From contig JBIIPZ010000012.1 of NCBI GenBank assembly GCA_044342325.1, positions 9,354-73,353 of the forward strand: a stretch of DNA of 64,000 nucleotides, in the 5' to 3' direction. The position numbers and the translations under genes were made by a program. This DNA comes from Terrimicrobiaceae bacterium. GTDB lineage: Bacteria > Verrucomicrobiota > Verrucomicrobiia > Chthoniobacterales > Terrimicrobiaceae. Positions 1-64,000 of the stretch are shown piece after piece; position 1 is the first letter of the stretch; the number at the start of each line of letters is the position of its first letter. The notes under the pieces were generated by a model. It was not told the origin of the DNA. It did not search any database and saw only the letters and a list, made by a program, of their open reading frames with translations.

Positions 1-237
1 GATGACATCCGTTGCGCCGCGAATGTCCAGAAAGTCGCGGTGCACTTTCGCCATGGCGCGGGAGCCCAGAATGCTGATCTCGACACCCGACAGAGCAGCC
101 AGCTCAGCGTTGTTTTTTTTTGCGAGAGTGAGGCAGTGGGGAATGGCTGCCTCTGCCAGGCACTCCAGAAGCTCGCGATCGTAGGCAGTGGAGCGGGCGT
201 TGTGGGATAGAGATGTTTTCAGCAGCGGCGACCTCAC
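1..237 (-). CDS. ybeY: rRNA maturation endoribonuclease YbeY (N-terminal part; runs off the window)
   Basis: Manual minus-strand translation gives ...RAMAKVHRDFLDIRGATDVI (YbeY TDV motif). GTG start overlaps the stop of the HD gene. Fits phoH-HD-ybeY synteny. Confidence 0.85.
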   Translation of the reverse strand, partial: MRSPLLKTSLSHNARSTAYDRELLECLAEAAIPHCLTLAKKNNAELAALSGVEISILGSRAMAKVHRDFLDIRGATDVI

Positions 238-1814
238 GCAGCGGATTTTTGTTCGCGTTTTTCCGGTGTGGAGCGTTCCTCGCGTTTCGGGTAGGCGATG
301 CGAGCGTGGAGCATGTTGACGAGCGAGAAGCGGAAGCTGTCGGCGATTTTCCAGATCTCGGCGATGGTCAGAGGAGCCTCGTCGAGTTGTCCCTCATCGA
401 GTCGCGCTTTGATGATATTGCGGATGAGATCGTCGATGCGTTGTGGCGTGGGGCGGTCGAGACTGCGCGAGGCGCTTTCGATCGAGTCGGCGAGGCTCAC
501 GATGGCGGCCTCCTTCGTCTGCGGGCGGGGTCCGGGGTAGCGGAAACTCTCCTCGCTCACCTCGGGAATATCCTCCTCGCGCATGTTCATGATTTTTCCG
601 CCAAGGCGAGCATCCTCCTGTTGCTGCAGGGCACGCTGGTAGAAATACGAAACCATGGAGGTGCCGTGATGCTGGCTGATGACATCGATGATCTCGGCGT
701 TGAGCTTGTTTTTGAGGGCCAGATCCACGCCCTCCTTCACATGGGAGATGATAATGAGAGCACTCATCGTCGGAGTGAGGTCGTCGTGGGGATTCAAGCC
801 GTGGGGGATGTTTTCGGTGAAGTAGTGAGGTTTTACGACCTTGCCGATGTCGTGGAAATACGAGGCGACGCGGCAGATTGTGGGGTTCGCTCCGACGACT
901 TCTGCGGCGGCTTCCGAGAGGTTCGCGACGGCCAGGCTGTGATGGTAGGTGCCCGGTGCCTCAAGGCTGAGACGCTTGAGGAGCGGGTGGTTCAGGTCGC
1001 TCATCTCCAACCACGAGATGTCGGTGGTGATTTTGAAAACATGCTCGAGCATTGGCAGGATGCCGCTGACGACGATGGCTGTGGCAATGCCGGTGGCAAA
1101 GGCCGCCAAGCTCTGCCATCCAATCATGGCCCAGTCGGTCTGTGAGGGCACTTCCCAAATTACTGGGCCGATCTGGCCAAACGCGGCGGCGAGAATCCAA
1201 GTGGCGAGCCCCACATAGACACCGGCCCGCACGAGGCGACTGCGGCGACGGACTTGCAGCGTCACAAAAACACCGATGAAACCGGTGATCAGCGAAATCA
1301 CCAAAAACACCGGGTCGATGCGGCCGACAAGGAGCGAGCCCCAGAGGCTGGAAAAAACGGCGGCGTAGAGCCCGTGATTCCGCCCTAGGAGCACGGAGAG
1401 CACAAGAGGTGCGAAGGCGTAGGGAATCAGAAGCGGAGCGAGTTGGAGGTCGAGTGATCCTGCAGCGGCCTGACTGAGGAGGATTTTGATGACAGCCAAC
1501 TGCGCGAGTAATGTTCCCAACACGAGGCAGAGGAGGGAATTTTGCCGAAATGTCTGGGGATGGTTGATCCAGAGTTGCGCAACAGCCGTGGCAAAAATGA
1601 GCAGGCAGAGCAGGAACTTTTTGGCGGGTTCATCCTGCTGGCCAGTGAAAATGAGCGCCGCGAGGCCGAAGATGAAAGCGGCGAGCAGAACGGCACGGAT
1701 CGGCCAGCCATTTTGAAGGGCAGAGAGAAAATTGCTCTCCTCGACCTGACGACGCCGCTTGCTGGAGGAAAGCCCCTTCCAGACGAGTCGCCAGCGTTTG
1801 AAGATTCCGAACAT
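234..1814 (-). CDS. 7TM HD-family phosphohydrolase (PgpH-like cyclic-di-AMP phosphodiesterase)
   Basis: Multiple TM segments followed by APGTYHHS, YFHDIGK, SHVKEG, HHGT and LADSIES motifs. Confidence 0.9.
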   Translation of the reverse strand: MFGIFKRWRLVWKGLSSSKRRRQVEESNFLSALQNGWPIRAVLLAAFIFGLAALIFTGQQDEPAKKFLLCLLIFATAVAQLWINHPQTFRQNSLLCLVLGTLLAQLAVIKILLSQAAAGSLDLQLAPLLIPYAFAPLVLSVLLGRNHGLYAAVFSSLWGSLLVGRIDPVFLVISLITGFIGVFVTLQVRRRSRLVRAGVYVGLATWILAAAFGQIGPVIWEVPSQTDWAMIGWQSLAAFATGIATAIVVSGILPMLEHVFKITTDISWLEMSDLNHPLLKRLSLEAPGTYHHSLAVANLSEAAAEVVGANPTICRVASYFHDIGKVVKPHYFTENIPHGLNPHDDLTPTMSALIIISHVKEGVDLALKNKLNAEIIDVISQHHGTSMVSYFYQRALQQQEDARLGGKIMNMREEDIPEVSEESFRYPGPRPQTKEAAIVSLADSIESASRSLDRPTPQRIDDLIRNIIKARLDEGQLDEAPLTIAEIWKIADSFRFSLVNMLHARIAYPKREERSTPEKREQKSAA

Positions 1815-1815
1815 T

Positions 1816-2787
1816 TTAGATTCTGCTTTCCCGTGAGCCCCGGTGGTTTTTGTAGGCCAGGATCACGGCCTGGACGAGTGGATGCCGCACGACATCCTTC
1901 TCGGTGAAAAAGTGCATTCCTATGCCATCGACATCCCTGAGTGCGGCGACGGCTTCTACAAGGCCGCTGAGCTTGTTTCGTGGAAGATCAATCTGTGTGA
2001 CATCTCCCGTCACCACGCAGCGAGAGCCAAGGCCGAGGCGGGTAAGGAACATGAGCATCTGCTCGGCGGTGGTGTTTTGAGCTTCGTCGAGGATGACAAA
2101 AGACCCGCTCAAGGTGCGTCCGCGCATGTAGGCGAGCGGAGCGATTTCGATGATGTTTTTATCCATGAGCTTCTGCAGCTCATCCGGCTCCAGAAGGTCG
2201 TGCAGCGCATCGTAGAGAGGACGCAGATAGGGAAGAATTTTTTCCTGCAGGTCACCGGGCAGGAAACCCAGAGCCTCGCCTGCTTCGACGGCTGGCCTGG
2301 TGAGAATGAGTCGTTTCACTTTTTCCTGCTTGAGAGCGGCTACGGCGGATGCCACAGCAAGGTAGGTTTTTCCGGTTCCTGCTGGGCCGACGCCGAAAGT
2401 GATGTCGTGGGACTGGATCGCCTGAACATAGGTTTTTTGTCCAGCGGTGCGAGGGACGACCGGGGGCTTGCGTGGGGAGCACTGGATACGGATATCAATG
2501 AGGCTGGCGAGGGATTCTGCAGAGCCTGGCCCCTTTGAAGCCTCCAAAGCGTGCTCGAATTCTTGGCGATGGATGGTGATGCCCCGCTTGACGGCGGCAT
2601 GGAGTTGCTCGAGGGCATCGCGCGCACGCTCGACTGCAACCTTTTCGCCCTCCACGCGAATCCATCCATCGCGCGCGGTGATGCGGACTTCGAGGCGATG
2701 TTCCAACTCGTGGAGCAGCTTGGGGTCGCCTCCGTAAACGGCCTGCGCGGTGCGGGCGTTCTCGAATTCCAGCGTGAGGGTTTCCAT
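1816..2787 (-). CDS. phoH: PhoH family ATPase
   Basis: GPAGTGKTYLA, RPAVEAGE, LAYMRGRTL, DEAQN, GDVTQIDL, VRHPLV. Confidence 0.95.
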   Translation of the reverse strand: METLTLEFENARTAQAVYGGDPKLLHELEHRLEVRITARDGWIRVEGEKVAVERARDALEQLHAAVKRGITIHRQEFEHALEASKGPGSAESLASLIDIRIQCSPRKPPVVPRTAGQKTYVQAIQSHDITFGVGPAGTGKTYLAVASAVAALKQEKVKRLILTRPAVEAGEALGFLPGDLQEKILPYLRPLYDALHDLLEPDELQKLMDKNIIEIAPLAYMRGRTLSGSFVILDEAQNTTAEQMLMFLTRLGLGSRCVVTGDVTQIDLPRNKLSGLVEAVAALRDVDGIGMHFFTEKDVVRHPLVQAVILAYKNHRGSRESRI

Positions 2788-2793
2788 CGAGAA

Positions 2794-3216
2794 CTACTTG
2801 TAGGCGTAAACCAACGCCCAGCCCGTGCGCTCTTCAGGAGATTTGTGAACGGTCACGATGGCGTAGTAGGTGCCGGTGCGCGGTGGCTCAACACGCACGG
2901 CGGAGAGGCGTCCCGCGCGGGTGGTCTCGACATTGATGAGGTTGCCTTTGGAGTCGTAGATATTTACTGAGAGCACGGCGCCCTTCACATCAGTGCCAAG
3001 GCAGAACCAATACTCATTGCCCTTGAAAAGCTGTGCCTGCACGGCTTGCTGATCCTTTACACCCAGGTCCCCTCCCCATGCGTCTTCGCGGACGCTGAAG
3101 CCCTTCTTCACATAGGGCGATGCGGCCTCGTAGGCGAAGGAAAGGGCATCATCCACATAGGCCCACGCTGTGGCGGCCATCAAGAGAGTGAGCAGTAATG
3201 AGAGAGCTTTTTTCAC
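2794..3216 (-). CDS. Secreted hypothetical protein, small beta-sandwich (PPC-like)
   Basis: Signal peptide (V/M)KKALSLLL...AWA; PPRTGTYY motif; GTG start chosen. Confidence 0.65.
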   Translation of the reverse strand: MKKALSLLLTLLMAATAWAYVDDALSFAYEAASPYVKKGFSVREDAWGGDLGVKDQQAVQAQLFKGNEYWFCLGTDVKGAVLSVNIYDSKGNLINVETTRAGRLSAVRVEPPRTGTYYAIVTVHKSPEERTGWALVYAYK

Positions 3217-3223
3217 GGTGGTC

Positions 3224-4045
3224 TCAGGCTCCCTTGGAGGCAATGGCTGCGACGGTATCGCGCGTCATCTTGTGAATACGGGTGACATTCTCGGAGGGAA
3301 TGGCATCACCCTCGCCGTCTCCGATCAAAGGCGCGATAGCAGCGAGGAGCTTGCGGATACGATCCACGAGATCGTCCTCGGCGAGGCGTTTGTTCGAGAG
3401 GTTATCGAGTTTTTTGGTGAAAAAACTCACCAATGCGGGCTGATGAAGAAGCTCGGCCGAGTCGGTGGTGTAGTTTTTGCGGATGATCGAAGTCAGAACC
3501 TCCGTGCCACGAATCCAACCGCCCACGCTCACGAGCTGGGCGAGGTCGTCGTCACCGAGTTCCAGCATAGCGTCCTTCACATCGCTGAGTGCTCCGTCGA
3601 ATTCCTTGCGGACGGCGAGCCAATCCTTCACCTCCGCCTTGTCAGTGATGCTTTTGCTTCGCTCGAGAACGGCTTTTTCGACATTGATAGCCTTGGAGAG
3701 TGTCAGCACGCGGCGGCCGATGTCTTTCACCTTCTCGGAATCCTCGGCTTCCACAGCTACGAAACCCTCAGCGATCACGGTGCCGAGCAGAAGGGCCACT
3801 TGAGCACGATTGCCACTCTGCCGCCCCAACGAGTCGCGCAATTCCGAGCGCCAGTTGGGATTTCCCAGCTTATCGAGGACGATAAAAACCTCACTCGGCA
3901 CGGGAACCACGACATCGTCAATCGACTGGGCGGGAAATGAGGAGAGGTCCACCGCCTCGGGTGGCTTCTGCGCGTGAAGCGGGGTGGTGGCAGCGGCAAG
4001 AAGACCAGCGGCCAGCACCGCGTTCAGAATGTTCGGCATTTTCAA
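3224..4045 (-). CDS. Secreted alpha-helical hypothetical protein
   Basis: 273-aa ORF with signal peptide ending LHA, co-oriented with the phoH operon. Confidence 0.7.
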   Translation of the reverse strand: MKMPNILNAVLAAGLLAAATTPLHAQKPPEAVDLSSFPAQSIDDVVVPVPSEVFIVLDKLGNPNWRSELRDSLGRQSGNRAQVALLLGTVIAEGFVAVEAEDSEKVKDIGRRVLTLSKAINVEKAVLERSKSITDKAEVKDWLAVRKEFDGALSDVKDAMLELGDDDLAQLVSVGGWIRGTEVLTSIIRKNYTTDSAELLHQPALVSFFTKKLDNLSNKRLAEDDLVDRIRKLLAAIAPLIGDGEGDAIPSENVTRIHKMTRDTVAAIASKGA

Positions 4046-4102
4046 AATTTCGGCTTTGTTGTGCGTGTGAGGTCGGTTTAGAACTCACACCTACAAATTG
4101 GA

Positions 4103-5107
4103 ATGAATCGCGATAGATTACAACATCTTCTTACGGCCGCCTCCTCGCGCAAGCTCCTCGTCGTGGGCGATGTGATGCTCGACGAATTCGTATGGGGACG
4201 CGTTTCCCGCATCTCACCGGAGGCCCCGGTGCCGGTGGTGGAGGTGGAAAAGGAAACCTCCTATCCCGGTGGCGCAGCGAATGTGGCCCGCAATCTGCGC
4301 CCCTTCTGCGCCGGCGTCCACTTGTGCGGGCTCGTCGGAGAGGATGTCCATGCCGGTCGGCTCCGGGAGTTGCTTGCGGAGGAGTTGATATCCACCGACG
4401 CCCTCGTGGCCGATGCCGGCCGCTCGACTATCGTTAAAACCCGCATCGTCGCCCGCCAGCAGCAGGTCGTGAGGGTGGACCGCGAGCGCCGCGCGAAGGT
4501 CTCCACCGAAGTGCTCGAACGCTCATGCGCCGCCATCGCCGACATCCTACCGACGGTGGATGCCGTGATTTTCGAAGACTATGGAAAAGGCTTCCTCGGG
4601 CAGGCGTTGAAGGACCGCGTCACCGAAATGGCCCGCAGCGCCGGCAAATACATCTCAGCCGACCCGAATCCCACCAATCCCCTCGACTGGCAAGGAGTGG
4701 ATCTTCTCAAGCCCAACCGCTCCGAAGCCTTCGCCATGGCAGGAATCTCGGATAACGGCGCCGGACCGAATCCCCTCGCCGACGCCCCCCTGCTCGAAGT
4801 CGGCGGCATTCTTTTGAAAAAATGGGATCTCCCCGCCTTGCTGGTGACCTTGGGTGAACACGGTATGATTTTGTTCCAGCGGGGCGAGGCTCCGTATCAC
4901 ACGCCGACCCGTGCGCGCGAGGTTTTCGATGTCTCTGGCGCAGGCGACACGGCGATTGCCCTACACACGCTCGCTGTCTGTGCGGGGGCAACGCCCAGCG
5001 AGGCCGCTGAAATTTCCAACCACGCCAGCGGCGTCGTCGTCGCCAAACTCGGCACGGCCACCCTCACCGCTGAGGAACTCCTCCACGCCTTTTCCAAAAA
5101 TGCCTAA
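4103..5107 (+). CDS. rfaE1: D-glycero-beta-D-manno-heptose-7-phosphate kinase (RfaE/HldE domain I only)
   Basis: VGDVMLDEF, RISPEAPVPVV, GGAANVA, DVSGAGDT (PfkB family). Confidence 0.92.
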   Translation: MNRDRLQHLLTAASSRKLLVVGDVMLDEFVWGRVSRISPEAPVPVVEVEKETSYPGGAANVARNLRPFCAGVHLCGLVGEDVHAGRLRELLAEELISTDALVADAGRSTIVKTRIVARQQQVVRVDRERRAKVSTEVLERSCAAIADILPTVDAVIFEDYGKGFLGQALKDRVTEMARSAGKYISADPNPTNPLDWQGVDLLKPNRSEAFAMAGISDNGAGPNPLADAPLLEVGGILLKKWDLPALLVTLGEHGMILFQRGEAPYHTPTRAREVFDVSGAGDTAIALHTLAVCAGATPSEAAEISNHASGVVVAKLGTATLTAEELLHAFSKNA

Positions 5108-5627
5108 GCGCCGAGCCATCTTCCTCGACCGCGATGGCACACTCATGGAGGAGGTGAACTACTGCAACGACCCCGCCACCGTGCAGGCCATACCGGGAGC
5201 TGGGGAAACACTCGCCCTCCTGCGCGAACAAGGCTGGCTGACCGTCATCGTCACCAACCAAAGCGGCCTCGCCAAAGGCTTCATCACTCCCGCTCAATAC
5301 GAAGCCGTTAATGCTGAGTTGCTCCGCCAACTCGGAGGCGGCATCGACGCCATTTACTTCTGCCCAGACCACCCGGACCAACCCACCGAACGCCGGAAAC
5401 CAAAACCCGGCATGCTCCTCGAAGCCGCCGCAGACCTCGAGATCGACCTCTCCGGCAGCTGGATGATCGGCGACAAACCCATCGATGTGGAGTGCGGCCG
5501 CGACGCCGGCTGCCGCACCATACTCGTGAGAACCGGCTACGGATCAGCGCAATCCAATACAAACGCGGACTTTGCGATGAAGGATGTCACAGAAGCCCTG
5601 CAACATATCATCGGGCTGGGCGAGTAG
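5100..5627 (+). CDS. gmhB: D-glycero-D-manno-heptose 1,7-bisphosphate phosphatase
   Basis: FLDRDGTL, VTNQSG, RKPKPGML, MIGDK; ATG at 5100 overlaps the upstream stop. Confidence 0.9.
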   Translation: MPKRRAIFLDRDGTLMEEVNYCNDPATVQAIPGAGETLALLREQGWLTVIVTNQSGLAKGFITPAQYEAVNAELLRQLGGGIDAIYFCPDHPDQPTERRKPKPGMLLEAAADLEIDLSGSWMIGDKPIDVECGRDAGCRTILVRTGYGSAQSNTNADFAMKDVTEALQHIIGLGE

Positions 5628-5780
5628 GCTGCAATTCATTCGTCAGCAATCGGAATAGCCTCGTTTAACTCGAGCGTTTCACGCCGCACCTCGGAGGTAT
5701 AGGCGGCAAGCACATCTTGATAAAACGGTTTGACCTGAGAGGAAGGATGTTCCATCTCACTCTCGATTTCACCGTCGATG

Positions 5781-6347
5781 TTATTCCTTTTCAAGGCCCG
5801 GCTCGACGAGTTCACAGATGGTGTGGAGGAGGAATTTGTGGGCTTCTTGGATGCGGGCTGTGACTGTGCCGGCGACATGGATTTCGATGTCGGCGGCGCC
5901 TTTGGTGAATCCGCCGCCTTTTCCGAGAAGAACGATGCTTCGCATGCCGATTCGTTTCGCTTCTTCGATGGCGGAGAGCACATTACGCGACTTGCCGCTC
6001 GTGGAAAGCCCGATGAAGACATCCCCCGCTTTGCCAAAAGCGCGAACTTGGCGGGCGAAGATGTCTTGGAAGGCGTAGTCGTTGCCGATGGCAGTGAGGA
6101 GTCCCCCGTCGGAGCTCAGGGCGATGGCGGGATAGGGGCGGCGGTCGCCTTGGAAGCGGCAGGTGAATTCGGTGGCGATGTGCCCACTGTCGGCTGCGCT
6201 GCCGCCGTTGCCGCAGATGAGAAGTTTACCGCCGGATTTGAGACAGGCGAGAACGAGATCAGCGGCTTCGGTGATTTTTGGTTCGAGCTGGCGGAGGGAT
6301 TGGAAGGTCTCCAAGGCGCCGTCGAGGGACTGCGTGAATTGACTCAT
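5781..6347 (-). CDS. gmhA: Phosphoheptose isomerase (SIS domain)
   Basis: CGNGGSAADS, AIGNDY, STSGKS, RIQEAH. Confidence 0.93.
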   Translation of the reverse strand: MSQFTQSLDGALETFQSLRQLEPKITEAADLVLACLKSGGKLLICGNGGSAADSGHIATEFTCRFQGDRRPYPAIALSSDGGLLTAIGNDYAFQDIFARQVRAFGKAGDVFIGLSTSGKSRNVLSAIEEAKRIGMRSIVLLGKGGGFTKGAADIEIHVAGTVTARIQEAHKFLLHTICELVEPGLEKE

Positions 6348-6859
6348 GAAGGGGAAAGCGCCTTCTCAACGGACAACTCAGGGCGCGTCGCAAGCAGCCC
6401 GCTGAGAGTCGTCCACCCCTGCGAATCCATGCCGCTGAACAGGTGCAGATACACAAAAACTGAAGGCGCGGGGTATTTTGAAATCAACAAATCCACAGCC
6501 TTCGCGACCTTGTCGGCAGAAGGTTCGGACGGCAAATCATCGATGAGACCTTTGCCATTGTGGGCGATATCCAAAGCGTCGAGAAAATCACAGACCATGC
6601 GCTCGTTGCAGCCGAGCGTCCAAACTTGGAGAATTTCGAGCGCGAGATCGGCATTCGCTGGGCGGGACAAGGATTCCTTGATCCACTGGTTGCGTTCGTC
6701 CTTGGGCTTGCGCTCCACAAACACGGCGCGGAGCTTGCGGCGGGTGGCCAGCATTCCTGCGGCGCTCTTGTAGGCATTGCGGTCGTTTTCGGCGAGCCAG
6801 TTCAAGACTTCACCGGCTTGGTTGCCGTTCAAACGGCCAAAAATTTCTGTCGCGGTCAT
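6344..6859 (-). CDS. Hypothetical protein
   Basis: ORF between glgE and gmhA with a coupled stop/start (ATGA overlap). Confidence 0.7.
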   Translation of the reverse strand: MTATEIFGRLNGNQAGEVLNWLAENDRNAYKSAAGMLATRRKLRAVFVERKPKDERNQWIKESLSRPANADLALEILQVWTLGCNERMVCDFLDALDIAHNGKGLIDDLPSEPSADKVAKAVDLLISKYPAPSVFVYLHLFSGMDSQGWTTLSGLLATRPELSVEKALSPS

Positions 6860-6919
6860 GAGTTTGTTATTTTCGGGGTTCGGGAGCCGGCAAGTCAAGC
6901 CATCCCCCGTGTTCAAAAT

Positions 6920-8917
6920 CTACGCAAAGACGACCTCGCCAAGTTCGCGGCCGATGGCGCGGCGGACGCGGAAGACATGGGCGGGTCGGTGGTGGGGATC
7001 GAGCGCGATGAAGTTCCGGGCACCCCGCCAGTGGAATTTCTCACCGGTGAGGAGATCCTCCATCACATATTCCTCGTCGGTGCCAATACCGAATTGCTCG
7101 AGCGGGATGTGGACAAACGCGCTTTGCGGATTCCATGGATCGACCGTCACCACGACGAGGATGAGGTTGTTGAGGGCGGCGGTGGATTTGCTGAAGCAGA
7201 GGACTTGGTCATTCTCGGCATTGTGGATGCGGAGGTTATCGTATTCGCGCAGGGCGCGGTTGTCGCGGCGGATGTGGTTGAGGCGGGTTATGTAGTCCTT
7301 GATATTCCCCGGCGCGTTCCAGTCGCGGCCTTTAAACTGGTATTTCTCGGAGTCGATATACTCCTCTTTGCCGGGAACGGCAGCGTTCTCGCAGAGCTCG
7401 AATCCGCTGTAGATGCCGTAAACAGGCACGGTCATGGCAGCCAGGACGGCACGGATCAAGAAGGCCGGACGCCCACCATGCTGGAGATACTCGGGGAGGA
7501 TGTCAGGAGTGTTGGCAAAGAAGTTCGCACGGAAAAAGTCACGCATTGGGTGCGTGGTGAGTTCGGTGAGATACTCTGCCAGCTCGTTCTTAGTGTTTCT
7601 CCACGTGAAATAGGTGTAGCTCTGCGTGAAGCCAACCTTTGCCAGCTCCTGCATCATTTTCGGGCGGGTGAATGCCTCGCTCAGGAAGACGGTGCCGGGG
7701 AATTTGGCCTTCACCTCGGCGATGACCCATTCCCAGAAAGCGACGGGTTTTGTGTGGGGATTGTCGACGCGGAAAATGCCCACACCGTGCTCGCACCAGA
7801 AAAGGATGACATCGCGGAGTTCGTCCCAGAGTTCGCGCCAGTTCGCATTGTGGAAATTCAGCGGATACACATCCTCGTATTTCTTGGGCGGGTTCTCGGC
7901 ATACTTGATCGAGCCGTCGGGGCGCTTGAAAAACCACTCTGGATGCGCGTGCACATAGGGATGGTCGGGCGAGCAGTTGATCGCAAAATCAAGGGCGATC
8001 TCCATGCCCCGCTTGCGGATTTCGGCAACGAGCCAGTCGAAGTCCTCCAGCGTGCCCAGCTCAGGCGCGACATCCTTGTGTCCACCACCGTTAACGCCCT
8101 GCTTGTTGTTGCCGATGGCATAAGGCACACCGGGTTCTCCAGGTTCGCATTTGAGAGAGTTGTTCCGCCCTTTGCGGTTGCTGGTGCCAATCGGATGGAT
8201 CGGCGGGAAATAAATGACATCGAAGCCCATCGCCTTGGCGTCATCAACACGAGGCAGGCACTGACGGAATGTCGAACCCGAGTCCGCCTTGCCCTCCGCA
8301 GAACGGGGAAAAAACTCATACCAGGCGGCAAAGGCAGCGCGCTCTCGATCCACCCACACCGGGTGAAATGGCTCTGCAATCGTGGCCAACGAGCGGTCGG
8401 CATACACGCGCATGAGGGCGCACAGTGAGGGATCATGCGCGAGGTCATGGGCCTGCTGCGCATCAGCCACCCGCATGGCGGCTCCAGTTTTTTTCAAAGC
8501 CTCGCCATCGGAAGTCTTGCACGCACGGGCGGCTGCCGACTCGATGAATGCGGCTCCTTCGAGAATCTCGCTCTGGAGTTCGCGGAGTCCGGCGGCAAAT
8601 TTTTTCTCCAACTCGTGCTGCCAGGAAAAAAACACATCCCCCCATGCCTCGATGGTGTATTCCCAGGCCCCCTCGGCCGTGACGCAGAGAGTGGCGGTCC
8701 ATCTGTCGTTTTGAATCGGTCGCATGGGCGTTTCATTCCAAGCCTTCTCGCCCACGCGGCGCCATTTGAGGATCGCGGACACCTCGTCGTGCCCCTCCTT
8801 GAAAATGTCCGCTTCCACCGTGATCTCGCCACCCACCGGGCGCTTGATAGCAAAACGGGCGTTGTCCAATGAGGGAGTGATGCGTCGAATGACGACTGTT
8901 TCAGGGCTTTTTGTCAT
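6920..8917 (-). CDS. glgE: Alpha-1,4-glucan:maltose-1-phosphate maltosyltransferase (GH13_3)
   Basis: WYEFFPRS, PPIHPIG, RKGRNN, YAENPPKKYED, FRVDNPHTKP, LSEAFTRP, NTPDIL. Confidence 0.95.
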   Translation of the reverse strand: MTKSPETVVIRRITPSLDNARFAIKRPVGGEITVEADIFKEGHDEVSAILKWRRVGEKAWNETPMRPIQNDRWTATLCVTAEGAWEYTIEAWGDVFFSWQHELEKKFAAGLRELQSEILEGAAFIESAAARACKTSDGEALKKTGAAMRVADAQQAHDLAHDPSLCALMRVYADRSLATIAEPFHPVWVDRERAAFAAWYEFFPRSAEGKADSGSTFRQCLPRVDDAKAMGFDVIYFPPIHPIGTSNRKGRNNSLKCEPGEPGVPYAIGNNKQGVNGGGHKDVAPELGTLEDFDWLVAEIRKRGMEIALDFAINCSPDHPYVHAHPEWFFKRPDGSIKYAENPPKKYEDVYPLNFHNANWRELWDELRDVILFWCEHGVGIFRVDNPHTKPVAFWEWVIAEVKAKFPGTVFLSEAFTRPKMMQELAKVGFTQSYTYFTWRNTKNELAEYLTELTTHPMRDFFRANFFANTPDILPEYLQHGGRPAFLIRAVLAAMTVPVYGIYSGFELCENAAVPGKEEYIDSEKYQFKGRDWNAPGNIKDYITRLNHIRRDNRALREYDNLRIHNAENDQVLCFSKSTAALNNLILVVVTVDPWNPQSAFVHIPLEQFGIGTDEEYVMEDLLTGEKFHWRGARNFIALDPHHRPAHVFRVRRAIGRELGEVVFA

Positions 8918-9903
8918 GTCAGGGAGTTGAGTTTTTTAACCAACGGAACGAGTCCATCAAGTGTGGAGGCGACTTCGAGGAGGGAGCGCAATGCGACCGG
9001 CGTGTGGGCGAGAAAATCGGGGCGGTTTTTTTTGAGGCCAAGAAATCCGTAGGCACCGAGGGCCTGCATGAGACGCTGCAGGGCGCACCAGCGGAAGACC
9101 TCGTCGAAATCGGAATCGACGGGGGTGCCGTTTTGCTCCAGGCGTTTTTTGTAGAAAGCGAGCAACTCGCAACGCTCATCGGAGGTGAGCGCGACATAGG
9201 GATCGTAGAGCAGGGAGGCGAGGTCGTATTGGGCGAGCCCATAGCGCATGCCTTGAAAATCGATGAGCCAAGCCGTGCCCTCGTTGATCATGACATTCTG
9301 CGACTGGAAATCCCGGTGCACGAGGACGCGTGGACGGGCGGAAAGAGCCTCAGCAGCTCCGCGCAGGGCGGGAAGAGCCGCCAACTCGGCGAGTTCGGAA
9401 TCGGATGTTTGGAAATAATTTCCCAGACAGTTTTCAAAAAAATACCCCTGTTCCCAAAGGTAGAGGTCGGTATCAAAGACACGCTCCAAGCGTAAATCCG
9501 CACCGGGCGCCAACTCCGTCGCCTGCGTGTGCATGCGCAAGACGCCATCGAGGGTGGATTCATAGAGAGCGCGCCGGGGTGTCCAGGGAGCGTTTCGGAA
9601 GCTCCACAGATCCTGTTCACCGAGATCCTGCATCCAAATCAACCCCTCCTCCGGATCGTGATGGTGAATCTCAGGAACCGGCACGCCTGCACCATTTAGG
9701 AAACGAGCTATGTCCACATAGTGGCGGTTTTCCTCTTTGTGGCCGGAGTATTTGACAAAGATCATCGACTCGTCGCCGAATCGAATGCGGTAGAACTTTC
9801 GCTCGGATCCGCCTTTTTCAAGCGGAGTCACTGCCGCGTTGCCGTTTCCCGTTTTTGGAAAGCGTTCGTTCGTTAGGGAAATGACATCGGCTTCGGCAAT
9901 CAT
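8914..9903 (-). CDS. APH-fold phosphotransferase, AmgK-like anomeric sugar kinase
   Basis: GGSERKFYRI, QDLG, HRDFQSQNVM, IDFQG, YDLASLLYDPY, QRLMQALGAYGFL. Confidence 0.85.
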   Translation of the reverse strand: MIAEADVISLTNERFPKTGNGNAAVTPLEKGGSERKFYRIRFGDESMIFVKYSGHKEENRHYVDIARFLNGAGVPVPEIHHHDPEEGLIWMQDLGEQDLWSFRNAPWTPRRALYESTLDGVLRMHTQATELAPGADLRLERVFDTDLYLWEQGYFFENCLGNYFQTSDSELAELAALPALRGAAEALSARPRVLVHRDFQSQNVMINEGTAWLIDFQGMRYGLAQYDLASLLYDPYVALTSDERCELLAFYKKRLEQNGTPVDSDFDEVFRWCALQRLMQALGAYGFLGLKKNRPDFLAHTPVALRSLLEVASTLDGLVPLVKKLNSLT

Positions 9904-9951
9904 GGATGGACGCAAACTCAACACCCCCACCCGCCTCGTGGGAAGCCCAAA

Positions 9952-10620
9952 TCAAAAGGGCGCAGTGCTCGAGGATTGAGCCAGCATGAGGGCCTCGATC
10001 GCCTCGCGCGAGGCAGCGGCGACTTCGCGTCCCACGGGGTCGGCATCCGCAATGGCAGCAATGCGGGCGGAGCGTCCATCCAAAAGGTCGGATCCGAAAA
10101 CCTCGGAGATCAAATAACAACCTTGGAGCAGGCTGATGAGTGTCGCATCAAAATGCGTTGGCAGTTCTTCGCTCTGGATCAGGCGGGCCAGGCGCGTTTT
10201 TACCTCGACCCGTTCTTCGTTGTGAACGGTGGGATAACGCCGCAGGCCGATGACCCACAGGATTTTTTTATCCTGGCGCTTCAGAATGCCGCGCTCAATG
10301 AGGTGGTCCAGCACCGCTTGTTCGATATCGCGCTTCTCATCGGACAAAGTCAGGAGCCAATAGGCAATGGAATGACATTTTTCGGCGGCGGCTATGCGCT
10401 GGAGCCAGGGATCGAGCAGCGGATTTCCCGTTGGTGCGGCGTTGAGGACTTCGACGCACTTTGTTCGTGTTGCAATGCGCCCGGCCATTTCCAAATCCGC
10501 CAAAACGGCTCCTGCCAACCCATATCCGATGGCCTGCGGCATCAGCGGCAGGTGCGCACCGGTGGTGTCATCCAACGAAAGCAAAACAATCTCTTCAACG
10601 AGTGCGAGTGGCGGATTCAT
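9952..10620 (-). CDS. GPP34/GOLPH3 family phosphoprotein
   Basis: LVEEIVLLSLDD, GLAGAVLADL, TGNPLLD, L.ERGIL, RRYP pattern. Confidence 0.85.
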   Translation of the reverse strand: MNPPLALVEEIVLLSLDDTTGAHLPLMPQAIGYGLAGAVLADLEMAGRIATRTKCVEVLNAAPTGNPLLDPWLQRIAAAEKCHSIAYWLLTLSDEKRDIEQAVLDHLIERGILKRQDKKILWVIGLRRYPTVHNEERVEVKTRLARLIQSEELPTHFDATLISLLQGCYLISEVFGSDLLDGRSARIAAIADADPVGREVAAASREAIEALMLAQSSSTAPF

Positions 10621-10683
10621 GCAAAAAACATATCCGGAAACTCCAGAAATCCAGCACCGGAAGGTGAAGACCCCATGCGGGTC

Positions 10684-12372
10684 TCAGGTGTATTTCACGA
10701 CTTCCTCGATCGTCGTCAGTCCATCATAGATCGAGCGAAGTCCATCCTCGCGCAGCGTGGTCATGCCAAGTTCGATGGCTTTTTGGCGAATAAGGATGCC
10801 CGGAGCACGGTCGTTGATCATTTCCCGGACGGGATCCGAGATTTTGAGGAGTTCATAAATGCCCTTACGGCCTTTGTAGCCCGTCTGGTTGCAGGCCTCG
10901 CAGCCTTTTCCATAGTAGAAATTTTTATCGCCGATGTCGTGAATGCTGAGGCCGAGGGAGGCCAGAACCTGCTCGCTGGGCTCGTAGGCCGTGCGGCAGG
11001 CTGTGCAGATTTTGCGAATGAGGCGCTGGGCGAGAACGCACTCCAGCGAGGCGGAGATGAGAAACGGCTCGATGCCCATGTCCATGAGGCGCGTCACCGC
11101 GCCAGTCGAGTCGTTCGTGTGGAGCGTGGTGAAGACCAAGTGACCTGTGAGCGACGCTTGAATCGCAATCTGAGCGGTCTCGGCATCACGCGTTTCACCG
11201 ACAAGGATGCGGTCGGGATCCTGACGCAAAAACGCACGGAGAACGCGGGAGAATGTCAGCCCGACGGCGTCGTTGATAGGCACCTGAATGATGCCGTCGA
11301 TCTCGTATTCCACAGGATCCTCTGCGGTGAGGAGCTTGGAATCGATGGTATTGATCTTGCGCAGGCAGGAATAGAGCGTGGTGGTCTTTCCAGAACCGGT
11401 CGGGCCGGTGACGATGAAAATACCGTTTGGCTTTTCAATCACCTCTAAAATATGCGCCATGATGTCCGGCGGCATGCCCAAGGTTTCGAGTTCGAGATTC
11501 ACGCTGGAGCGGTCGAGCACGCGGAGCACAACGCTCTCACCGAAGGCCGTCGGCAGCGTGGAGACACGCAGATCGACCTGGCGGCCATTGATCATGCGCT
11601 GAATGCGTCCATCCTGCGGCAGGCGGCGCTCGGCGATGTTGAGATTCGACATCACTTTGACGCGCGAGATAACCGGCAACGCCAACTTGAAGGGAGGCGG
11701 GTCAAGTTCGTAAAGGGCGCCATCCACACGGTAGCGGATTTTAAATTCGGTCTCGAAAGGCTCGAAATGGATATCACTCGCCCGCGCCGAAACAGCCTTG
11801 TCGAGGATGAGATCCACATATTTGACCACCGGAGCGGCGTTCGCCTCGGCAGTGACCGCCTGAAGATTGAATTGCTCCTCGGGCCCCTCCTCAACCGTGA
11901 TGTCGCCACCGAGTTGCGCAAGGATGTCCTGAATATTCGAATCCTCGGATCCATAATGCTCGCGGATGAACTTGCGGACTTGGGGAGGAAACGAAACGAC
12001 CTGCACGATCTCGCGGCCAAGCGCGAAGCGGATGTCCTCGAGCGGATGAGAATTCAGAGGATCCGCGAGGGCTACAAAAATGGTGTTTCCAGATGCACCC
12101 ACAGGCAAAACGCCATGTAAGCGCGCGAGACCAGATGGGATCAAGGTGAGCGTCGTGGCATCGGGTGTGAATCCCTCCAAGCTGTGCGCCTCGGCACCGA
12201 TGGCCTCAGCGAGGACAATCTCGAAGCCAGACTCATCGACCAGCTGGGATTCAATGAAAACCTCCTCGATAGGCTTGGAACCGGCCTCGGCCGCTTGAAT
12301 GAAAGCCTCTGCCTGCTCGGGCGTGAGGTAACCCTTTTCCACAAAAATGTCGGTGACTTGCCGGGAATCCAT
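10684..12372 (-). CDS. Type IV pilus/T2SS assembly ATPase (PilB/GspE family)
   Basis: ASDIHFEP, RLPQDGRI, GPTGSGKTTTLY, EDPVEY, RQDPD, TGHLVFTTLHTND, CxxC zinc motifs. Confidence 0.93.
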   Translation of the reverse strand: MDSRQVTDIFVEKGYLTPEQAEAFIQAAEAGSKPIEEVFIESQLVDESGFEIVLAEAIGAEAHSLEGFTPDATTLTLIPSGLARLHGVLPVGASGNTIFVALADPLNSHPLEDIRFALGREIVQVVSFPPQVRKFIREHYGSEDSNIQDILAQLGGDITVEEGPEEQFNLQAVTAEANAAPVVKYVDLILDKAVSARASDIHFEPFETEFKIRYRVDGALYELDPPPFKLALPVISRVKVMSNLNIAERRLPQDGRIQRMINGRQVDLRVSTLPTAFGESVVLRVLDRSSVNLELETLGMPPDIMAHILEVIEKPNGIFIVTGPTGSGKTTTLYSCLRKINTIDSKLLTAEDPVEYEIDGIIQVPINDAVGLTFSRVLRAFLRQDPDRILVGETRDAETAQIAIQASLTGHLVFTTLHTNDSTGAVTRLMDMGIEPFLISASLECVLAQRLIRKICTACRTAYEPSEQVLASLGLSIHDIGDKNFYYGKGCEACNQTGYKGRKGIYELLKISDPVREMINDRAPGILIRQKAIELGMTTLREDGLRSIYDGLTTIEEVVKYT

Positions 12373-12377
12373 GTTGG

Positions 12378-14072
12378 TTAATCCAAATCCGCCATTGTTG
12401 AACTGATGACTTCGTCGGCGGTGGTGACACCGGCGAGCACTTTGCGCACTCCATCCTCACGAAGGGTCCTCATTCCTAGCTCCCGGGCGCGTTGGCGCAG
12501 GGCGATGGTGGAGGCGTTGTTATTGACCATGTTCCTCACCTCGTCATCGACGAGGAACATTTCAAAAATACCCATTCGGCCCTTGAAGCCCTTGCCTCTG
12601 CAAGCGTCGCAACCGACGGGCTGCATGACGCGGGCTTGGGAGAGCATACCTGGCTCGATCTGCAGGGCGCTCATTTCGTATTCCGTCAACTCGCCGGGCT
12701 GCTTGCAAGTCGGGCAGAGCCTGCGAACAAGGCGCTGGGCGACCACAGCGCGGACGGAACTTGAGACAAGAAACGGCTTCACTCCGATATCCACCAAACG
12801 CGCGATGGCACTCGGAGCGTCGTTTGTGTGGAGGGTCGAGAGAACAAGATGGCCGGTCAGAGAGGCGTTCACCGCGATGCTGGCGGTCTCGTTGTCACGA
12901 ATCTCACCGATCATGATGATATTCGGCGCCTGACGCAGGATCGAACGGAGTGCAGCCGGAAATGTCATGCCGATGCTGGCATTGACTGGCACCTGGTTGA
13001 TGCCGTTCATCTGATATTCCACAGGATCCTCCACCGTGATGAGCTTCCGGTCGGGCTTGTTCATGTAGTTCAAGCAACCATAAAGGGTGGTCGTTTTTCC
13101 CGAGCCGGTGGGGCCCGTTACAAGAATGATGCCGTCGGGCAGGTTGATGCACTGCTCGAACTTGGCCTGATCGTCCGAGAGGAAACCCAAGTCCGGCAGA
13201 CCAAGCATAAGAGATGTCTTGTCGAGGATACGCATCACGACGCTCTCCCCGTGCACAGTCGGAATGGTGGAAACACGAAGATCGACGGATTTTTCACCAA
13301 CCCGCACTTGAATGCGACCGTCCTGCGGGAGGCGCTTCTCGGCGATGCTCATCGTGCGAGACATGATCTTGAGACGACTGACGATGGCACCATGAAGACG
13401 CTTCGGCGGAGATTGCATTTCCTGGAGCACGCCATCGATGCGGAAACGCAGGCGCAGCTTGGTCTCGAGGGGCTCGATATGGATATCACTCGCCCGGTTC
13501 GTGTAGGCTTCCAGAAGCAGCATCGAGACGAGTTTGATGACCGGTGCGTCGCCTTCAACCGCATCACCCTCGTCCTCGCCCCGTGCAATATCGCTTCCCT
13601 CGACCTCGCCCATGGATTTGAGCAGGTCTGAAGTGGCATCGGCTGCGTCCCCGTGGAATTTGATGATCAGCTTGTGAATGGCATCCGGCGTGGCGCAGAC
13701 GAATTCCAATTCGCGCCTCAACTTGTAGGTGAGGTCGTCCATCGTCTGCATGGCCATCGGGTCGGCGAGTGCAATGATGAGAACCCCGTCGCGAAGAGCG
13801 ACCGGCAAGGCATGGTAGCGGCGCGCGTCTTCTGCCGGCATATGTTCGACCACATTGCGTTCGACCTGCATGTGTTCGAGGTCCACAAACTCCATACTGT
13901 TCTGGGCAGCCAGTGCTCGGCTCACATCTTCCTGTGTGACGAGTCCACCTTGAAGCAGAGTGTGGAGCAACCCGCCCCCATCCATATTGGCACGGGCGGC
14001 TTCGATCTGCGACTTGGTCAGCAGACCCAGATCGCGGAGAACTTCAACTGTGTATTCGTCAGTCTGGGACAC
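12378..14072 (-). CDS. Type IV pilus/T2SS assembly ATPase (PilB/GspE family), second paralogue
   Basis: Same Walker A and His-box motifs; N-terminal T2SSE_N-like region; GTG start. Confidence 0.93.
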   Translation of the reverse strand: MSQTDEYTVEVLRDLGLLTKSQIEAARANMDGGGLLHTLLQGGLVTQEDVSRALAAQNSMEFVDLEHMQVERNVVEHMPAEDARRYHALPVALRDGVLIIALADPMAMQTMDDLTYKLRRELEFVCATPDAIHKLIIKFHGDAADATSDLLKSMGEVEGSDIARGEDEGDAVEGDAPVIKLVSMLLLEAYTNRASDIHIEPLETKLRLRFRIDGVLQEMQSPPKRLHGAIVSRLKIMSRTMSIAEKRLPQDGRIQVRVGEKSVDLRVSTIPTVHGESVVMRILDKTSLMLGLPDLGFLSDDQAKFEQCINLPDGIILVTGPTGSGKTTTLYGCLNYMNKPDRKLITVEDPVEYQMNGINQVPVNASIGMTFPAALRSILRQAPNIIMIGEIRDNETASIAVNASLTGHLVLSTLHTNDAPSAIARLVDIGVKPFLVSSSVRAVVAQRLVRRLCPTCKQPGELTEYEMSALQIEPGMLSQARVMQPVGCDACRGKGFKGRMGIFEMFLVDDEVRNMVNNNASTIALRQRARELGMRTLREDGVRKVLAGVTTADEVISSTMADLD

Positions 14073-14144
14073 TTGGGCGAGGAAATGAAGAGGTCTATCT
14101 ACGGGAGCAATACCGCCAAGTCAACAAATGGCCGCAATTCAGGG

Positions 14145-14933
14145 TCAGCGCGAAAAAAACATCCACACCAACACGAGACCAAGAATGATGCGGTAAACGC
14201 CGAAACCAATGAAGGTGTGCGTCTGGACATAGCGCAGAAGCCACTTCACGGCGATGAAGGAGACGATCGCCGAAACCGCGGTCCCCAAGAAAAGCAGACC
14301 CCAATGTTCGGTCGCGCCGCCATTGAGAGCTTTAAGAATCTTATAGGCTCCGGCGGCAAGCAGCGTTGGAATACCGATCAGGAAGGAAAACTCTGTCGCC
14401 ACGACACGGTTCAGACCGCAGAGCATGGCAAAAATAATAGTGGCCCCGGATCGCGAGGTGCCAGGAAAGACCGCTGCGAGAATCTGAGCAAACGCCACCA
14501 TGAAAACAACCGGCCAAGTGATGCAGTCCGCAAGCCCGCGGCCGTGCAATTTTTTTTCGACGACAATGAATAAAATACCGCCGACAATCAGCGCGCCCGC
14601 GATGGGCAGCGTCGTCTCGGGCAGTTCAATTCCGAGTTTGTCGAGTGTGAGTCCACCGACGACCGTGATGAGAAAGCCAACGAGTATTTTGAGATTAAAA
14701 TCCAAGCTCTGCGGACTCCGCCAGTCGGCCATCATACGCAAGCGGTCTTTGAAGAGCGGCAGGACAGCAAGCACCGCGCCGCTCTGGATTACAACATTGA
14801 AAAGATCACTCTGCCGGTAATCCAGCCATTCCTGGAAGATCAGCAAATGCCCGGTTGATGAGACCGGTATGAACTCGGTGGCACCCTCGACTATGCCGAG
14901 GATGACGACGATCAGCCATTCAGGGAGCGCCAA
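14145..14933 (-). CDS. uppP: Undecaprenyl-diphosphate phosphatase
   Basis: GIVEGATEFIPVSSTGHL, PGTSRSGATI, EFSFLIGIP. Confidence 0.95.
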   Translation of the reverse strand: MALPEWLIVVILGIVEGATEFIPVSSTGHLLIFQEWLDYRQSDLFNVVIQSGAVLAVLPLFKDRLRMMADWRSPQSLDFNLKILVGFLITVVGGLTLDKLGIELPETTLPIAGALIVGGILFIVVEKKLHGRGLADCITWPVVFMVAFAQILAAVFPGTSRSGATIIFAMLCGLNRVVATEFSFLIGIPTLLAAGAYKILKALNGGATEHWGLLFLGTAVSAIVSFIAVKWLLRYVQTHTFIGFGVYRIILGLVLVWMFFSR

Positions 14934-14945
14934 GCGATTGTTCCC

Positions 14946-15299
<354 letters not shown>

Positions 15300-15353
15300 T
15301 CAGAAGCGATCTTGACTGGCAAGCATCAAGACCACGGAGACCCTTTTGAGAAA

Positions 15354-15905
15354 ATGAAACCCATACAGTGGCGGCGCACCAGACTTGGCCGGTATCTGCG
15401 CCACCTGCCGCGCGCAAAACACATTCGTGGCACATGGATCCATCGCGTTTTCGGAGACCGGCTCTTTGCAAATGAGCTTTGGCATCCCACAGGACAGAAA
15501 TTTGCCACCGGCATGGCGATCGGCGCCTTCTTCGCACTCATGCCTCTTCCCGTGCAAATGATCGCAGCTGCTCTGGCCGCATTTTTCTTGAGGGCAAATA
15601 TCCCCGCCGCCATCGCGGGCACATGGATCAGCAATCCGTTCACCTTTCCTTTCTGCGTCTATTTTCAATACCGCTTGGGATGTTTCCTGACCGGTCGCGA
15701 TCCGATGCATTTTAAGGACCCTGACCTCCTCGCATCTCTCTCAGGTGCTCCCATGCCGTTTCTGGTCGGCATCATTCCAGCAGGCCTACTTCTGGCTGCT
15801 GTGACTTATCCGGTGACGCTGATTTTGTGGGAGTGGACTACACGAAGCATCCATGCCGCAAAAAGGCGCCGCCTCGCAATGCTGGCAGCCAAAAGCAAAG
15901 TTTAG
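15354..15905 (+). CDS. DUF2062 family membrane protein
   Basis: GMAIGAF..LMP, RANIPAAIAGTWISNPFT. Confidence 0.85.
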   Translation: MKPIQWRRTRLGRYLRHLPRAKHIRGTWIHRVFGDRLFANELWHPTGQKFATGMAIGAFFALMPLPVQMIAAALAAFFLRANIPAAIAGTWISNPFTFPFCVYFQYRLGCFLTGRDPMHFKDPDLLASLSGAPMPFLVGIIPAGLLLAAVTYPVTLILWEWTTRSIHAAKRRRLAMLAAKSKV

Positions 15906-15930
15906 ATTTCGGGAGTGCGATGGTGGAAGA

Positions 15931-16356
15931 ATGAAAGCTCCGCGCAAAATCACTTTCCTTGGTGAACCTGCCCGGTTGGCCGGGATACGCGAAGGCGCAA
16001 GGGAGTTTTTAGCGGGCGCGGGATTCAACAATGAGGAGGAGGCGAGAATCATCATGGCTCTCGACGAGGCCTGCACGAACATCATCCGCCACGCGCACGA
16101 GGGCTTCGTCAAACCCGTGCGACTCGAAATGAAATGGCTGAAGAACCGCCTACGCTTCGTTCTACGGGACTACGGCAGGCCGCTCGATCCACTAACAATT
16201 CCATCCCAAGACATCCAAATCACCACACCTGGTGGCCTCGGCGTTTTCATAATTCGCGAGGTTTTCGATCTCGTTGAATACACTCCCCAAGTCCGGGGAA
16301 CCCGACTGACACTGGAAAAGCTGCTGCCTGCAGGTGGAACTCAGAGTTCCTTTTGA
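15931..16356 (+). CDS. RsbW-like anti-sigma factor / Ser kinase (HATPase_c_2)
   Basis: ALDEACTNIIRHA, LRDYG, GGLGVFII. Confidence 0.85.
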   Translation: MKAPRKITFLGEPARLAGIREGAREFLAGAGFNNEEEARIIMALDEACTNIIRHAHEGFVKPVRLEMKWLKNRLRFVLRDYGRPLDPLTIPSQDIQITTPGGLGVFIIREVFDLVEYTPQVRGTRLTLEKLLPAGGTQSSF

Positions 16357-17579
16357 ACGATGCGGAAGATTTCTGTGTTATCCTGAAATCCTTTGAGCGC
16401 CTCGGAGCCTGGGCCGCTTCCGACAGCGATGGCATCCTCCGCGACTCCGATAGCCGCAGCGCGCTTGCTTGCGGCGGGCTCGGTGGAAACCGGCCCCTCC
16501 GGACTTGTGCGTGTGCCCGACTCGGGCCCGGTGGACCATGTGATGGATGGCGCGCCTTGGGCGTTGATGCCCAGAAGTCCAGCACCCTTATCGTTGCGGA
16601 AGGGATAGCCATTGAGACGCAGGCCACCGACATTGCGTTTTCCAACGACGAGAATCAAAGCCTTCGGCCCGGCATAGCGCACCGCCTCGGCCACGGCTTC
16701 GTCGAGTGCGAGAATTTCGCGCAGGGTTCGCTCGCCTTCGTTTTGCGCGGCGGATTTTCCCGCAAGACCGGCGTCAACGATCAACAGGTAGCCACGCGCG
16801 TTGTATTGCAGGAGCCGAATGGCATTTCGCACCATAGTGGACAATGTCGGCTGACCTGCCTCCGCCGCGAATTCATCGGCGAAATTCAGGTTTCCCATAC
16901 TGAAAAGACCGAGCGTCTTCGGAGTTCTCCAGGACGGCGTGCCTTCGAGTTCCAACTCCGAGCGCACGACATCGTAACCTTTGTCACGCATCTCCTGGAT
17001 GAGATCTCTCGCGTCGCCGCGCCGCCCACCCTGTGCATCGGGCAAAAAATCCGCCGCGCCACCGCCCATAATCACATCCACTCCCTGCGCCTCGGCGAGT
17101 TGGCGAGCGATGACCGGATAGTCGAGAGGGTCGGAGGTTCCCGCATAGAAAGCGGCGGCCGTGGCATCCGTGATCGAGGCATTAGAAACGATACCGGTGG
17201 CGCGTCCACGCTGGCGCGCGATCTCGACAAGATTCGGCAAGGCGCCCTTGCCTTGATTCACTCCGAGCACGCCGTTGTTGCCTTTTTGGCCAGTGGCAAT
17301 CGAGCTCGCGGACGCAGCGGCATCTGGAACCGCGAAGTCATTCGCATGGGTTGTCACGAGTGCGATGTTGGGAAACTTCTCGATCTGCAAACGGTGATCA
17401 GCTCCGCCCTGATAGTTTCTGGCCGGCGTCAGAACGGACGGAGTGAGGTTGTCCGCAAGAAAAACAATGACTGCAAAAGGACGCTGGACGACCCAGTTGA
17501 TGTAGAAGAGAGCGCCTAATGCGAGGAAGACGAGAAGGCATCCCAAAGCCAAAAGTCGGTTGCGCGTTTTTTTGTTCAT
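16341..17579 (-). CDS. Alkaline phosphatase-fold protein with a degenerate active site
   Basis: PhoA-like layout (VPDAAASASSIATG, DVIMGGG, LGLF, PTLSTMV, DNTEIF); N-terminal TM anchor. Confidence 0.8.
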   Translation of the reverse strand: MNKKTRNRLLALGCLLVFLALGALFYINWVVQRPFAVIVFLADNLTPSVLTPARNYQGGADHRLQIEKFPNIALVTTHANDFAVPDAAASASSIATGQKGNNGVLGVNQGKGALPNLVEIARQRGRATGIVSNASITDATAAAFYAGTSDPLDYPVIARQLAEAQGVDVIMGGGAADFLPDAQGGRRGDARDLIQEMRDKGYDVVRSELELEGTPSWRTPKTLGLFSMGNLNFADEFAAEAGQPTLSTMVRNAIRLLQYNARGYLLIVDAGLAGKSAAQNEGERTLREILALDEAVAEAVRYAGPKALILVVGKRNVGGLRLNGYPFRNDKGAGLLGINAQGAPSITWSTGPESGTRTSPEGPVSTEPAASKRAAAIGVAEDAIAVGSGPGSEALKGFQDNTEIFRIVQKEL

Positions 17580-17629
17580 GGAAAACATTTGCGTCCCGGC
17601 CGCTCTCCGGGCAATATCTAATTCCTGTT

Positions 17630-17703
17630 TGCCCTGTGGTGTAATGGTAACACAGTGCCCTTTGGAGGCATTATTCATGGTTCGAGTCCATGCGGGGCAG
17701 CCA
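17630..17703 (+). tRNA. tRNA-Gln (anticodon TTG)
   Basis: Acceptor TGCCCTG/CGGGGCA; anticodon arm GTGCC-CTTTGGA-GGCAT; T arm CATGG-TTCGAGT-CCATG; encoded CCA. Confidence 0.95.
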
Positions 17704-17760
17704 CTCTCAAGATGAATGCGGTCTTGAGATCGGCTGACTCTCCCCCTACAAGAAAGCGAA

Positions 17761-18174
17761 ATGACCAATCTCCCTAAAGAATGGCGATTCCTGCGCTCAG
17801 GCTGGATTTATGCCTTTGTCCTGACCGGCCAATCGTTGGGAGCAACGGAGATGGTCTCGAAGGCCCTGCAGGGTGTGGCCGCTCGAAACGACCTTGTTTC
17901 CTCGAGCCGAAGGAAGCGTTTATTTTTTGCGACACTTTTTCGCGAGGGGCATAAATTTCCGCGTCACACCGAGCCGGCTGAGGAGAAATACTCCACCCTT
18001 GCCAGCCTGCATAAAATTCAGGAACCAGGCCGCAGTGCACTCGCTCTTCTTCACCTGAGGCTTTTTGATCCCGACCAGATCGCCGTCATCATCGGCAGAA
18101 CGGAGAAGGAACTTCCCGCCATCCTCACGGCCGCGCGGGAGGAATTTTCCAAACTGGGGGCACCACTCCCATGA
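17761..18174 (+). CDS. Divergent ECF sigma-factor-like protein
   Basis: Region-2-like IYAFVLTGQSLGATEMV and region-4-like RSALALL...DQIAVIIG...ILTAARE. Confidence 0.55.
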   Translation: MTNLPKEWRFLRSGWIYAFVLTGQSLGATEMVSKALQGVAARNDLVSSSRRKRLFFATLFREGHKFPRHTEPAEEKYSTLASLHKIQEPGRSALALLHLRLFDPDQIAVIIGRTEKELPAILTAAREEFSKLGAPLP

Positions 18175-18917
18175 GACCCTCCACAGCTCGACGCATTCTG
18201 ACCTGCCATGTCGATGATCCGAACGGCGATGTCCCGACCGTCATGCAAAGCGCATTGAAGGCGCTCGGAAAATCTCCAGAGCTACAAGCAGACTATGAAA
18301 AGCAATCGCGCATTGATGCGAGCCTGCGTGGAGCCTTCAAGGACGCCGAGGTTCCGGACGAGGCCCTGAGCGGATTTGCCTCGCAGGTGTCAGCGATTCC
18401 GACGCGGCACTTCAACCCGCGCGACCCGGCGATTATTTCTGTCATCATAGGATTTGTCCTCTTGGTCTTCGTGCTCACATGGGACTTCTTAGGACGCCCG
18501 GCCTCCTTTCCGCCCGATGGCTTGGAAGTAGCCGAAGCCATTTTGGAAGCAGAGAATTCGGCTTTTCAACTGGTCTCTGTTCCGGCTGAGGAACTCGAAG
18601 ATTGGTTTGTCTTGAAAGGATTCGACGGGTTCCGCACACCGGATTTCCTTTTGGGTGGGAAAGTCGATTCCGCCGGCATTTTGGAATTTGAAAAACAACC
18701 CCTCGCAGTCGTCGGCCTACCTGCTCTGAAAGCTCAACTGGCTGTCTTCAGCGCCGCTCCATGGAACATCGTTATTCCCGATGGCGAGTGGCGCACAGCC
18801 CAGATCGATCCCGAATACGCCGTCGCATTGAGCCGAGAAAAAGACATGTGCTTCCTAGTCATATTTCAGGGCACAGAGGCGGGACTGCGTGCCATCCTTA
18901 AAGGCGGCGCCCGCTGA
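18171..18917 (+). CDS. Putative single-TM anti-sigma factor-like protein
   Basis: ATGA overlap with the ECF-like gene; N-terminal helical domain, one TM (IISVIIGFVLLVFVLTW), extracytoplasmic domain. Confidence 0.55.
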   Translation: MRPSTARRILTCHVDDPNGDVPTVMQSALKALGKSPELQADYEKQSRIDASLRGAFKDAEVPDEALSGFASQVSAIPTRHFNPRDPAIISVIIGFVLLVFVLTWDFLGRPASFPPDGLEVAEAILEAENSAFQLVSVPAEELEDWFVLKGFDGFRTPDFLLGGKVDSAGILEFEKQPLAVVGLPALKAQLAVFSAAPWNIVIPDGEWRTAQIDPEYAVALSREKDMCFLVIFQGTEAGLRAILKGGAR

Positions 18918-18926
18918 GGCCCTCGC

Positions 18927-19409
18927 TTATTTCAGAGAATCGAGAGCGGCCTGCACCTCTGCAGCGTGTTCGCCGGTTTTCGCCGATGGAGACATCCAAA
19001 CAACCTGACCGTCCTTGATCAGGAACGATTGCCTCTTGCTCACAGGCAAACCCATCACGCCGCCCACACCAAAGGCCTCAGCGACCTTGCCGTCCGCATC
19101 GGCAACGAGGGAAAAAGGAAGATTGTATTTCTGCTGAAATTTTTTCTGAGAGGCAGGCGTGTCGCGACTCACGCCGACGATTTGCAGACTCTCAGCCTTC
19201 AGCGACTCGAAAGAATCCCGCAGCGAGCAGGCTTGCGCCGTGCAGCCGGGGGTGTCCGCTTTCGGATAGAAATAAACCAGCGTGATGCCCTTAGCATAGA
19301 CATCCGCAAAGGCTAAGGGCTTGCCGTCCTGATCCACCGCAGCGGGAACCGGCGCAGGCGCTCCGACTTCGAGGGCTTTTACTTTGCTGCCAAATCCAAA
19401 AAGACTCAT
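18927..19409 (-). CDS. bcp: Peroxiredoxin (Bcp/PrxQ)
   Basis: YFYPKADTPGCTAQAC, GVSRD. Confidence 0.92.
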   Translation of the reverse strand: MSLFGFGSKVKALEVGAPAPVPAAVDQDGKPLAFADVYAKGITLVYFYPKADTPGCTAQACSLRDSFESLKAESLQIVGVSRDTPASQKKFQQKYNLPFSLVADADGKVAEAFGVGGVMGLPVSKRQSFLIKDGQVVWMSPSAKTGEHAAEVQAALDSLK

Positions 19410-19473
19410 AGTGATAATTGCGACGAGGGTTGTCTTGCCGTGCATGGCAACCACTTTATTGGCGCAAAGGCAC

Positions 19474-20820
19474 ATGGCAAACGATCATTCTCCGGTGAAA
19501 GGCAATTTCAGACTCCCCATTGTTGCAGGCGCCTTGGCAGCCATCGCGGCGTCTTCCCCTTGTTTTTTTTCCCGAGCTGAAAGCCTGCGCGCTGCCATGG
19601 CGGGTTGCGCCGGGGACGCAGGATGGCTGGATCGCCTCGCCGCCGCAGGCTTTGCGGGCGGGGGACTACTGGGAGCGGATGCAGCCCGGGCGCTCTGCGT
19701 GGCTGTGCCCGTTTTTGCCGGCTTTTTGGCCATCGCCTGGATTTGCAAAAAACTCCCGGCGGACTTTCAAAACCGCATCCGCTTGGGACTCCTCATTGCC
19801 GCGTTGGTCGTCACAGGACTAGGCGCTTTCGAGGTCTTCCAAGCCTCGCGGAGTGACATTCAGGACATTCGGCTCCTCGCTCCCGTTGATTTATTCGAAC
19901 AAGCCGGTGAGGGACGCGTTTTTCTCAATGCCCCCGCCCTCTTGGCGGCACGCCTTCTATCGCCGGATCTCGCCTCGCGCGCGCCGGATGCCCGTTCGAT
20001 TCAGCCCCTCAGCTCCTCACCGGTGCGGTGGCGCGAAGAGGATCGCAGCGCACCCTTTCAAGCCATCCTTCTCGCCGTTCCCCTGGAAGACTCCCGCCCA
20101 CTCGTTGAAATGCTGAACTCAACTCCTGAGTGGCATCTCACGAAAATTGACAATCAGGGCCTGCTCTATCGACGCGGCACAGACGAACAGCCCCCACAAA
20201 GCATCGAGACAGTTTTTGCCAACAAACGGGACAATGCTCTTCATCATGCCCAGACCGCCATGGTCATGCACTTTCTGGGAAAAAATAAAGACGCCCTTGA
20301 GTGGATGGCCAAAGCCCGCCAGACCGCGCCGCGCGATCCCCTCGTGCTTACGCAATCGGCCACACTCGCTGCGGCACTCAAGCAGTGGCCAACGACAAAA
20401 AAAGAGGCTGAACTGGCGCTGAAAGAAGACCCCTCCTCCACACAGGCCCGCTACCTCCTCGCCCTTGCCCTCCTCGAGACCGGCAACATCTCCGGTGCCG
20501 CCGAGGAATCGGCCAATCTCTCCACCAAGGCTTCGAACACCCCTTCCGTCCTATGGCTGCAGGCCCGGATATCGCGAGAGGCAAACGACCCCACCACCGA
20601 AATCGCCGTCCTCGAAAAACTCCTCACCCTGGCACAAAAGCAAAAAGAGGAACCAACGATCATCCACATCCACCTCGCCCAAGCCTGGGCGAAGCGCGGA
20701 TTCGCCACCCAAGCACTCGAAAACTACAATGCTGCACTCCGCGGCAACCTCACTCCCAAGCAACGCACGGAGTTGGAAAACGCGAGGGAGACGATCTTGA
20801 GCCGTGCGCCACGGCATTGA
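19474..20820 (+). CDS. Membrane protein with C-terminal TPR repeats
   Basis: N-terminal hydrophobic segments; TPR-like helical repeats (ALKEDPSSTQARYLLALALLETG). Confidence 0.7.
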   Translation: MANDHSPVKGNFRLPIVAGALAAIAASSPCFFSRAESLRAAMAGCAGDAGWLDRLAAAGFAGGGLLGADAARALCVAVPVFAGFLAIAWICKKLPADFQNRIRLGLLIAALVVTGLGAFEVFQASRSDIQDIRLLAPVDLFEQAGEGRVFLNAPALLAARLLSPDLASRAPDARSIQPLSSSPVRWREEDRSAPFQAILLAVPLEDSRPLVEMLNSTPEWHLTKIDNQGLLYRRGTDEQPPQSIETVFANKRDNALHHAQTAMVMHFLGKNKDALEWMAKARQTAPRDPLVLTQSATLAAALKQWPTTKKEAELALKEDPSSTQARYLLALALLETGNISGAAEESANLSTKASNTPSVLWLQARISREANDPTTEIAVLEKLLTLAQKQKEEPTIIHIHLAQAWAKRGFATQALENYNAALRGNLTPKQRTELENARETILSRAPRH

Positions 20821-20897
20821 TTTTGCAGCGCTGGGACTGGATTGCAGCTGGAAGAAGGTAAGTTGACGCAGGGTCTCATTTGGGCCACTTTGAGACC

Positions 20898-21116
20898 ATG
20901 AGCGCTATCGTAAAGAGCCGTATCGATCCTGAACTGAAACGGCAGGCTGAGGCCGTCTTAGAGGAGATCGGACTGAAGCCGCGCGCCGCATTGGAGCTTT
21001 TCTACAAACAAATCATCAAGCGCCGTGCGATTCCATTTCCGGTGAAGGCAGATTGCCCTGAAGATGAGATTTTAAGCTCCGCCGAACGGCGCAATGCGAT
21101 GGCGGACGATTTTTAG
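20898..21116 (+). CDS. RelB/DinJ family antitoxin
   Basis: VKSRIDPELKRQAEAVLEEIGL...ALELFYKQII..RAIPF. Confidence 0.88.
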   Translation: MSAIVKSRIDPELKRQAEAVLEEIGLKPRAALELFYKQIIKRRAIPFPVKADCPEDEILSSAERRNAMADDF

Positions 21117-21118
21117 GA

Positions 21119-21457
21119 ATGAAAACGGTGCCTCAGCGCGGCGAGGTTTGGTTCGTTGACCTTGGTTCGGTTGCCAAGCCTCGTTACGCGCTGGTTCTGG
21201 CGGCACAGTGCGATGCTCGGCTTGCTTTGGCCAGCGTGGTATTGATCACCACACAATTCGACGGCACGAGCTACGAAGTTACTTTGCCCCGCGTGCGTTG
21301 GTTGCGGGAGCAGAGCTACATCAATGTTCAGAGCATCCAACCTGTGAAATTCACCGAGTTCGTTCGCAAAGCCCCTGGGACTTTCGATGTCGGCGTTCTG
21401 GGCGGTATAGAAGCCGCACTCAAGCGCTGGCTCAGCATTCAACCCACTGAGGCATAG
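21119..21457 (+). CDS. PemK/MazF family toxin
   Basis: QRGEVWFVDLG..KPRYALVL, VLITT, SYINVQSIQ. Confidence 0.88.
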   Translation: MKTVPQRGEVWFVDLGSVAKPRYALVLAAQCDARLALASVVLITTQFDGTSYEVTLPRVRWLREQSYINVQSIQPVKFTEFVRKAPGTFDVGVLGGIEAALKRWLSIQPTEA

Positions 21458-21566
21458 AATTTCTCATCCGATATTTACCGGAGCCTTGATCGGAACTGTC
21501 CCAACGAGCGGGCCGTTTTTGTTAAACCACTGATGCATCACGCAAGTTTAAGGGCTCCATCCAATT

Positions 21567-21605
21567 AAAAAAACAAGGGGCACGATTCAAAAATCGTGCC
21601 CCTTG
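21567..21605 (-). terminator. Rho-independent terminator of eno
   Basis: 14-bp stem CAAGGGGCACGATT/AATCGTGCCCCTTG followed by a T-run on the minus strand. Confidence 0.85.
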
Positions 21606-21631
21606 GCGTGAGAGAATAGGCGGTGCTATTT

Positions 21632-23293
<1,662 letters not shown>

Positions 23294-23295
23294 AA

Positions 23296-24261
23296 ATGAA
23301 GCGCGTTGTTTTTTGCGGCACCGGGGAGATCGGACTCCCCGCCTTGAAGGCCCTCCTCGACTCGGGAAAATACGAAGTGCCTGGCGTCATCACCCAGCCC
23401 GACAAGCCCGCCGGTCGTGACTTGAAGCCACGCGCCTCGGCGATCAAACAGCTGGCCGTTGAACGCGGTATTCCCGTGCACCAACCTCCGAAACTCCGCG
23501 ATGCGGCATCCCTCGAAATGCTACGGAGTCTGAAGCCGGATGTGATGGTGGTCGTGGCCTATGGTCAGATCCTACCGAAGTCCGTCTTGGAATTGCCACG
23601 CCTCGGCTGTCTCAATCTCCACGCCTCGCTCCTGCCCCGCCATCGCGGTGCGTCGCCGATCCATGCGGCGATCCTTGCGGGGGATGCCACAACGGGCATG
23701 ACTGTGATGTATATGGACGAGGGCCTCGATACGGGGGATGTCCTGCTCGAGGAGGCTCTGGAAATAGGCACGCAGGAAACAACCGGTGAACTCCATGATC
23801 GCTTGGCGGCGCTCGCCGCTCCATGCCTTCTGCGGGCATTGGAGCTGCTGGCGGCGGGCAACGCGCCCCGCACGCCTCAAGACCCGGGAAAAGCAACCTA
23901 CGCGGCGAAATTGAAAAAAGCGGATGGCTTTCTGGATTGGACCCGTCCCGCATCGGAGCTCGCCCTTCGGGTGCGGGCGATGTCGCCATGGCCGGGAGCA
24001 TTTGCCCGCATTTCGGGTCATGTTTTGAAAATCCACTCCGCAGCCGAAGATACTGCCTCGGGCATTCCCGGCAGCGTGCTGCAAGCGGATGCCGACTCTC
24101 TTGTGGTCGCCTGCGCAACGGGCTCCCTGAGGCTTCTGAGTGTGCAACTCGAAGGCCGGAAGCGCCTGCCCGTCGCCGAATTTCTGCGGGGGTTTCCGCT
24201 GACTCCAGGCGCGCGTTTTGATTTGTCCTTTTCTCCGGAGCCCTCATGCGGTTCTATGTGA
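23296..24261 (+). CDS. fmt: Methionyl-tRNA formyltransferase
   Basis: [42 protein letters not shown]. Confidence 0.95.
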
Positions 24262-24271
24262 GCACTCGCCC

Positions 24272-25009
24272 ATGTCCCAAACATCCCATGTCCGCTACAA
24301 ACGGGTCGTGCTCAAACTCAGCGGAGAGGTTCTCCGCGAGCCAGGAAGCCGCGACAGCATAAGCCCCGAAGTCGTCCAAAAAATCGCCTCACAGGTCGCG
24401 GAAGCCCGCAAACTTGGAGTCGAACTGGCCATCGTCATCGGCGGCGGCAACATCTGGCGCGGCCTTACAGCCAGCCACCGCGGCATGAACCGCACCACGG
24501 CAGACTACATGGGCATGCTGGCCACAGTCATCAACGGCCTCGCCCTCATGGCCGCCCTCGAAGCCCAAGGCGTCGAGGTCCGGGTCCAAACGGCCATCGA
24601 AATGCAGAACCTCGCCGAGCCGTTCATCGTCCGCCGCGCCACACGCCATCTCGAGCTCGGCCGTGTCGTGATCTTTGTCGCAGGCACTGGAAATCCCTTT
24701 TTCTCGACCGACACCACCGCCGCCCTCCGGGCCGCAGAGATCGGCGCGCAGGTCATTTTGAAAGCCACAAAAGTCGATGGCATCTACGACTCGGATCCCG
24801 TAAAAAACCCGGACGCCAAGCGTTTCACCCACATCACCTACTCGGAGGCCCTCTCGCGCCGCCTGCAGGTCATGGACTCTACGGCCTTCAGCCTCTGCAT
24901 GGACAACAAAATGCCGATCATCGTTTTTGATATGAACAAGCCCGACAACATCCGCCTGGCGATCGCCGGCGAGGAAGTGGGCACCCTTGTTTCCGAAAAA
25001 TCCGAATAG
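24272..25009 (+). CDS. pyrH: Uridylate kinase
   Basis: [39 protein letters not shown]. Confidence 0.96.
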
Positions 25010-25014
25010 CCACC

Positions 25015-25575
25015 ATGAGTATCGAAGAAATCCTTTTTGAAGCCGAGGAGGGCATGGAAAAAGCCGTGGCCTTCATGACGCAAGAGTTTGCCGCCATCCG
25101 CACCGGCAAAGCCTCCCCAGCCCTCGTGGAGAACATCGATGTCGAAGCCTACGGCTCCACGATGAAACTCAAACAACTCGCACTCATCACCGCGCCGGAA
25201 CCCCGCCTGCTTGTGATCCAGCCCTTCGATGGCACCACGGTCCGCGACATCGAGCGCGCCCTCAATGAATCCCGCATCGGCATTCATCCAGCGGTGGATG
25301 GCAAACTCATCCGCCTCCCGATTCCCGAACTCTCCGAAGAACGCCGCCGCGACTTGGCCAAAACCGTGAAAGGCATCGCCGAGGAATCCCGCGTGCGCGT
25401 GCGCTCCAGCCGCCGCAGTGCGATGGATGCCGCAAAGAAAACTCAAAAGGACGGCAAGATGAGCGAAGACGAACTCCGGGACACCGAGGGCGAGGTCCAA
25501 AAACTCACCGACCGCTTTGTTGCAGATATCGACAAACACACTGCCGCAAAAGAGGCGGAATTGATGAAAATATGA
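25015..25575 (+). CDS. frr: Ribosome recycling factor
   Basis: IRTGKASP, P.LSEERR; follows pyrH. Confidence 0.96.
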   Translation: MSIEEILFEAEEGMEKAVAFMTQEFAAIRTGKASPALVENIDVEAYGSTMKLKQLALITAPEPRLLVIQPFDGTTVRDIERALNESRIGIHPAVDGKLIRLPIPELSEERRRDLAKTVKGIAEESRVRVRSSRRSAMDAAKKTQKDGKMSEDELRDTEGEVQKLTDRFVADIDKHTAAKEAELMKI

Positions 25576-26051
25576 AAGCCATCACCGCTCTCCTTGCGGC
25601 GCTCTGCCTCGCCCTCCCACTTCAAGCCGAAGTCGTTCGTGAAGCTCCTGCCTTCACTTGGACTGACTCGACCGGCTCCGCCAAGCCTCTCAAAAACCTG
25701 CGCGGACAACCCGTGGTTCTTGTCATCGCCAACAGCCCACGCCAATGGTCCTTCCGCTCCCAAGTCGGCCAGCTCCAGAAAATTTACGCCCGCTTCGCCG
25801 CCGAGAAACTTCTCTGCGTCGCCGCCTTTTCAGGCGAGCAAGACATCATCCGCTCAAACATCCCGTTCCTCACCGTGCCCGACGGTCCCGGCACAGCCAC
25901 CGCCTACGAAGTGCCCGAAGGCTTCGCCATCGCCGTGGTCGGAGCGGATGGCAACCTCGACTGCTTCAGCACCCGCGTGCTCCCAGCCCAGCGCATCTTC
26001 GACATCATCCAAAACTCCTACACCAATCAAAAACATCTCCGCCGCGATTGA
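25572..26051 (+). CDS. Secreted thioredoxin-like fold protein (no CxxC)
   Basis: Signal peptide; APAFTW.D..G...L..LRGQPVVL resembles an AhpC/TSA N-terminus. Confidence 0.6.
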   Translation: MKAITALLAALCLALPLQAEVVREAPAFTWTDSTGSAKPLKNLRGQPVVLVIANSPRQWSFRSQVGQLQKIYARFAAEKLLCVAAFSGEQDIIRSNIPFLTVPDGPGTATAYEVPEGFAIAVVGADGNLDCFSTRVLPAQRIFDIIQNSYTNQKHLRRD

Positions 26052-26100
26052 TGTCTTCAGGCTCAAGCCCACATACCCCGCGATAAGCACCGACCCTTCC

Positions 26101-26134
26101 AAACTTAAAACTTAATTTCTAAAACTTAAAACTT
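26101..26134. repeat. Short AAAACTT heptamer tandem repeats
   Basis: aaacttaaaactt-aatttct-aaaacttaaaactt immediately upstream of the YqeY gene. Confidence 0.6.
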
Positions 26135-26137
26135 CCA

Positions 26138-26593
26138 ATGAGCTTCCAAGACCAAATCAACCAAGACATCAAAGCCGCCATGCTCGCACGCGAGTCGGCA
26201 AAACTCGGCGTCCTCCGCATGCTGAAAACCGCCCTCATGAACTCCGCCATCGAGAAAGGCGGAGCCGGCAGCACACTCGACGACGCCGATGCACTCGCCA
26301 TCGTTCGTAAAGAAGTCAAGAAGCGCCAAGACTCGATCGAGGCCTTTGAAAAGGGCGGACGCCCTGAAATGGCAGCCACCGAGAAAGCTGAGATCGAAAT
26401 TCTCAACAACTACCTTCCCCAGCCTCTCTCAGCAGAGGAGGTCACCGCACTCGTCCAAGCCGCCATCGCGGAAACCGGCGCCACCAGCCGCAAGGAAATG
26501 GGAGCGGTGATCAAACTCGTCACCGAAAAAGCCGCAGGCCGCGCCGATGGACGCACGATCAGCGCAGAGGTCCAAAAACACCTCACCGCCTGA
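26138..26593 (+). CDS. GatB/YqeY domain protein
   Basis: DIKAAM, KEVKKRQDSIEAF..GGR, YLPQPLS, KEMGAV, GRADG. Confidence 0.92.
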   Translation: MSFQDQINQDIKAAMLARESAKLGVLRMLKTALMNSAIEKGGAGSTLDDADALAIVRKEVKKRQDSIEAFEKGGRPEMAATEKAEIEILNNYLPQPLSAEEVTALVQAAIAETGATSRKEMGAVIKLVTEKAAGRADGRTISAEVQKHLTA

Positions 26594-26608
26594 TTTTTTT
26601 CGCGTCCC

Positions 26609-27184
26609 CTAAAGACTCCGATCCGCAGGAACGCTCAGAAACCGGCTGCCAGCAGCCACAAACCTCCACGGGAAATCCGCCGAGCGCGTTATGCCAACGC
26701 GTGTGCAGGCTTGGACATTGGGCGCAGCGCTCGGATGCCGCAACGAGGCATCTGGATCCGACAAGAGATCCCGGCCATGAAAGGCTCCATCAATCCCTAA
26801 AGCACGGGTAAGCTTGCCCGGGCCGGAACAGAGGTTTTTGGGAGCCGTCATGTTGCGGCGGCGGGTCATTTCCTCGATGCCACGCGTCGGTTCCAGAGCA
26901 CGAATCAAAACAAACCCATCCTCGCTCCCGCCTCTCACGAGAAAGTTCAGCAGCCAGTGCACCCCGTAGTTCAAATACACATACGCAGCGCCAGCCGGCA
27001 TTCGCGTCACAAACTCCCGCGACGACGGTCTGGAAAAAGTGTGGCACGCCTCATCGTTCAATACGGAATAAGCCTCGGTCTCCACAATCACGCCCCCGCA
27101 GCCGTTCCAAACCAGCTCACAGCCGACCATCTCGCGCGCACAAGTCACAGGATCACTTTGAAAGAATTCGGCCTTAATGTTCAT
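26609..27184 (-). CDS. DNA-3-methyladenine glycosylase (Mpg/AAG family)
   Basis: IVETEAY, AYVYLNYGVH, VLIRALEP, GPGKLTRALGI, RVGIT, PWRF. Confidence 0.92.
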   Translation of the reverse strand: MNIKAEFFQSDPVTCAREMVGCELVWNGCGGVIVETEAYSVLNDEACHTFSRPSSREFVTRMPAGAAYVYLNYGVHWLLNFLVRGGSEDGFVLIRALEPTRGIEEMTRRRNMTAPKNLCSGPGKLTRALGIDGAFHGRDLLSDPDASLRHPSAAPNVQACTRVGITRSADFPWRFVAAGSRFLSVPADRSL

Positions 27185-27260
27185 GCAGGCCACAGTGTAA
27201 AGAGCGGGTAAAAGTGTTCAAATTTTGTCTGTGCAAGAGCGCTCATCGCGCGCCTTCCAT

Positions 27261-27411
27261 GGGAGGGCCATCGTCCCGCATGGCCCAAATTTCCATCACG
27301 GATGGCGAGGAATGACTACCAGACACCTTCCCGCATAAAACCGCCCGAACCACGCCCCTCAGACGCCGCTTCGCGGCTGAAGAATGGGCCATGCCGGAGG
27401 ATGGCCCTCCC
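27261..27411. repeat. Inverted pair of 27-nt GGAG-type REP-like palindromes
   Basis: gggagggccatcgtcccgcatggccca (27261-27287) and its near reverse complement at 27385-27411 (2 mismatches). Confidence 0.75.
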
Positions 27412-27424
27412 TGCGGGCGCACGC

Positions 27425-28330
27425 TCAGCGTGAAGGCGCCGCCGGTGCTGCACCCTGGAATTCGCCCACATTCAGGAAAGGCACGACTCCGCCGCCGCTG
27501 ATGCGTGGCAGGACGCCGTCCCATTTTTCGATTGAGCGGAGCTGGATGATTTCGGGGCTTTGCTTGAGGGCGAGGGCCTCGCGCTGGATGGCGTCGGCGC
27601 GGGCCTTGGACTGCACCTCGGTGGAGAAAGCTTCGGCGGATGCGGCGAGCTTGCGCTCCTCGGCGCTCGCTTCGGCTTGGGTGACGCGCATGATTTTTTC
27701 GTTTTTCGCCTGCAGGGCCATTTGCTCGGCCTTCACCTTGGCCTCAATGGCGCGGTTGAATTCTGGCGAGAATTCGAAGTCTGTGATGGCCAGATTCGCG
27801 ATGGTGATGGCGTTTTCCAGCCCCTTCTCGCGGAGGGTGTCGTTGAAAAAATTGCCCAGCGCATCCTGGATTTGTTGCTTCACGATTTCGCGTTTCGTCA
27901 CCAACTCCTCGGCGGTGAACTTGGCCGTGACGCCTTTCACGCACTCTTGGATGGCGGGCTCCACCAGCGAGGCCGAAACTTTTTTGAGCGTGCCAATGCG
28001 CTGGTAGATGAGCGGGGCCAACGCACCATTCAGAGAATACTGCATTGTCACCTGTGTGGAGACGGATTGGAGATCTTTCGAGGCTGCGGTGGCTTGCGCA
28101 TGGCTTGCGGTGAGGCGGACATCTATTTGCTGAACCTGATCGACAATCGGTTTCTTCATATGAAATCCCTCCGGCAGTGCATTCGGTTGGACTGCTCCCA
28201 AAGTCGTCACAACTCCTACATTTCCACTCTCAATGACCACTGTCATAGAAGACAAAAGGGCAAACGCTCCTACGAGTAGGATGGCAACAGGAACAAGAAT
28301 ACGGGCAGGTGAGCGGTTGAAATCGTTCAT
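27425..28330 (-). CDS. SPFH/prohibitin family protein
   Basis: N-terminal TM; SKDLQ, FTAEELVTKR, FSPEF..AIEAK, IEKWDGVLP. Confidence 0.92.
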   Translation of the reverse strand: MNDFNRSPARILVPVAILLVGAFALLSSMTVVIESGNVGVVTTLGAVQPNALPEGFHMKKPIVDQVQQIDVRLTASHAQATAASKDLQSVSTQVTMQYSLNGALAPLIYQRIGTLKKVSASLVEPAIQECVKGVTAKFTAEELVTKREIVKQQIQDALGNFFNDTLREKGLENAITIANLAITDFEFSPEFNRAIEAKVKAEQMALQAKNEKIMRVTQAEASAEERKLAASAEAFSTEVQSKARADAIQREALALKQSPEIIQLRSIEKWDGVLPRISGGGVVPFLNVGEFQGAAPAAPSR

Positions 28331-28484
28331 AAGGCGGCCAATGTAATGCAAAGTCGCAACAGTGCAAATTTTTCACTACCGAGGGTGCGCGAGAATTTAA
28401 CCACCACTGCCAAAAATCCACCGTCCTCGTTGCCATTTACTTTAGGAAAGGACTAAGTTTGTCCTTCAACCTCTCCAGCCACTC

Positions 28485-29915
28485 ATGTCAAACCCATCGA
28501 CCCCTCGCAAAATCAGCTTCGTTGTTTACTTCATCGGATTTACCGCCGCACTGGCCGGGCTCCTTTTTGGCCTCGATGTAGGGGTGATATCCGGTGCGCT
28601 GGATTTCATCAAAAAGGATTTCCTCTCAGAATTGAATCCCCTACAAGCCGACTCTCGGGCCGAGTTTATCGTCAGCGCCCTGCTCTGGGGGGCTGTCGCC
28701 GGCACGCTGATCAGTGGTTTTCTCTCCTCCAAATTCGGGCGCCGGAAGACGATTCTGGTGAGCGCTGTGGTTTTTGTGGCGGGTTCATTGGCATGCGCTT
28801 TTTCGCCTGATGAGAATTTCCTTATCGGCGCGCGTTTCCTTCTGGGAATCGGCGTGGGCGTGGCCTCGTTCACCGCACCGCTTTACCTCTCGGAAATCTC
28901 TCCCCAATCGGTGCGCGGCTCCATGATCTCGATGTATCAATTGATGATCACCATCGGCATCCTGATTGCATTTCTCGCTGACACTTGGTTGGCGACCTAC
29001 GCGACCTTCGGAGGCCAGACTGGCGGCCACTGGCGCGTGATGTTGGGAGTCATTTCCATTCCCGCAGCCATTATGTTCGTCGGCGTGCTTTCACTTCCGG
29101 AGAGTCCGCGATGGCTTTTCCTGAATGGATTCCACAACCAGGCGAAGGATGTCTTCCGCAAGATGAAGTTGGACGACGCGGAAATCGCTGCCGAGGTTAA
29201 AGAGATCGAGGAAAGTTCGGCCGTGAAGCAAAGCGGGTGGCAACTTTTCTCCCAGAACTCAAACTTCCGCCGCGCCATCGCACTCGGCATCGGCCTGCAA
29301 GTCATCCAGCAACTCACAGGCATCAATGTGATCATGTATTACGCACCCCGGATTTTTGAATTGGCGGGATTCGGCGAGAAGACCGAGCAAATGTGGGGCA
29401 CCGTGCTCGTGGGAATAACCAATGTGTTGGCCACATTCATTGCGATTGCCTTCGTTGACCGCTTGGGCCGCAAGCCGATCATGTATGCGGGCTTCATAAC
29501 CATGGGCGCTGCCATGGCCACCGTGGGCGTGCTCTTCAATTCCGGCATCGAGCAGCACCCCTCCCTCGGCTATTCGGCCATCGGCGCGCTTCTTGTGTTC
29601 ATTATCGGTTTCGCCATGAGCGCCGGACCTATCATCTGGGTGATCTGCTCGGAGATTTACCCCCTCTCGGGACGCGATCTCGGCGTGACTGTGAGCACAG
29701 CAACAAACTGGATCGTCAATGCAATCGTGGGCCAAACCTTCCTGACCCTCATCAACTCGATAGGCGGCGGAAACACATTCCTGCTCTACGGGGGATTGAA
29801 TGTGCTCTTCATTATTTTCTTCATCCTCCTCGTGCCCGAAACAAAAGGCATCTCGCTCGAGGCGATCGAGAGAAACCTCATGTCTGGAAAACGCCTGCGG
29901 GAAATCGGACGCTGA
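28485..29915 (+). CDS. Sugar porter family MFS transporter (GalP/AraE-like)
   Basis: GLLFGLDVGVISGA, FGRRK, PESPRWL, QQLTGINVIMYYAP, PETKG. Confidence 0.93.
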   Translation: MSNPSTPRKISFVVYFIGFTAALAGLLFGLDVGVISGALDFIKKDFLSELNPLQADSRAEFIVSALLWGAVAGTLISGFLSSKFGRRKTILVSAVVFVAGSLACAFSPDENFLIGARFLLGIGVGVASFTAPLYLSEISPQSVRGSMISMYQLMITIGILIAFLADTWLATYATFGGQTGGHWRVMLGVISIPAAIMFVGVLSLPESPRWLFLNGFHNQAKDVFRKMKLDDAEIAAEVKEIEESSAVKQSGWQLFSQNSNFRRAIALGIGLQVIQQLTGINVIMYYAPRIFELAGFGEKTEQMWGTVLVGITNVLATFIAIAFVDRLGRKPIMYAGFITMGAAMATVGVLFNSGIEQHPSLGYSAIGALLVFIIGFAMSAGPIIWVICSEIYPLSGRDLGVTVSTATNWIVNAIVGQTFLTLINSIGGGNTFLLYGGLNVLFIIFFILLVPETKGISLEAIERNLMSGKRLREIGR

Positions 29916-29924
29916 GTTGCTGCC

Positions 29925-30434
29925 TCAGAGCTGAAAGAGTTCCTCATCGACTTTGCGGAAATTCTTGAGGAGCGCGTCCAGTTGCTGGCGGGTGTGGGAT
30001 TTTTGGATTTTTTCGATCTCAGCGCCTGCCAAAGCATCGCAACGCTCGTTCTCAGGGTGCCCGGCATGGCCCTTGAGCCACTTCCAATCGATGCGGTGAG
30101 GCTTGCAAGCGGCATCGAGAGCGCGCCAGAGGTCTGCATTTTTTACCGGTTCACGCTTTGCGGTGACCCAGCCCTTCTTGCGCCAGGAGTGAATCCACTC
30201 CGTGATGCCCATGCGAAGATATTGGGAGTCGGTGAAAATGGTGACTTCGCAGGGTTCCTTGAGCGTTTGGAGAGCCGAAATCGCTGCGCTCAATTCCATG
30301 CGGTTGTTGGTCGTGGCCGCCTCGCCCCCGGAGATGGCACGCTCGTGTTTGCCGTAACGCAGAATCGCCGCCCAGCCACCTGGGCCGGGGTTTCCAAGAC
30401 ATCCCCCATCAGTAAAAATCGTGACCTTCTTCAT
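29925..30434 (-). CDS. rnhA: Ribonuclease HI
   Basis: [48 protein letters not shown]. Confidence 0.96.
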
Positions 30435-31171
30435 GGCTCTTGACCACGCAGGAAGCGAAGAGCTTGAAATGGCCATTCCAAAAGAAGCCGCGCGTGGGCT
30501 GCAACGAGCAGGAGATTGTCTCTCAGGTAGCGGAAATGACTCACCCCACCCTCGCTTCGCGGGGGATAAAAAACAGGCACGGCGACATTGATGCAAGGCA
30601 GACCGGCCCAAGTGAGGCGCACGGAGAGAACCGTGTCGAAATCAAATCGACGCGCCCACTTTGTGTTTTCCAACACTTCCAAGGCGGGAGCGACGGGATA
30701 AAGACGGAAACCGAAGAGGGAATCCTCGGCACCCGCTCCAAGCGTCTCGAGCGTGGCGAAGAAGTTTCCTGCGAAGCGTCCAAGCACGCGCTCACGCGGC
30801 GCATCTGGCCCGAAGACCGGAACCCCGCAAACAAAGGCGGCAGGGTTGTTTTTCGAGATTTCAAAAAACGGCCGAATCATCGCTGCCGGATGCTGACCAT
30901 CGGCATCCATCACCAATACATGAGTGAATCCCTCAGCCTGCGCGGCCTGGAGCGCCACGAGCACGGCGGCACCTTTTCCAGCGTTTTGCGGAAGGCGGAG
31001 AAATTTCACGCCTTCCAGACCGAGCGATTCGGCGTCCGTGTCGCTGCCATCCGTGCTGGCATCCACCACCACCCACACAGCATGCCACTCGGCATGGGCT
31101 TCACGAAGAGTTTGCGCCAGGCGGACGCCGCTATTGTATGTCGGCAGGAGGACGAGAGGTTTCAAATTCAT
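30431..31171 (-). CDS. Glycosyltransferase family 2
   Basis: [38 protein letters not shown]. Confidence 0.9.
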
Positions 31172-32100
31172 CGTGTGAGCCAGAGCGCCACCGGCAGAGC
31201 GAATGCGGAAAAGATCGTGCTCAGAACAATCGAGCCGCTCGCGACGGCCTCATCGGCTTCCATCTGACGAGCCATCACAAAAGCCGCCGCCGCCGTCGGG
31301 CAGGAGGCAAAAACCATGGCGATCCGCAGATCGACTGTGGCCAATCCCAGCAGCGCCCCGATGGCAAAAACCACCGCTGGAACGAAAACAAGTTTGAGCA
31401 AGACCGCAGCTGCCATTCCGGCGATGTTTTTTCCCAATTTGATAAACGCAATCGATCCCCCTATGCAGACCAATGCCATCGGGACGGCTGCGGCGCCTAT
31501 TGTTTCAAGCGTCCTATCGACAAAGAGCGGCAAGGACCAATCGAACGCGTTGAAGACCAAGCCCGCCGCGCACGAAATAAGGAGGGGATTCGTGAACAAG
31601 GCGCGCACACCGGGTTTCACAGCGCTCCAAGAGAGTTGGTGGCGTCCGGCCTGGAGCACGATGATGGCCAGAACATTGTAGCTGGATATCAAAACAGCCA
31701 TGCAAACCACAGCTGTGGCGAAGTGGCTTTTCCCATCTGGCAAACCCTCGAAAGCATAGGCAAGAACAGGCATACCGATATAAGCGAGATTGGAACGGAA
31801 GGCAGACTGAGACACGGCGGCGTGCGAAGCGTCTGAGAGCTTCAGAGCGACGGAAACCAGCCAACCAGCCACGGCCGCAAGAAATGTCGCGCTAAGAACT
31901 GTGCCAATAATCCCGGCAACCTCCGGGCCCGAGTCTCCCGAGATCGAAGCCGTGCGGAAGAGCGATGCCGGCAGCGCCACATAGAAAGTGAACCTGTTCA
32001 GCTCCCCCATGAACACCGGTCCGGAAAACCGGACGCGGGCCAGAATGATACCGAGAACGACCAACAGGAGAACCGGCGAAAGAATATTAAAAATGCCCAT
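31168..32100 (-). CDS. AEC (auxin efflux carrier) family transporter
   Basis: YVALPASLF, FRSNLAYIGMP, NPLLI, PMALVCIG, LKLVFVP, PTA. Confidence 0.9.
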   Translation of the reverse strand: MGIFNILSPVLLLVVLGIILARVRFSGPVFMGELNRFTFYVALPASLFRTASISGDSGPEVAGIIGTVLSATFLAAVAGWLVSVALKLSDASHAAVSQSAFRSNLAYIGMPVLAYAFEGLPDGKSHFATAVVCMAVLISSYNVLAIIVLQAGRHQLSWSAVKPGVRALFTNPLLISCAAGLVFNAFDWSLPLFVDRTLETIGAAAVPMALVCIGGSIAFIKLGKNIAGMAAAVLLKLVFVPAVVFAIGALLGLATVDLRIAMVFASCPTAAAAFVMARQMEADEAVASGSIVLSTIFSAFALPVALWLTR

Positions 32101-32205
32101 GCAGTATTTGGCAGCGAGGCCGGATTGGAAAGGTTGCCGCCATCACGCGCAAGCCTCATCCGCAACCATACACGCAACCTGCGAGTCGGCACTTATCGCA
32201 AACGA

Positions 32206-32239
32206 ACCAAAAATTTGGACGATCGTCCAAATTTTTGGT
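32206..32239. promoter_or_regulatory. Perfect 34-bp palindrome in a divergent promoter region
   Basis: accaaaaatttggacga|tcgtccaaatttttggt, no loop; regulatory role is inferred. Confidence 0.55.
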
Positions 32240-32307
32240 CCGAACTCCTGAGGAAGTGGTGTTTTTAGAAGTTGCCGGGCGGAGTCAGAGCGACTAAACG
32301 GAGAGGC

Positions 32308-32682
32308 ATGTTAGAGACCTATCTTCCAGTGCTTCTGCATGTGATTGTGGCAATCGGCTTCGCCACTGTGGCGATGATTGCTAATTTGGCGTTGGGCCGC
32401 CACGGCAAGCGCAATCCTACTAAAGACACAGTCTATGAATGCGGCATGGTGCCGGAGCAGAAGGGTCAGCCGCGTTTCAGTGTGAAGTTCTACCTCGTGG
32501 CGATGTTGTTCATTCTCTTCGATATCGAAGTTGTTTTCATGTATCCATGGGCTGTGATTTTCCAGGATTATGTGGCGCGTTTTGGCCCGACGATTCTTTG
32601 GAGCATGCTCAGCTTTGTGTTGATCCTTTTGTTCGGCTACGTCTACGCCATTAAGAAAGGCGCTCTCGACTGGTCGCGCTGA
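32308..32682 (+). CDS. nuoA: NADH-quinone oxidoreductase subunit A
   Basis: YECGM, RFSVKFYLVAMLFILFDIEVVFMYPWA, KKGALDW. Confidence 0.95.
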   Translation: MLETYLPVLLHVIVAIGFATVAMIANLALGRHGKRNPTKDTVYECGMVPEQKGQPRFSVKFYLVAMLFILFDIEVVFMYPWAVIFQDYVARFGPTILWSMLSFVLILLFGYVYAIKKGALDWSR

Positions 32683-32739
32683 TCGCAAACCAGAAAACCA
32701 AGCCCATGCGCGAAGCAGGCGCGCACCAGACCGCAGCCG

Positions 32740-34542
32740 ATGGATTTTTTTGAAAAGCAGGAAAAGGCCCGGCTTCAAACGAAGTGGCTGGTTTTTTATT
32801 TTGCTCTCGCTGTTATCGGGATCATCGCGGTTCTGCACATCGGATTCAGCCTGCTTTTGGGTCAACCGCTCGATGACTGGGAGATGCTGGGCTTCACGGC
32901 AGCGGGTGTTCTGGTGTCGGTGGTCATCGGGAGCTTGGTGAAAATTGCGGAGCTTTCGAAGGGAGGAAAAGCCGTCGCCGAAATGCTTGGGGGCGTTCCA
33001 GTGAATCCCTCGACTACGGATACCGGCGAGCGCCGCCTTTTGAATGTAGTGGAGGAGATGTCCCTCGCCTCGGGCGTGCCGGTGCCTCAGGTGTATGTGC
33101 TCGACGAGGAGGCCATCAATGCTTTTGCGGCAGGTTATGGCACGGCGGATGCAGCTGTGGGAGTCACTCGCGGATGCATCGAGCGCCTGACGCGCGACGA
33201 ACTCCAAGGCGTGATCGGCCATGAGTTCAGCCACATCCTGAATGGCGACATGCGGCTCAATATTCGCCTCATGGGCTTGTTGAATGGCATCCTCTTCCTG
33301 GCATTGCTCGGCGGGGTGCTCATGCGCCTCGCGCTCACAACCCGTCCCCGCTCGAACAACGACAAAAACGGTGGATCGATTGTGGCAGCACTCATCGCGG
33401 GTGGTCTGGTGCTCTATATCGTGGGCTGGATCGGCGTCTTCTTTGGAAAACTCATCAAGGCTGCCGTGAGCCGCCAGCGGGAGTTTCTGGCCGACGCCTC
33501 GGCAGTTCAATACACACGCAATCCGAGCGGCCTTGCCGGTGCGCTTTCGAAGATCGCCTCACACTCCTCGCGCCTGGAGCATCCGAAAGCGCAGGAGGCC
33601 AGTCACATGTTTTTTGGAAATGGAATGGCCGAGGCGTGGCTGGGACTCTTTGCGACACACCCACCGATCCAACAACGCATCGCTGAGATTGTGCCGAATT
33701 TTGACCCTCAGGAAGCATCCCCTACTCTGCCGCCGGTTGACTCGGCGAAGCCGAGTTTTTCAGGCGACGCGCAACTGGCGGCGGCGACTTCCATGCTTGC
33801 CGGGTTGCCCGAGTTTTCAAGACCGGCAATGCGGGAGATTCACAGCGCGTGCGCCTTGGTTTTTGCACTCCTGCTCTCGGAAGACGCATCGGTTAGAGAA
33901 TCCCAACTGGCCGCCCTTGAGATCGACGCCGCCTTGCGGAAGGAAATCGGAGAAATGTTTGACCGCCGCAGCCAACTCAGCTCGGCCCAGCGCATCAGCC
34001 TCGTCGACCTTGCAATTCCCGTGCTGCGCGGGCTGTCGCCTCAACAATACAGCGTCTTCAGCGGGCAGGTGCGTCACCTCATCGAAGCGGACGGGCAAAT
34101 CCACCTCTTCGAATACACGCTGCAGAAGCTCCTGCTCCGCCATCTGGACGCAGCCTTCACCAAAGCCAGGCCCGGCCGCGTGCAGCACAAGTCACTGGTT
34201 CCCTTACTGCCCGATACCGGCATCCTGCTCTCAGCGATCGCGAATGCCGATGAAGGTGAGTCCATCGCGCTGGATGCCGCTTTTCAGGCTGGAGTTGCCA
34301 GACTCGGCAAATCAGCATCAGCCTTTCCCCTCGCCCGTCAGTCGAGTGTGAATCTGAAGGATTTCGACCGCGCCCTTGAGGACCTCGCCACGGCTTCGCT
34401 TTCCGTTAAAAAAACCATCCTTACCGCCTGCTCGGCCGCAGTGGTCCACGACGGCATCGTCAACGACACGCAATTCGAGCTGCTCCGCGCTATCGCCGAT
34501 ACGGTGGACTGCCCCATCCCGCCCTTCGTTCCAACCACATGA
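32740..34542 (+). CDS. M48 family zinc metallopeptidase (HtpX-like, extended C-terminus)
   Basis: INAFAAG, LQGVIGHEFSH, SRQREFLADA, THPP. Confidence 0.92.
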   Translation: MDFFEKQEKARLQTKWLVFYFALAVIGIIAVLHIGFSLLLGQPLDDWEMLGFTAAGVLVSVVIGSLVKIAELSKGGKAVAEMLGGVPVNPSTTDTGERRLLNVVEEMSLASGVPVPQVYVLDEEAINAFAAGYGTADAAVGVTRGCIERLTRDELQGVIGHEFSHILNGDMRLNIRLMGLLNGILFLALLGGVLMRLALTTRPRSNNDKNGGSIVAALIAGGLVLYIVGWIGVFFGKLIKAAVSRQREFLADASAVQYTRNPSGLAGALSKIASHSSRLEHPKAQEASHMFFGNGMAEAWLGLFATHPPIQQRIAEIVPNFDPQEASPTLPPVDSAKPSFSGDAQLAAATSMLAGLPEFSRPAMREIHSACALVFALLLSEDASVRESQLAALEIDAALRKEIGEMFDRRSQLSSAQRISLVDLAIPVLRGLSPQQYSVFSGQVRHLIEADGQIHLFEYTLQKLLLRHLDAAFTKARPGRVQHKSLVPLLPDTGILLSAIANADEGESIALDAAFQAGVARLGKSASAFPLARQSSVNLKDFDRALEDLATASLSVKKTILTACSAAVVHDGIVNDTQFELLRAIADTVDCPIPPFVPTT

Positions 34543-35432
34543 GCACTGCGGGAAATTGGATCTCGCCGCAGCTCATAGTGGACTTGCTCGCGGAGGGCAC
34601 CAATGCCTTTCGTATCGCATCAGGCCACGGTTTTTGGATCGAGCGCTTTGGCGACACGGCGCTGATCTCGTTACGGCCAGGTTCTGATGCCACGACGCTC
34701 GCAGCCTCGATTGCCCAGACAAGCTGGAATCCCAAGCGTGTCTTCGTGCGGCAACTCGTCAGAAATCCCGGTGAGAAGGACACGCCGGTTCTGTTCAGTG
34801 GCGATGCTGAATCGTCGCCGCTTGAAACGGTGAGTGAGAGCGGACTTCTCTACGAGCTGGATTTCAGTGCCAGCTACTCGCCAGGGCTTTTTCTAGACCA
34901 GCGCTTGAACCGCCTTTTTTTGAAGGAACGAAAGCTCCGGCGTGTGCTGAATACCTTTGCTTACACCTGTGCCTTCTCTGTTGCGGCAGCCAGCGTTGGG
35001 GCAGAGACAGTCAGCGTGGATGTTTCCAAATCTTCTCTGCAAAGGGGCCGGCGGAATTTCGAGCTGAACCGAATTCCGGTAGAAGGCCACCGCTTCATTC
35101 CCGAGGATGTTCCCACCTTCCTCCGCCGCTTGATCAAACGCGGAGAGACATTTGATGCGATCCTTCTCGACCCGCCCACATTCGGACGCAGCGGCGCGGG
35201 CAAGACCTTCCGCTTCGAGCGCGACTTCCCCAGCCTGCTGGAGTCGGCGCACCAGCTCAGCACGCCGACTGGAGCGATTCTGCTTTCGACGAATTTCACC
35301 GCATGGGACGAGGCCGCGCTGATCGAATGCGCCAGAGGCATTCTCCCCTCGAAAACGAAATTCGATAAAATCCCGGCGCCTCCGGATTTTTTTGGCAATG
35401 CCCCGTCGGCAACCGTGTGGGCTTTGCTGTGA
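34539..35432 (+). CDS. Class I SAM-dependent methyltransferase (RlmI/RlmK-like)
   Basis: GLFLDQR, VLNTFAYTCAFS, ILLDPPTF. Confidence 0.88.
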   Translation: MSTAGNWISPQLIVDLLAEGTNAFRIASGHGFWIERFGDTALISLRPGSDATTLAASIAQTSWNPKRVFVRQLVRNPGEKDTPVLFSGDAESSPLETVSESGLLYELDFSASYSPGLFLDQRLNRLFLKERKLRRVLNTFAYTCAFSVAAASVGAETVSVDVSKSSLQRGRRNFELNRIPVEGHRFIPEDVPTFLRRLIKRGETFDAILLDPPTFGRSGAGKTFRFERDFPSLLESAHQLSTPTGAILLSTNFTAWDEAALIECARGILPSKTKFDKIPAPPDFFGNAPSATVWALL

Positions 35433-35495
35433 GGCTACGATGGATCTCCCTTTTTTTCTTTCTGCACGGATCAAACAAAGTGATAGATTCCGTAG

Positions 35496-36059
35496 ATGAA
35501 GCCAGCCGGTGATCAGGCACTCCTTGAGATGAGGGCGGAAATTTTCCGCCTTGTGCGCCTTTGCGCCCCGGATCTCGCGACTCTTGGATCCATTACTTTT
35601 GACGGGCAGGCAGCGAATGAACGCCAGCGCAGGCAGTGGAGGGATGCCGTTTTCGTTCCTGTGCTGGTTCCTGCTGTGGGAGCCGCCTGGTTGGCTGGAA
35701 AACAAGGATTCCGCGAAATGGCTTCAGCGGATGCCGCCCTCGATGCCAAGCTCGCAGGGCCAATCGCCAAGAGCAGCCGCGCCGCAGGTCGCCTCATCGC
35801 CGCTTCCATGCATGCGCCCGCCGGTGAGCAAGGGCTGGAGAAATTTCTACGCGCCATTGACCGGGGCGAGTCTCCCGGACACATGGCGACAGTTTTTGCA
35901 GCCCGCGCGTCCATTTTCCACTTTCCGAAAGACATCATCCTCGCCGGCCTTGTCTTTGCCGAGATGCGCACCGCCCGCGTCGAGGAACTTTGGAGCGTCA
36001 TTGACGACTGCCTGGACGCTGTTCCCGCCTGCGAGCCATCCATCTTCCGAGCCGCCTGA
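35496..36059 (+). CDS. Hypothetical protein, possibly UreF-like helical fold
   Basis: S...GR.. and GESPGH.ATVF pattern resemble UreF; co-oriented with clpS. Confidence 0.5.
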   Translation: MKPAGDQALLEMRAEIFRLVRLCAPDLATLGSITFDGQAANERQRRQWRDAVFVPVLVPAVGAAWLAGKQGFREMASADAALDAKLAGPIAKSSRAAGRLIAASMHAPAGEQGLEKFLRAIDRGESPGHMATVFAARASIFHFPKDIILAGLVFAEMRTARVEELWSVIDDCLDAVPACEPSIFRAA

Positions 36060-36065
36060 AAACCC

Positions 36066-36356
36066 ATGGCCACACTGGAAACACCCGAAATCGAAACCAA
36101 AGACCAATCGGACCTCGACTCCGTCTGGTCGGTGATCGTCCACAACGACCCGGTGAATCTCATGAGCTATGTCACGCTCATTTTCCGCCGCGTCCTCGGC
36201 TTTTCAAAACAAAAAGCCGAGCGCCACATGCTCGAAGTTCACAACAAAGGCCGCTCCATGGTGTGGTCCGGCTCCCGCGAACAAGCCGAGCTCTATGTCC
36301 AACAACTCCACGCCCACCTCCTCCTCGCCACCCTCGAAAAAGCGCCTGCGCCGTAA
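36066..36356 (+). CDS. clpS: ATP-dependent Clp protease adaptor ClpS
   Basis: VIVHNDPVNLMSYV, MLEVHNKGRS, REQAE. Confidence 0.93.
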   Translation: MATLETPEIETKDQSDLDSVWSVIVHNDPVNLMSYVTLIFRRVLGFSKQKAERHMLEVHNKGRSMVWSGSREQAELYVQQLHAHLLLATLEKAPAP

Positions 36357-36384
36357 AATCGAGCTGTTATAGGTTTAAAGAAAT

Positions 36385-36747
36385 TTAACCACGGAGGACA
36401 CAGAGAGCACGGAGGAGGAAAAAATTAGGCAGGATTGACTAAACCAACCTTGGTCCTGTTAATCTCGAAAACGGATTTTAAAACAAAATGACCGAATTGC
36501 AGCGGAGCAAAAAAGACTACCACGGGTAGCCCAAAGGACTAGGCGATTCAATTTAAAAGATTCACAGTAAATCCTTGGTCGTGTTGTAGATTTCACAAAA
36601 CATTTAATACTTTTGAAAGTGCAAATAACTCACATTCTCCGTGCTCTTTGACTCGCTCGCTCCCGCTCGACTCGCCCTTCGGGCCATCCTGCGGTTGCTC
36701 TTCCTCAAAGGCTCCCCAGCCTTTTCGGTTGTGTCCTCTGTGGTTAA
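36385..36747. repeat. AACCAC-type inverted doublet repeat whose right half is split by an ~83-nt insertion
   Basis: ttaaccacggaggacacagagagcacggag (36385-36414) versus ctccgtgctc (36637-36646) plus tgtgtcctctgtggttaa (36730-36747). Confidence 0.75.
36647..36729 (-). mobile_element. ~83-nt structured MITE-like element, copy 1
   Basis: 36647-36685 matches the reverse complement of 37455-37493 at 36/39 positions; contains three small hairpins. Confidence 0.6.
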
Positions 36748-36783
36748 TTCTGAAATTCTGTAAATTCTGTCCAAAATCCAAAA

Positions 36784-37269
36784 ATGATCAAAATTCAAAT
36801 ACTCCCGAACGGCTCGGTTTTTTTCGATCAGGTGGAAGAGTCTTTTTACCAGATACTATGCTCGATTCGGGAGCCAGTGGAGTCCGGCGATCCCTTGGTC
36901 GAGTCGCGCCTGTTTCCCCAGCCCTCGGAAGATGTCGAGGAGGGCGATTTACTGGATGATTGGAAATCCCTCGTCGAGCCAGACCTGCACGACACCTTCC
37001 TCGCCGCGCGCGAATCCGTCGCTGCCGACCTCCGCAGCGCGGAGCGCAACCCCGATGGATCACTGCACTTCACTATTCCGCGCAACCATATCGACCTCTG
37101 GCTCAGCGCCCTGAATCAATCCCGCCTCGCCTTGGCCGAAATCCACCAATTCACCGACGCCGACCTCAGCCGCGCCCCCCACGACCTCGACGATCCACGC
37201 GAATTTGCCCTCATGCGAATGGGCATCTACGGCAGCCTGCAAGAATGGCTAGTTGCCGTAGTGGGGTGA
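36784..37269 (+). CDS. DUF2017 family protein
   Basis: RLFP, P.L, WLSALNQSRLAL, Y..LQEWLV; clpS-DUF2017 synteny. Confidence 0.75.
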   Translation: MIKIQILPNGSVFFDQVEESFYQILCSIREPVESGDPLVESRLFPQPSEDVEEGDLLDDWKSLVEPDLHDTFLAARESVAADLRSAERNPDGSLHFTIPRNHIDLWLSALNQSRLALAEIHQFTDADLSRAPHDLDDPREFALMRMGIYGSLQEWLVAVVG

Positions 37270-37411
37270 ATCCCTGAGCTTCAGACAACCAATGAACTCT
37301 GCCCATTGGCTTCCTCATCGCGTGGAAACCGGATGCTCCCCGTTTTGCCCAAAAAGCCACAGCCATTCAAAGATAGGCAATGGTCCAGACCAATGAAATT
37401 TCTTTAACCAC

Positions 37412-37493
37412 AATCGAGCGCCGTGGGAGGCGCGAGATGGAGCGACCAAAGGTCGGCCCGAAGGGCGAGACGAGAGGGATCGAGCGAGTCAAA
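37412..37493 (+). mobile_element. ~83-nt structured MITE-like element, copy 2
   Basis: Related to copy 1; follows an aaccac start whose inverted partner is attcggaaaattcgtggtt (37561-37579). Left boundary approximate. Confidence 0.55.
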
Positions 37494-37622
37494 TAGGCCG
37501 AATTTTCGCGAATGGGAGCGGCTTCGCCGGACAATATCATTGTTGGTATTGTTCGTGTTCATTCGGAAAATTCGTGGTTCAAATGTTCAGCGCTTGGACA
37601 CCCGAGCAGGACGGGAGTCCAT

Positions 37623-38000
37623 CTACTTTCCGGACTTCTTCAAAAATACAACCCGGTTCGTCCAGTCATCCGCTGCTGTTTTTGAAATGAGAGAGGCGAG
37701 CGCTTTTGCGATGGATCCATGGTCATTTTGGATGAATGACTTGCTCGACAGAAAAACAACGCCTGCATGCGACTTATCGGCATGCGCGCGCCCCCTCAAC
37801 TCCTCGGGAATGGTATTGACATCGCATGTCACCAAAACCCGCCCCTCGAGTCGCGCCCGCTCCAAGATCAAGGCATCCGCTTGATTGACCAGCGCCCCGC
37901 CGTCAAAGGAATGAACGCTCTCCAAATCATGCCCGGTCACCAGGTTGGATACCATTTCCACCAAACCCGGCCAGAGGTGCTCGTCTAAAAGAATCTTCAT
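37623..38000 (-). CDS. DUF5615 family PIN-like toxin
   Basis: MKILLDEHL, D..IL..A..EGRVLVTCD, HAGVV. Confidence 0.85.
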   Translation of the reverse strand: MKILLDEHLWPGLVEMVSNLVTGHDLESVHSFDGGALVNQADALILERARLEGRVLVTCDVNTIPEELRGRAHADKSHAGVVFLSSKSFIQNDHGSIAKALASLISKTAADDWTNRVVFLKKSGK

Positions 38001-38422
38001 TCAGACTCGACTTCAAAAATCTCCAAGCCGGGAAGAATTTTTTGAATCCGCCCCTCTTCACACGAGTCCAGATCCGCAAGTTCCCGCTCGAGTTCCTCTT
38101 GATAGTGCTTGGCATAAGCCAGCGCGCTTTCCGCCTTCCAAAGTGGCCAGTGGAAACTCACCGCAATATCTGCAGGCGATTCCTCGGGCCTATCACGCAA
38201 GATTCGATAAACCATTGCCAAGGGGACCCGACTCCCATGCACATAAGCCAAGCGTCCCACAGGAGTGTCCCGGAAATCCAAGGCGGAAAATTCCTCACGC
38301 CGCTTAGACTCCTCCAGAATTCGCGTCGCCGCCATCCCCGCGCTCCCACGCCTTTTGGCAAAACGCTCCAACCATCTATGCGTTTCAATCGGCAGACGAA
38401 TACTCAATGTTGCAGAACTCAT
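37997..38422 (-). CDS. DUF433-domain antitoxin
   Basis: GR.AYVHGSRVP, ALAYAKHYQEE; ATGA overlap with the PIN gene. Confidence 0.82.
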   Translation of the reverse strand: MSSATLSIRLPIETHRWLERFAKRRGSAGMAATRILEESKRREEFSALDFRDTPVGRLAYVHGSRVPLAMVYRILRDRPEESPADIAVSFHWPLWKAESALAYAKHYQEELERELADLDSCEEGRIQKILPGLEIFEVESE

Positions 38423-38487
38423 GTGTGAAATGTAATAATTGTGCGCTCCGTGTCAAAAATTATTTTCTCTGCAATGGCGTTTTCACA

Positions 38488-38549
38488 TGTAGCGGCGCCT
38501 CTATGAGCGCCGAATCGTTGCACATCGGCGGTCGCAGACCGCCGCTACA
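38488..38549. repeat. GTAG-type REP doublet (REPIN)
   Basis: tgtagcggcgcctctatgagcgccg, spacer, cggcggtcgcagaccgccgctaca. Confidence 0.9.
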
Positions 38550-38623
38550 ACATAAAGAGCATCTAGCGTTTGCCTTGAGAGATCAGACCTACAATTGTAT
38601 TGTTTGGAGATCAAATCCTACGT

Positions 38624-39226
38624 TCAGTATTTTTGGATATACAATTGGTAGAGCGGGAGATTGGGGAGAATTCGAAGTTTTTGCGAGTAGATCGTCGTAA
38701 ATGCATCGATGGCCACTTTGGGAAGCAGGAGCGGGTTTTCCGTGCCTGGGCGCATCGGAGACCAGATGTAGTCGTCAAATGCAATGACTCCGCCTGGTTT
38801 GAGAAGTTGGAAAGCGAGAACGGCATCACCGAGAACATCCGCCGCTTGGTGGCTGGCGTCCACGCTGATGAAATCGAACTGAGGCGTTTTTTCAGCAACT
38901 AGGCGACAGAGTTGATCCAACGAAAAGCCTACGCGCACATCGACTTTGGCCGGCGAGCCTACGGTAGCGATATTTTCCTCAAACTGCTTCTGCAGACCGC
39001 CAAGTTCAATGTTCTTATGCTCGATCCCGCCTTGAAAGGTATCCAGCGCCACAATAGTGGATTCTTGAGTCTTGCAAAAATTTTCTAGCAGCCAACAGGT
39101 TGAGCGACCTTCAAAAACGCCGACCTCGAGAATCCGAAGGTGAGGCGTTTTCTGAGTCATTCTGGAAAGGATGAATTGCCAGCCAGGAATACTGCGGCTG
39201 AACCAGTCTTGTGTGAATGAAGGCAT
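38624..39226 (-). CDS. Class I SAM-dependent methyltransferase (Methyltransf_24-like)
   Basis: FTQDWF, LEVGVFEGRS, FDFISVDASH, LKPGGVIAFDDY. Confidence 0.88.
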   Translation of the reverse strand: MPSFTQDWFSRSIPGWQFILSRMTQKTPHLRILEVGVFEGRSTCWLLENFCKTQESTIVALDTFQGGIEHKNIELGGLQKQFEENIATVGSPAKVDVRVGFSLDQLCRLVAEKTPQFDFISVDASHQAADVLGDAVLAFQLLKPGGVIAFDDYIWSPMRPGTENPLLLPKVAIDAFTTIYSQKLRILPNLPLYQLYIQKY

Positions 39227-39646
39227 TTTTTTAGAGAATGGAGAATTCAGAGAGGAGAACTAATTTTGAACTATTTACACTAATGTCTTTAAGATTTTGG
39301 ATTTTAGGCGGCCGTTGTCTTTCTCGGGTTCAGGGTTCCTATGAGCGTCACAGACGAGCTGGTATCGGGGAGGGCATCCGCCCTCGGGTGCGGCCTGTGC
39401 CCGAGCAGAAGTGTTTCCACCGGACTGAGGCCGCATATTTTCCAAGCTGCCTAGCGAGGCGCTTGACGGAGCGCGTGGTCCCGAGACTTTTTGACTCTGG
39501 CACACCCTCTTCAACAAGAGTGAAAAAGGATTCTGCTTTTGGTATGAAACTTATTTCATAATCCACACCAGCTTATCCTGTAACTCCAATCATGCTGTAT
39601 AAATCTATGGATTAATCTGAAACAACCAAACAATCAGAAAATTGCT

Positions 39647-42600
39647 TTAAAAATCGATCTTGGTCATCAAATCTGAAAGCGATGCGGTAGACGCAGTTTG
39701 AATTGTATCCTCAAAAATCGCATTTGTCTTAAGTCGATCGTTGAAGTTTGAACCATCACTGAAGAGTGCTCCATCCATTTTCCAGAAACTGCCCCAACCG
39801 AGCATAACATCCGACTTTTCACCTGTAAGGACAAGCGTGCCGGGTTCAGCAGGGGTGGAGGGTTCGGTGACAAAATCGAGTGCAGCGGTGTTCAATGTAA
39901 TTCCGCCTGCTAATTTGATTTGAGCCACGAGATCCGGAGCGCCCGTTTTTGATCCATAAGTGCCGGCTTTGTAAATACCGAAGTTTGTGGCATCTGGAAG
40001 CGATGCCCCTGTCAGCGGGCGCACATTATCTATTTTGTAACCAGTTGGTGCAACGCCAATCCAGTATTGATCTGCGGCATTCGCGAGAGACAAAAAGTCT
40101 TGGTTTGGGGTGAAATCCGCGATCACAACAAAGTCTGCATCGGTGTATTCGGATGTGGTGATATCCCATTCGGAATTTCCAACATTGTCTCCATCTTTAT
40201 AATCCGTGATAGCGGGTGCCCATTTGTTATTGGAGGCCCCAGTATAGCCTGAAATGACAAACAAGTCGCTACCCAAGCCACCAGTAAGGGTATCAAATCC
40301 TCCAACATTTTCTTTCCCTCCTACTCCACCGCCATCAATAATATTGTCGAATTCATTGCCAATGATAAGGTTTGATCCAATTTCAGAAAACCAATCAGCA
40401 TGGTCGTTTCCAGTGGAATTACTATTTCCCGTGGCATTGCGTGCTGTTGGCGCCCCCATCTGGAGCACCAGATTGGAAATATCTTCGGTAATGGTGTAAC
40501 CGTGCATTTCCAAAACGGCATCCTCTAGATGGCCGCCCCACCAGAGGTAATCCGAGTCGGTAAAGGTGATGGTGTCGTTGCCGCCATTACCGATGACCAC
40601 ATCGCCAAAATTAATGTTTTTAGCGAATTTCCCACCAGATCCCTGGCTGACTATGAACATATCACCGCCACCACCACCACTGACTGTGTCAAGATCATCT
40701 CCCGGTCCAGAACCCACAAGGGAATCGGCTCCTGCTCCGCCATCCAAGGTTATACCTGCAACCTCGGCTATCAAGGTATCCCGATTACGGTTGGGATCAT
40801 ACACATCGCCGTATTCGTAGAAGCCGGGGACAAACCAAAACTGGCTGGGATCTGCAGCCCCAGGGCCATTCAGACCGGCCGGTATCGGATCTGTATCCCG
40901 GAAGATGCTATTTTTAAACCCATTGCCGCCATCTGCGACGGAGGCGAAATCCCGAATCGCCAACCCGACTTGATCCAACCGATAGGCGGTTCCGCCAATG
41001 AGGACATCCCCTTTGCTGGCACCTACTATGCTATCGCGGCCGGTGTTTCCGACCAAAGTGTTATTGTTTTGTCCAGAGAGAGGCTTGGCATCGTAAATAT
41101 AATTGTCGAGCCTGTTGCCCATCCCGAATTGGCCAGAAAAGGCCAGGGCGAGTTGGTCGATGAATTTGCCTTGGTGAACCAGAGTGTCACTGAGCGTGAG
41201 GTATTCTACACCGGAGACGATGAGATTATGCTGGCCTCCGTTTAGGGAGGAGCCGACATTGCCGGTCTGGGTTACTACTGGCGTCTCGTTGCCGTATTTG
41301 ACGACCCAGTCGAACTCGTCACCGATCGCATTACCTCCATTCATGACGACAAAGGTATCGCTACCCTGACCGCCGACGAGAGTATTCAGACCCTTGAATG
41401 TCACGCCTTGGAAGACATAATCCTCTCCGCTGAGGTCCTTCACGAACTCACCCATAAGCAAGTCGTTTCCAAAGCCGCCATCAAGGTAGGAGGCAAAACG
41501 ACTCGGCATGCCGAATTGGGGATCGTAAGGCGCGGAATTAAAGATTAAGCCTAGGGGCATCGGGTAGTTGGGATTGTTTTGGAGCAGAGGATCGGTTAAA
41601 TAATCCCCCCACTCCTTCATAATATCAAACCCTTGGGCACCGGGTAACCCGCGAGTGAGCCGTGTCCCGAACACAGCATCGTTCCCGGCTCCGCCTTGGA
41701 GCGTGACATGCTGGGCAGCAGAGCGGTCTTGGAGGGCCGGGATCGTGCGCTCGATGGCAGTGACTTTGAAGTCGTAAGTGCCTTCATCCAGATTAGTAAC
41801 AGTGAGAATCGGGTTGGTCCGCGAACCTTGGAAGTCTTGGGATTTTCCATTGACATAGGTGTGCCAGATGTCGTCATTGCCATCGGCATCAACGAACGGA
41901 GTGGCGCCATCTGTCGTGAGGCGCTTGTATTTCACGACATAGCCGACCACATCTGTTTCGGCATTGACGCCGGAAGTCCACGACAACTCGTATTGGAATT
42001 TGCCTAGGTTGGCGAGATCTGCTTCTTGCGGGCCTTTGATCAAATCTCCATCGATAAACACCTCGCCCTCGCGCGGGGCATACATCAACTCGAGCGTGTT
42101 GGCATCTGTGACGGAGAGCGAAATATTACCCATTTTGAGGGCTTCAGAACGGTTGTTGCCGTTTTTGGTGCCAAGGAACGATACAAAGCTGGCGACCTCG
42201 GTCTGACCGGAGTCTGCCTGGTTGGCGACGACAAGCATGAGCTTGCTGATGCCATCTGGCGCTTGGTTGATATTAACACTGCTAATGAGCTCATTGGCAC
42301 CACCGCCAGCAACGATGTAGTCATCCACATTGTCTTGAATGAAAGTATCATTTCCATCCCCGCCGATCATGGTGTCGAAGCCGCGGCCACCATCGAGGTA
42401 GTTATTACCCGAGCCGCCATCAAGGTAGTCACTACCACCCGAGCCAATAACGCCGTTTAAGAAGGCTTGGGTGCGAGTATCTTGAGGTGCGGATGCGTAG
42501 AGGTCAGGCGAAGCATAAAAGTCTGGCGTGTCTCCGTAGAGAGTATCATCTCCACCCGAGCCTAAAAGGGTATCCTCGCCACCCATGCCCAGTAGGAGCG

Positions 42601-45600
42601 CGGACGAATTGCCTGCAATAAGAGAATTCCCCAAGGCATTGCCAACGCCATAAACCGCCTCGCCAAGCAGCTCGAAGTGTTCGAGATTGTAAAAAGATGT
42701 GATATCTCGAGATGCGAAGGAAGGCGCCTTGGTCGTGGAGGGCGAGTTGTCGGGTTGGTTGGGTTGGAATTGCTCCAACTCGCTGCCTTGGATCGGGTCG
42801 AAGTTGAAGTAGGTGCGCACGAGATCCGTGCCGCCATCCAATCCAGCGATTTCATTGATCACGCGGTCATTGCGGTCGTTCACGATATAGGTGTCGGATC
42901 CAAGACCGCCATCCATCGTATTTTGACCACTTCCTCCATCGAGCAAATCACCACCGTCCCCGCCGATAAGATAGTCGTTGCCACCCTGGCCGAGCAGAGA
43001 ATCATCGCCCAAAGCCCCGACCAACAGGTTACTGCCAAAATTTCCAATGAGGCTATTTCCATCTGCATTGCCGAGAACATAAAGATTCGCGGACCCCATA
43101 AGGCTGGCGTGCTCGACATTGGCATAAACATTGCCGAGATCGATATCGAAGCCTGCGCCTGTAACAGAACTGAGAGATGAACTGGCAAGATCGAAAAGGC
43201 GGTTCGTCAAGTCTGAGGAAAAAATGCGCCCAGGAGTAAGATTAAAAATCGCGAGATCATCGAGCCCCCCATTATCTGACTCAACAATCACATCGGAAGA
43301 CGAATCGACATAGTAAATGTCGTCGCCACCACCACCTATCATGGAATCTGCTCCTTTACCACCATCCAAAACATCTGCACCGCCAGCCCCTATGAGGGTA
43401 TCCCGGCCGGTGAGAGTATCTTGGTCAATAGACCCCGGAATGCCATTTGTCCCTCCCAGAAGGTTGTCCCCCAGAATATTGCCGACACTATCTCGACCAC
43501 CACCAGCAACGAGATAATCGTTTCCAAGCCCACCCACCAGTGTGTTGGAGGCATTATCGGCAATCACAGTGCCATAGAGTGGAGCCTGAGGGTTTGATGG
43601 CGTTGAGAGACTAAGTTCATAAGTCCCAGTTGAAGGCCCTCCTACTCTGACGGGTATATAGAATTCTCCTGAATCAAATGGCGTGAATTTATAGGCCACT
43701 TCAAACTTGCCGTCATCATAACCATCATAGTTGGAGCTCCACCATACTACTCCCAGAGGATCATTACCATAAGGTGCGGTGAGATACTCACTCGCGCCGT
43801 AAGCAGAATCACCCAGCGAGGTGACTGGGTCAGAAAGAGAAATCCAGCTATTTTCTTTAAAAATCTCATTACCGCTGAGGGTAGCCTTAAGCTTTATTTC
43901 ATAGGTTTCGCCTTGAATAAAGTTGACTCGAATCCAATCTTCATCTCGTCGAAAATCGAATGTTCCCGTAAAGACTTGCCCGTTAGATATCTCTATCGCC
44001 GTGGAGGCATCGTCTGGCAAGTCAGCTTGAGGTTGTCCTCCACCAACAAGAGTGTCGTCACCAGCGTCACCAGAGATGTTATCTGCTCCAAGACCACCAT
44101 AGACTGTATCGTTGCCGAGCCCAGCAGAAATTTGATTGTCACCATCGCTGCCAGTGATCTGATTAGCAATTGAACTACCTTTACCGGAAGTATTTCCATT
44201 TCCAATTAAGAAGAGGTTTTCAATGTTAGAAGTTACCCTATCCAAGGAAAATGAAACTGTGCTTGCGACCGTGTCTTTGTCTCCTAGTTGGGTTCCTGTT
44301 TCGATAATCGTGTAGGCCGTTTGGGAGTTTACCACATACCAATCACTGCCGTTACCGCCGACTAAAGTATCACTTCCTCCACCAACTCGAAGAGCAACTC
44401 CCAATGCACCGATCGGAGTGGTTGTCCACTGGTTTACGAGAAGCGTGTCATTGCCAGAACCACCAAACAAGCTATCGCTGGTGCTTCCGCCGAAGATGTA
44501 GTCATCACCACCACCTCCATCAATGGTGTTCCGAAAGAGGAATCCCCCATAGATAGCGTTGTTTATCGAGTTTCCAGTAAGTTTGGAGGATGAGCCACCT
44601 GTATAGACCAAATCTTCAACGTTGTCGAAAGCCGCAATACTGTAAGTTGAAAGCGCGGTTGACACTGTATCTTCGCCACCGTTGGCCCCCGAGCCCTCAA
44701 GAACAAAAGCAGAGGAACTTTGGGCATAAAAGACATCGTCTCCATCTCCTCCAACAAGTGTATCAGCGGCACCGCCAAAAATACTATCTGCTTCGGCGCC
44801 GCCTGTGAGCACATTTGCCAATCCATTACCTGTGAGTGTCGCGGATCCAATTCCTGTAAAAGTCAAGTTCTCGACATTCTCCGCAGCAAAGTCCAAGAGG
44901 GATGACACATTGAGAATCGTTTCGATGGTATCCGAGCCTTGATTTGGAGACTCGATGACAACATCCAATGCATCACGGAGCACATAAGTATCATTGCCCA
45001 CACCGCCGATGAGGGTGTCGCTGACTAAGTCTAGGCCGCCGTCGAGTTTGTTATTTCCCGAATTGCCAGAGATGACATTGGCTTTGAGATTGCCTGTGCC
45101 GTTGATGTTGGCACTGCCCGTGAGAACGAGGTTCTCAATCGTAGAGTGGCTAGCGAGGGAGAAGGTGACGGAGGATTCAACTGTATCGGTGCCATCGTTT
45201 GGGTCTTCGATGCGCACATCTTGGCTGATGACGGCGAAGGTATCGTTGCCGCGCGAACCAATGAGCCGGTCGCCAGCGGCTTTCTGCGGGATTCTGGCGC
45301 CATCTTGGGTGGCGTAGATGATGTTTTCCTGGAGCTTCGGGTTGCTGCTTGAGCCACCCACCTCAGCGTAGCCGGGGCCACCGCCGCTGTTGGAGGCACC
45401 TCCTTTGCTACTACCGCGTTTTTTGCGTCCGGACCTACTGGAGGATTTACCGGATTTGCTGGAACCGCGTGATTTGCGGGCGGCCTCGACGAGGAGTTGC
45501 CGTCCTTGAAGGTAAAGCGGGGCGAGCGAGTCATCGCTCGAAGCGTCACATAGCGGGAGACCGAGAACAGCGGCGGCAAAGAGGGCGCCTTCCTCACCTG

Positions 45601-45961
45601 GTGTTTCTTCGGAGCAAAGTTCTTGATCGAGGAAGTGGCCAATCTCTTCGATGAGGACACCGGAGAGGAGTTCAGTAGGGCAGTCAGCGGAGAGGTAAAT
45701 CTCGCGGGTGTCGCGGCTGTAGCCGCCCCAGAGACCGGGCATATCGGCTGCGGGAAGTGTGTGGATAGCAGGAAGGAAGGAAAAGTCGGCCCGACGGAAG
45801 GCAGCGAGATGCTTGAAGGCGGACGCCCAGTTCAAGCGAGAGCCGAAGATGCTTTCCAGATCAGCTTCGGCAGAGAGACTGGAGGCCCAAAGAGAAAGGG
45901 GCTGCAGGAGATTTTTCAGAGTGGAAGGGACAATACCCTTGGGGAATTCGGGTGCGGACAT
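39647..45961 (-). CDS. Giant RTX/hemolysin-type Ca-binding protein (2104 aa), probable T1SS substrate
   Basis: Many GGxGxDxL nonapeptides and IENLxLxG..GN motifs; PPC-like and FN3-like segments; N-terminal LIEEIGH domain. Confidence 0.9.
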   Translation of the reverse strand: MSAPEFPKGIVPSTLKNLLQPLSLWASSLSAEADLESIFGSRLNWASAFKHLAAFRRADFSFLPAIHTLPAADMPGLWGGYSRDTREIYLSADCPTELLSGVLIEEIGHFLDQELCSEETPGEEGALFAAAVLGLPLCDASSDDSLAPLYLQGRQLLVEAARKSRGSSKSGKSSSRSGRKKRGSSKGGASNSGGGPGYAEVGGSSSNPKLQENIIYATQDGARIPQKAAGDRLIGSRGNDTFAVISQDVRIEDPNDGTDTVESSVTFSLASHSTIENLVLTGSANINGTGNLKANVISGNSGNNKLDGGLDLVSDTLIGGVGNDTYVLRDALDVVIESPNQGSDTIETILNVSSLLDFAAENVENLTFTGIGSATLTGNGLANVLTGGAEADSIFGGAADTLVGGDGDDVFYAQSSSAFVLEGSGANGGEDTVSTALSTYSIAAFDNVEDLVYTGGSSSKLTGNSINNAIYGGFLFRNTIDGGGGDDYIFGGSTSDSLFGGSGNDTLLVNQWTTTPIGALGVALRVGGGSDTLVGGNGSDWYVVNSQTAYTIIETGTQLGDKDTVASTVSFSLDRVTSNIENLFLIGNGNTSGKGSSIANQITGSDGDNQISAGLGNDTVYGGLGADNISGDAGDDTLVGGGQPQADLPDDASTAIEISNGQVFTGTFDFRRDEDWIRVNFIQGETYEIKLKATLSGNEIFKENSWISLSDPVTSLGDSAYGASEYLTAPYGNDPLGVVWWSSNYDGYDDGKFEVAYKFTPFDSGEFYIPVRVGGPSTGTYELSLSTPSNPQAPLYGTVIADNASNTLVGGLGNDYLVAGGGRDSVGNILGDNLLGGTNGIPGSIDQDTLTGRDTLIGAGGADVLDGGKGADSMIGGGGDDIYYVDSSSDVIVESDNGGLDDLAIFNLTPGRIFSSDLTNRLFDLASSSLSSVTGAGFDIDLGNVYANVEHASLMGSANLYVLGNADGNSLIGNFGSNLLVGALGDDSLLGQGGNDYLIGGDGGDLLDGGSGQNTMDGGLGSDTYIVNDRNDRVINEIAGLDGGTDLVRTYFNFDPIQGSELEQFQPNQPDNSPSTTKAPSFASRDITSFYNLEHFELLGEAVYGVGNALGNSLIAGNSSALLLGMGGEDTLLGSGGDDTLYGDTPDFYASPDLYASAPQDTRTQAFLNGVIGSGGSDYLDGGSGNNYLDGGRGFDTMIGGDGNDTFIQDNVDDYIVAGGGANELISSVNINQAPDGISKLMLVVANQADSGQTEVASFVSFLGTKNGNNRSEALKMGNISLSVTDANTLELMYAPREGEVFIDGDLIKGPQEADLANLGKFQYELSWTSGVNAETDVVGYVVKYKRLTTDGATPFVDADGNDDIWHTYVNGKSQDFQGSRTNPILTVTNLDEGTYDFKVTAIERTIPALQDRSAAQHVTLQGGAGNDAVFGTRLTRGLPGAQGFDIMKEWGDYLTDPLLQNNPNYPMPLGLIFNSAPYDPQFGMPSRFASYLDGGFGNDLLMGEFVKDLSGEDYVFQGVTFKGLNTLVGGQGSDTFVVMNGGNAIGDEFDWVVKYGNETPVVTQTGNVGSSLNGGQHNLIVSGVEYLTLSDTLVHQGKFIDQLALAFSGQFGMGNRLDNYIYDAKPLSGQNNNTLVGNTGRDSIVGASKGDVLIGGTAYRLDQVGLAIRDFASVADGGNGFKNSIFRDTDPIPAGLNGPGAADPSQFWFVPGFYEYGDVYDPNRNRDTLIAEVAGITLDGGAGADSLVGSGPGDDLDTVSGGGGGDMFIVSQGSGGKFAKNINFGDVVIGNGGNDTITFTDSDYLWWGGHLEDAVLEMHGYTITEDISNLVLQMGAPTARNATGNSNSTGNDHADWFSEIGSNLIIGNEFDNIIDGGGVGGKENVGGFDTLTGGLGSDLFVISGYTGASNNKWAPAITDYKDGDNVGNSEWDITTSEYTDADFVVIADFTPNQDFLSLANAADQYWIGVAPTGYKIDNVRPLTGASLPDATNFGIYKAGTYGSKTGAPDLVAQIKLAGGITLNTAALDFVTEPSTPAEPGTLVLTGEKSDVMLGWGSFWKMDGALFSDGSNFNDRLKTNAIFEDTIQTASTASLSDLMTKIDF

Positions 45962-46097
45962 GATGCGTTAGATTCTTATATCGAAAAAATGTTCAAAAAG
46001 GAAAGGAGGAAATCGGATTTTTTGGGTAAAATGATGGGCGGCAAAATGAGTGAAACAGATGCTTCAGAGCAGCCCTCGTGCCAAGCGCAGTGACGCC

Positions 46098-46219
46098 TGT
46101 AGCGGCGACTCAGTGAGCGCCGAAGGGATGGGTAGAATCATTGATGGCAGAATGATTTTTTGGGGCCTGTAGCGGCTGTCTGTGACTGCCGTCTGGTATC
46201 GGCGTCTCTATGAGCGCCG
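46098..46219. repeat. GTAG-type REP copies (three, partly degenerate)
   Basis: tgtagcggcgactcagtgagcgccg, tgtagcggctgtctgtgactgccg, gtatcggcgtctctatgagcgccg. Confidence 0.8.
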
Positions 46220-46479
46220 AGAGTTTGACAGAATCATTGATGACAGAATGATTTTTTTGGCGATAGCAGGTGGTTTGGGAATTTTCCAAATTCTGTTAAT
46301 TCTGTCCAAAAAAGCACCACGCGGTTGGGCAGAGCGAGAGGCTCTCACGGAGGCGCGGAGACACGGAGGGGTTAGATATGTAAACCACGAATTTTTCGAA
46401 TGAACACGAATAATATCGGCAATGAAATCCTCCGCCGAGGCCGCACACAATTTGTGCAAAGTATTTTCCAAGAGCAATA

Positions 46480-46719
46480 TTATGGATTCACGAGCTCCTC
46501 GGCCGACAAGCTCCAATCCTTGGAGATGTGGAATTTTACTTTGCCGGCAAGCGTGCCGAGTTTCCGCTTCCCAGCTGGACGCGGAGGAGGAGAAAACAAA
46601 GCAACCGGTTTTCTGCTTCGCCCATAGGTGATGCAAACAGATCCACCACGGGAGACGACCTCCAAAGCTTCCGAAAAGCGTGATTTAAATTCCCCCACAG
46701 GAAGCTGAAGAGTTTCCAT
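46480..46719 (-). CDS. Phd/YefM family antitoxin (orphan)
   Basis: LPVGEFKSRFSEALEVV..G..V.IT....KPVA, RKLGTLAGKV...DW. Confidence 0.82.
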   Translation of the reverse strand: METLQLPVGEFKSRFSEALEVVSRGGSVCITYGRSRKPVALFSPPPRPAGKRKLGTLAGKVKFHISKDWSLSAEELVNP

Positions 46720-46919
46720 ATCCGGAACCAAAGCCTCTGTCGGAAAACTTGTCAAGTTGTCATGATGCGAACGGCGCTCAAGGGGGCGATCAACTCGAGA
46801 ATGATATCAATTACCCCTGAAATCCCGAACCTATAAGGGATTTGTATTGCAACATCTTCTGCAATGATTTTGCCGTCCATGATTTTGCCAGAAAAAGCCG
46901 AGAGTCGAGAGCCTACGCC

Positions 46920-46987
46920 CGGCGGTCATAGACACGCCGCTACAGGATGCACACAGCGAGCCCGGCGGTCATAGACACGCCGCTACA
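46920..46987 (-). repeat. Two tandem GTAG-type REP copies
   Basis: cggcggtcatagacacgccgctaca occurs twice. Confidence 0.85.
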
Positions 46988-47005
46988 GGAGCCGGTCGGA
47001 TGATT

Positions 47006-48886
47006 TTAACCGAAGAGGGAGCGGATTTTATTTCTTAAGAGATAGGTGGCGCAGAGAACAAAGAGGCCTGGGAGCGTCCACGGGAGGGGCTGTGGGAGAG
47101 GGATGTCGCCGACGCGGATGTTGAATTCGCTTCCATCCATGCGAGTCGTGTTGGACGTTTTAGCGATGATCCGGATTTTGTGGTAGCCGGGCGAGAGAGC
47201 CGGGATGCAGGCCTGCCAGCGTCCATCGGGAAGCTTTTGGATTTTGGCGGTGGAGTGGTCGAGGGGAGTCCACAGGGGCTGGAGGGATTGCCGAGGGAGG
47301 TCCTCTGGGGTCGGCAGGGTGCGATCGAAAGGATTTTTGTCGAAGAAGCCCTTTCGCTGCCGCTCTTCGCGTTGGATGATGAACTCGAGTGGCTCGGGAC
47401 CTTCGTAGCTCCAAGAAACGATAGCAGCGGCGGTGCGGCGGCTTGGGAAAAAAGCAGCCCAATGAAGTTCCGGCTCGAGACGGTAGGAGAAGTCCCTCGG
47501 CATGCGCTTGCGGAGTGCTTCCTGCTCTTCCTTGGTGAGAACTTTGGGAGGCGTGGGGGATGGCGAGGCGCCGGGATTGGGCGCGGGGGATGGCGAGGGT
47601 GTAGGTGCGGCAGATGGCAACTGGACATCGGCTTGCCATGAGGCTCGAAGAGGGGGCAGGCCCGTGGTCTCTGCAACCAGCACGGCCTCAGCCAAGCCCG
47701 GCGTGTCGGGAAATTTCCAGGTAGCGTTGACCGTCAAACTTTCACCCGCAGCAATGGCAAGGTTGACAGGTTGACCTTGCGCGAGTGAAAGCTCGCCATC
47801 GCCAGCGGTCCGGATAACGGCTCTGGCTGGGCCGCTGCCGGTGTTGCGGAGATTTGCAGCCATTGAAACCGTGCGACCGGGGGTCGTGATACCGAGTTGG
47901 TTTTTCCCAACGATCTCCCACTCGAGACGCGATGGAGGTGGAGGCAAATCGACGCGGATGTCGTGGTTGGCAGCTTCGTCACTGACTGTAACCAAGACAC
48001 TCTTTTCGGCAAAGGGACGGGCGGGGAGCTTAAGCGCCAGCTCGCCGGAGGATTCAGGCGGGAGCGTGATGGAGTCGGGTGCTTCGAGCGGAGGCGGGCA
48101 ATGAATGCTGATGGGGAGCGGCACGGCGGTGAGGTTTTTGATGGGAATGCGCAGTTCCTTGGCACCAATGCACTGCTCGAAGGCGGCTTTATCCGGCGCT
48201 TCGAAACGGCTCTCGCCTAGCCCTTGGAGGGAAATTTCGGGAAATGGCTTGGTGCCGGATTCGAAGACAAGGCTACCGCGTTGTGTGTCGGTGGAGACCG
48301 GATCGAAGGTGACCAGGATTTTTTTGCTCTCGCCTTCTGCAAGCACAAGGTCGGCAGAGTCAGCGATCCTCCAAGGCTCGCCGACCTTAAATCGGCCTCG
48401 TAATTTGGCGCCGCCGGAGTTCTTGATGAGGATTGGCAGGGTGCGGGATTCGCCGAGGAAAACAGAACCGAAGTCGAGTGATGCCATATCGGCTGCGAAG
48501 CGCGGTGGAGGTTCCTCGACGAGGATCGTGACCTTGGCATAGCCCCAGGCTTTTTGCGGACCGGATTTGCATTTGAAGCGGAAGGAATCCTGGGAGGAGT
48601 TTTTCTTCCCGTCGTGGGTGTAAAAGTAGGAAACCGAGGATTTGGAATTTCGTTGCGGACCGGAGAGCGAGCCGGAGCGGGGTTGGGAGAGGATTTCAAA
48701 CTTCACATCGTAGCCCTGCGGAGAGATCGCGCGGAGCGGCACTTCGCAGGTTCCTCCGCGAAGAACTTTCACGGTGACGTCGTAGACGACAGTGGGATCG
48801 ACGGGCGGAATATCGTCTTTTTTTGGTGCTGCCGAAAGGAACAAAGGGAAAAAAAAGAGAAGGAGGCAAATAATCCAGAGGCTCAT
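47006..48886 (-). CDS. Surface protein with Ig-like (Big_9 / choice-of-anchor D-like) domains, Pro-rich linker and C-terminal TM
   Basis: Signal peptide MSLWIICLLL; LDFGSVFLGESRT..I.IKNSG motif; PTPSPSP linker. The longer ORF start is a REP read-through. Confidence 0.75.
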   Translation of the reverse strand: MSLWIICLLLFFFPLFLSAAPKKDDIPPVDPTVVYDVTVKVLRGGTCEVPLRAISPQGYDVKFEILSQPRSGSLSGPQRNSKSSVSYFYTHDGKKNSSQDSFRFKCKSGPQKAWGYAKVTILVEEPPPRFAADMASLDFGSVFLGESRTLPILIKNSGGAKLRGRFKVGEPWRIADSADLVLAEGESKKILVTFDPVSTDTQRGSLVFESGTKPFPEISLQGLGESRFEAPDKAAFEQCIGAKELRIPIKNLTAVPLPISIHCPPPLEAPDSITLPPESSGELALKLPARPFAEKSVLVTVSDEAANHDIRVDLPPPPSRLEWEIVGKNQLGITTPGRTVSMAANLRNTGSGPARAVIRTAGDGELSLAQGQPVNLAIAAGESLTVNATWKFPDTPGLAEAVLVAETTGLPPLRASWQADVQLPSAAPTPSPSPAPNPGASPSPTPPKVLTKEEQEALRKRMPRDFSYRLEPELHWAAFFPSRRTAAAIVSWSYEGPEPLEFIIQREERQRKGFFDKNPFDRTLPTPEDLPRQSLQPLWTPLDHSTAKIQKLPDGRWQACIPALSPGYHKIRIIAKTSNTTRMDGSEFNIRVGDIPLPQPLPWTLPGLFVLCATYLLRNKIRSLFG

Positions 48887-48891
48887 TGTCC

Positions 48892-49115
48892 TGTAGCGGC
48901 GCTCTGTGAGCGCCGGGCACGCTCGGCGGTCATAGACCGCCGCTACAACCTGTAGCGGCGCTCTGTGAGCGCCGGGTTCGTTTTTCCTTCGGCGGTCATA
49001 GACCGCCGCTACAGAAAAACGGGCCATCGTCGTTGGACGGTCATAGACCGCCCTGTAGCGACGCTCTGTGAGCGTCGGCTCGTTTTTCCTTCGGCGGTCA
49101 TAGACCGCCGCTACA
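48892..49115. repeat. REP array downstream of RAYT (three REPINs plus one partial REP)
   Basis: Repeated tgtagcggcgctctgtgagcgccg / cggcggtcatagaccgccgctaca pairs. Confidence 0.93.
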
Positions 49116-49125
49116 GGTTTCGTCT

Positions 49126-49560
49126 TCATTTGCGATACTCCAAATCGTGAATTTCGCCTGCGTAGGGCCACTCCTCGGGGATTGCGACCAATCCGGCGCG
49201 AACGGGATTCTCACGCACATAGTCCCACTTTTGCGAATAGGACTCACCGCTGCGGAGCAGATGGTCAAAGAAACCCTTCTGCCAGTGCGGAGCATCACAT
49301 CCAAGCGAGCGCAGAGTTTTCGACAGCGTGTTCTTCAGGGATTTTACCCAGTTGGACAATGAGATTTCAACGACACTCACAAACAGGTGCAGGTGATCCG
49401 GCATGAGCACATAGCGCCCAATCCATGCGCCGTGCTGTGGCGAATTCAGACAAAATGTCCGAAACGCATCATGCACCGGCTCGCAATCAAGGATTGGTCG
49501 GCGGTTCAATGTGCAAGTAGTGATGAAATAAATTGGCGCGTCAACGAAGACATGATCCAA
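49126..49560 (-). CDS. REP-associated tyrosine transposase (RAYT/TnpA-REP, HUH Y1); start codon uncertain
   Basis: YFITTCT, YVLMPDHLH (HUH), WQKGFFDHLLR, YVRENPVRAGLV, WPY; flanked on both sides by REP arrays. Confidence 0.92.
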   Translation of the reverse strand: MDHVFVDAPIYFITTCTLNRRPILDCEPVHDAFRTFCLNSPQHGAWIGRYVLMPDHLHLFVSVVEISLSNWVKSLKNTLSKTLRSLGCDAPHWQKGFFDHLLRSGESYSQKWDYVRENPVRAGLVAIPEEWPYAGEIHDLEYRK

Positions 49561-49593
49561 GCGGCGAAGCCGCGGTTTCTTTAGCGACTGCTC

Positions 49594-49906
49594 TGTAGCG
49601 GCGTCTCTATGAGCGCCGGTTTCGTTATCTATTCGGCGGTCGCAGACGGCAGCTACAACCTGTAGCGGCTCTCTGTGAGCGCCGTGTTCGTTTTCCGTTC
49701 GGCGGTCACAGACCGCCGCTACAATGGGAGCGAATTCGTTTTCCTCCGGCGGTCGCAGACCGCCGCTACAACGGACTGGTTTGTGCTGCAGCGCCTCTGT
49801 GAGCGCCGGTGATTTTCGGCGGTCATAGACCGCCGCTACAGCCTGCATATCGCCGCTACAAACGCCGGTTTCGTTTTCCGTTCGGCGGTCGCAGACCGCC
49901 GCTACA
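49594..49906. repeat. REP array upstream of RAYT
   Basis: About eight full or partial GTAG-type REPs with a recurring ttcgttttccgtt spacer. Confidence 0.93.
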
Positions 49907-49928
49907 GGGGGGGGCGATTTGTGAGTGC

Positions 49929-50420
49929 TCACTGGGGGGCGGGTTCGACGGTGCCGTTTTGGCGGACGAGAAGGTTGCCCCTGCCGTGGGCGTTGCCGAT
50001 TTCGATGAACCATGGCATTTGCGCGTTTTTGTTGGCATTGCCGGGTTGAGCTGAAAAGGGAGTTGGTAGGTAGTGGATCAGCGGCCGGTCAGCTTCGGGG
50101 GATGATCTGAAAAGCCTAGTGATCGTGGGACATCGCCATGTTTTTTCCGAGAGGCCGAGGTCTTTTTTCGTCTGCTCAAGCCACCAGCGCTGCTCTTCAT
50201 TGGAACCTAGAGCGATTCCTTTGGGTATTTGCGGCCATCCATCTGTGGCATAACCAGAAAAGGCAGCCCTGAGGCTGCGGAGATTGTTCATGCAGACAAC
50301 CATCTCTGCTTTTGGACTGATTTTTTCTAACGCAGGATAAATCGTCGCAACAAGGATAAGCACGATGCTTACGGCCGCCAGCATCTCCAAGAGGGTGAAG
50401 GCGCGTGCGGCGCGGTGCAT
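49929..50420 (-). CDS. Prepilin-type N-terminal cleavage/methylation protein (PVC-type)
   Basis: AFTLLEML hydrophobic helix, CMNNLR, C-terminal H-x9-NG variant of H-x9-DG. Confidence 0.85.
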   Translation of the reverse strand: MHRAARAFTLLEMLAAVSIVLILVATIYPALEKISPKAEMVVCMNNLRSLRAAFSGYATDGWPQIPKGIALGSNEEQRWWLEQTKKDLGLSEKTWRCPTITRLFRSSPEADRPLIHYLPTPFSAQPGNANKNAQMPWFIEIGNAHGRGNLLVRQNGTVEPAPQ

Positions 50421-50447
50421 CGGGAGATTGTGAGAACCTCGAAAACT

Positions 50448-51164
50448 TTAAGGAACCAAGACAGAAAATTCGTTCACCGAAGGAGGTCTTACATCTGCAG
50501 TGGAAAATGTGCTGGAGGTATTCGAAAGGCGAACGCCTGAGACGGATATCGGAATGCTGACAGCATCAAGGAATGGCGTGGTGCCAGAAAAATTAAGTTG
50601 TTGAAATTGAGCTTCCCCAGACCCACTAAACTTCTGGTTGGGAAATGCATTGGAGGCTTTGCACTCAGCGTAACCATTCAAGTAAAGGGAATCGAAGTAG
50701 AGGATTTGTTCAGTAGTTTGGAACGTTGTGGTCGAGGTATTAGTGACAACGCCGTTCGATGTAGACGTTCCAAATGTGGTTACAGGAGTTTGCACACTAA
50801 TTGAGTTTTGACCTTGACCTTGAACATCTGCCTGAAAATTGACCTCCATGGTTGAAGCTTGGGAATTGTAAGATCCTTGCGAATTGCCGAGATAGGTATC
50901 CCCATCGTAGTAAATCGTGGAAACGCCTGTGGAGCCGGCACCTGTTTCGCCCGAACCAGAAGTGGTGCTGAATTGAACTGTTCCACTCAGATTCTCCCCG
51001 CGCACGACGGCGGAAAAAGTGCCGTCATTGGGAAAATAGCTGCCGTTGCTGAAAGGTCCTCCTGGAGCGCCTCCGAAGGCGCAGGCTTCAGGAGCTAAAG
51101 TGAACTGGAGCATCGCGACGAGAGAACCAATGAGCAGAGGAGCGAGTGTGGAGGTTTTTTTCAT
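50448..51164 (-). CDS. Secreted Ser/Thr/Gly-rich beta protein
   Basis: Signal peptide; GGPFSNGSYF N-terminal motif. Confidence 0.7.
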   Translation of the reverse strand: MKKTSTLAPLLIGSLVAMLQFTLAPEACAFGGAPGGPFSNGSYFPNDGTFSAVVRGENLSGTVQFSTTSGSGETGAGSTGVSTIYYDGDTYLGNSQGSYNSQASTMEVNFQADVQGQGQNSISVQTPVTTFGTSTSNGVVTNTSTTTFQTTEQILYFDSLYLNGYAECKASNAFPNQKFSGSGEAQFQQLNFSGTTPFLDAVSIPISVSGVRLSNTSSTFSTADVRPPSVNEFSVLVP

Positions 51165-51241
51165 GGTTGGGATTTGTTGATTAATAGTAAAATGAGTGTT
51201 GCGAAGTCAAAAAGAAATTGGCGATGGAGAAATTTAGCTCT

Positions 51242-52801
51242 TCAACGGACTTCCTTCATTTTGTCGATTGGGCCCAGGAGGCTGTCCAAGAATATATTGA
51301 TGACATGGCGCTTGCGGATCTTGATGTTTACGCCCACGGACATGCCGGACTGGAGGGGGATTTCCTTGTTGCGAACGACGAGGGATTGTTTGGAGAGCGA
51401 GATTTTGGCCGGGAAGCTGTAGAATTTTTTGACCTCGTTGGGAGGGAGAACATCGGAGCCGACATAGTAGACCTCGCCGACGATGTAACCGAACTCGCGC
51501 TTGGGGAAGGTGTCCACCTCGACCTCGCAGGGCATGCCGACGCGAATGAAGCCGATGTCGCGGTTTGTGATGTCCACCTTGGCGATCAACTCGCCGTTGG
51601 GCACGATGCGCAGCACAGGATCCTTGGCGGCGACCACTGTGCCGGGTTTGGTGGCCACCATTTCAAAAACAATGCCGTCCGAAAGGGACTTGATTTCGTG
51701 GCGGGTGAGGGTTTCGCGTGCAGCGGCGAGTTGGCTTTCGGCTTGGGATATGCGCTGCATGTTTTCGAGCCGGACCTTGGTGAGGTTGGCATCGATTTCG
51801 GCAATGCGTTTGCCGTTTTCTTGAATGCGAGTGTTCGTCTCCGTCTTGAAAACCGTCGGGATATTCTGGGTCTGGGCCTCGAGATTTTTGACCTGCGCGG
51901 TGGCATTGAGCCACTCGGACTGGCGGGCGAGGTAGTCGACGCGAGAGAGGTTGCCCTCAAGGTTCAGCTTGGTGAAGGCCTCGAACGCGAGTTTTTTATT
52001 CTGCTCGATTTTCCGCAATTCCGCGAGCTGCTCGCTGGAGCGGAGGTATTGCTCGGAGAGGCTGGTCAGCTCGTTGGCAAAATACTTGAGGTTGTCGAGA
52101 TCGGCCTCCAGCGTGAGTTCACGGGCAAATTCGCCTTCGACGAGTCCCTTCATCGCGGCGAGTTGCGAGGCTACGGGATCGGCCGCTCCGGCTTTGGCAG
52201 GGGCCAAATCGGATGCGAGGATGGCGGCGTGGAGTTTGCCGGTCTCATCGCGCAATCGGCGCAGGAGTTTGTTCTGCGCTTGGAGCGCAGTGCGGTTTTT
52301 CGCGAGATCGGCGATTTCCCTCGGGACGCTCTCGGGCGCGGACTCCGAAGCCACGGATTCGTTGAAGAGGCTCTCGTAAAACTCTCGTTCCATTTGCATC
52401 GAGGCCAAACGCTCTTCGAGGGATTTCACCTCGGCGGCAGCGACCTTGGAATCGAGGCGAACAAGACTCTGTCCCGCCTTCACCGAGTCACCTTCGCGGA
52501 CCATCGATTCCTCGACGACGCCGCCAACGGGGGCCTGCACATCGCGCACCGAGCCGCGTGGCTCGAGTTTGCCGGTTGCGTGGACGACCTCGTCGATCGG
52601 CGCGAGGCAGGCCCAGAGCACGGCTGCAACAAATGTGCCGATGATGGTCCACATGATAGACCGTGACCAGAAATGCGTTTGCCGCAGAACCATGGTGTCG
52701 GAGTCGGGGCGCAGCACATGGCGCAATGCAGGGACCGCCTTGATCAGGCGCTCAAAGAGCTTCCCGCCCTTTTCCAGAAATTTGTTTTGCTTCGTGTTCA
52801 T
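51242..52801 (-). CDS. HlyD family type I secretion membrane fusion protein
   Basis: TM segment, ATGKLEP, PVGGVV, coiled coil, DIGFI, FP..EFG, LQSGMSV. Confidence 0.93.
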   Translation of the reverse strand: MNTKQNKFLEKGGKLFERLIKAVPALRHVLRPDSDTMVLRQTHFWSRSIMWTIIGTFVAAVLWACLAPIDEVVHATGKLEPRGSVRDVQAPVGGVVEESMVREGDSVKAGQSLVRLDSKVAAAEVKSLEERLASMQMEREFYESLFNESVASESAPESVPREIADLAKNRTALQAQNKLLRRLRDETGKLHAAILASDLAPAKAGAADPVASQLAAMKGLVEGEFARELTLEADLDNLKYFANELTSLSEQYLRSSEQLAELRKIEQNKKLAFEAFTKLNLEGNLSRVDYLARQSEWLNATAQVKNLEAQTQNIPTVFKTETNTRIQENGKRIAEIDANLTKVRLENMQRISQAESQLAAARETLTRHEIKSLSDGIVFEMVATKPGTVVAAKDPVLRIVPNGELIAKVDITNRDIGFIRVGMPCEVEVDTFPKREFGYIVGEVYYVGSDVLPPNEVKKFYSFPAKISLSKQSLVVRNKEIPLQSGMSVGVNIKIRKRHVINIFLDSLLGPIDKMKEVR

Positions 52802-55692
52802 TCGTCCGTGCGACCTCCTGTGTAGAGCGACTGGTAGTGGCCTTTGAGTTTCATCAAATCCTCATGGCGGCCGCGCTCAATCAGAATACCGCGATCAAAA
52901 ACGAGGATGATGTCGGCGTGCTGCACCGAGCGCACACGGTGGGTGACAAAAAAGACGGTCTTGCCTTGGAATTCCTTGGCGAGATTGCGGCAGACGAGGT
53001 TTTCCGAAACGGAATCCAGTGCACTGGTGGCCTCGTCGAGGATCAACAAGCGAGGCCGCTGCAGCACGGCGCGGGCGATGGCGATACGCTGACGCTGACC
53101 GCCGGAAAGGGCGCGCCCCTGCTCGCCGACTTGGGTGTTATAGCCCTGCGGAAGACTCATAATGAAATCGTGCGCTCCGGCCACCCGCGCGGCGCGCATG
53201 ATATCATCTGGCGAGGCGTCGGGGTCACCGATGGCGATATTTGAGAAGACCGAGGAATTGAAGAGAAGACTGTCTTGAAGCACCGTCCCGATCTGCCGCC
53301 GCAGGGAATAAAGCTCGACCTTGGCGATCTCGTAGTCGTCCACAAGAATCCGGCCCGCGTCGGGATTGTAGAGGCGCGGGATGAGTTTGAGCACGGTGGA
53401 TTTTCCAGATCCGCTCTTGCCGACAACGCCGACGAATGAACCCGCCGGTATCTCGAAGGAAACATTCCGCAACTGCGGTTGTTGGCCTGGGATGTAAGCG
53501 AAGGTGATGCTGTCGAATTCCACTTTGCCGGTGATGGCAGGCATGGGGATATTGTTTGCCTCCTCGCTCTTCTGCTCTTGCGGGCTGTCAATGACATCTC
53601 CGAGTCGTTCGACCGAGAGGGCGACCTCTTGGAAATTCTGCCAACTTTGCGCGAGGCGCATGAGTGGCGTGGTGACATAGCCGGCGATGATCCGGAAGGC
53701 GATAAGCTGGCCGAGCGTCAACTCGCCCTTGATGACAAGCACCGCGCCATACCAGAGAACTGCAAGGTCACCCAAGCGGCTCAGCAGAGTGGTCGCCGAG
53801 TTCATCGCAGTGGATGTGAGAACGGCATGGAAGCCTGCGCTGACAAAGCCGGCGTAGCGTTTTTGCCACTCCCAGCGCGAGGGTTGCTCGATGTTGCCGG
53901 CCTTGAGCGTTTGGACGCCGGTGAGTGTTTCGATGAGGTGGGCCTGGGATTTGGCGCCCTCTTCGGAACGGCGGCGGATTTGAGCCTGCAGGATGGGTGC
54001 TCCCAGAAGCGTGACGCCGGTCATGAATGGAACAACCAACAAGGCGACGATCGCCAACTTCACATCGTAGAAAAACATGATCGCCATGTAGACGACGGAA
54101 AAAATGGCATCCAAACCGACCGTGAGAGCCGTTCCAGTCAAGAATTGGCGGATGTTCTCGAGCTCGTGCAGGCGGGAAGACACCTCGCCAACGGGACGGC
54201 GTTGAAAATAGCCGAGCGTGAGTTTGTAGAGGTGGTCCATGATCCGCGAACCCACAGCGAGGTCGATCCGGTTCGAGGTATCCACAAACAAATAGGTCCG
54301 AACTGCTGTGAGTGCGACCGAGGCAATGGCGATCAACACAAAAAGCACCCCGAGGACATTCAGGGTATCAATGGAATTTTGGACCAGAACCTTGTCGATG
54401 ATCACCTGCGTGAGGAGTGGATTCGCCAATCCGAGCAATTGGATAAAAAAGGAGGCGATGAAAACCTCGATCAGCACTTTCTTATGCTTGCGAATGGCAG
54501 GTAGGAACCATTTGAAACCGAATTTTCCCTTCTCCTCCTTCGGAAGCGGCCGCAGCAAGAGCAACTCGACCTCCGCCGGAAGGCGGGCCAGGAAATTGTC
54601 CACCGACAGGCGCTCCAGGCCAGTCCGAGGATTGGCAAGAACGACGCCTTTGTCGCCGGTTTGAAAAAGCACAGAGACCATGCCGTCGAGCATGAGCAGT
54701 GCGGGAGTCTCCACGCGGCCCATATTCACGACCGGGAGCTTCACAAGCTGCGCGGCGAAGCCGGACATGGTAGCGATGTTTCCGCATGTGTGCAGCGAAG
54801 GTTTGCGGTCGGCTGGAACCTCGTTCGACAAAACACGACGCGCGGCCTCCTTCGGAAATTCCTTCTCAAAAAACTTCGCCAACATCCCGAAGCAGGCAAT
54901 GACCTCCTCCAGCGGTCCGTTTTGCGTGGTGAGCACGGGATAATCGATCAGCGGGTCGAGCAAGGACTCGGCCGGCGGCAACGCAGGTGGCGCAGGCATT
55001 CCAGCTTCCTTGGGAACATCAGGAATCTCGCTGCGCTCCAAGACCCCGGTGGGAATTCCGATACGGCGCAGCGGCCCGTCAGCAGTTGTCCACCGCGTTC
55101 CGCGTGCAGCGCCCTCCGCAATCCAAAAGGTGAAGCCGTCACGGACATCCGCATTTCCAATCTCCAGCACAGCCTCTGGCAGAGCCGCTCGAACGAGATC
55201 CGGCACCTTCGAAATATCCAGGGCGCACCGCGTGAAATCCATCGACAGAAGGTTGAACAACTCGGCTGGGGTCACAGTGGATTCCACGCTTTTTTGGAGC
55301 TCAGGCGCTTCGCTGAGGAGTTCGCGCAAGCGGGCGGTCTCGACCATCAGGCACACGCAGTCCACCGCCGCTGTGGCGGCTTCGACAGGAACGCCTGAGT
55401 TGAAGGTAGCCAGCCCTGCAATACCACCAGGCCCGAGTGTTTGGAGCAGCTCGGGATGCGGGTCTCCCGCCCGAACGCCCAGCAAGCGAACGCGTCCCTC
55501 GAGCACAATAAAAACATGGCCGCTCAATTTTGCAGGAGTGATCAGCACCTGCCCGATAGTGGCGCGGGCGAGCTTGCCTGCGGAGGCGACGCGCGCAAGC
55601 CACTCCCGGGGGGCCTTGGAAAGAGGCCCATCGCCTGCGGCGATGCGGTCGGCTACCTGGCCGGCGGTGGTATCAAGCGGTTGGTCGGCCAT
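52798..55692 (-). CDS. Type I secretion ABC transporter (HlyB-like) with N-terminal cNMP-binding and C39-like domains
   Basis: FGFKWF, NPLLTQVIIDKV, GKSGSGKST, LSGGQRQR, LDEATSALD. Confidence 0.93.
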   Translation of the reverse strand: MADQPLDTTAGQVADRIAAGDGPLSKAPREWLARVASAGKLARATIGQVLITPAKLSGHVFIVLEGRVRLLGVRAGDPHPELLQTLGPGGIAGLATFNSGVPVEAATAAVDCVCLMVETARLRELLSEAPELQKSVESTVTPAELFNLLSMDFTRCALDISKVPDLVRAALPEAVLEIGNADVRDGFTFWIAEGAARGTRWTTADGPLRRIGIPTGVLERSEIPDVPKEAGMPAPPALPPAESLLDPLIDYPVLTTQNGPLEEVIACFGMLAKFFEKEFPKEAARRVLSNEVPADRKPSLHTCGNIATMSGFAAQLVKLPVVNMGRVETPALLMLDGMVSVLFQTGDKGVVLANPRTGLERLSVDNFLARLPAEVELLLLRPLPKEEKGKFGFKWFLPAIRKHKKVLIEVFIASFFIQLLGLANPLLTQVIIDKVLVQNSIDTLNVLGVLFVLIAIASVALTAVRTYLFVDTSNRIDLAVGSRIMDHLYKLTLGYFQRRPVGEVSSRLHELENIRQFLTGTALTVGLDAIFSVVYMAIMFFYDVKLAIVALLVVPFMTGVTLLGAPILQAQIRRRSEEGAKSQAHLIETLTGVQTLKAGNIEQPSRWEWQKRYAGFVSAGFHAVLTSTAMNSATTLLSRLGDLAVLWYGAVLVIKGELTLGQLIAFRIIAGYVTTPLMRLAQSWQNFQEVALSVERLGDVIDSPQEQKSEEANNIPMPAITGKVEFDSITFAYIPGQQPQLRNVSFEIPAGSFVGVVGKSGSGKSTVLKLIPRLYNPDAGRILVDDYEIAKVELYSLRRQIGTVLQDSLLFNSSVFSNIAIGDPDASPDDIMRAARVAGAHDFIMSLPQGYNTQVGEQGRALSGGQRQRIAIARAVLQRPRLLILDEATSALDSVSENLVCRNLAKEFQGKTVFFVTHRVRSVQHADIILVFDRGILIERGRHEDLMKLKGHYQSLYTGGRTDE

Positions 55693-56371
55693 GGGTGCGT
55701 TCCTCCAGCCATTGATGGCAGAGCTCCTCGATCATTTGGGATTTCATTGTTTCGTCAAATTCCACAGGCAAATGGTGGTCTACCCTCGCCACAAGAAACC
55801 ATTCTGCGACGGCGAAGGGCTTCAGCAGTTCACCAGCGCGCGCAGGCTTCAGAACGCCTGCCAACGCGGGATGCATCGCTCCGAGGGCGACGGGACCGAC
55901 TATGCCGGCCGTATAAACCTCATTCCCGCTCGCATAGGTGGGCGCGAGGTCAGCAAAGGTGGCTTCTCCCTCCTTGATACGGAACCACAACTCGCGGGCC
56001 AGCCCGGCCTCCTTGACACGGAGCAACGAATAAACAATGCGATCCAACGCGGGCTTACGGCGTTCGAAGTGTTCCTCCGCCTGTTGCTCAAAGAGGTTTT
56101 TTTTCCAGAGCGCAATCCGGCACTCGCGTTCGATGGCCGACTTCAAGCGCTCCGGTGGACAGCCAATGTAGTCCTGCGGAACCGGGAGCGAGGTCGCTGG
56201 ATCGACTTGGAATTTTTTGCAAAATCCCTGCCAGGCGGACTCCACCTCCTCAGGCTCGGGAGCAAAGCCCGCACTCGCCTCGTCCAGCAAGCGCGCCCGC
56301 AGAAGGGCCTTCCAGAGTCTGTAGGATCCGAGTTCCGCCGAGTCGATCGTTGTTCCGTCCGTTCTGTCCAT
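55673..56371 (-). CDS. PpiC-type peptidyl-prolyl isomerase associated with T1SS
   Basis: LDRIVYSLLRV...LAREL.FRI.EGEA.FADLA..Y, G.VGPV.L...HP.LA. Confidence 0.85.
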   Translation of the reverse strand: MDRTDGTTIDSAELGSYRLWKALLRARLLDEASAGFAPEPEEVESAWQGFCKKFQVDPATSLPVPQDYIGCPPERLKSAIERECRIALWKKNLFEQQAEEHFERRKPALDRIVYSLLRVKEAGLARELWFRIKEGEATFADLAPTYASGNEVYTAGIVGPVALGAMHPALAGVLKPARAGELLKPFAVAEWFLVARVDHHLPVEFDETMKSQMIEELCHQWLEERTHGRPTA

Positions 56372-56409
56372 GTCGTCTTTCAAAGTAAGGTGATCACATT
56401 ATGCCTTGT

Positions 56410-57285
56410 TCAAGGGGTCTTCAATGCCTCGCCGAGGTAGCGGTTGTGCAGATGCTGGAGCTCAAAAAAACCGGCATGCGGTGAGGCGGGTTTGTGAATG
56501 CGAAAATTTTTCATGACGCCCAGCGAGGCGGCACTCTCGAGCGGCCCGGCAAAGCTGCAGTCGCCATCGCCGAAAGTCGGCGACTCCGCCCAGCGTGCCA
56601 TTTGCGCGGCGCTCAGAAAAAAACAGCCCGAGTGCGGATTCGACCAGCGCTCGAAGGAAATTTCCTGCCCGAGAAATTCGGCGTTCAACATCCGGCGGTC
56701 ATTCACATCCTGCCAAGGCGCGGTGAAATCCGGTCTCACAGGCCCGTCGATATAGAGTTTGTGCAGAGCTTCCTTAGAAGAAATTTCGTAGCGATGGGGT
56801 AGCAACAACGCCTCATCGCCGAAAGTGCGGGTGAACCACTCGAGCTTCCTCAGAAAAAACGGATCCTGAATGAGCAAGTCATCCTCCAAGTAGCAGTAGA
56901 AATCATATTTCCCCAAGTGCGCCTTGAGCACCTGCTGGCACGCAAAACCGATCATCATGGGATCGGACTTCACCGGTTGATGATGAAACATGCTGCTGGG
57001 CACCGAGAGGCTGTTGATCAAATGCGAGTCGCCCACCGTGCAAACGGCGATATCCAGCGCGTCCGCCGCCTGGTTGTTCACTTTCAGGAGTCGGCCATTC
57101 CCCCGCCCCGGCACCGGCTCGTGGAGGCAGTAAAGAAAAGCCTGACGCGGCCCCAGACTCTCATGCAGCCCAGCGATACTCCGCGAAAGCGCCTCCGCCC
57201 GCCGCCCGCTCTCCGAACCGGTGGACCCATAAGCCCCCCCACCCTTCGGATTGTGAAAATGCGGAATCGTGACGAGGACTTTCAT
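56410..57285 (-). CDS. Conserved hypothetical protein, possible GT-A-fold glycosyltransferase
   Basis: VLVTIPH start, YCYLEDDL acidic motif, NPHSGCFFL, GPLESAA. Confidence 0.6.
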   Translation of the reverse strand: MKVLVTIPHFHNPKGGGAYGSTGSESGRRAEALSRSIAGLHESLGPRQAFLYCLHEPVPGRGNGRLLKVNNQAADALDIAVCTVGDSHLINSLSVPSSMFHHQPVKSDPMMIGFACQQVLKAHLGKYDFYCYLEDDLLIQDPFFLRKLEWFTRTFGDEALLLPHRYEISSKEALHKLYIDGPVRPDFTAPWQDVNDRRMLNAEFLGQEISFERWSNPHSGCFFLSAAQMARWAESPTFGDGDCSFAGPLESAASLGVMKNFRIHKPASPHAGFFELQHLHNRYLGEALKTP

Positions 57286-57291
57286 CTTTTT

Positions 57292-57401
57292 TTAACCACG
57301 GAGAACACAGAGGACTCGGAGGGAAAATTGAGGCACACAGTTTCAAAAATTTTCATCTCTGATCCTCAAAACTATTGGGGCTCTGTGCACTCTGCGGTCA
57401 A
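57292..57401. repeat. AACCAC-type inverted doublet repeat
   Basis: ttaaccacggagaacacagaggactcggag paired with ctctgtgcactctgcggtcaa. Confidence 0.65.
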
Positions 57402-57403
57402 TT

Positions 57404-58624
57404 CTACCTTCGGGCATTCATCAGGCCGGATAGCCAGGCCAGTTTTTGGCGCAGGCAGGATGTCATATCGTATTTGGCAACAACAGTCTGACGGGCCTTT
57501 TCCCGCATCTGGTCAAACTCACGAGGCTTCGCCAGCACGCGGTCGAGCGCGGCGGCAAGCTGGTCCGGTTTGAAAAAGTCCACCATGAGACCATTGATGC
57601 CATCCGTGATGACTTCCTGAACCGGCGGCGTATTCGAGCCGACCACCAGCGCACCACAGGACATCGCCTCCAGCATCGACCAGGAGAGCACAAACGGCCG
57701 CGTCAGGTAAATGTGTGCCTTGGTGCATTGGAGGAGCTTCACATACTCGCCATAGGGCAGCGACCCCACAAAATGCGTGCGTGCTGGATCGAGCGGGAAT
57801 TTTTCCATGTAGAGGTCTTTCCATGTCTTCCCATTTGGAGCCTGCTTTCCGTAGGCGACACGGTTGTCACCTGCGATCACCACATGCGCATTCGGCCTGG
57901 CTTTCTGAAGCAGATGCGCCGCCTCGATGAACTGCGGAAAGCCTCGATAAGGCTCCATACCGCGCGTTGCGTAGGTCACGATTTCGTCCACGCCCGAGAG
58001 GTCGAGCTTGCCATTCGCAAGCACCAATTTCCCACCCGGATTCGGCTTGAAGAAATTCGTATCGATCCCCTCATGCCCGATAACGAGATTCGAGCGCAAA
58101 TGCATCGGGAATTGCTCATACTGGAAACGCGTCGCGCAGACGCCGCCATCACACGCCGCCAAATCCGCCAGCAGCGTCGCATTCTTCGTGCGAATCCGCG
58201 CCTCGTCATCGGCATTGATCGGATCCGCTGGATCAAAATCGCAATCCGTCCCGTGTGCATGGTAAAACCATTCGAAATTCAGCCCCATCGGCGTGCGCGG
58301 AAAAGCATCCTTTAGAAATAGAGTCGGGCCCCACCCCGCGTGACCAAAAATCAAATCCGGCACGAAGCCTTGGTTTTTGGCCTCCATGCAGGCCATGTAA
58401 GCCGCCTGCCCATGCAAAATCGCCTGTTCATAGCCGCGCAGGTAGTGATGCGTCTGCGGCGCCGGTTCCCGCTTGGGCTTGTAGATAATTTTTTTGACGC
58501 CTGCAATCTCGCCGTTGTCGGTATTGGTTAAGAAGCGGACCTCATTGTTAGGATTCGCCGCCAGCACCTGCGCCACAGAGCGGAGCTGGGAGGGAAAATT
58601 GGGATGGGTCAGAAGAAATCGCAT
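57404..58624 (-). CDS. Glycosyltransferase family 4
   Basis: H.NFP.Q, GHAGWG, RGMEPYRGF, YLTRPFVLSWSMLEAMSCG. Confidence 0.9.
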   Translation of the reverse strand: MRFLLTHPNFPSQLRSVAQVLAANPNNEVRFLTNTDNGEIAGVKKIIYKPKREPAPQTHHYLRGYEQAILHGQAAYMACMEAKNQGFVPDLIFGHAGWGPTLFLKDAFPRTPMGLNFEWFYHAHGTDCDFDPADPINADDEARIRTKNATLLADLAACDGGVCATRFQYEQFPMHLRSNLVIGHEGIDTNFFKPNPGGKLVLANGKLDLSGVDEIVTYATRGMEPYRGFPQFIEAAHLLQKARPNAHVVIAGDNRVAYGKQAPNGKTWKDLYMEKFPLDPARTHFVGSLPYGEYVKLLQCTKAHIYLTRPFVLSWSMLEAMSCGALVVGSNTPPVQEVITDGINGLMVDFFKPDQLAAALDRVLAKPREFDQMREKARQTVVAKYDMTSCLRQKLAWLSGLMNARR

Positions 58625-58795
58625 GGAAGAAGGATTGGTCTGTTTACTCGTAATTCATGAAATAGAAAGTCAAATTTTGGAAATATTTGACACCGGCTTC
58701 AGGAGATTGGCTTTTTGGCTTTCATGAACAGGTTTACTCTATAGCGGCGAGTTTTTTAACAAAATCATCGACAGCAAAATCATTTTCCAAGGGGC

Positions 58796-59078
58796 TGTAG
58801 AGGCTGTCTATGACTGCCGTTTTGTAGCCTCTCTATAAGCGCCGGGATTCGTTTTCCACTCGGCAGTCATAGACAGCCGCTACAGCGGACTGATTTGCCC
58901 TGTAGCGGCGTCTCTATGAGCGCCGGGATTTATTTCCCGTTTGACGGTCTTCCGCTCGGCCGCCAAACCGTCTGATTGCGGTTCTTCACCCCATGATTTT
59001 GCCAATGATTGAAAAAAAGTCCCGAAACCCGGGGATCCGTTTTCCATTCGGCAGTCACAGACAGCCGCTACAGCTACA
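58796..59078. repeat. REP array (GTAG type, partly degenerate)
   Basis: Five or more REP copies, including cggcagtcatagacagccgctaca variants. Confidence 0.88.
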
Positions 59079-59895
59079 GTGGCTTTATTGAATTGAGATA
59101 ATCAGCCTCCTTGAAATCCAGATTATGCGCGTTCCAATAATGCATCCATGGAATTTTGTATCCGGGAGGGTAGGCCATGAAGTGAAGGAGGAAGGTATTT
59201 TCATCCATGAAGCGCGGGTCGGTGTTGAACTCCGCCATCTCGTGGGCTTCATGATATTCGCCATGCGGATCGCGGCCTAGAACCAAGTCGCAAAAGACCG
59301 TTTGGTCGCTGCCATGGTCCCAGAGATTCGGCGGGCGTTTTTCCAGCGCGAAGCGATCCGTATCCTCCAAGATCTGCTTTGACCAAAGCGCATTTTGGAA
59401 AAAGAAGACGCCAGCATTGTAGGAAGAAATGCCTTGGGCAAAATCCTTACAAATATGCAGGGGCTTCGAGCTCGAAAGAAATGGTTCAAAGACTTTTCTG
59501 TCTTGCTTCAAAAACAGCGTGTCGGCATCCACCCACACGACTCCACGATGATCTCCCAAATGGTTTAAAAGCACCCGCGCCTTATGCCATGTCGGATGGA
59601 TTCCAGAATAAATTCCGGTTCGATAAATGTAAGCCGTGTAGTCGTGCTGCAAGCAGTAACTCAGAAGACTTTTTTCGGACTCTGCCGCATAGGAGACGAT
59701 TTCAGGCGTATAGAGGGTGCAAAGCGCAAGCGGTCTTCCTGGATTGAAGACATAATTTCCAAAAGATGAAAAAGCTTGCTTGGCGGGGAAATGACCAGCG
59801 CAATAATTGAAAAACGGCATGAGATCCACGCAGGGTTGCCATCTCTCTCGCATGCGGAGGAATAATGCTTGGGAGATTTCGGGGTTGTTTGACAT
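59074..59895 (-). CDS. Glycosyltransferase, GT34/GMA12-MNN10-like
   Basis: YCLQHDY, TWHKA, VVWVDADTLF, NAGVFF, SDQ, FLLHF. Confidence 0.8.
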   Translation of the reverse strand: MSNNPEISQALFLRMRERWQPCVDLMPFFNYCAGHFPAKQAFSSFGNYVFNPGRPLALCTLYTPEIVSYAAESEKSLLSYCLQHDYTAYIYRTGIYSGIHPTWHKARVLLNHLGDHRGVVWVDADTLFLKQDRKVFEPFLSSSKPLHICKDFAQGISSYNAGVFFFQNALWSKQILEDTDRFALEKRPPNLWDHGSDQTVFCDLVLGRDPHGEYHEAHEMAEFNTDPRFMDENTFLLHFMAYPPGYKIPWMHYWNAHNLDFKEADYLNSIKPL

Positions 59896-59907
59896 CAGAG
59901 TTTTTTG

Positions 59908-60567
59908 ATATAGGTAGGAACGAGACATTGGTTTGTCTCTTTCCCCACTCCGAACCGGACTTGCGGATCTCCCGCATCCGGCTCTCCGGTTGCGAATTTG
60001 CCGACTCCTCTGTTGCCAGAGTTTCGTCGGACGCCGGACCAGAGGCTCCGAGGACTTGCAGGATTTCCCTCCCCAGCTCTGGCTGTTCCGACGCACCACA
60101 ATAAGGCTTTGGCTTCCCCAAGGCTCGTCTGGCCGCACAGTTTTAGCTCGTTGAGCAATCGATTGTGCTTTTTAAATGGGTCCAGCTGGCCCATGTGGTT
60201 TCGCTTCCTGCCGCCCTTCGCTCCACGGGAATTACCCCGCTTCTTCGCTACTATGGCGGCTCTGACTCCTGCGCGGCCCCGTCGAAACGGGTTCCTGCCC
60301 GCGCAGGTCTCAACGCTTCCATATGACACCTTCCCTGCGTTCCCACCCCAACCATCCCCAACAGCCCGTTTCTCTCCCTTATACGAGGTTTGTGAGAGGA
60401 AACGGATGTGGCTCTGGCCACTGGCTTCGCCACTCGCTAGCAGGTCCGCCTCGGGCTGCTCCCCACCCCGTCTCACGACGACGCAGTTGCCTCCGGCGTC
60501 TCTCCCGTTGCTCGTCTCGGGATGACTCAGACTTTCACTGGTTGATTTCATATATGTGCGTTCGCAC
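59908..60567 (-). ncRNA. ORF-less group II intron inserted in a REP end
   Basis: 5' GTGCG; DIII-like GTAGCGAAGAAGCGGGGTAATTCCCGTGGAGCGAAGG; DV GAGCCGGATGCGGGAGATCCGCAAGTCCGGTTC; DVI ending CCTACCTATAT; no RT motifs. Confidence 0.9.
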
Positions 60568-60627
60568 TAGCGGCGCTCTATGAGCGCCAGGGCTTTCTTC
60601 CATCGGCGGCCGCAGACCGCCGCTACA
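60568..60627. repeat. REPIN whose terminal TG is separated by the intron
   Basis: tagcggcgctctatgagcgcc...cggcggccgcagaccgccgctaca; the missing tg lies at 59906-59907. Confidence 0.88.
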
Positions 60628-60659
60628 GGAACAGGTTTTTGTAAGCAATCGCTCATTAA

Positions 60660-61784
60660 TCAAAAGACGCTTATCAGCTCATTGGAATACGCCTCGATAT
60701 TTGCTGGGAATTTTATATCGAGCGTCTTTAGAAAATCCGCCGCTTTGGCTTTGTAATCATTAAGATTCTTATCGTGACTTTCAAACGCCCTCACCAAGGC
60801 CTCGCCGCCCGCCTGACAATCAAAATCGGGATAAAAATATCCCTGATCGCGGATGAATTCGGAATTGTGAATGAGCGGATACCCGCCGTAGAGGGCCTCG
60901 TAGTAGAGATAGTTTTGCCCATTCTCCCAATGGTGGGAAACAATGCAGTCGCCGAAATGGGCCATGTATTCATGCACGGAAAAACGCCCTTCAAAGGACG
61001 CAACCCCATGGTTCACGATGTCCAAGAACTTGGCAAACCTCACGAATCCGGGATTTTCTTTCGCTTTGAGAGTGTTACAAATTCGAATGAATTCGAACCG
61101 ATCCGGCGCTTTTCTATAAGCCTCTTCGCAAACCAGCATGGGCATGATGCAAGTTTTAACCATGCACATATTCGGCTCGAAGGAGCAAACTCGCCAGCGA
61201 GCCTTGCCGGGTTCATAGCCAAAGCGTTTGCCGCTAGGCAGGGTGGCTGCTCCTTTGTCCAAAAACTCAGGCGTCCAAAGATGGGGCACGATTTTTACAG
61301 GGGCCCGCGTGGTGATGGCAAAGTAGTCGCTGCAGCTGCGTTCGTATTCCGGAAGCGTCCAGATGGCATCATATACCTTACCGCTACATAAGCCGGCTGG
61401 AGGCAAGTTATACATCGCCCGCTCGACATCGATCACATAGTCGTTGCCGCAACGCATCCAAGCAATCCGCCCTCCTCTCTGCCGGAATTTGACAAGCCAA
61501 TCTTCCGGCACTTGGGAACTCATCTCGATGATGACATCGAGCTTTTCTAGGGCGGTGGAAAGATCGATCATTTCAACGCCCACTTGGTCGAACATCATGG
61601 AAGGATGCACCTCTTTGGCGCCACTGCCATTGACAAGAACGGCTTTTTCAACCTCCGGCGAGAGGTTGAAAAGTTGGACGAGGAAAACGCAGTTTTGGAA
61701 AATGCCATTTTCCCAAATGGATTGGTGCCCATCCCGGATATGGATGGTTACACCGACACGAAGTTTGCGATTAGGTTTAGACAT
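60660..61784 (-). CDS. DUF2827 family protein
   Basis: WENGIFQN, GNDYV, PHLW.P, FEPN, SHHWENGQNYLYYEALYGGYPLIHNS. Confidence 0.85.
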   Translation of the reverse strand: MSKPNRKLRVGVTIHIRDGHQSIWENGIFQNCVFLVQLFNLSPEVEKAVLVNGSGAKEVHPSMMFDQVGVEMIDLSTALEKLDVIIEMSSQVPEDWLVKFRQRGGRIAWMRCGNDYVIDVERAMYNLPPAGLCSGKVYDAIWTLPEYERSCSDYFAITTRAPVKIVPHLWTPEFLDKGAATLPSGKRFGYEPGKARWRVCSFEPNMCMVKTCIMPMLVCEEAYRKAPDRFEFIRICNTLKAKENPGFVRFAKFLDIVNHGVASFEGRFSVHEYMAHFGDCIVSHHWENGQNYLYYEALYGGYPLIHNSEFIRDQGYFYPDFDCQAGGEALVRAFESHDKNLNDYKAKAADFLKTLDIKFPANIEAYSNELISVF

Positions 61785-61790
61785 AGGGAT

Positions 61791-62074
61791 TGTAGCGGCT
61801 GTCTGTGACTGCCGTTTTGTAGCGGCGCTCTATGAGCGCCGGAGCGTTCTTCCAACGACGGTCATAGACCGCCGCGACAATGGACTCGTCATCCTGAAGC
61901 GGCGCTGTGTGAGCGCCGGTTTCGTTTTCCATCGGCGGTCGCAGACCGCCGCTACAATAAACTATTTTGTCTTGTAGCGGCGTCTCTATGAGCGCCGTCG
62001 ATTTTCGGCGGGCATAGACCGCCGCTACAACGGAATCGTTTTTTCGGCGGTCATAGACCGCCGCTACAGCTACA
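61791..62074. repeat. REP array between the DUF2827 paralogues
   Basis: About eight GTAG-type REP copies in mixed orientation. Confidence 0.92.
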
Positions 62075-62077
62075 ACT

Positions 62078-63214
62078 TTATTTTGAGTTGTAGACATGCA
62101 GGAGGCGCTCGGTGAAGATGCGGATGTTTTCTGGGTGCTCGGGATGGAGCGTTTTTAAAAACTCATCCGCCTTCTTTTTGTAATCCTGCCAGAACTCGGG
62201 CGATTGATTCCACGCCTCCACTAAGGCCTGGGCGCCTTCACGCGCCGAAAAGCCCGGATAGAAAATCCCCACACCGGATTGTTGCAGAAACTCGCTGTTG
62301 TGAATGAGCGGATACCCGCCATAGAGGGCGTCGTAATAGGCATAGTTCATTCCACATTCCCAGTGGTGCGCCACTACGGCGTCCATTTGATGATCCACCA
62401 TGGCGGTGGTGAATAAAACCCGTGGCTCGTAAGTGGCCTTTTGGTCTTTCGTAAGATTCAAGTTTAAGGCGAATCGGAGAAATGTCTGGTGTTCTTTGAG
62501 TTGAAACGAGTTCATCACCATCATGTAAGAAATCGCCTCGGGATTTGAACGATACGCCGCTTCACAGAGCAACATCGGCACGAGATAGCTTTTCACCACG
62601 GAGATATTCGGCTCGAAAATGGCAACACGCCAACCGCGCTTTTCACCCTGCGAAGGTTTAAAACCAAACGACTGGCCGTTTCGCTCCGCAGCTTCGATTG
62701 TCTTATCCAAAAATAATGGGGACCAAACATGAGGCATTGTCACCATCGCCTTACGGGTCAAGGTTTGCATCATCGCCGCGCCAGTCTTGGCATGATGCGC
62801 CAAACCCCAAGTTTCCTCGCGGAGCGTGGGGTCGGTGAGGTGGATTCCGGCTTGTTTCGAGGGAAATACAGCCGTTTCAGCCACCGCGTTGAAATTGTGG
62901 CCCACGCCAAAACAAATAATTTTGGCTCCTCGTGCATGAATCCGCCGCATCCATTCGTCGGGCAGGATTGCCCCCATTTCAATCAAGACATCGATTTCGT
63001 GCGTAACCTCCTGAGGTTTGACGATGGGAATCCCCAAGCCGTCGAAGCCGAGGTTGGGATTCGGCCGATCGGAGGTGCCGCCGTTCACAAACCATACTTT
63101 TCGCACGACTGGGCTTTTTTTTAACAAAAGGCCCAGCAAGGCGATATTCTGGTTGATTCCATTATTCCAGATATTCGCATTCTCGCTGGCGAAGAGTGAA
63201 ATTCCAACATTCAT
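62078..63214 (-). CDS. DUF2827 family protein, second paralogue
   Basis: WNNGINQN, PHVWSP, FEPNISVVK, HHWECGMNYAYYDALYGGYPLIHNS. Confidence 0.85.
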   Translation of the reverse strand: MNVGISLFASENANIWNNGINQNIALLGLLLKKSPVVRKVWFVNGGTSDRPNPNLGFDGLGIPIVKPQEVTHEIDVLIEMGAILPDEWMRRIHARGAKIICFGVGHNFNAVAETAVFPSKQAGIHLTDPTLREETWGLAHHAKTGAAMMQTLTRKAMVTMPHVWSPLFLDKTIEAAERNGQSFGFKPSQGEKRGWRVAIFEPNISVVKSYLVPMLLCEAAYRSNPEAISYMMVMNSFQLKEHQTFLRFALNLNLTKDQKATYEPRVLFTTAMVDHQMDAVVAHHWECGMNYAYYDALYGGYPLIHNSEFLQQSGVGIFYPGFSAREGAQALVEAWNQSPEFWQDYKKKADEFLKTLHPEHPENIRIFTERLLHVYNSK

Positions 63215-63229
63215 AACCGCTGTCCCTTG

Positions 63230-63268
63230 AAAAAAAGCCCGAGCATTTTTCAATGCTCGGGCTTTTTT
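63230..63268. terminator. Bidirectional rho-independent terminator
   Basis: aaaaaaagcccgagcatt-tttc-aatgctcgggctttttt. Confidence 0.85.
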
Positions 63269-63288
63269 GTTTTACTCAGCTTTTTGGA

Positions 63289-64000
63289 TTACACGAATTG
63301 GAAGTTGGATGCAGCGAAGTCTGCGCCATTTCCTGTATAAGTTAGCGAAGCCATTAGGTTAGTAGCTCCATTCACATACAAGCTCGCGGTGCCGCCGCCT
63401 CCACCGTTATCTGCGAAGGTAAGAGTATATGCATTACCTCCAGCATTTTTTCCGAAAGTAACCACACCGCCGACATTGGCAAATGAAGCTACATCCACAT
63501 CATTAGCAAAGACTCGGAAAATATCATCCCCTGCTGTATTATCTACTGCAAAGTCCAAGATCCGAGCGCGTTTGTTATCTGGATCAGCAGCATTGAATTG
63601 CCCATAGGCATTGCCAATGGCATCACCAAGAACAAACCTGTCTGCGCCTGCACCGCCGGTCAATGTATCGTTGGATGAGTTCAGAGCCGGTGAGGCATTT
63701 GTCCATGCTTGGAGCCAGTCCCCACCACTACCACCAATCAGGGTATCGGCGCCGCTTTGCGCATCGCCGTTGCCACCGTATAGGGTTACTGCGTGGGTCA
63801 TGCCCGAGGCGTTAAAGGAATCATCCCCAGTTCCGCCATAGACAGTTGCAATGCCGGTTGTGTCCGCAAGCGCTCCAATCGTGATGCTGTTGGCTCCGTT
63901 GGCGAAGGTCAGCGACTGCACATCGTCCACATTCGCGAAATTCGCGTCTGTGACTGTTTGTCCATCAGTCGTCAGAACGATCGAGTTCGTGCCTGCTCCA
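63289..64000 (-). CDS. C-terminus of an RTX/Ca-binding protein (begins beyond the window)
   Basis: GGTGDDSF, GADTLIGGSGGD, DTLTGGAGADRF, ILDF, and a C-terminal NFQFV typical of T1SS substrates. Confidence 0.85.
   Translation of the reverse strand, partial: GAGTNSIVLTTDGQTVTDANFANVDDVQSLTFANGANSITIGALADTTGIATVYGGTGDDSFNASGMTHAVTLYGGNGDAQSGADTLIGGSGGDWLQAWTNASPALNSSNDTLTGGAGADRFVLGDAIGNAYGQFNAADPDNKRARILDFAVDNTAGDDIFRVFANDVDVASFANVGGVVTFGKNAGGNAYTLTFADNGGGGGTASLYVNGATNLMASLTYTGNGADFAASNFQFV

Follow-up and report, generated by a model that had tools for sequence, protein, structure and literature searches.

Genomic context

The window, by which we mean the whole 64-kb stretch of DNA that was analysed, carries on its minus strand a gene for a DUF2827 protein (60660–61784; Pfam PF10933, E = 4.8e-150) and, downstream of it, a gene for a GT34-like glycosyltransferase (59074–59895; PF05637, 24.1 bits versus a cut-off of 23). 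Of note, a group II intron of 660 nt (59908–60567, minus strand), which runs from 5′-GUGCG to AU-3′ and lacks an RT gene, lies in sense orientation between these two genes, which run in the same direction and belong to a glycosyltransferase cluster. Along the minus strand, the DUF2827 stop codon (60660) is followed by 33 nt and then by a REP in inverted orientation, TGTAGCGGCGGTCTGCGGCCGCC (60627–60605), which is separated by a 16-nt spacer from a second REP (60588–60568). The latter is the one interrupted by the intron, and the two form a REP doublet. On the far side, the ATG of the glycosyltransferase (59895) is reached 13 nt past the intron, with CAAAAAACTCTG in between.

The window further contains the gene for a REP-associated tyrosine transposase (RAYT; 49126–49560, minus strand; NCBIfam NF047646, 98 bits versus a cut-off of 80; PF01797), i.e. 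a Y1 (HUH) transposase gene flanked by REP arrays at 48892–49115 and 49594–49906. A setting of RAYT-amplified REPs had been suggested in an earlier note made from the letters alone, and the presence of this gene agrees with it.

The intron and its domains

The whole window was scanned with Rfam at the gathering threshold, which returned two matches, namely a tRNA and RF00029 (group II domains V and VI). The latter was placed at 59908–59986 (minus strand) with 48.0 bits (cut-off, 40; E = 2.5e-06), spanning model positions 1–77 of 77. Domain V (59952–59984; 33 nt) is a helix with an AGC catalytic triad and a two-nucleotide AA bulge, and it is followed by domain VI (59911–59951), in which the Rfam alignment indicates the bulged A at 59915, located 7 nt before the 3′ terminus, as the candidate branch point. 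At the 5′ boundary, ...GGCGCTCATAGAGCGCCGCTA (60588–60568) is followed by GTGCG (60567–60563), the 5′ splice-site consensus and start of the intron, which is kept as CE[RC]TY in the translated relatives described below. At the 3′ boundary, ...CCTACCTATAT ends at 59908 and CAAAAAACTCTGATG follows. These termini conform to the 5′-GUGYG/AY-3′ rule of group II introns. The earlier note had proposed a 660-nt group II intron starting at GTGCG on the minus strand and encoding no RT, and the interval 59908–60567 is confirmed as such: in a Pfam search at E ≤ 10, its three sense frames yielded neither an RT nor another domain. BLASTN revealed no second copy within the 64-kb window.

Domain I was delimited approximately (60320–60554) from a fold in which the guide loop EBS1 was kept unpaired; its closing helix comprises intron nucleotides 14–20 and 242–248, its internal helices are predicted, and no Rfam D1–D4 model matched it in a permissive scan of the intron region. 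Domain II is a hairpin predicted from the fold (60268–60307). Domain III (60210–60260) was assigned from a match to RF01998 (domains II/III) at 60213–60291, which scored 22.2 bits in the permissive scan and thus fell below the cut-off of 35, and from a 60-nt stretch with 85.5% identity to E. coli plasmid sequences and plasmid group II introns. On one such plasmid, the similar stretch immediately precedes a gene annotated as a group II RT. The plasmid search returned 66 records with pieces the size of domains III or V, none of which reached a coverage of 80%. Of the three domains that had been called recognisable, V and VI are detected above threshold and III only below it. Domain IV (59992–60204; about 210 nt) has no detectable RT remnant according to the fold and the negative Pfam search, and its translation (..HNRLLNELKLCGQTSLGEA..) is retained in relatives down to 52% identity.

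The interrupted REP

The intron splits the REP at ...GAGCGCCGCTA/CA, where the slash denotes the junction, two bases short of the REP end. The 5′ portion (60568–60588) consists of the hairpin GGCGCTC-ATA-GAGCGCC and the tail GCTA, so that the 5′ exon ends in CGCTA, the IBS1; the remaining CA occupies 59906–59907, and its C is the first 3′-exon base. On the opposite strand, the insertion point falls inside the GTAG head of the REP. Joining of the flanks yields CGCCGCTACA, and the predicted ligated-exon junction is ...CGCCGCTA/CAAAAAAC.

The 10-mer CGCCGCTACA has 40 matches in the window at ≤1 mismatch (23 of them exact), compared with 4.18 expected by chance and a maximum of 11 in 100 shuffles, which bears out the claim that the joined flanks restore the common REP end. 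A GGC[AG][GC] word at the site of the REP hairpin is present in 29 of these matches. One of them, at 13814–13823, passed this filter and was discarded as not being a REP, leaving 28 intact REPs with a hairpin, which follow the pattern GGCG[GC]TC-AYA-GA[GC]CGCC-GCTACA. They are numerous, often arranged as inverted doublets, and combine a short hairpin with a GTAG head, as is characteristic of REPs; none of the 28 carries an intron. The hexamer CGCTAC occurs at 45 window sites, 29 of which lie within REPs, the one at 13815 not being counted as a REP. No part of the REP is more conserved than the bases that the intron targets, and the location of the intron exactly within the terminal motif, as previously claimed, is verified. 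When the restored site was folded as DNA, the two REPs adopted separate 7-bp hairpins, with GCTA/CA unpaired 3′ of the second.

Relatives recovered through spurious open reading frames

An open frame of 218 codons extends over the intron (59895–60551, minus strand), and an antisense frame of 86 codons spans the 5′ junction. Protein searches with the former gave 243 matches at E ≤ 0.001, with 49–98% identity among the 120 listed, which derive mostly from contigs of 0.5–3 kb; those with antisense frames gave 3 and 27. Because the matches include translated domain V (GEPDAGDPQVRFG), arise from both strands and diverge exactly at the splice sites, these proteins are, judged from their sequences, translations of other intron copies. 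That the 218-codon frame is a real gene was rejected, as it belongs to no Pfam family and an antisense frame is open as well (203 codons). This reading is also opposed by relatives of the P0007 type, which shift frame near the 3′ end, by 81 of the 120 listed clusters, which end just after domain III, and by a hypervariable patch that obeys base-pairing rules. The flanks of close relatives are known as translations only, and the protein sample is biased towards copies whose frames stay open and were thus called as ORFs.

Among the 120 listed clusters, 13 reach the 3′ splice site, their total length being too short to accommodate an RT, and they comprise at least three subgroups with different domains IV. 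In the alignment of the relatives, 16 extra codons (48 nt) just 5′ of EBS1 are present in 113 of the 114 listed clusters that cover the 5′ part, and they are missing at 60440–60441 (minus strand) in the window copy as well as in P0001. The latter is 98% identical and has the deletion in common with the window copy but a 3′ flank of its own, which places the deleted form at two or more loci and argues that it has moved. The window copy may be impaired by the loss of these 48 nt.

Placement and covariation of EBS1

EBS1 was assigned to UAGCG (60435–60439, minus strand; intron nucleotides 129–133), on the basis of covariation and of the distant relatives presented below. It is part of a TAGCG(A) stretch at 60439–60434 within domain I, stands before GUGGCGAAGCC and is complementary to exon positions −1 to −5 (CGCUA) through five out of five Watson–Crick pairs, as expected for the 5′-exon guide of a group II intron. 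The earlier note had presented the guide in a hairpin, CTGC-TAGCGA-GTGG. The loop sequence stands, as UAGCG does occupy the EBS1 position according to both lines of evidence, but the stem is weak: it contains two G·U pairs, is absent from the minimum-free-energy fold and has an inner pair position that varies among relatives.

At the place of EBS1, the translated relatives feature a tripeptide with 26 variants between the conserved flanks ASL and GEAC; in the window it is L-A-S, encoded by CUA GCG AGU (nucleotides 128–136). The bases at the exon end were read from the codons of 52 ORFs that run on through the 5′ junction without a stop. A junction codon for Q (CA/G; A at −1) is accompanied by L (nUn) at codon 38 in all copies, one for P (CC/G; C at −1) by R (nGn) in all copies, one for S (UC/G; C at −1) by R (nGn) in 23 of 24, and one for W (UG/G; G at −1) by P or L in all copies. 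Codon 39, in turn, corresponds to the preceding exon codon in reverse complement, with A accompanying R or C, V accompanying H, N or D, E accompanying L or F, G accompanying P, and L accompanying Q.

The 42 unique combinations can form 203 of 210 base pairs, compared with 169.0 on average in shuffles (SD, 3.7; maximum, 184; none of 2000 reaching the observed value), and 35 of the 42 are pairable at all five positions, versus 11.8 on average and at most 21 in shuffles; these statistics are inflated by sequence relatedness, are based on nucleotides deduced from amino acids, and are informative at second codon positions only, the others being saturated by degeneracy. The antisense ORFs, 11 of 26 of which were left out for lack of one motif, gave 78 of 80 pairs, compared with 69.4 in shuffles (maximum, 76; 0 of 1000). 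In an unbiased scan, which compared each exon base with each codon position of the first 100 codons, the top hit was exon −4 with nucleotide 132 (47 of 52 versus 29.0; z = 8.1), followed by exon −1 with nucleotide 129 (51 of 52 versus 37.1; z = 5.9), and no second pairing patch stood out. Exceptions are P0003 and P0119, which mispair at −1, and five others, which do so at −3 or −4. Such specific rules of complementarity would be hard to explain other than by EBS1–IBS1 pairing.

Neither the mutual-information nor the pairing scans of the relatives gave a signal for EBS2. In some of them, pairing extended to −7 (31 of 42 versus 26.5), which is a weak hint. The first 3′-exon base is C in every copy read as DNA, and it is assumed to pair with an EBS3.

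Recurrence at REPs and re-targeting

Across the 5′ junction, the antisense frame of the window reads T/SGAL followed by a stop. The corresponding readings are T/SGVSMSAG...GGHRPPLQR...VIDRRYS in P0126, T/SGVSMTAG... in P0128, T/SGVTMSAE in P0138, T/SGGIRPP in P0131 and A/SGVSVTVAAN in P0140. Five-residue words of P0126 and P0128 exactly match what the REPs of the window encode, two more REPs are present in P0126, and the distal flanks of these two relatives differ from each other and from those of the window. The REP position held by the window intron is thus occupied in P0126 and P0128, i.e. at two other loci at least, and probably also in P0131, P0138 and P0140. With the same position occupied at three or more loci that differ in their distal flanks, insertion into REPs is recurrent. 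The earlier note had called for a search for further copies and their flanks, and it is these translations that provided them. Apart from the window copy, the copies inserted in REPs have retained the 48 nt. Sampling through open frames disfavours REP sites, as most REP variants bring a TGA five codons into the antisense frame and the sense frame is closed by TA/G at a REP-site junction.

Many relatives have other EBS1 loops together with other 5′ exons, and P0121 and several others have the same EBS1 codons next to exons that do not correspond to this REP beyond GCTA. An exon ending in VSTRPRRPC[PS]/ is found in five clusters and one ending in AHRRD[AG]LCP/ in two, with distal flanks that differ. 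P0127 has the latter peptide as well, some 25 codons away from the junction and on the opposite strand, which suggests, without proving, repeated, inverted targets. Copies at sites other than REPs had been named as evidence against a REP-targeting intron. Those encountered are re-targeted members, in which EBS1 has changed along with the exon. The hairpin potential of 40 translated 5′ exons was assessed by back-translation, which is insensitive, and gave a mean longest stem of 10.6 versus 9.3, with 10.7 for the best shuffle.

Distant relatives

Genome contigs were scanned with a domain V pattern, which yielded at least 121 loci, and none of those listed was a close copy of the window intron. 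Three of them, L034, L049 and L052, have a 33-nt domain V almost identical to that of the window intron. L034 and L049 are RT-less introns from Bryobacterales MAGs, and L052 is an RT-encoding intron from a Holophagales MAG, whose IEP comprises RVT_1 and GIIM and lacks an En domain. In all three, the loop just before a GG.GAAG.C motif complements the respective 5′-exon end: CGACU pairs with AGUCG in L034 (five Watson–Crick pairs), UGAGAA with UUCUCA in L049 (six) and UGUCAC with GUGGCA in L052 (five plus one G·U), to be compared with UAGCG and CGCUA in the window intron (five). The register between EBS1 of the window and these distant introns rests on the shared motif, as a MAFFT alignment of domains I–III misplaced the EBS1 region.

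The closest solved relatives of the L052 IEP are IIC RTs (PDB 7uim, 2.1e-57; 6ar1, 9.9e-56), compared with 1.4e-40 for TeI4h and 9.6e-34 for LtrA. L034 sits within a 27+12-bp palindrome, in its 3′ arm, and no hairpin was found beside the IBS1 of L049 or L052.

Discussion

In its behaviour, the window intron comes closest to TeI3 of Thermosynechococcus elongatus, a set of ORF-less introns that 'driver' IEPs mobilise in trans (Mohr, Ghanem and Lambowitz 2010, PMC2882425), and in its target layout to class C (IIC) introns, which insert after terminator hairpins or attC stem-loops (PMC1702495 and PMC4424553). TeI3 introns and the window family are alike in being RT-less and numerous, in keeping EBS/IBS pairing at many sites and in having diverged target specificities. 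They differ in that TeI3 introns have recognisable RT ORF remnants and RT-encoding parents in the same genome, whereas no remnant is detectable in domain IV of the window intron (Pfam, E ≤ 10) and no RT is found among the 46 long ORFs of the 64-kb window. Unlike TeI3, the window family stems from many metagenomic sources, with the range of identities given above for the 120 listed relatives, and has a REP target.

Domain V of IIC introns carries a CGC triad, departing from AGC. The triad is given as 'CGC for some introns' in the relevant paragraph of PMC4424553. The parts of Toor et al. 2006 (PMC1702495) that deal with this class ascribe to it an IBS1–EBS1 pairing of 3–4 bp and no EBS2, and state that every known IIC intron forms part of a retroelement. 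Measured against these descriptions, the window intron has in common with IIC introns a stem-loop at the IBS2 position (the 7-bp REP hairpin ends at −5), a short IBS1 just 3′ of it, no EBS2 signal in the scans and an intergenic location. It differs by its AGC triad, its strongly covarying 5-bp EBS1, the lack of an RT, En-less or otherwise, and a domain I that none of the Rfam D1–D4 models matches. The conclusion previously drawn from the AGC triad, i.e. that this is not a terminator-targeting IIC intron, holds for class membership, given AGC and no RT. As to hairpin targeting it was too quick, because a 7-bp hairpin takes the place of IBS2, is followed by a 5-nt IBS1, and is accompanied by no EBS2 signal.

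REPs are targets of insertion sequences, and a table row in Tobes and Pareja 2006 (PMC1525189) lists a group II intron of P. putida KT2440 with two of nine copies associated with REPs. A search of full-text literature, outside of which most subscription papers lie, returned that row only for group II introns in combination with REP, REPIN, RAYT or palindromic repeats, and no account of a group II intron that lacks an RT and carries an EBS1 matching the tail of a REP. Multi-copy intergenic landing sites are what REPs provide both to the insertion sequences that target them and to the window intron. As far as these sources extend, the known REP-associated elements are DNA transposons or, with a minority association, an RT-encoding intron; in contrast, the window has an RT-less ribozyme with a guide loop complementary to the REP tail.

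With group II identity, exact position in the REP, EBS1–IBS1 pairing, recurrence elsewhere and re-targeting in relatives shown above, the core reading of an RT-less group II intron that has EBS1 as placed and repeatedly occupies REP tails is supported. Our main interpretation, to which we assign a probability of roughly 0.7, is that an RT-less intron from a large, diversified family was reverse-spliced into the single-stranded tail of the REP hairpin. Arrival would have been by retrohoming or retrotransposition, with EBS1 UAGCG pairing with CGCUA, the complement of the conserved REP head GTAG(CG). The hairpin directly 5′ of IBS1 probably aids recognition, by analogy with the terminator hairpins of IIC introns, because the pairing is short (5+1 bp) and no EBS2 is detectable. 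Given its sense-strand position between two co-oriented genes, the intron would be transcribed and, if active, spliced out, which would restore the REP doublet in the mRNA. We infer that it is competent for splicing and moves through an RT supplied in trans. Long proteins containing the domain V–VI translation were searched for and none was found, which counts for little.

An alternative that we regard as unlikely is an immobile relic, inserted once and now either confined to splicing or dead, with a purely historical REP association. It would fit the absence of the 48-nt segment that nearly all listed clusters with a 5′ part retain, the absence of an RT from the 46 long window ORFs and the ratio of one intron copy to 29 window REPs. 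The relevant passages of a 2015 review (Zimmerly and Semper, PMC4424553) likewise describe bacterial ORF-less group II introns as rare and retromobility as generally lost without an IEP. Against it, P0001 places the same deletion in at least two loci, the EBS1–IBS1 match is perfect (5/5), domains V and VI and the 5′ end are intact, and ORF-less introns can outdo their parents in mobility, as shown by Mohr et al. 2010 (PMC2882425). Chance landing, in which the UAGCG loop encountered one of many CGCTAC sites, most of them within REPs, is hardly distinct from sequence-based REP targeting. With 29 of 45 window sites scored in REPs, sequence alone would often lead there, and a single occupied REP was seen directly as DNA. 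The targeted bases are, however, the most conserved of the REP, and P0126 and P0128 have the same position occupied, as P0131, P0138 and P0140 probably do, which renders pure chance very improbable.

It is also conceivable that the element is directed mainly by structure, i.e. that it is an AGC-bearing relative of class C for which the REP DNA hairpin is the main determinant and EBS1 fine-tunes the site. The hairpin at the IBS2 position with IBS1 in a 4-nt tail, the absence of an EBS2 signal in the scans, the palindrome around L034 and the En-less IEP of L052, whose nearest solved structures are IIC RTs (7uim and 6ar1 rather than TeI4h), are all compatible with it and agree with the IIC properties set out in the pertinent part of PMC1702495. 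These points are opposed by EBS1–IBS1 covariation over 5 bp, beyond the 3–4 bp given for IIC, as well as by the AGC triad, the lack of an adjacent hairpin at L049 and L052, and the weak outcome of the hairpin-potential test, so that we hold this possibility to be decidedly remote.

Returning to reverse splicing into the REP-hairpin tail, a more far-reaching version, which we put forward tentatively and with more doubt than conviction, is that of a long-lived RT-less lineage from many sources, specialised on REP/REPIN-type tails by means of a fast-evolving EBS1 and the adjacent hairpin. The passage on targets in PMC4424553 names three group II specificities; if true, specialisation on REP tails would represent a fourth bacterial strategy beside homing sites, terminators and attC, and would amount to a second tier of parasitism exploiting the repeats amplified by RAYTs.

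From a practical standpoint, spurious ORFs in protein databases offer a handle on non-coding intron copies. The family reached in this way, with 243 proteins and 26 guide-loop variants among the 120 listed, each fitting its own exon, bears the signature of continuing mobility, and one branch or more lands repeatedly in the REP end that is recognised by RAYTs. If confirmed, REPs would gain a role as landing pads for ribozyme retroelements, the family would provide natural material on how a short EBS1 and a DNA hairpin together confer specificity, and the finding would direct attention to an RT acting in trans.

Genomic setting of the intron and distribution of REPs

The REPs (repeated palindromic hairpin elements) of the window are all confined to 38.4-62.1 kb, and its first 38 kb contain none. 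Dense REP arrays within the region 48870-49930 enclose the gene of a REP-associated tyrosine transposase (RAYT; 49126-49560, minus strand). A further array (61777-62097, minus strand) lies between two DUF2827 paralogues (60660-61784 and 62078-63253) and translates as a 106-codon open reading frame (ORF) rich in the words VAAVYDRR and ALIERRY, which makes it an example of a REP array posing as a gene. The setting of the intron is a secretion and glycosylation gene cluster (38624-57285), comprising an RTX-repeat protein of 2104 aa (39647-45961), an HlyD-type protein (51242-52801), an ABC transporter that carries a cNMP-binding domain at its N terminus (52798-55692) and several glycosyltransferases. 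Apart from the intron itself, the only Rfam match in the window at the gathering threshold was a tRNA (17630-17700, plus strand; 61.9 bits).

Open reading frames across the intron

One sense frame of the window intron, which lacks a reverse transcriptase (RT) gene, is open for 219 codons (59895-60551, minus strand), and the antisense strand is likewise stop-free over 203 codons. At least 214 open codons were reached by only 0.65% of dinucleotide shuffles of the intron (n = 2000). A Pfam search of these ORFs found no family, and the open frames of two RT-less relatives from Bryobacterales MAGs are shorter, with 95 (L034) and 111 (L049) codons. The ORFs of the window intron were treated as spurious despite this scarcity of stops. 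In an RT-encoding relative from a Holophagales MAG (L052), the RT frame (ORF 3-1493, minus strand) continues without a stop through domain V (DV) up to the contig end, and its translated DV, EPDARDPQVRF, closely resembles the EPDAGDPQVRF of the spurious window ORF.

Paired copies and possible inverted targets in other introns

A genome scan with a DV pattern yielded a Sedimentisphaerales chromosome (L062) with two intron copies 2955 nt apart (2046-2078 and 5001-5033), which have identical Rfam scores (D1D4-6, 115.9 bits; the DV/DVI model RF00029, 55.5 bits) and share 70 identical bases 3' of DV. In L034, a long and nearly perfect palindrome (27+12 bp) holds the intron (4348-5081; flanking sequence 4217-4347 and 5082-5096) within its 3' arm, and no second copy of this palindrome was found in the sequence examined. 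Among database proteins read as translations of related copies, ..TAAHRRDALCP forms the 5' exon end of two in the sense frame (P0027 and P0030), and it recurs in the antisense protein P0127 on the opposite strand, approximately 25 codons upstream of another copy. Judged from these translations, its presence on both strands is as would be expected if the targets were inverted doublets.
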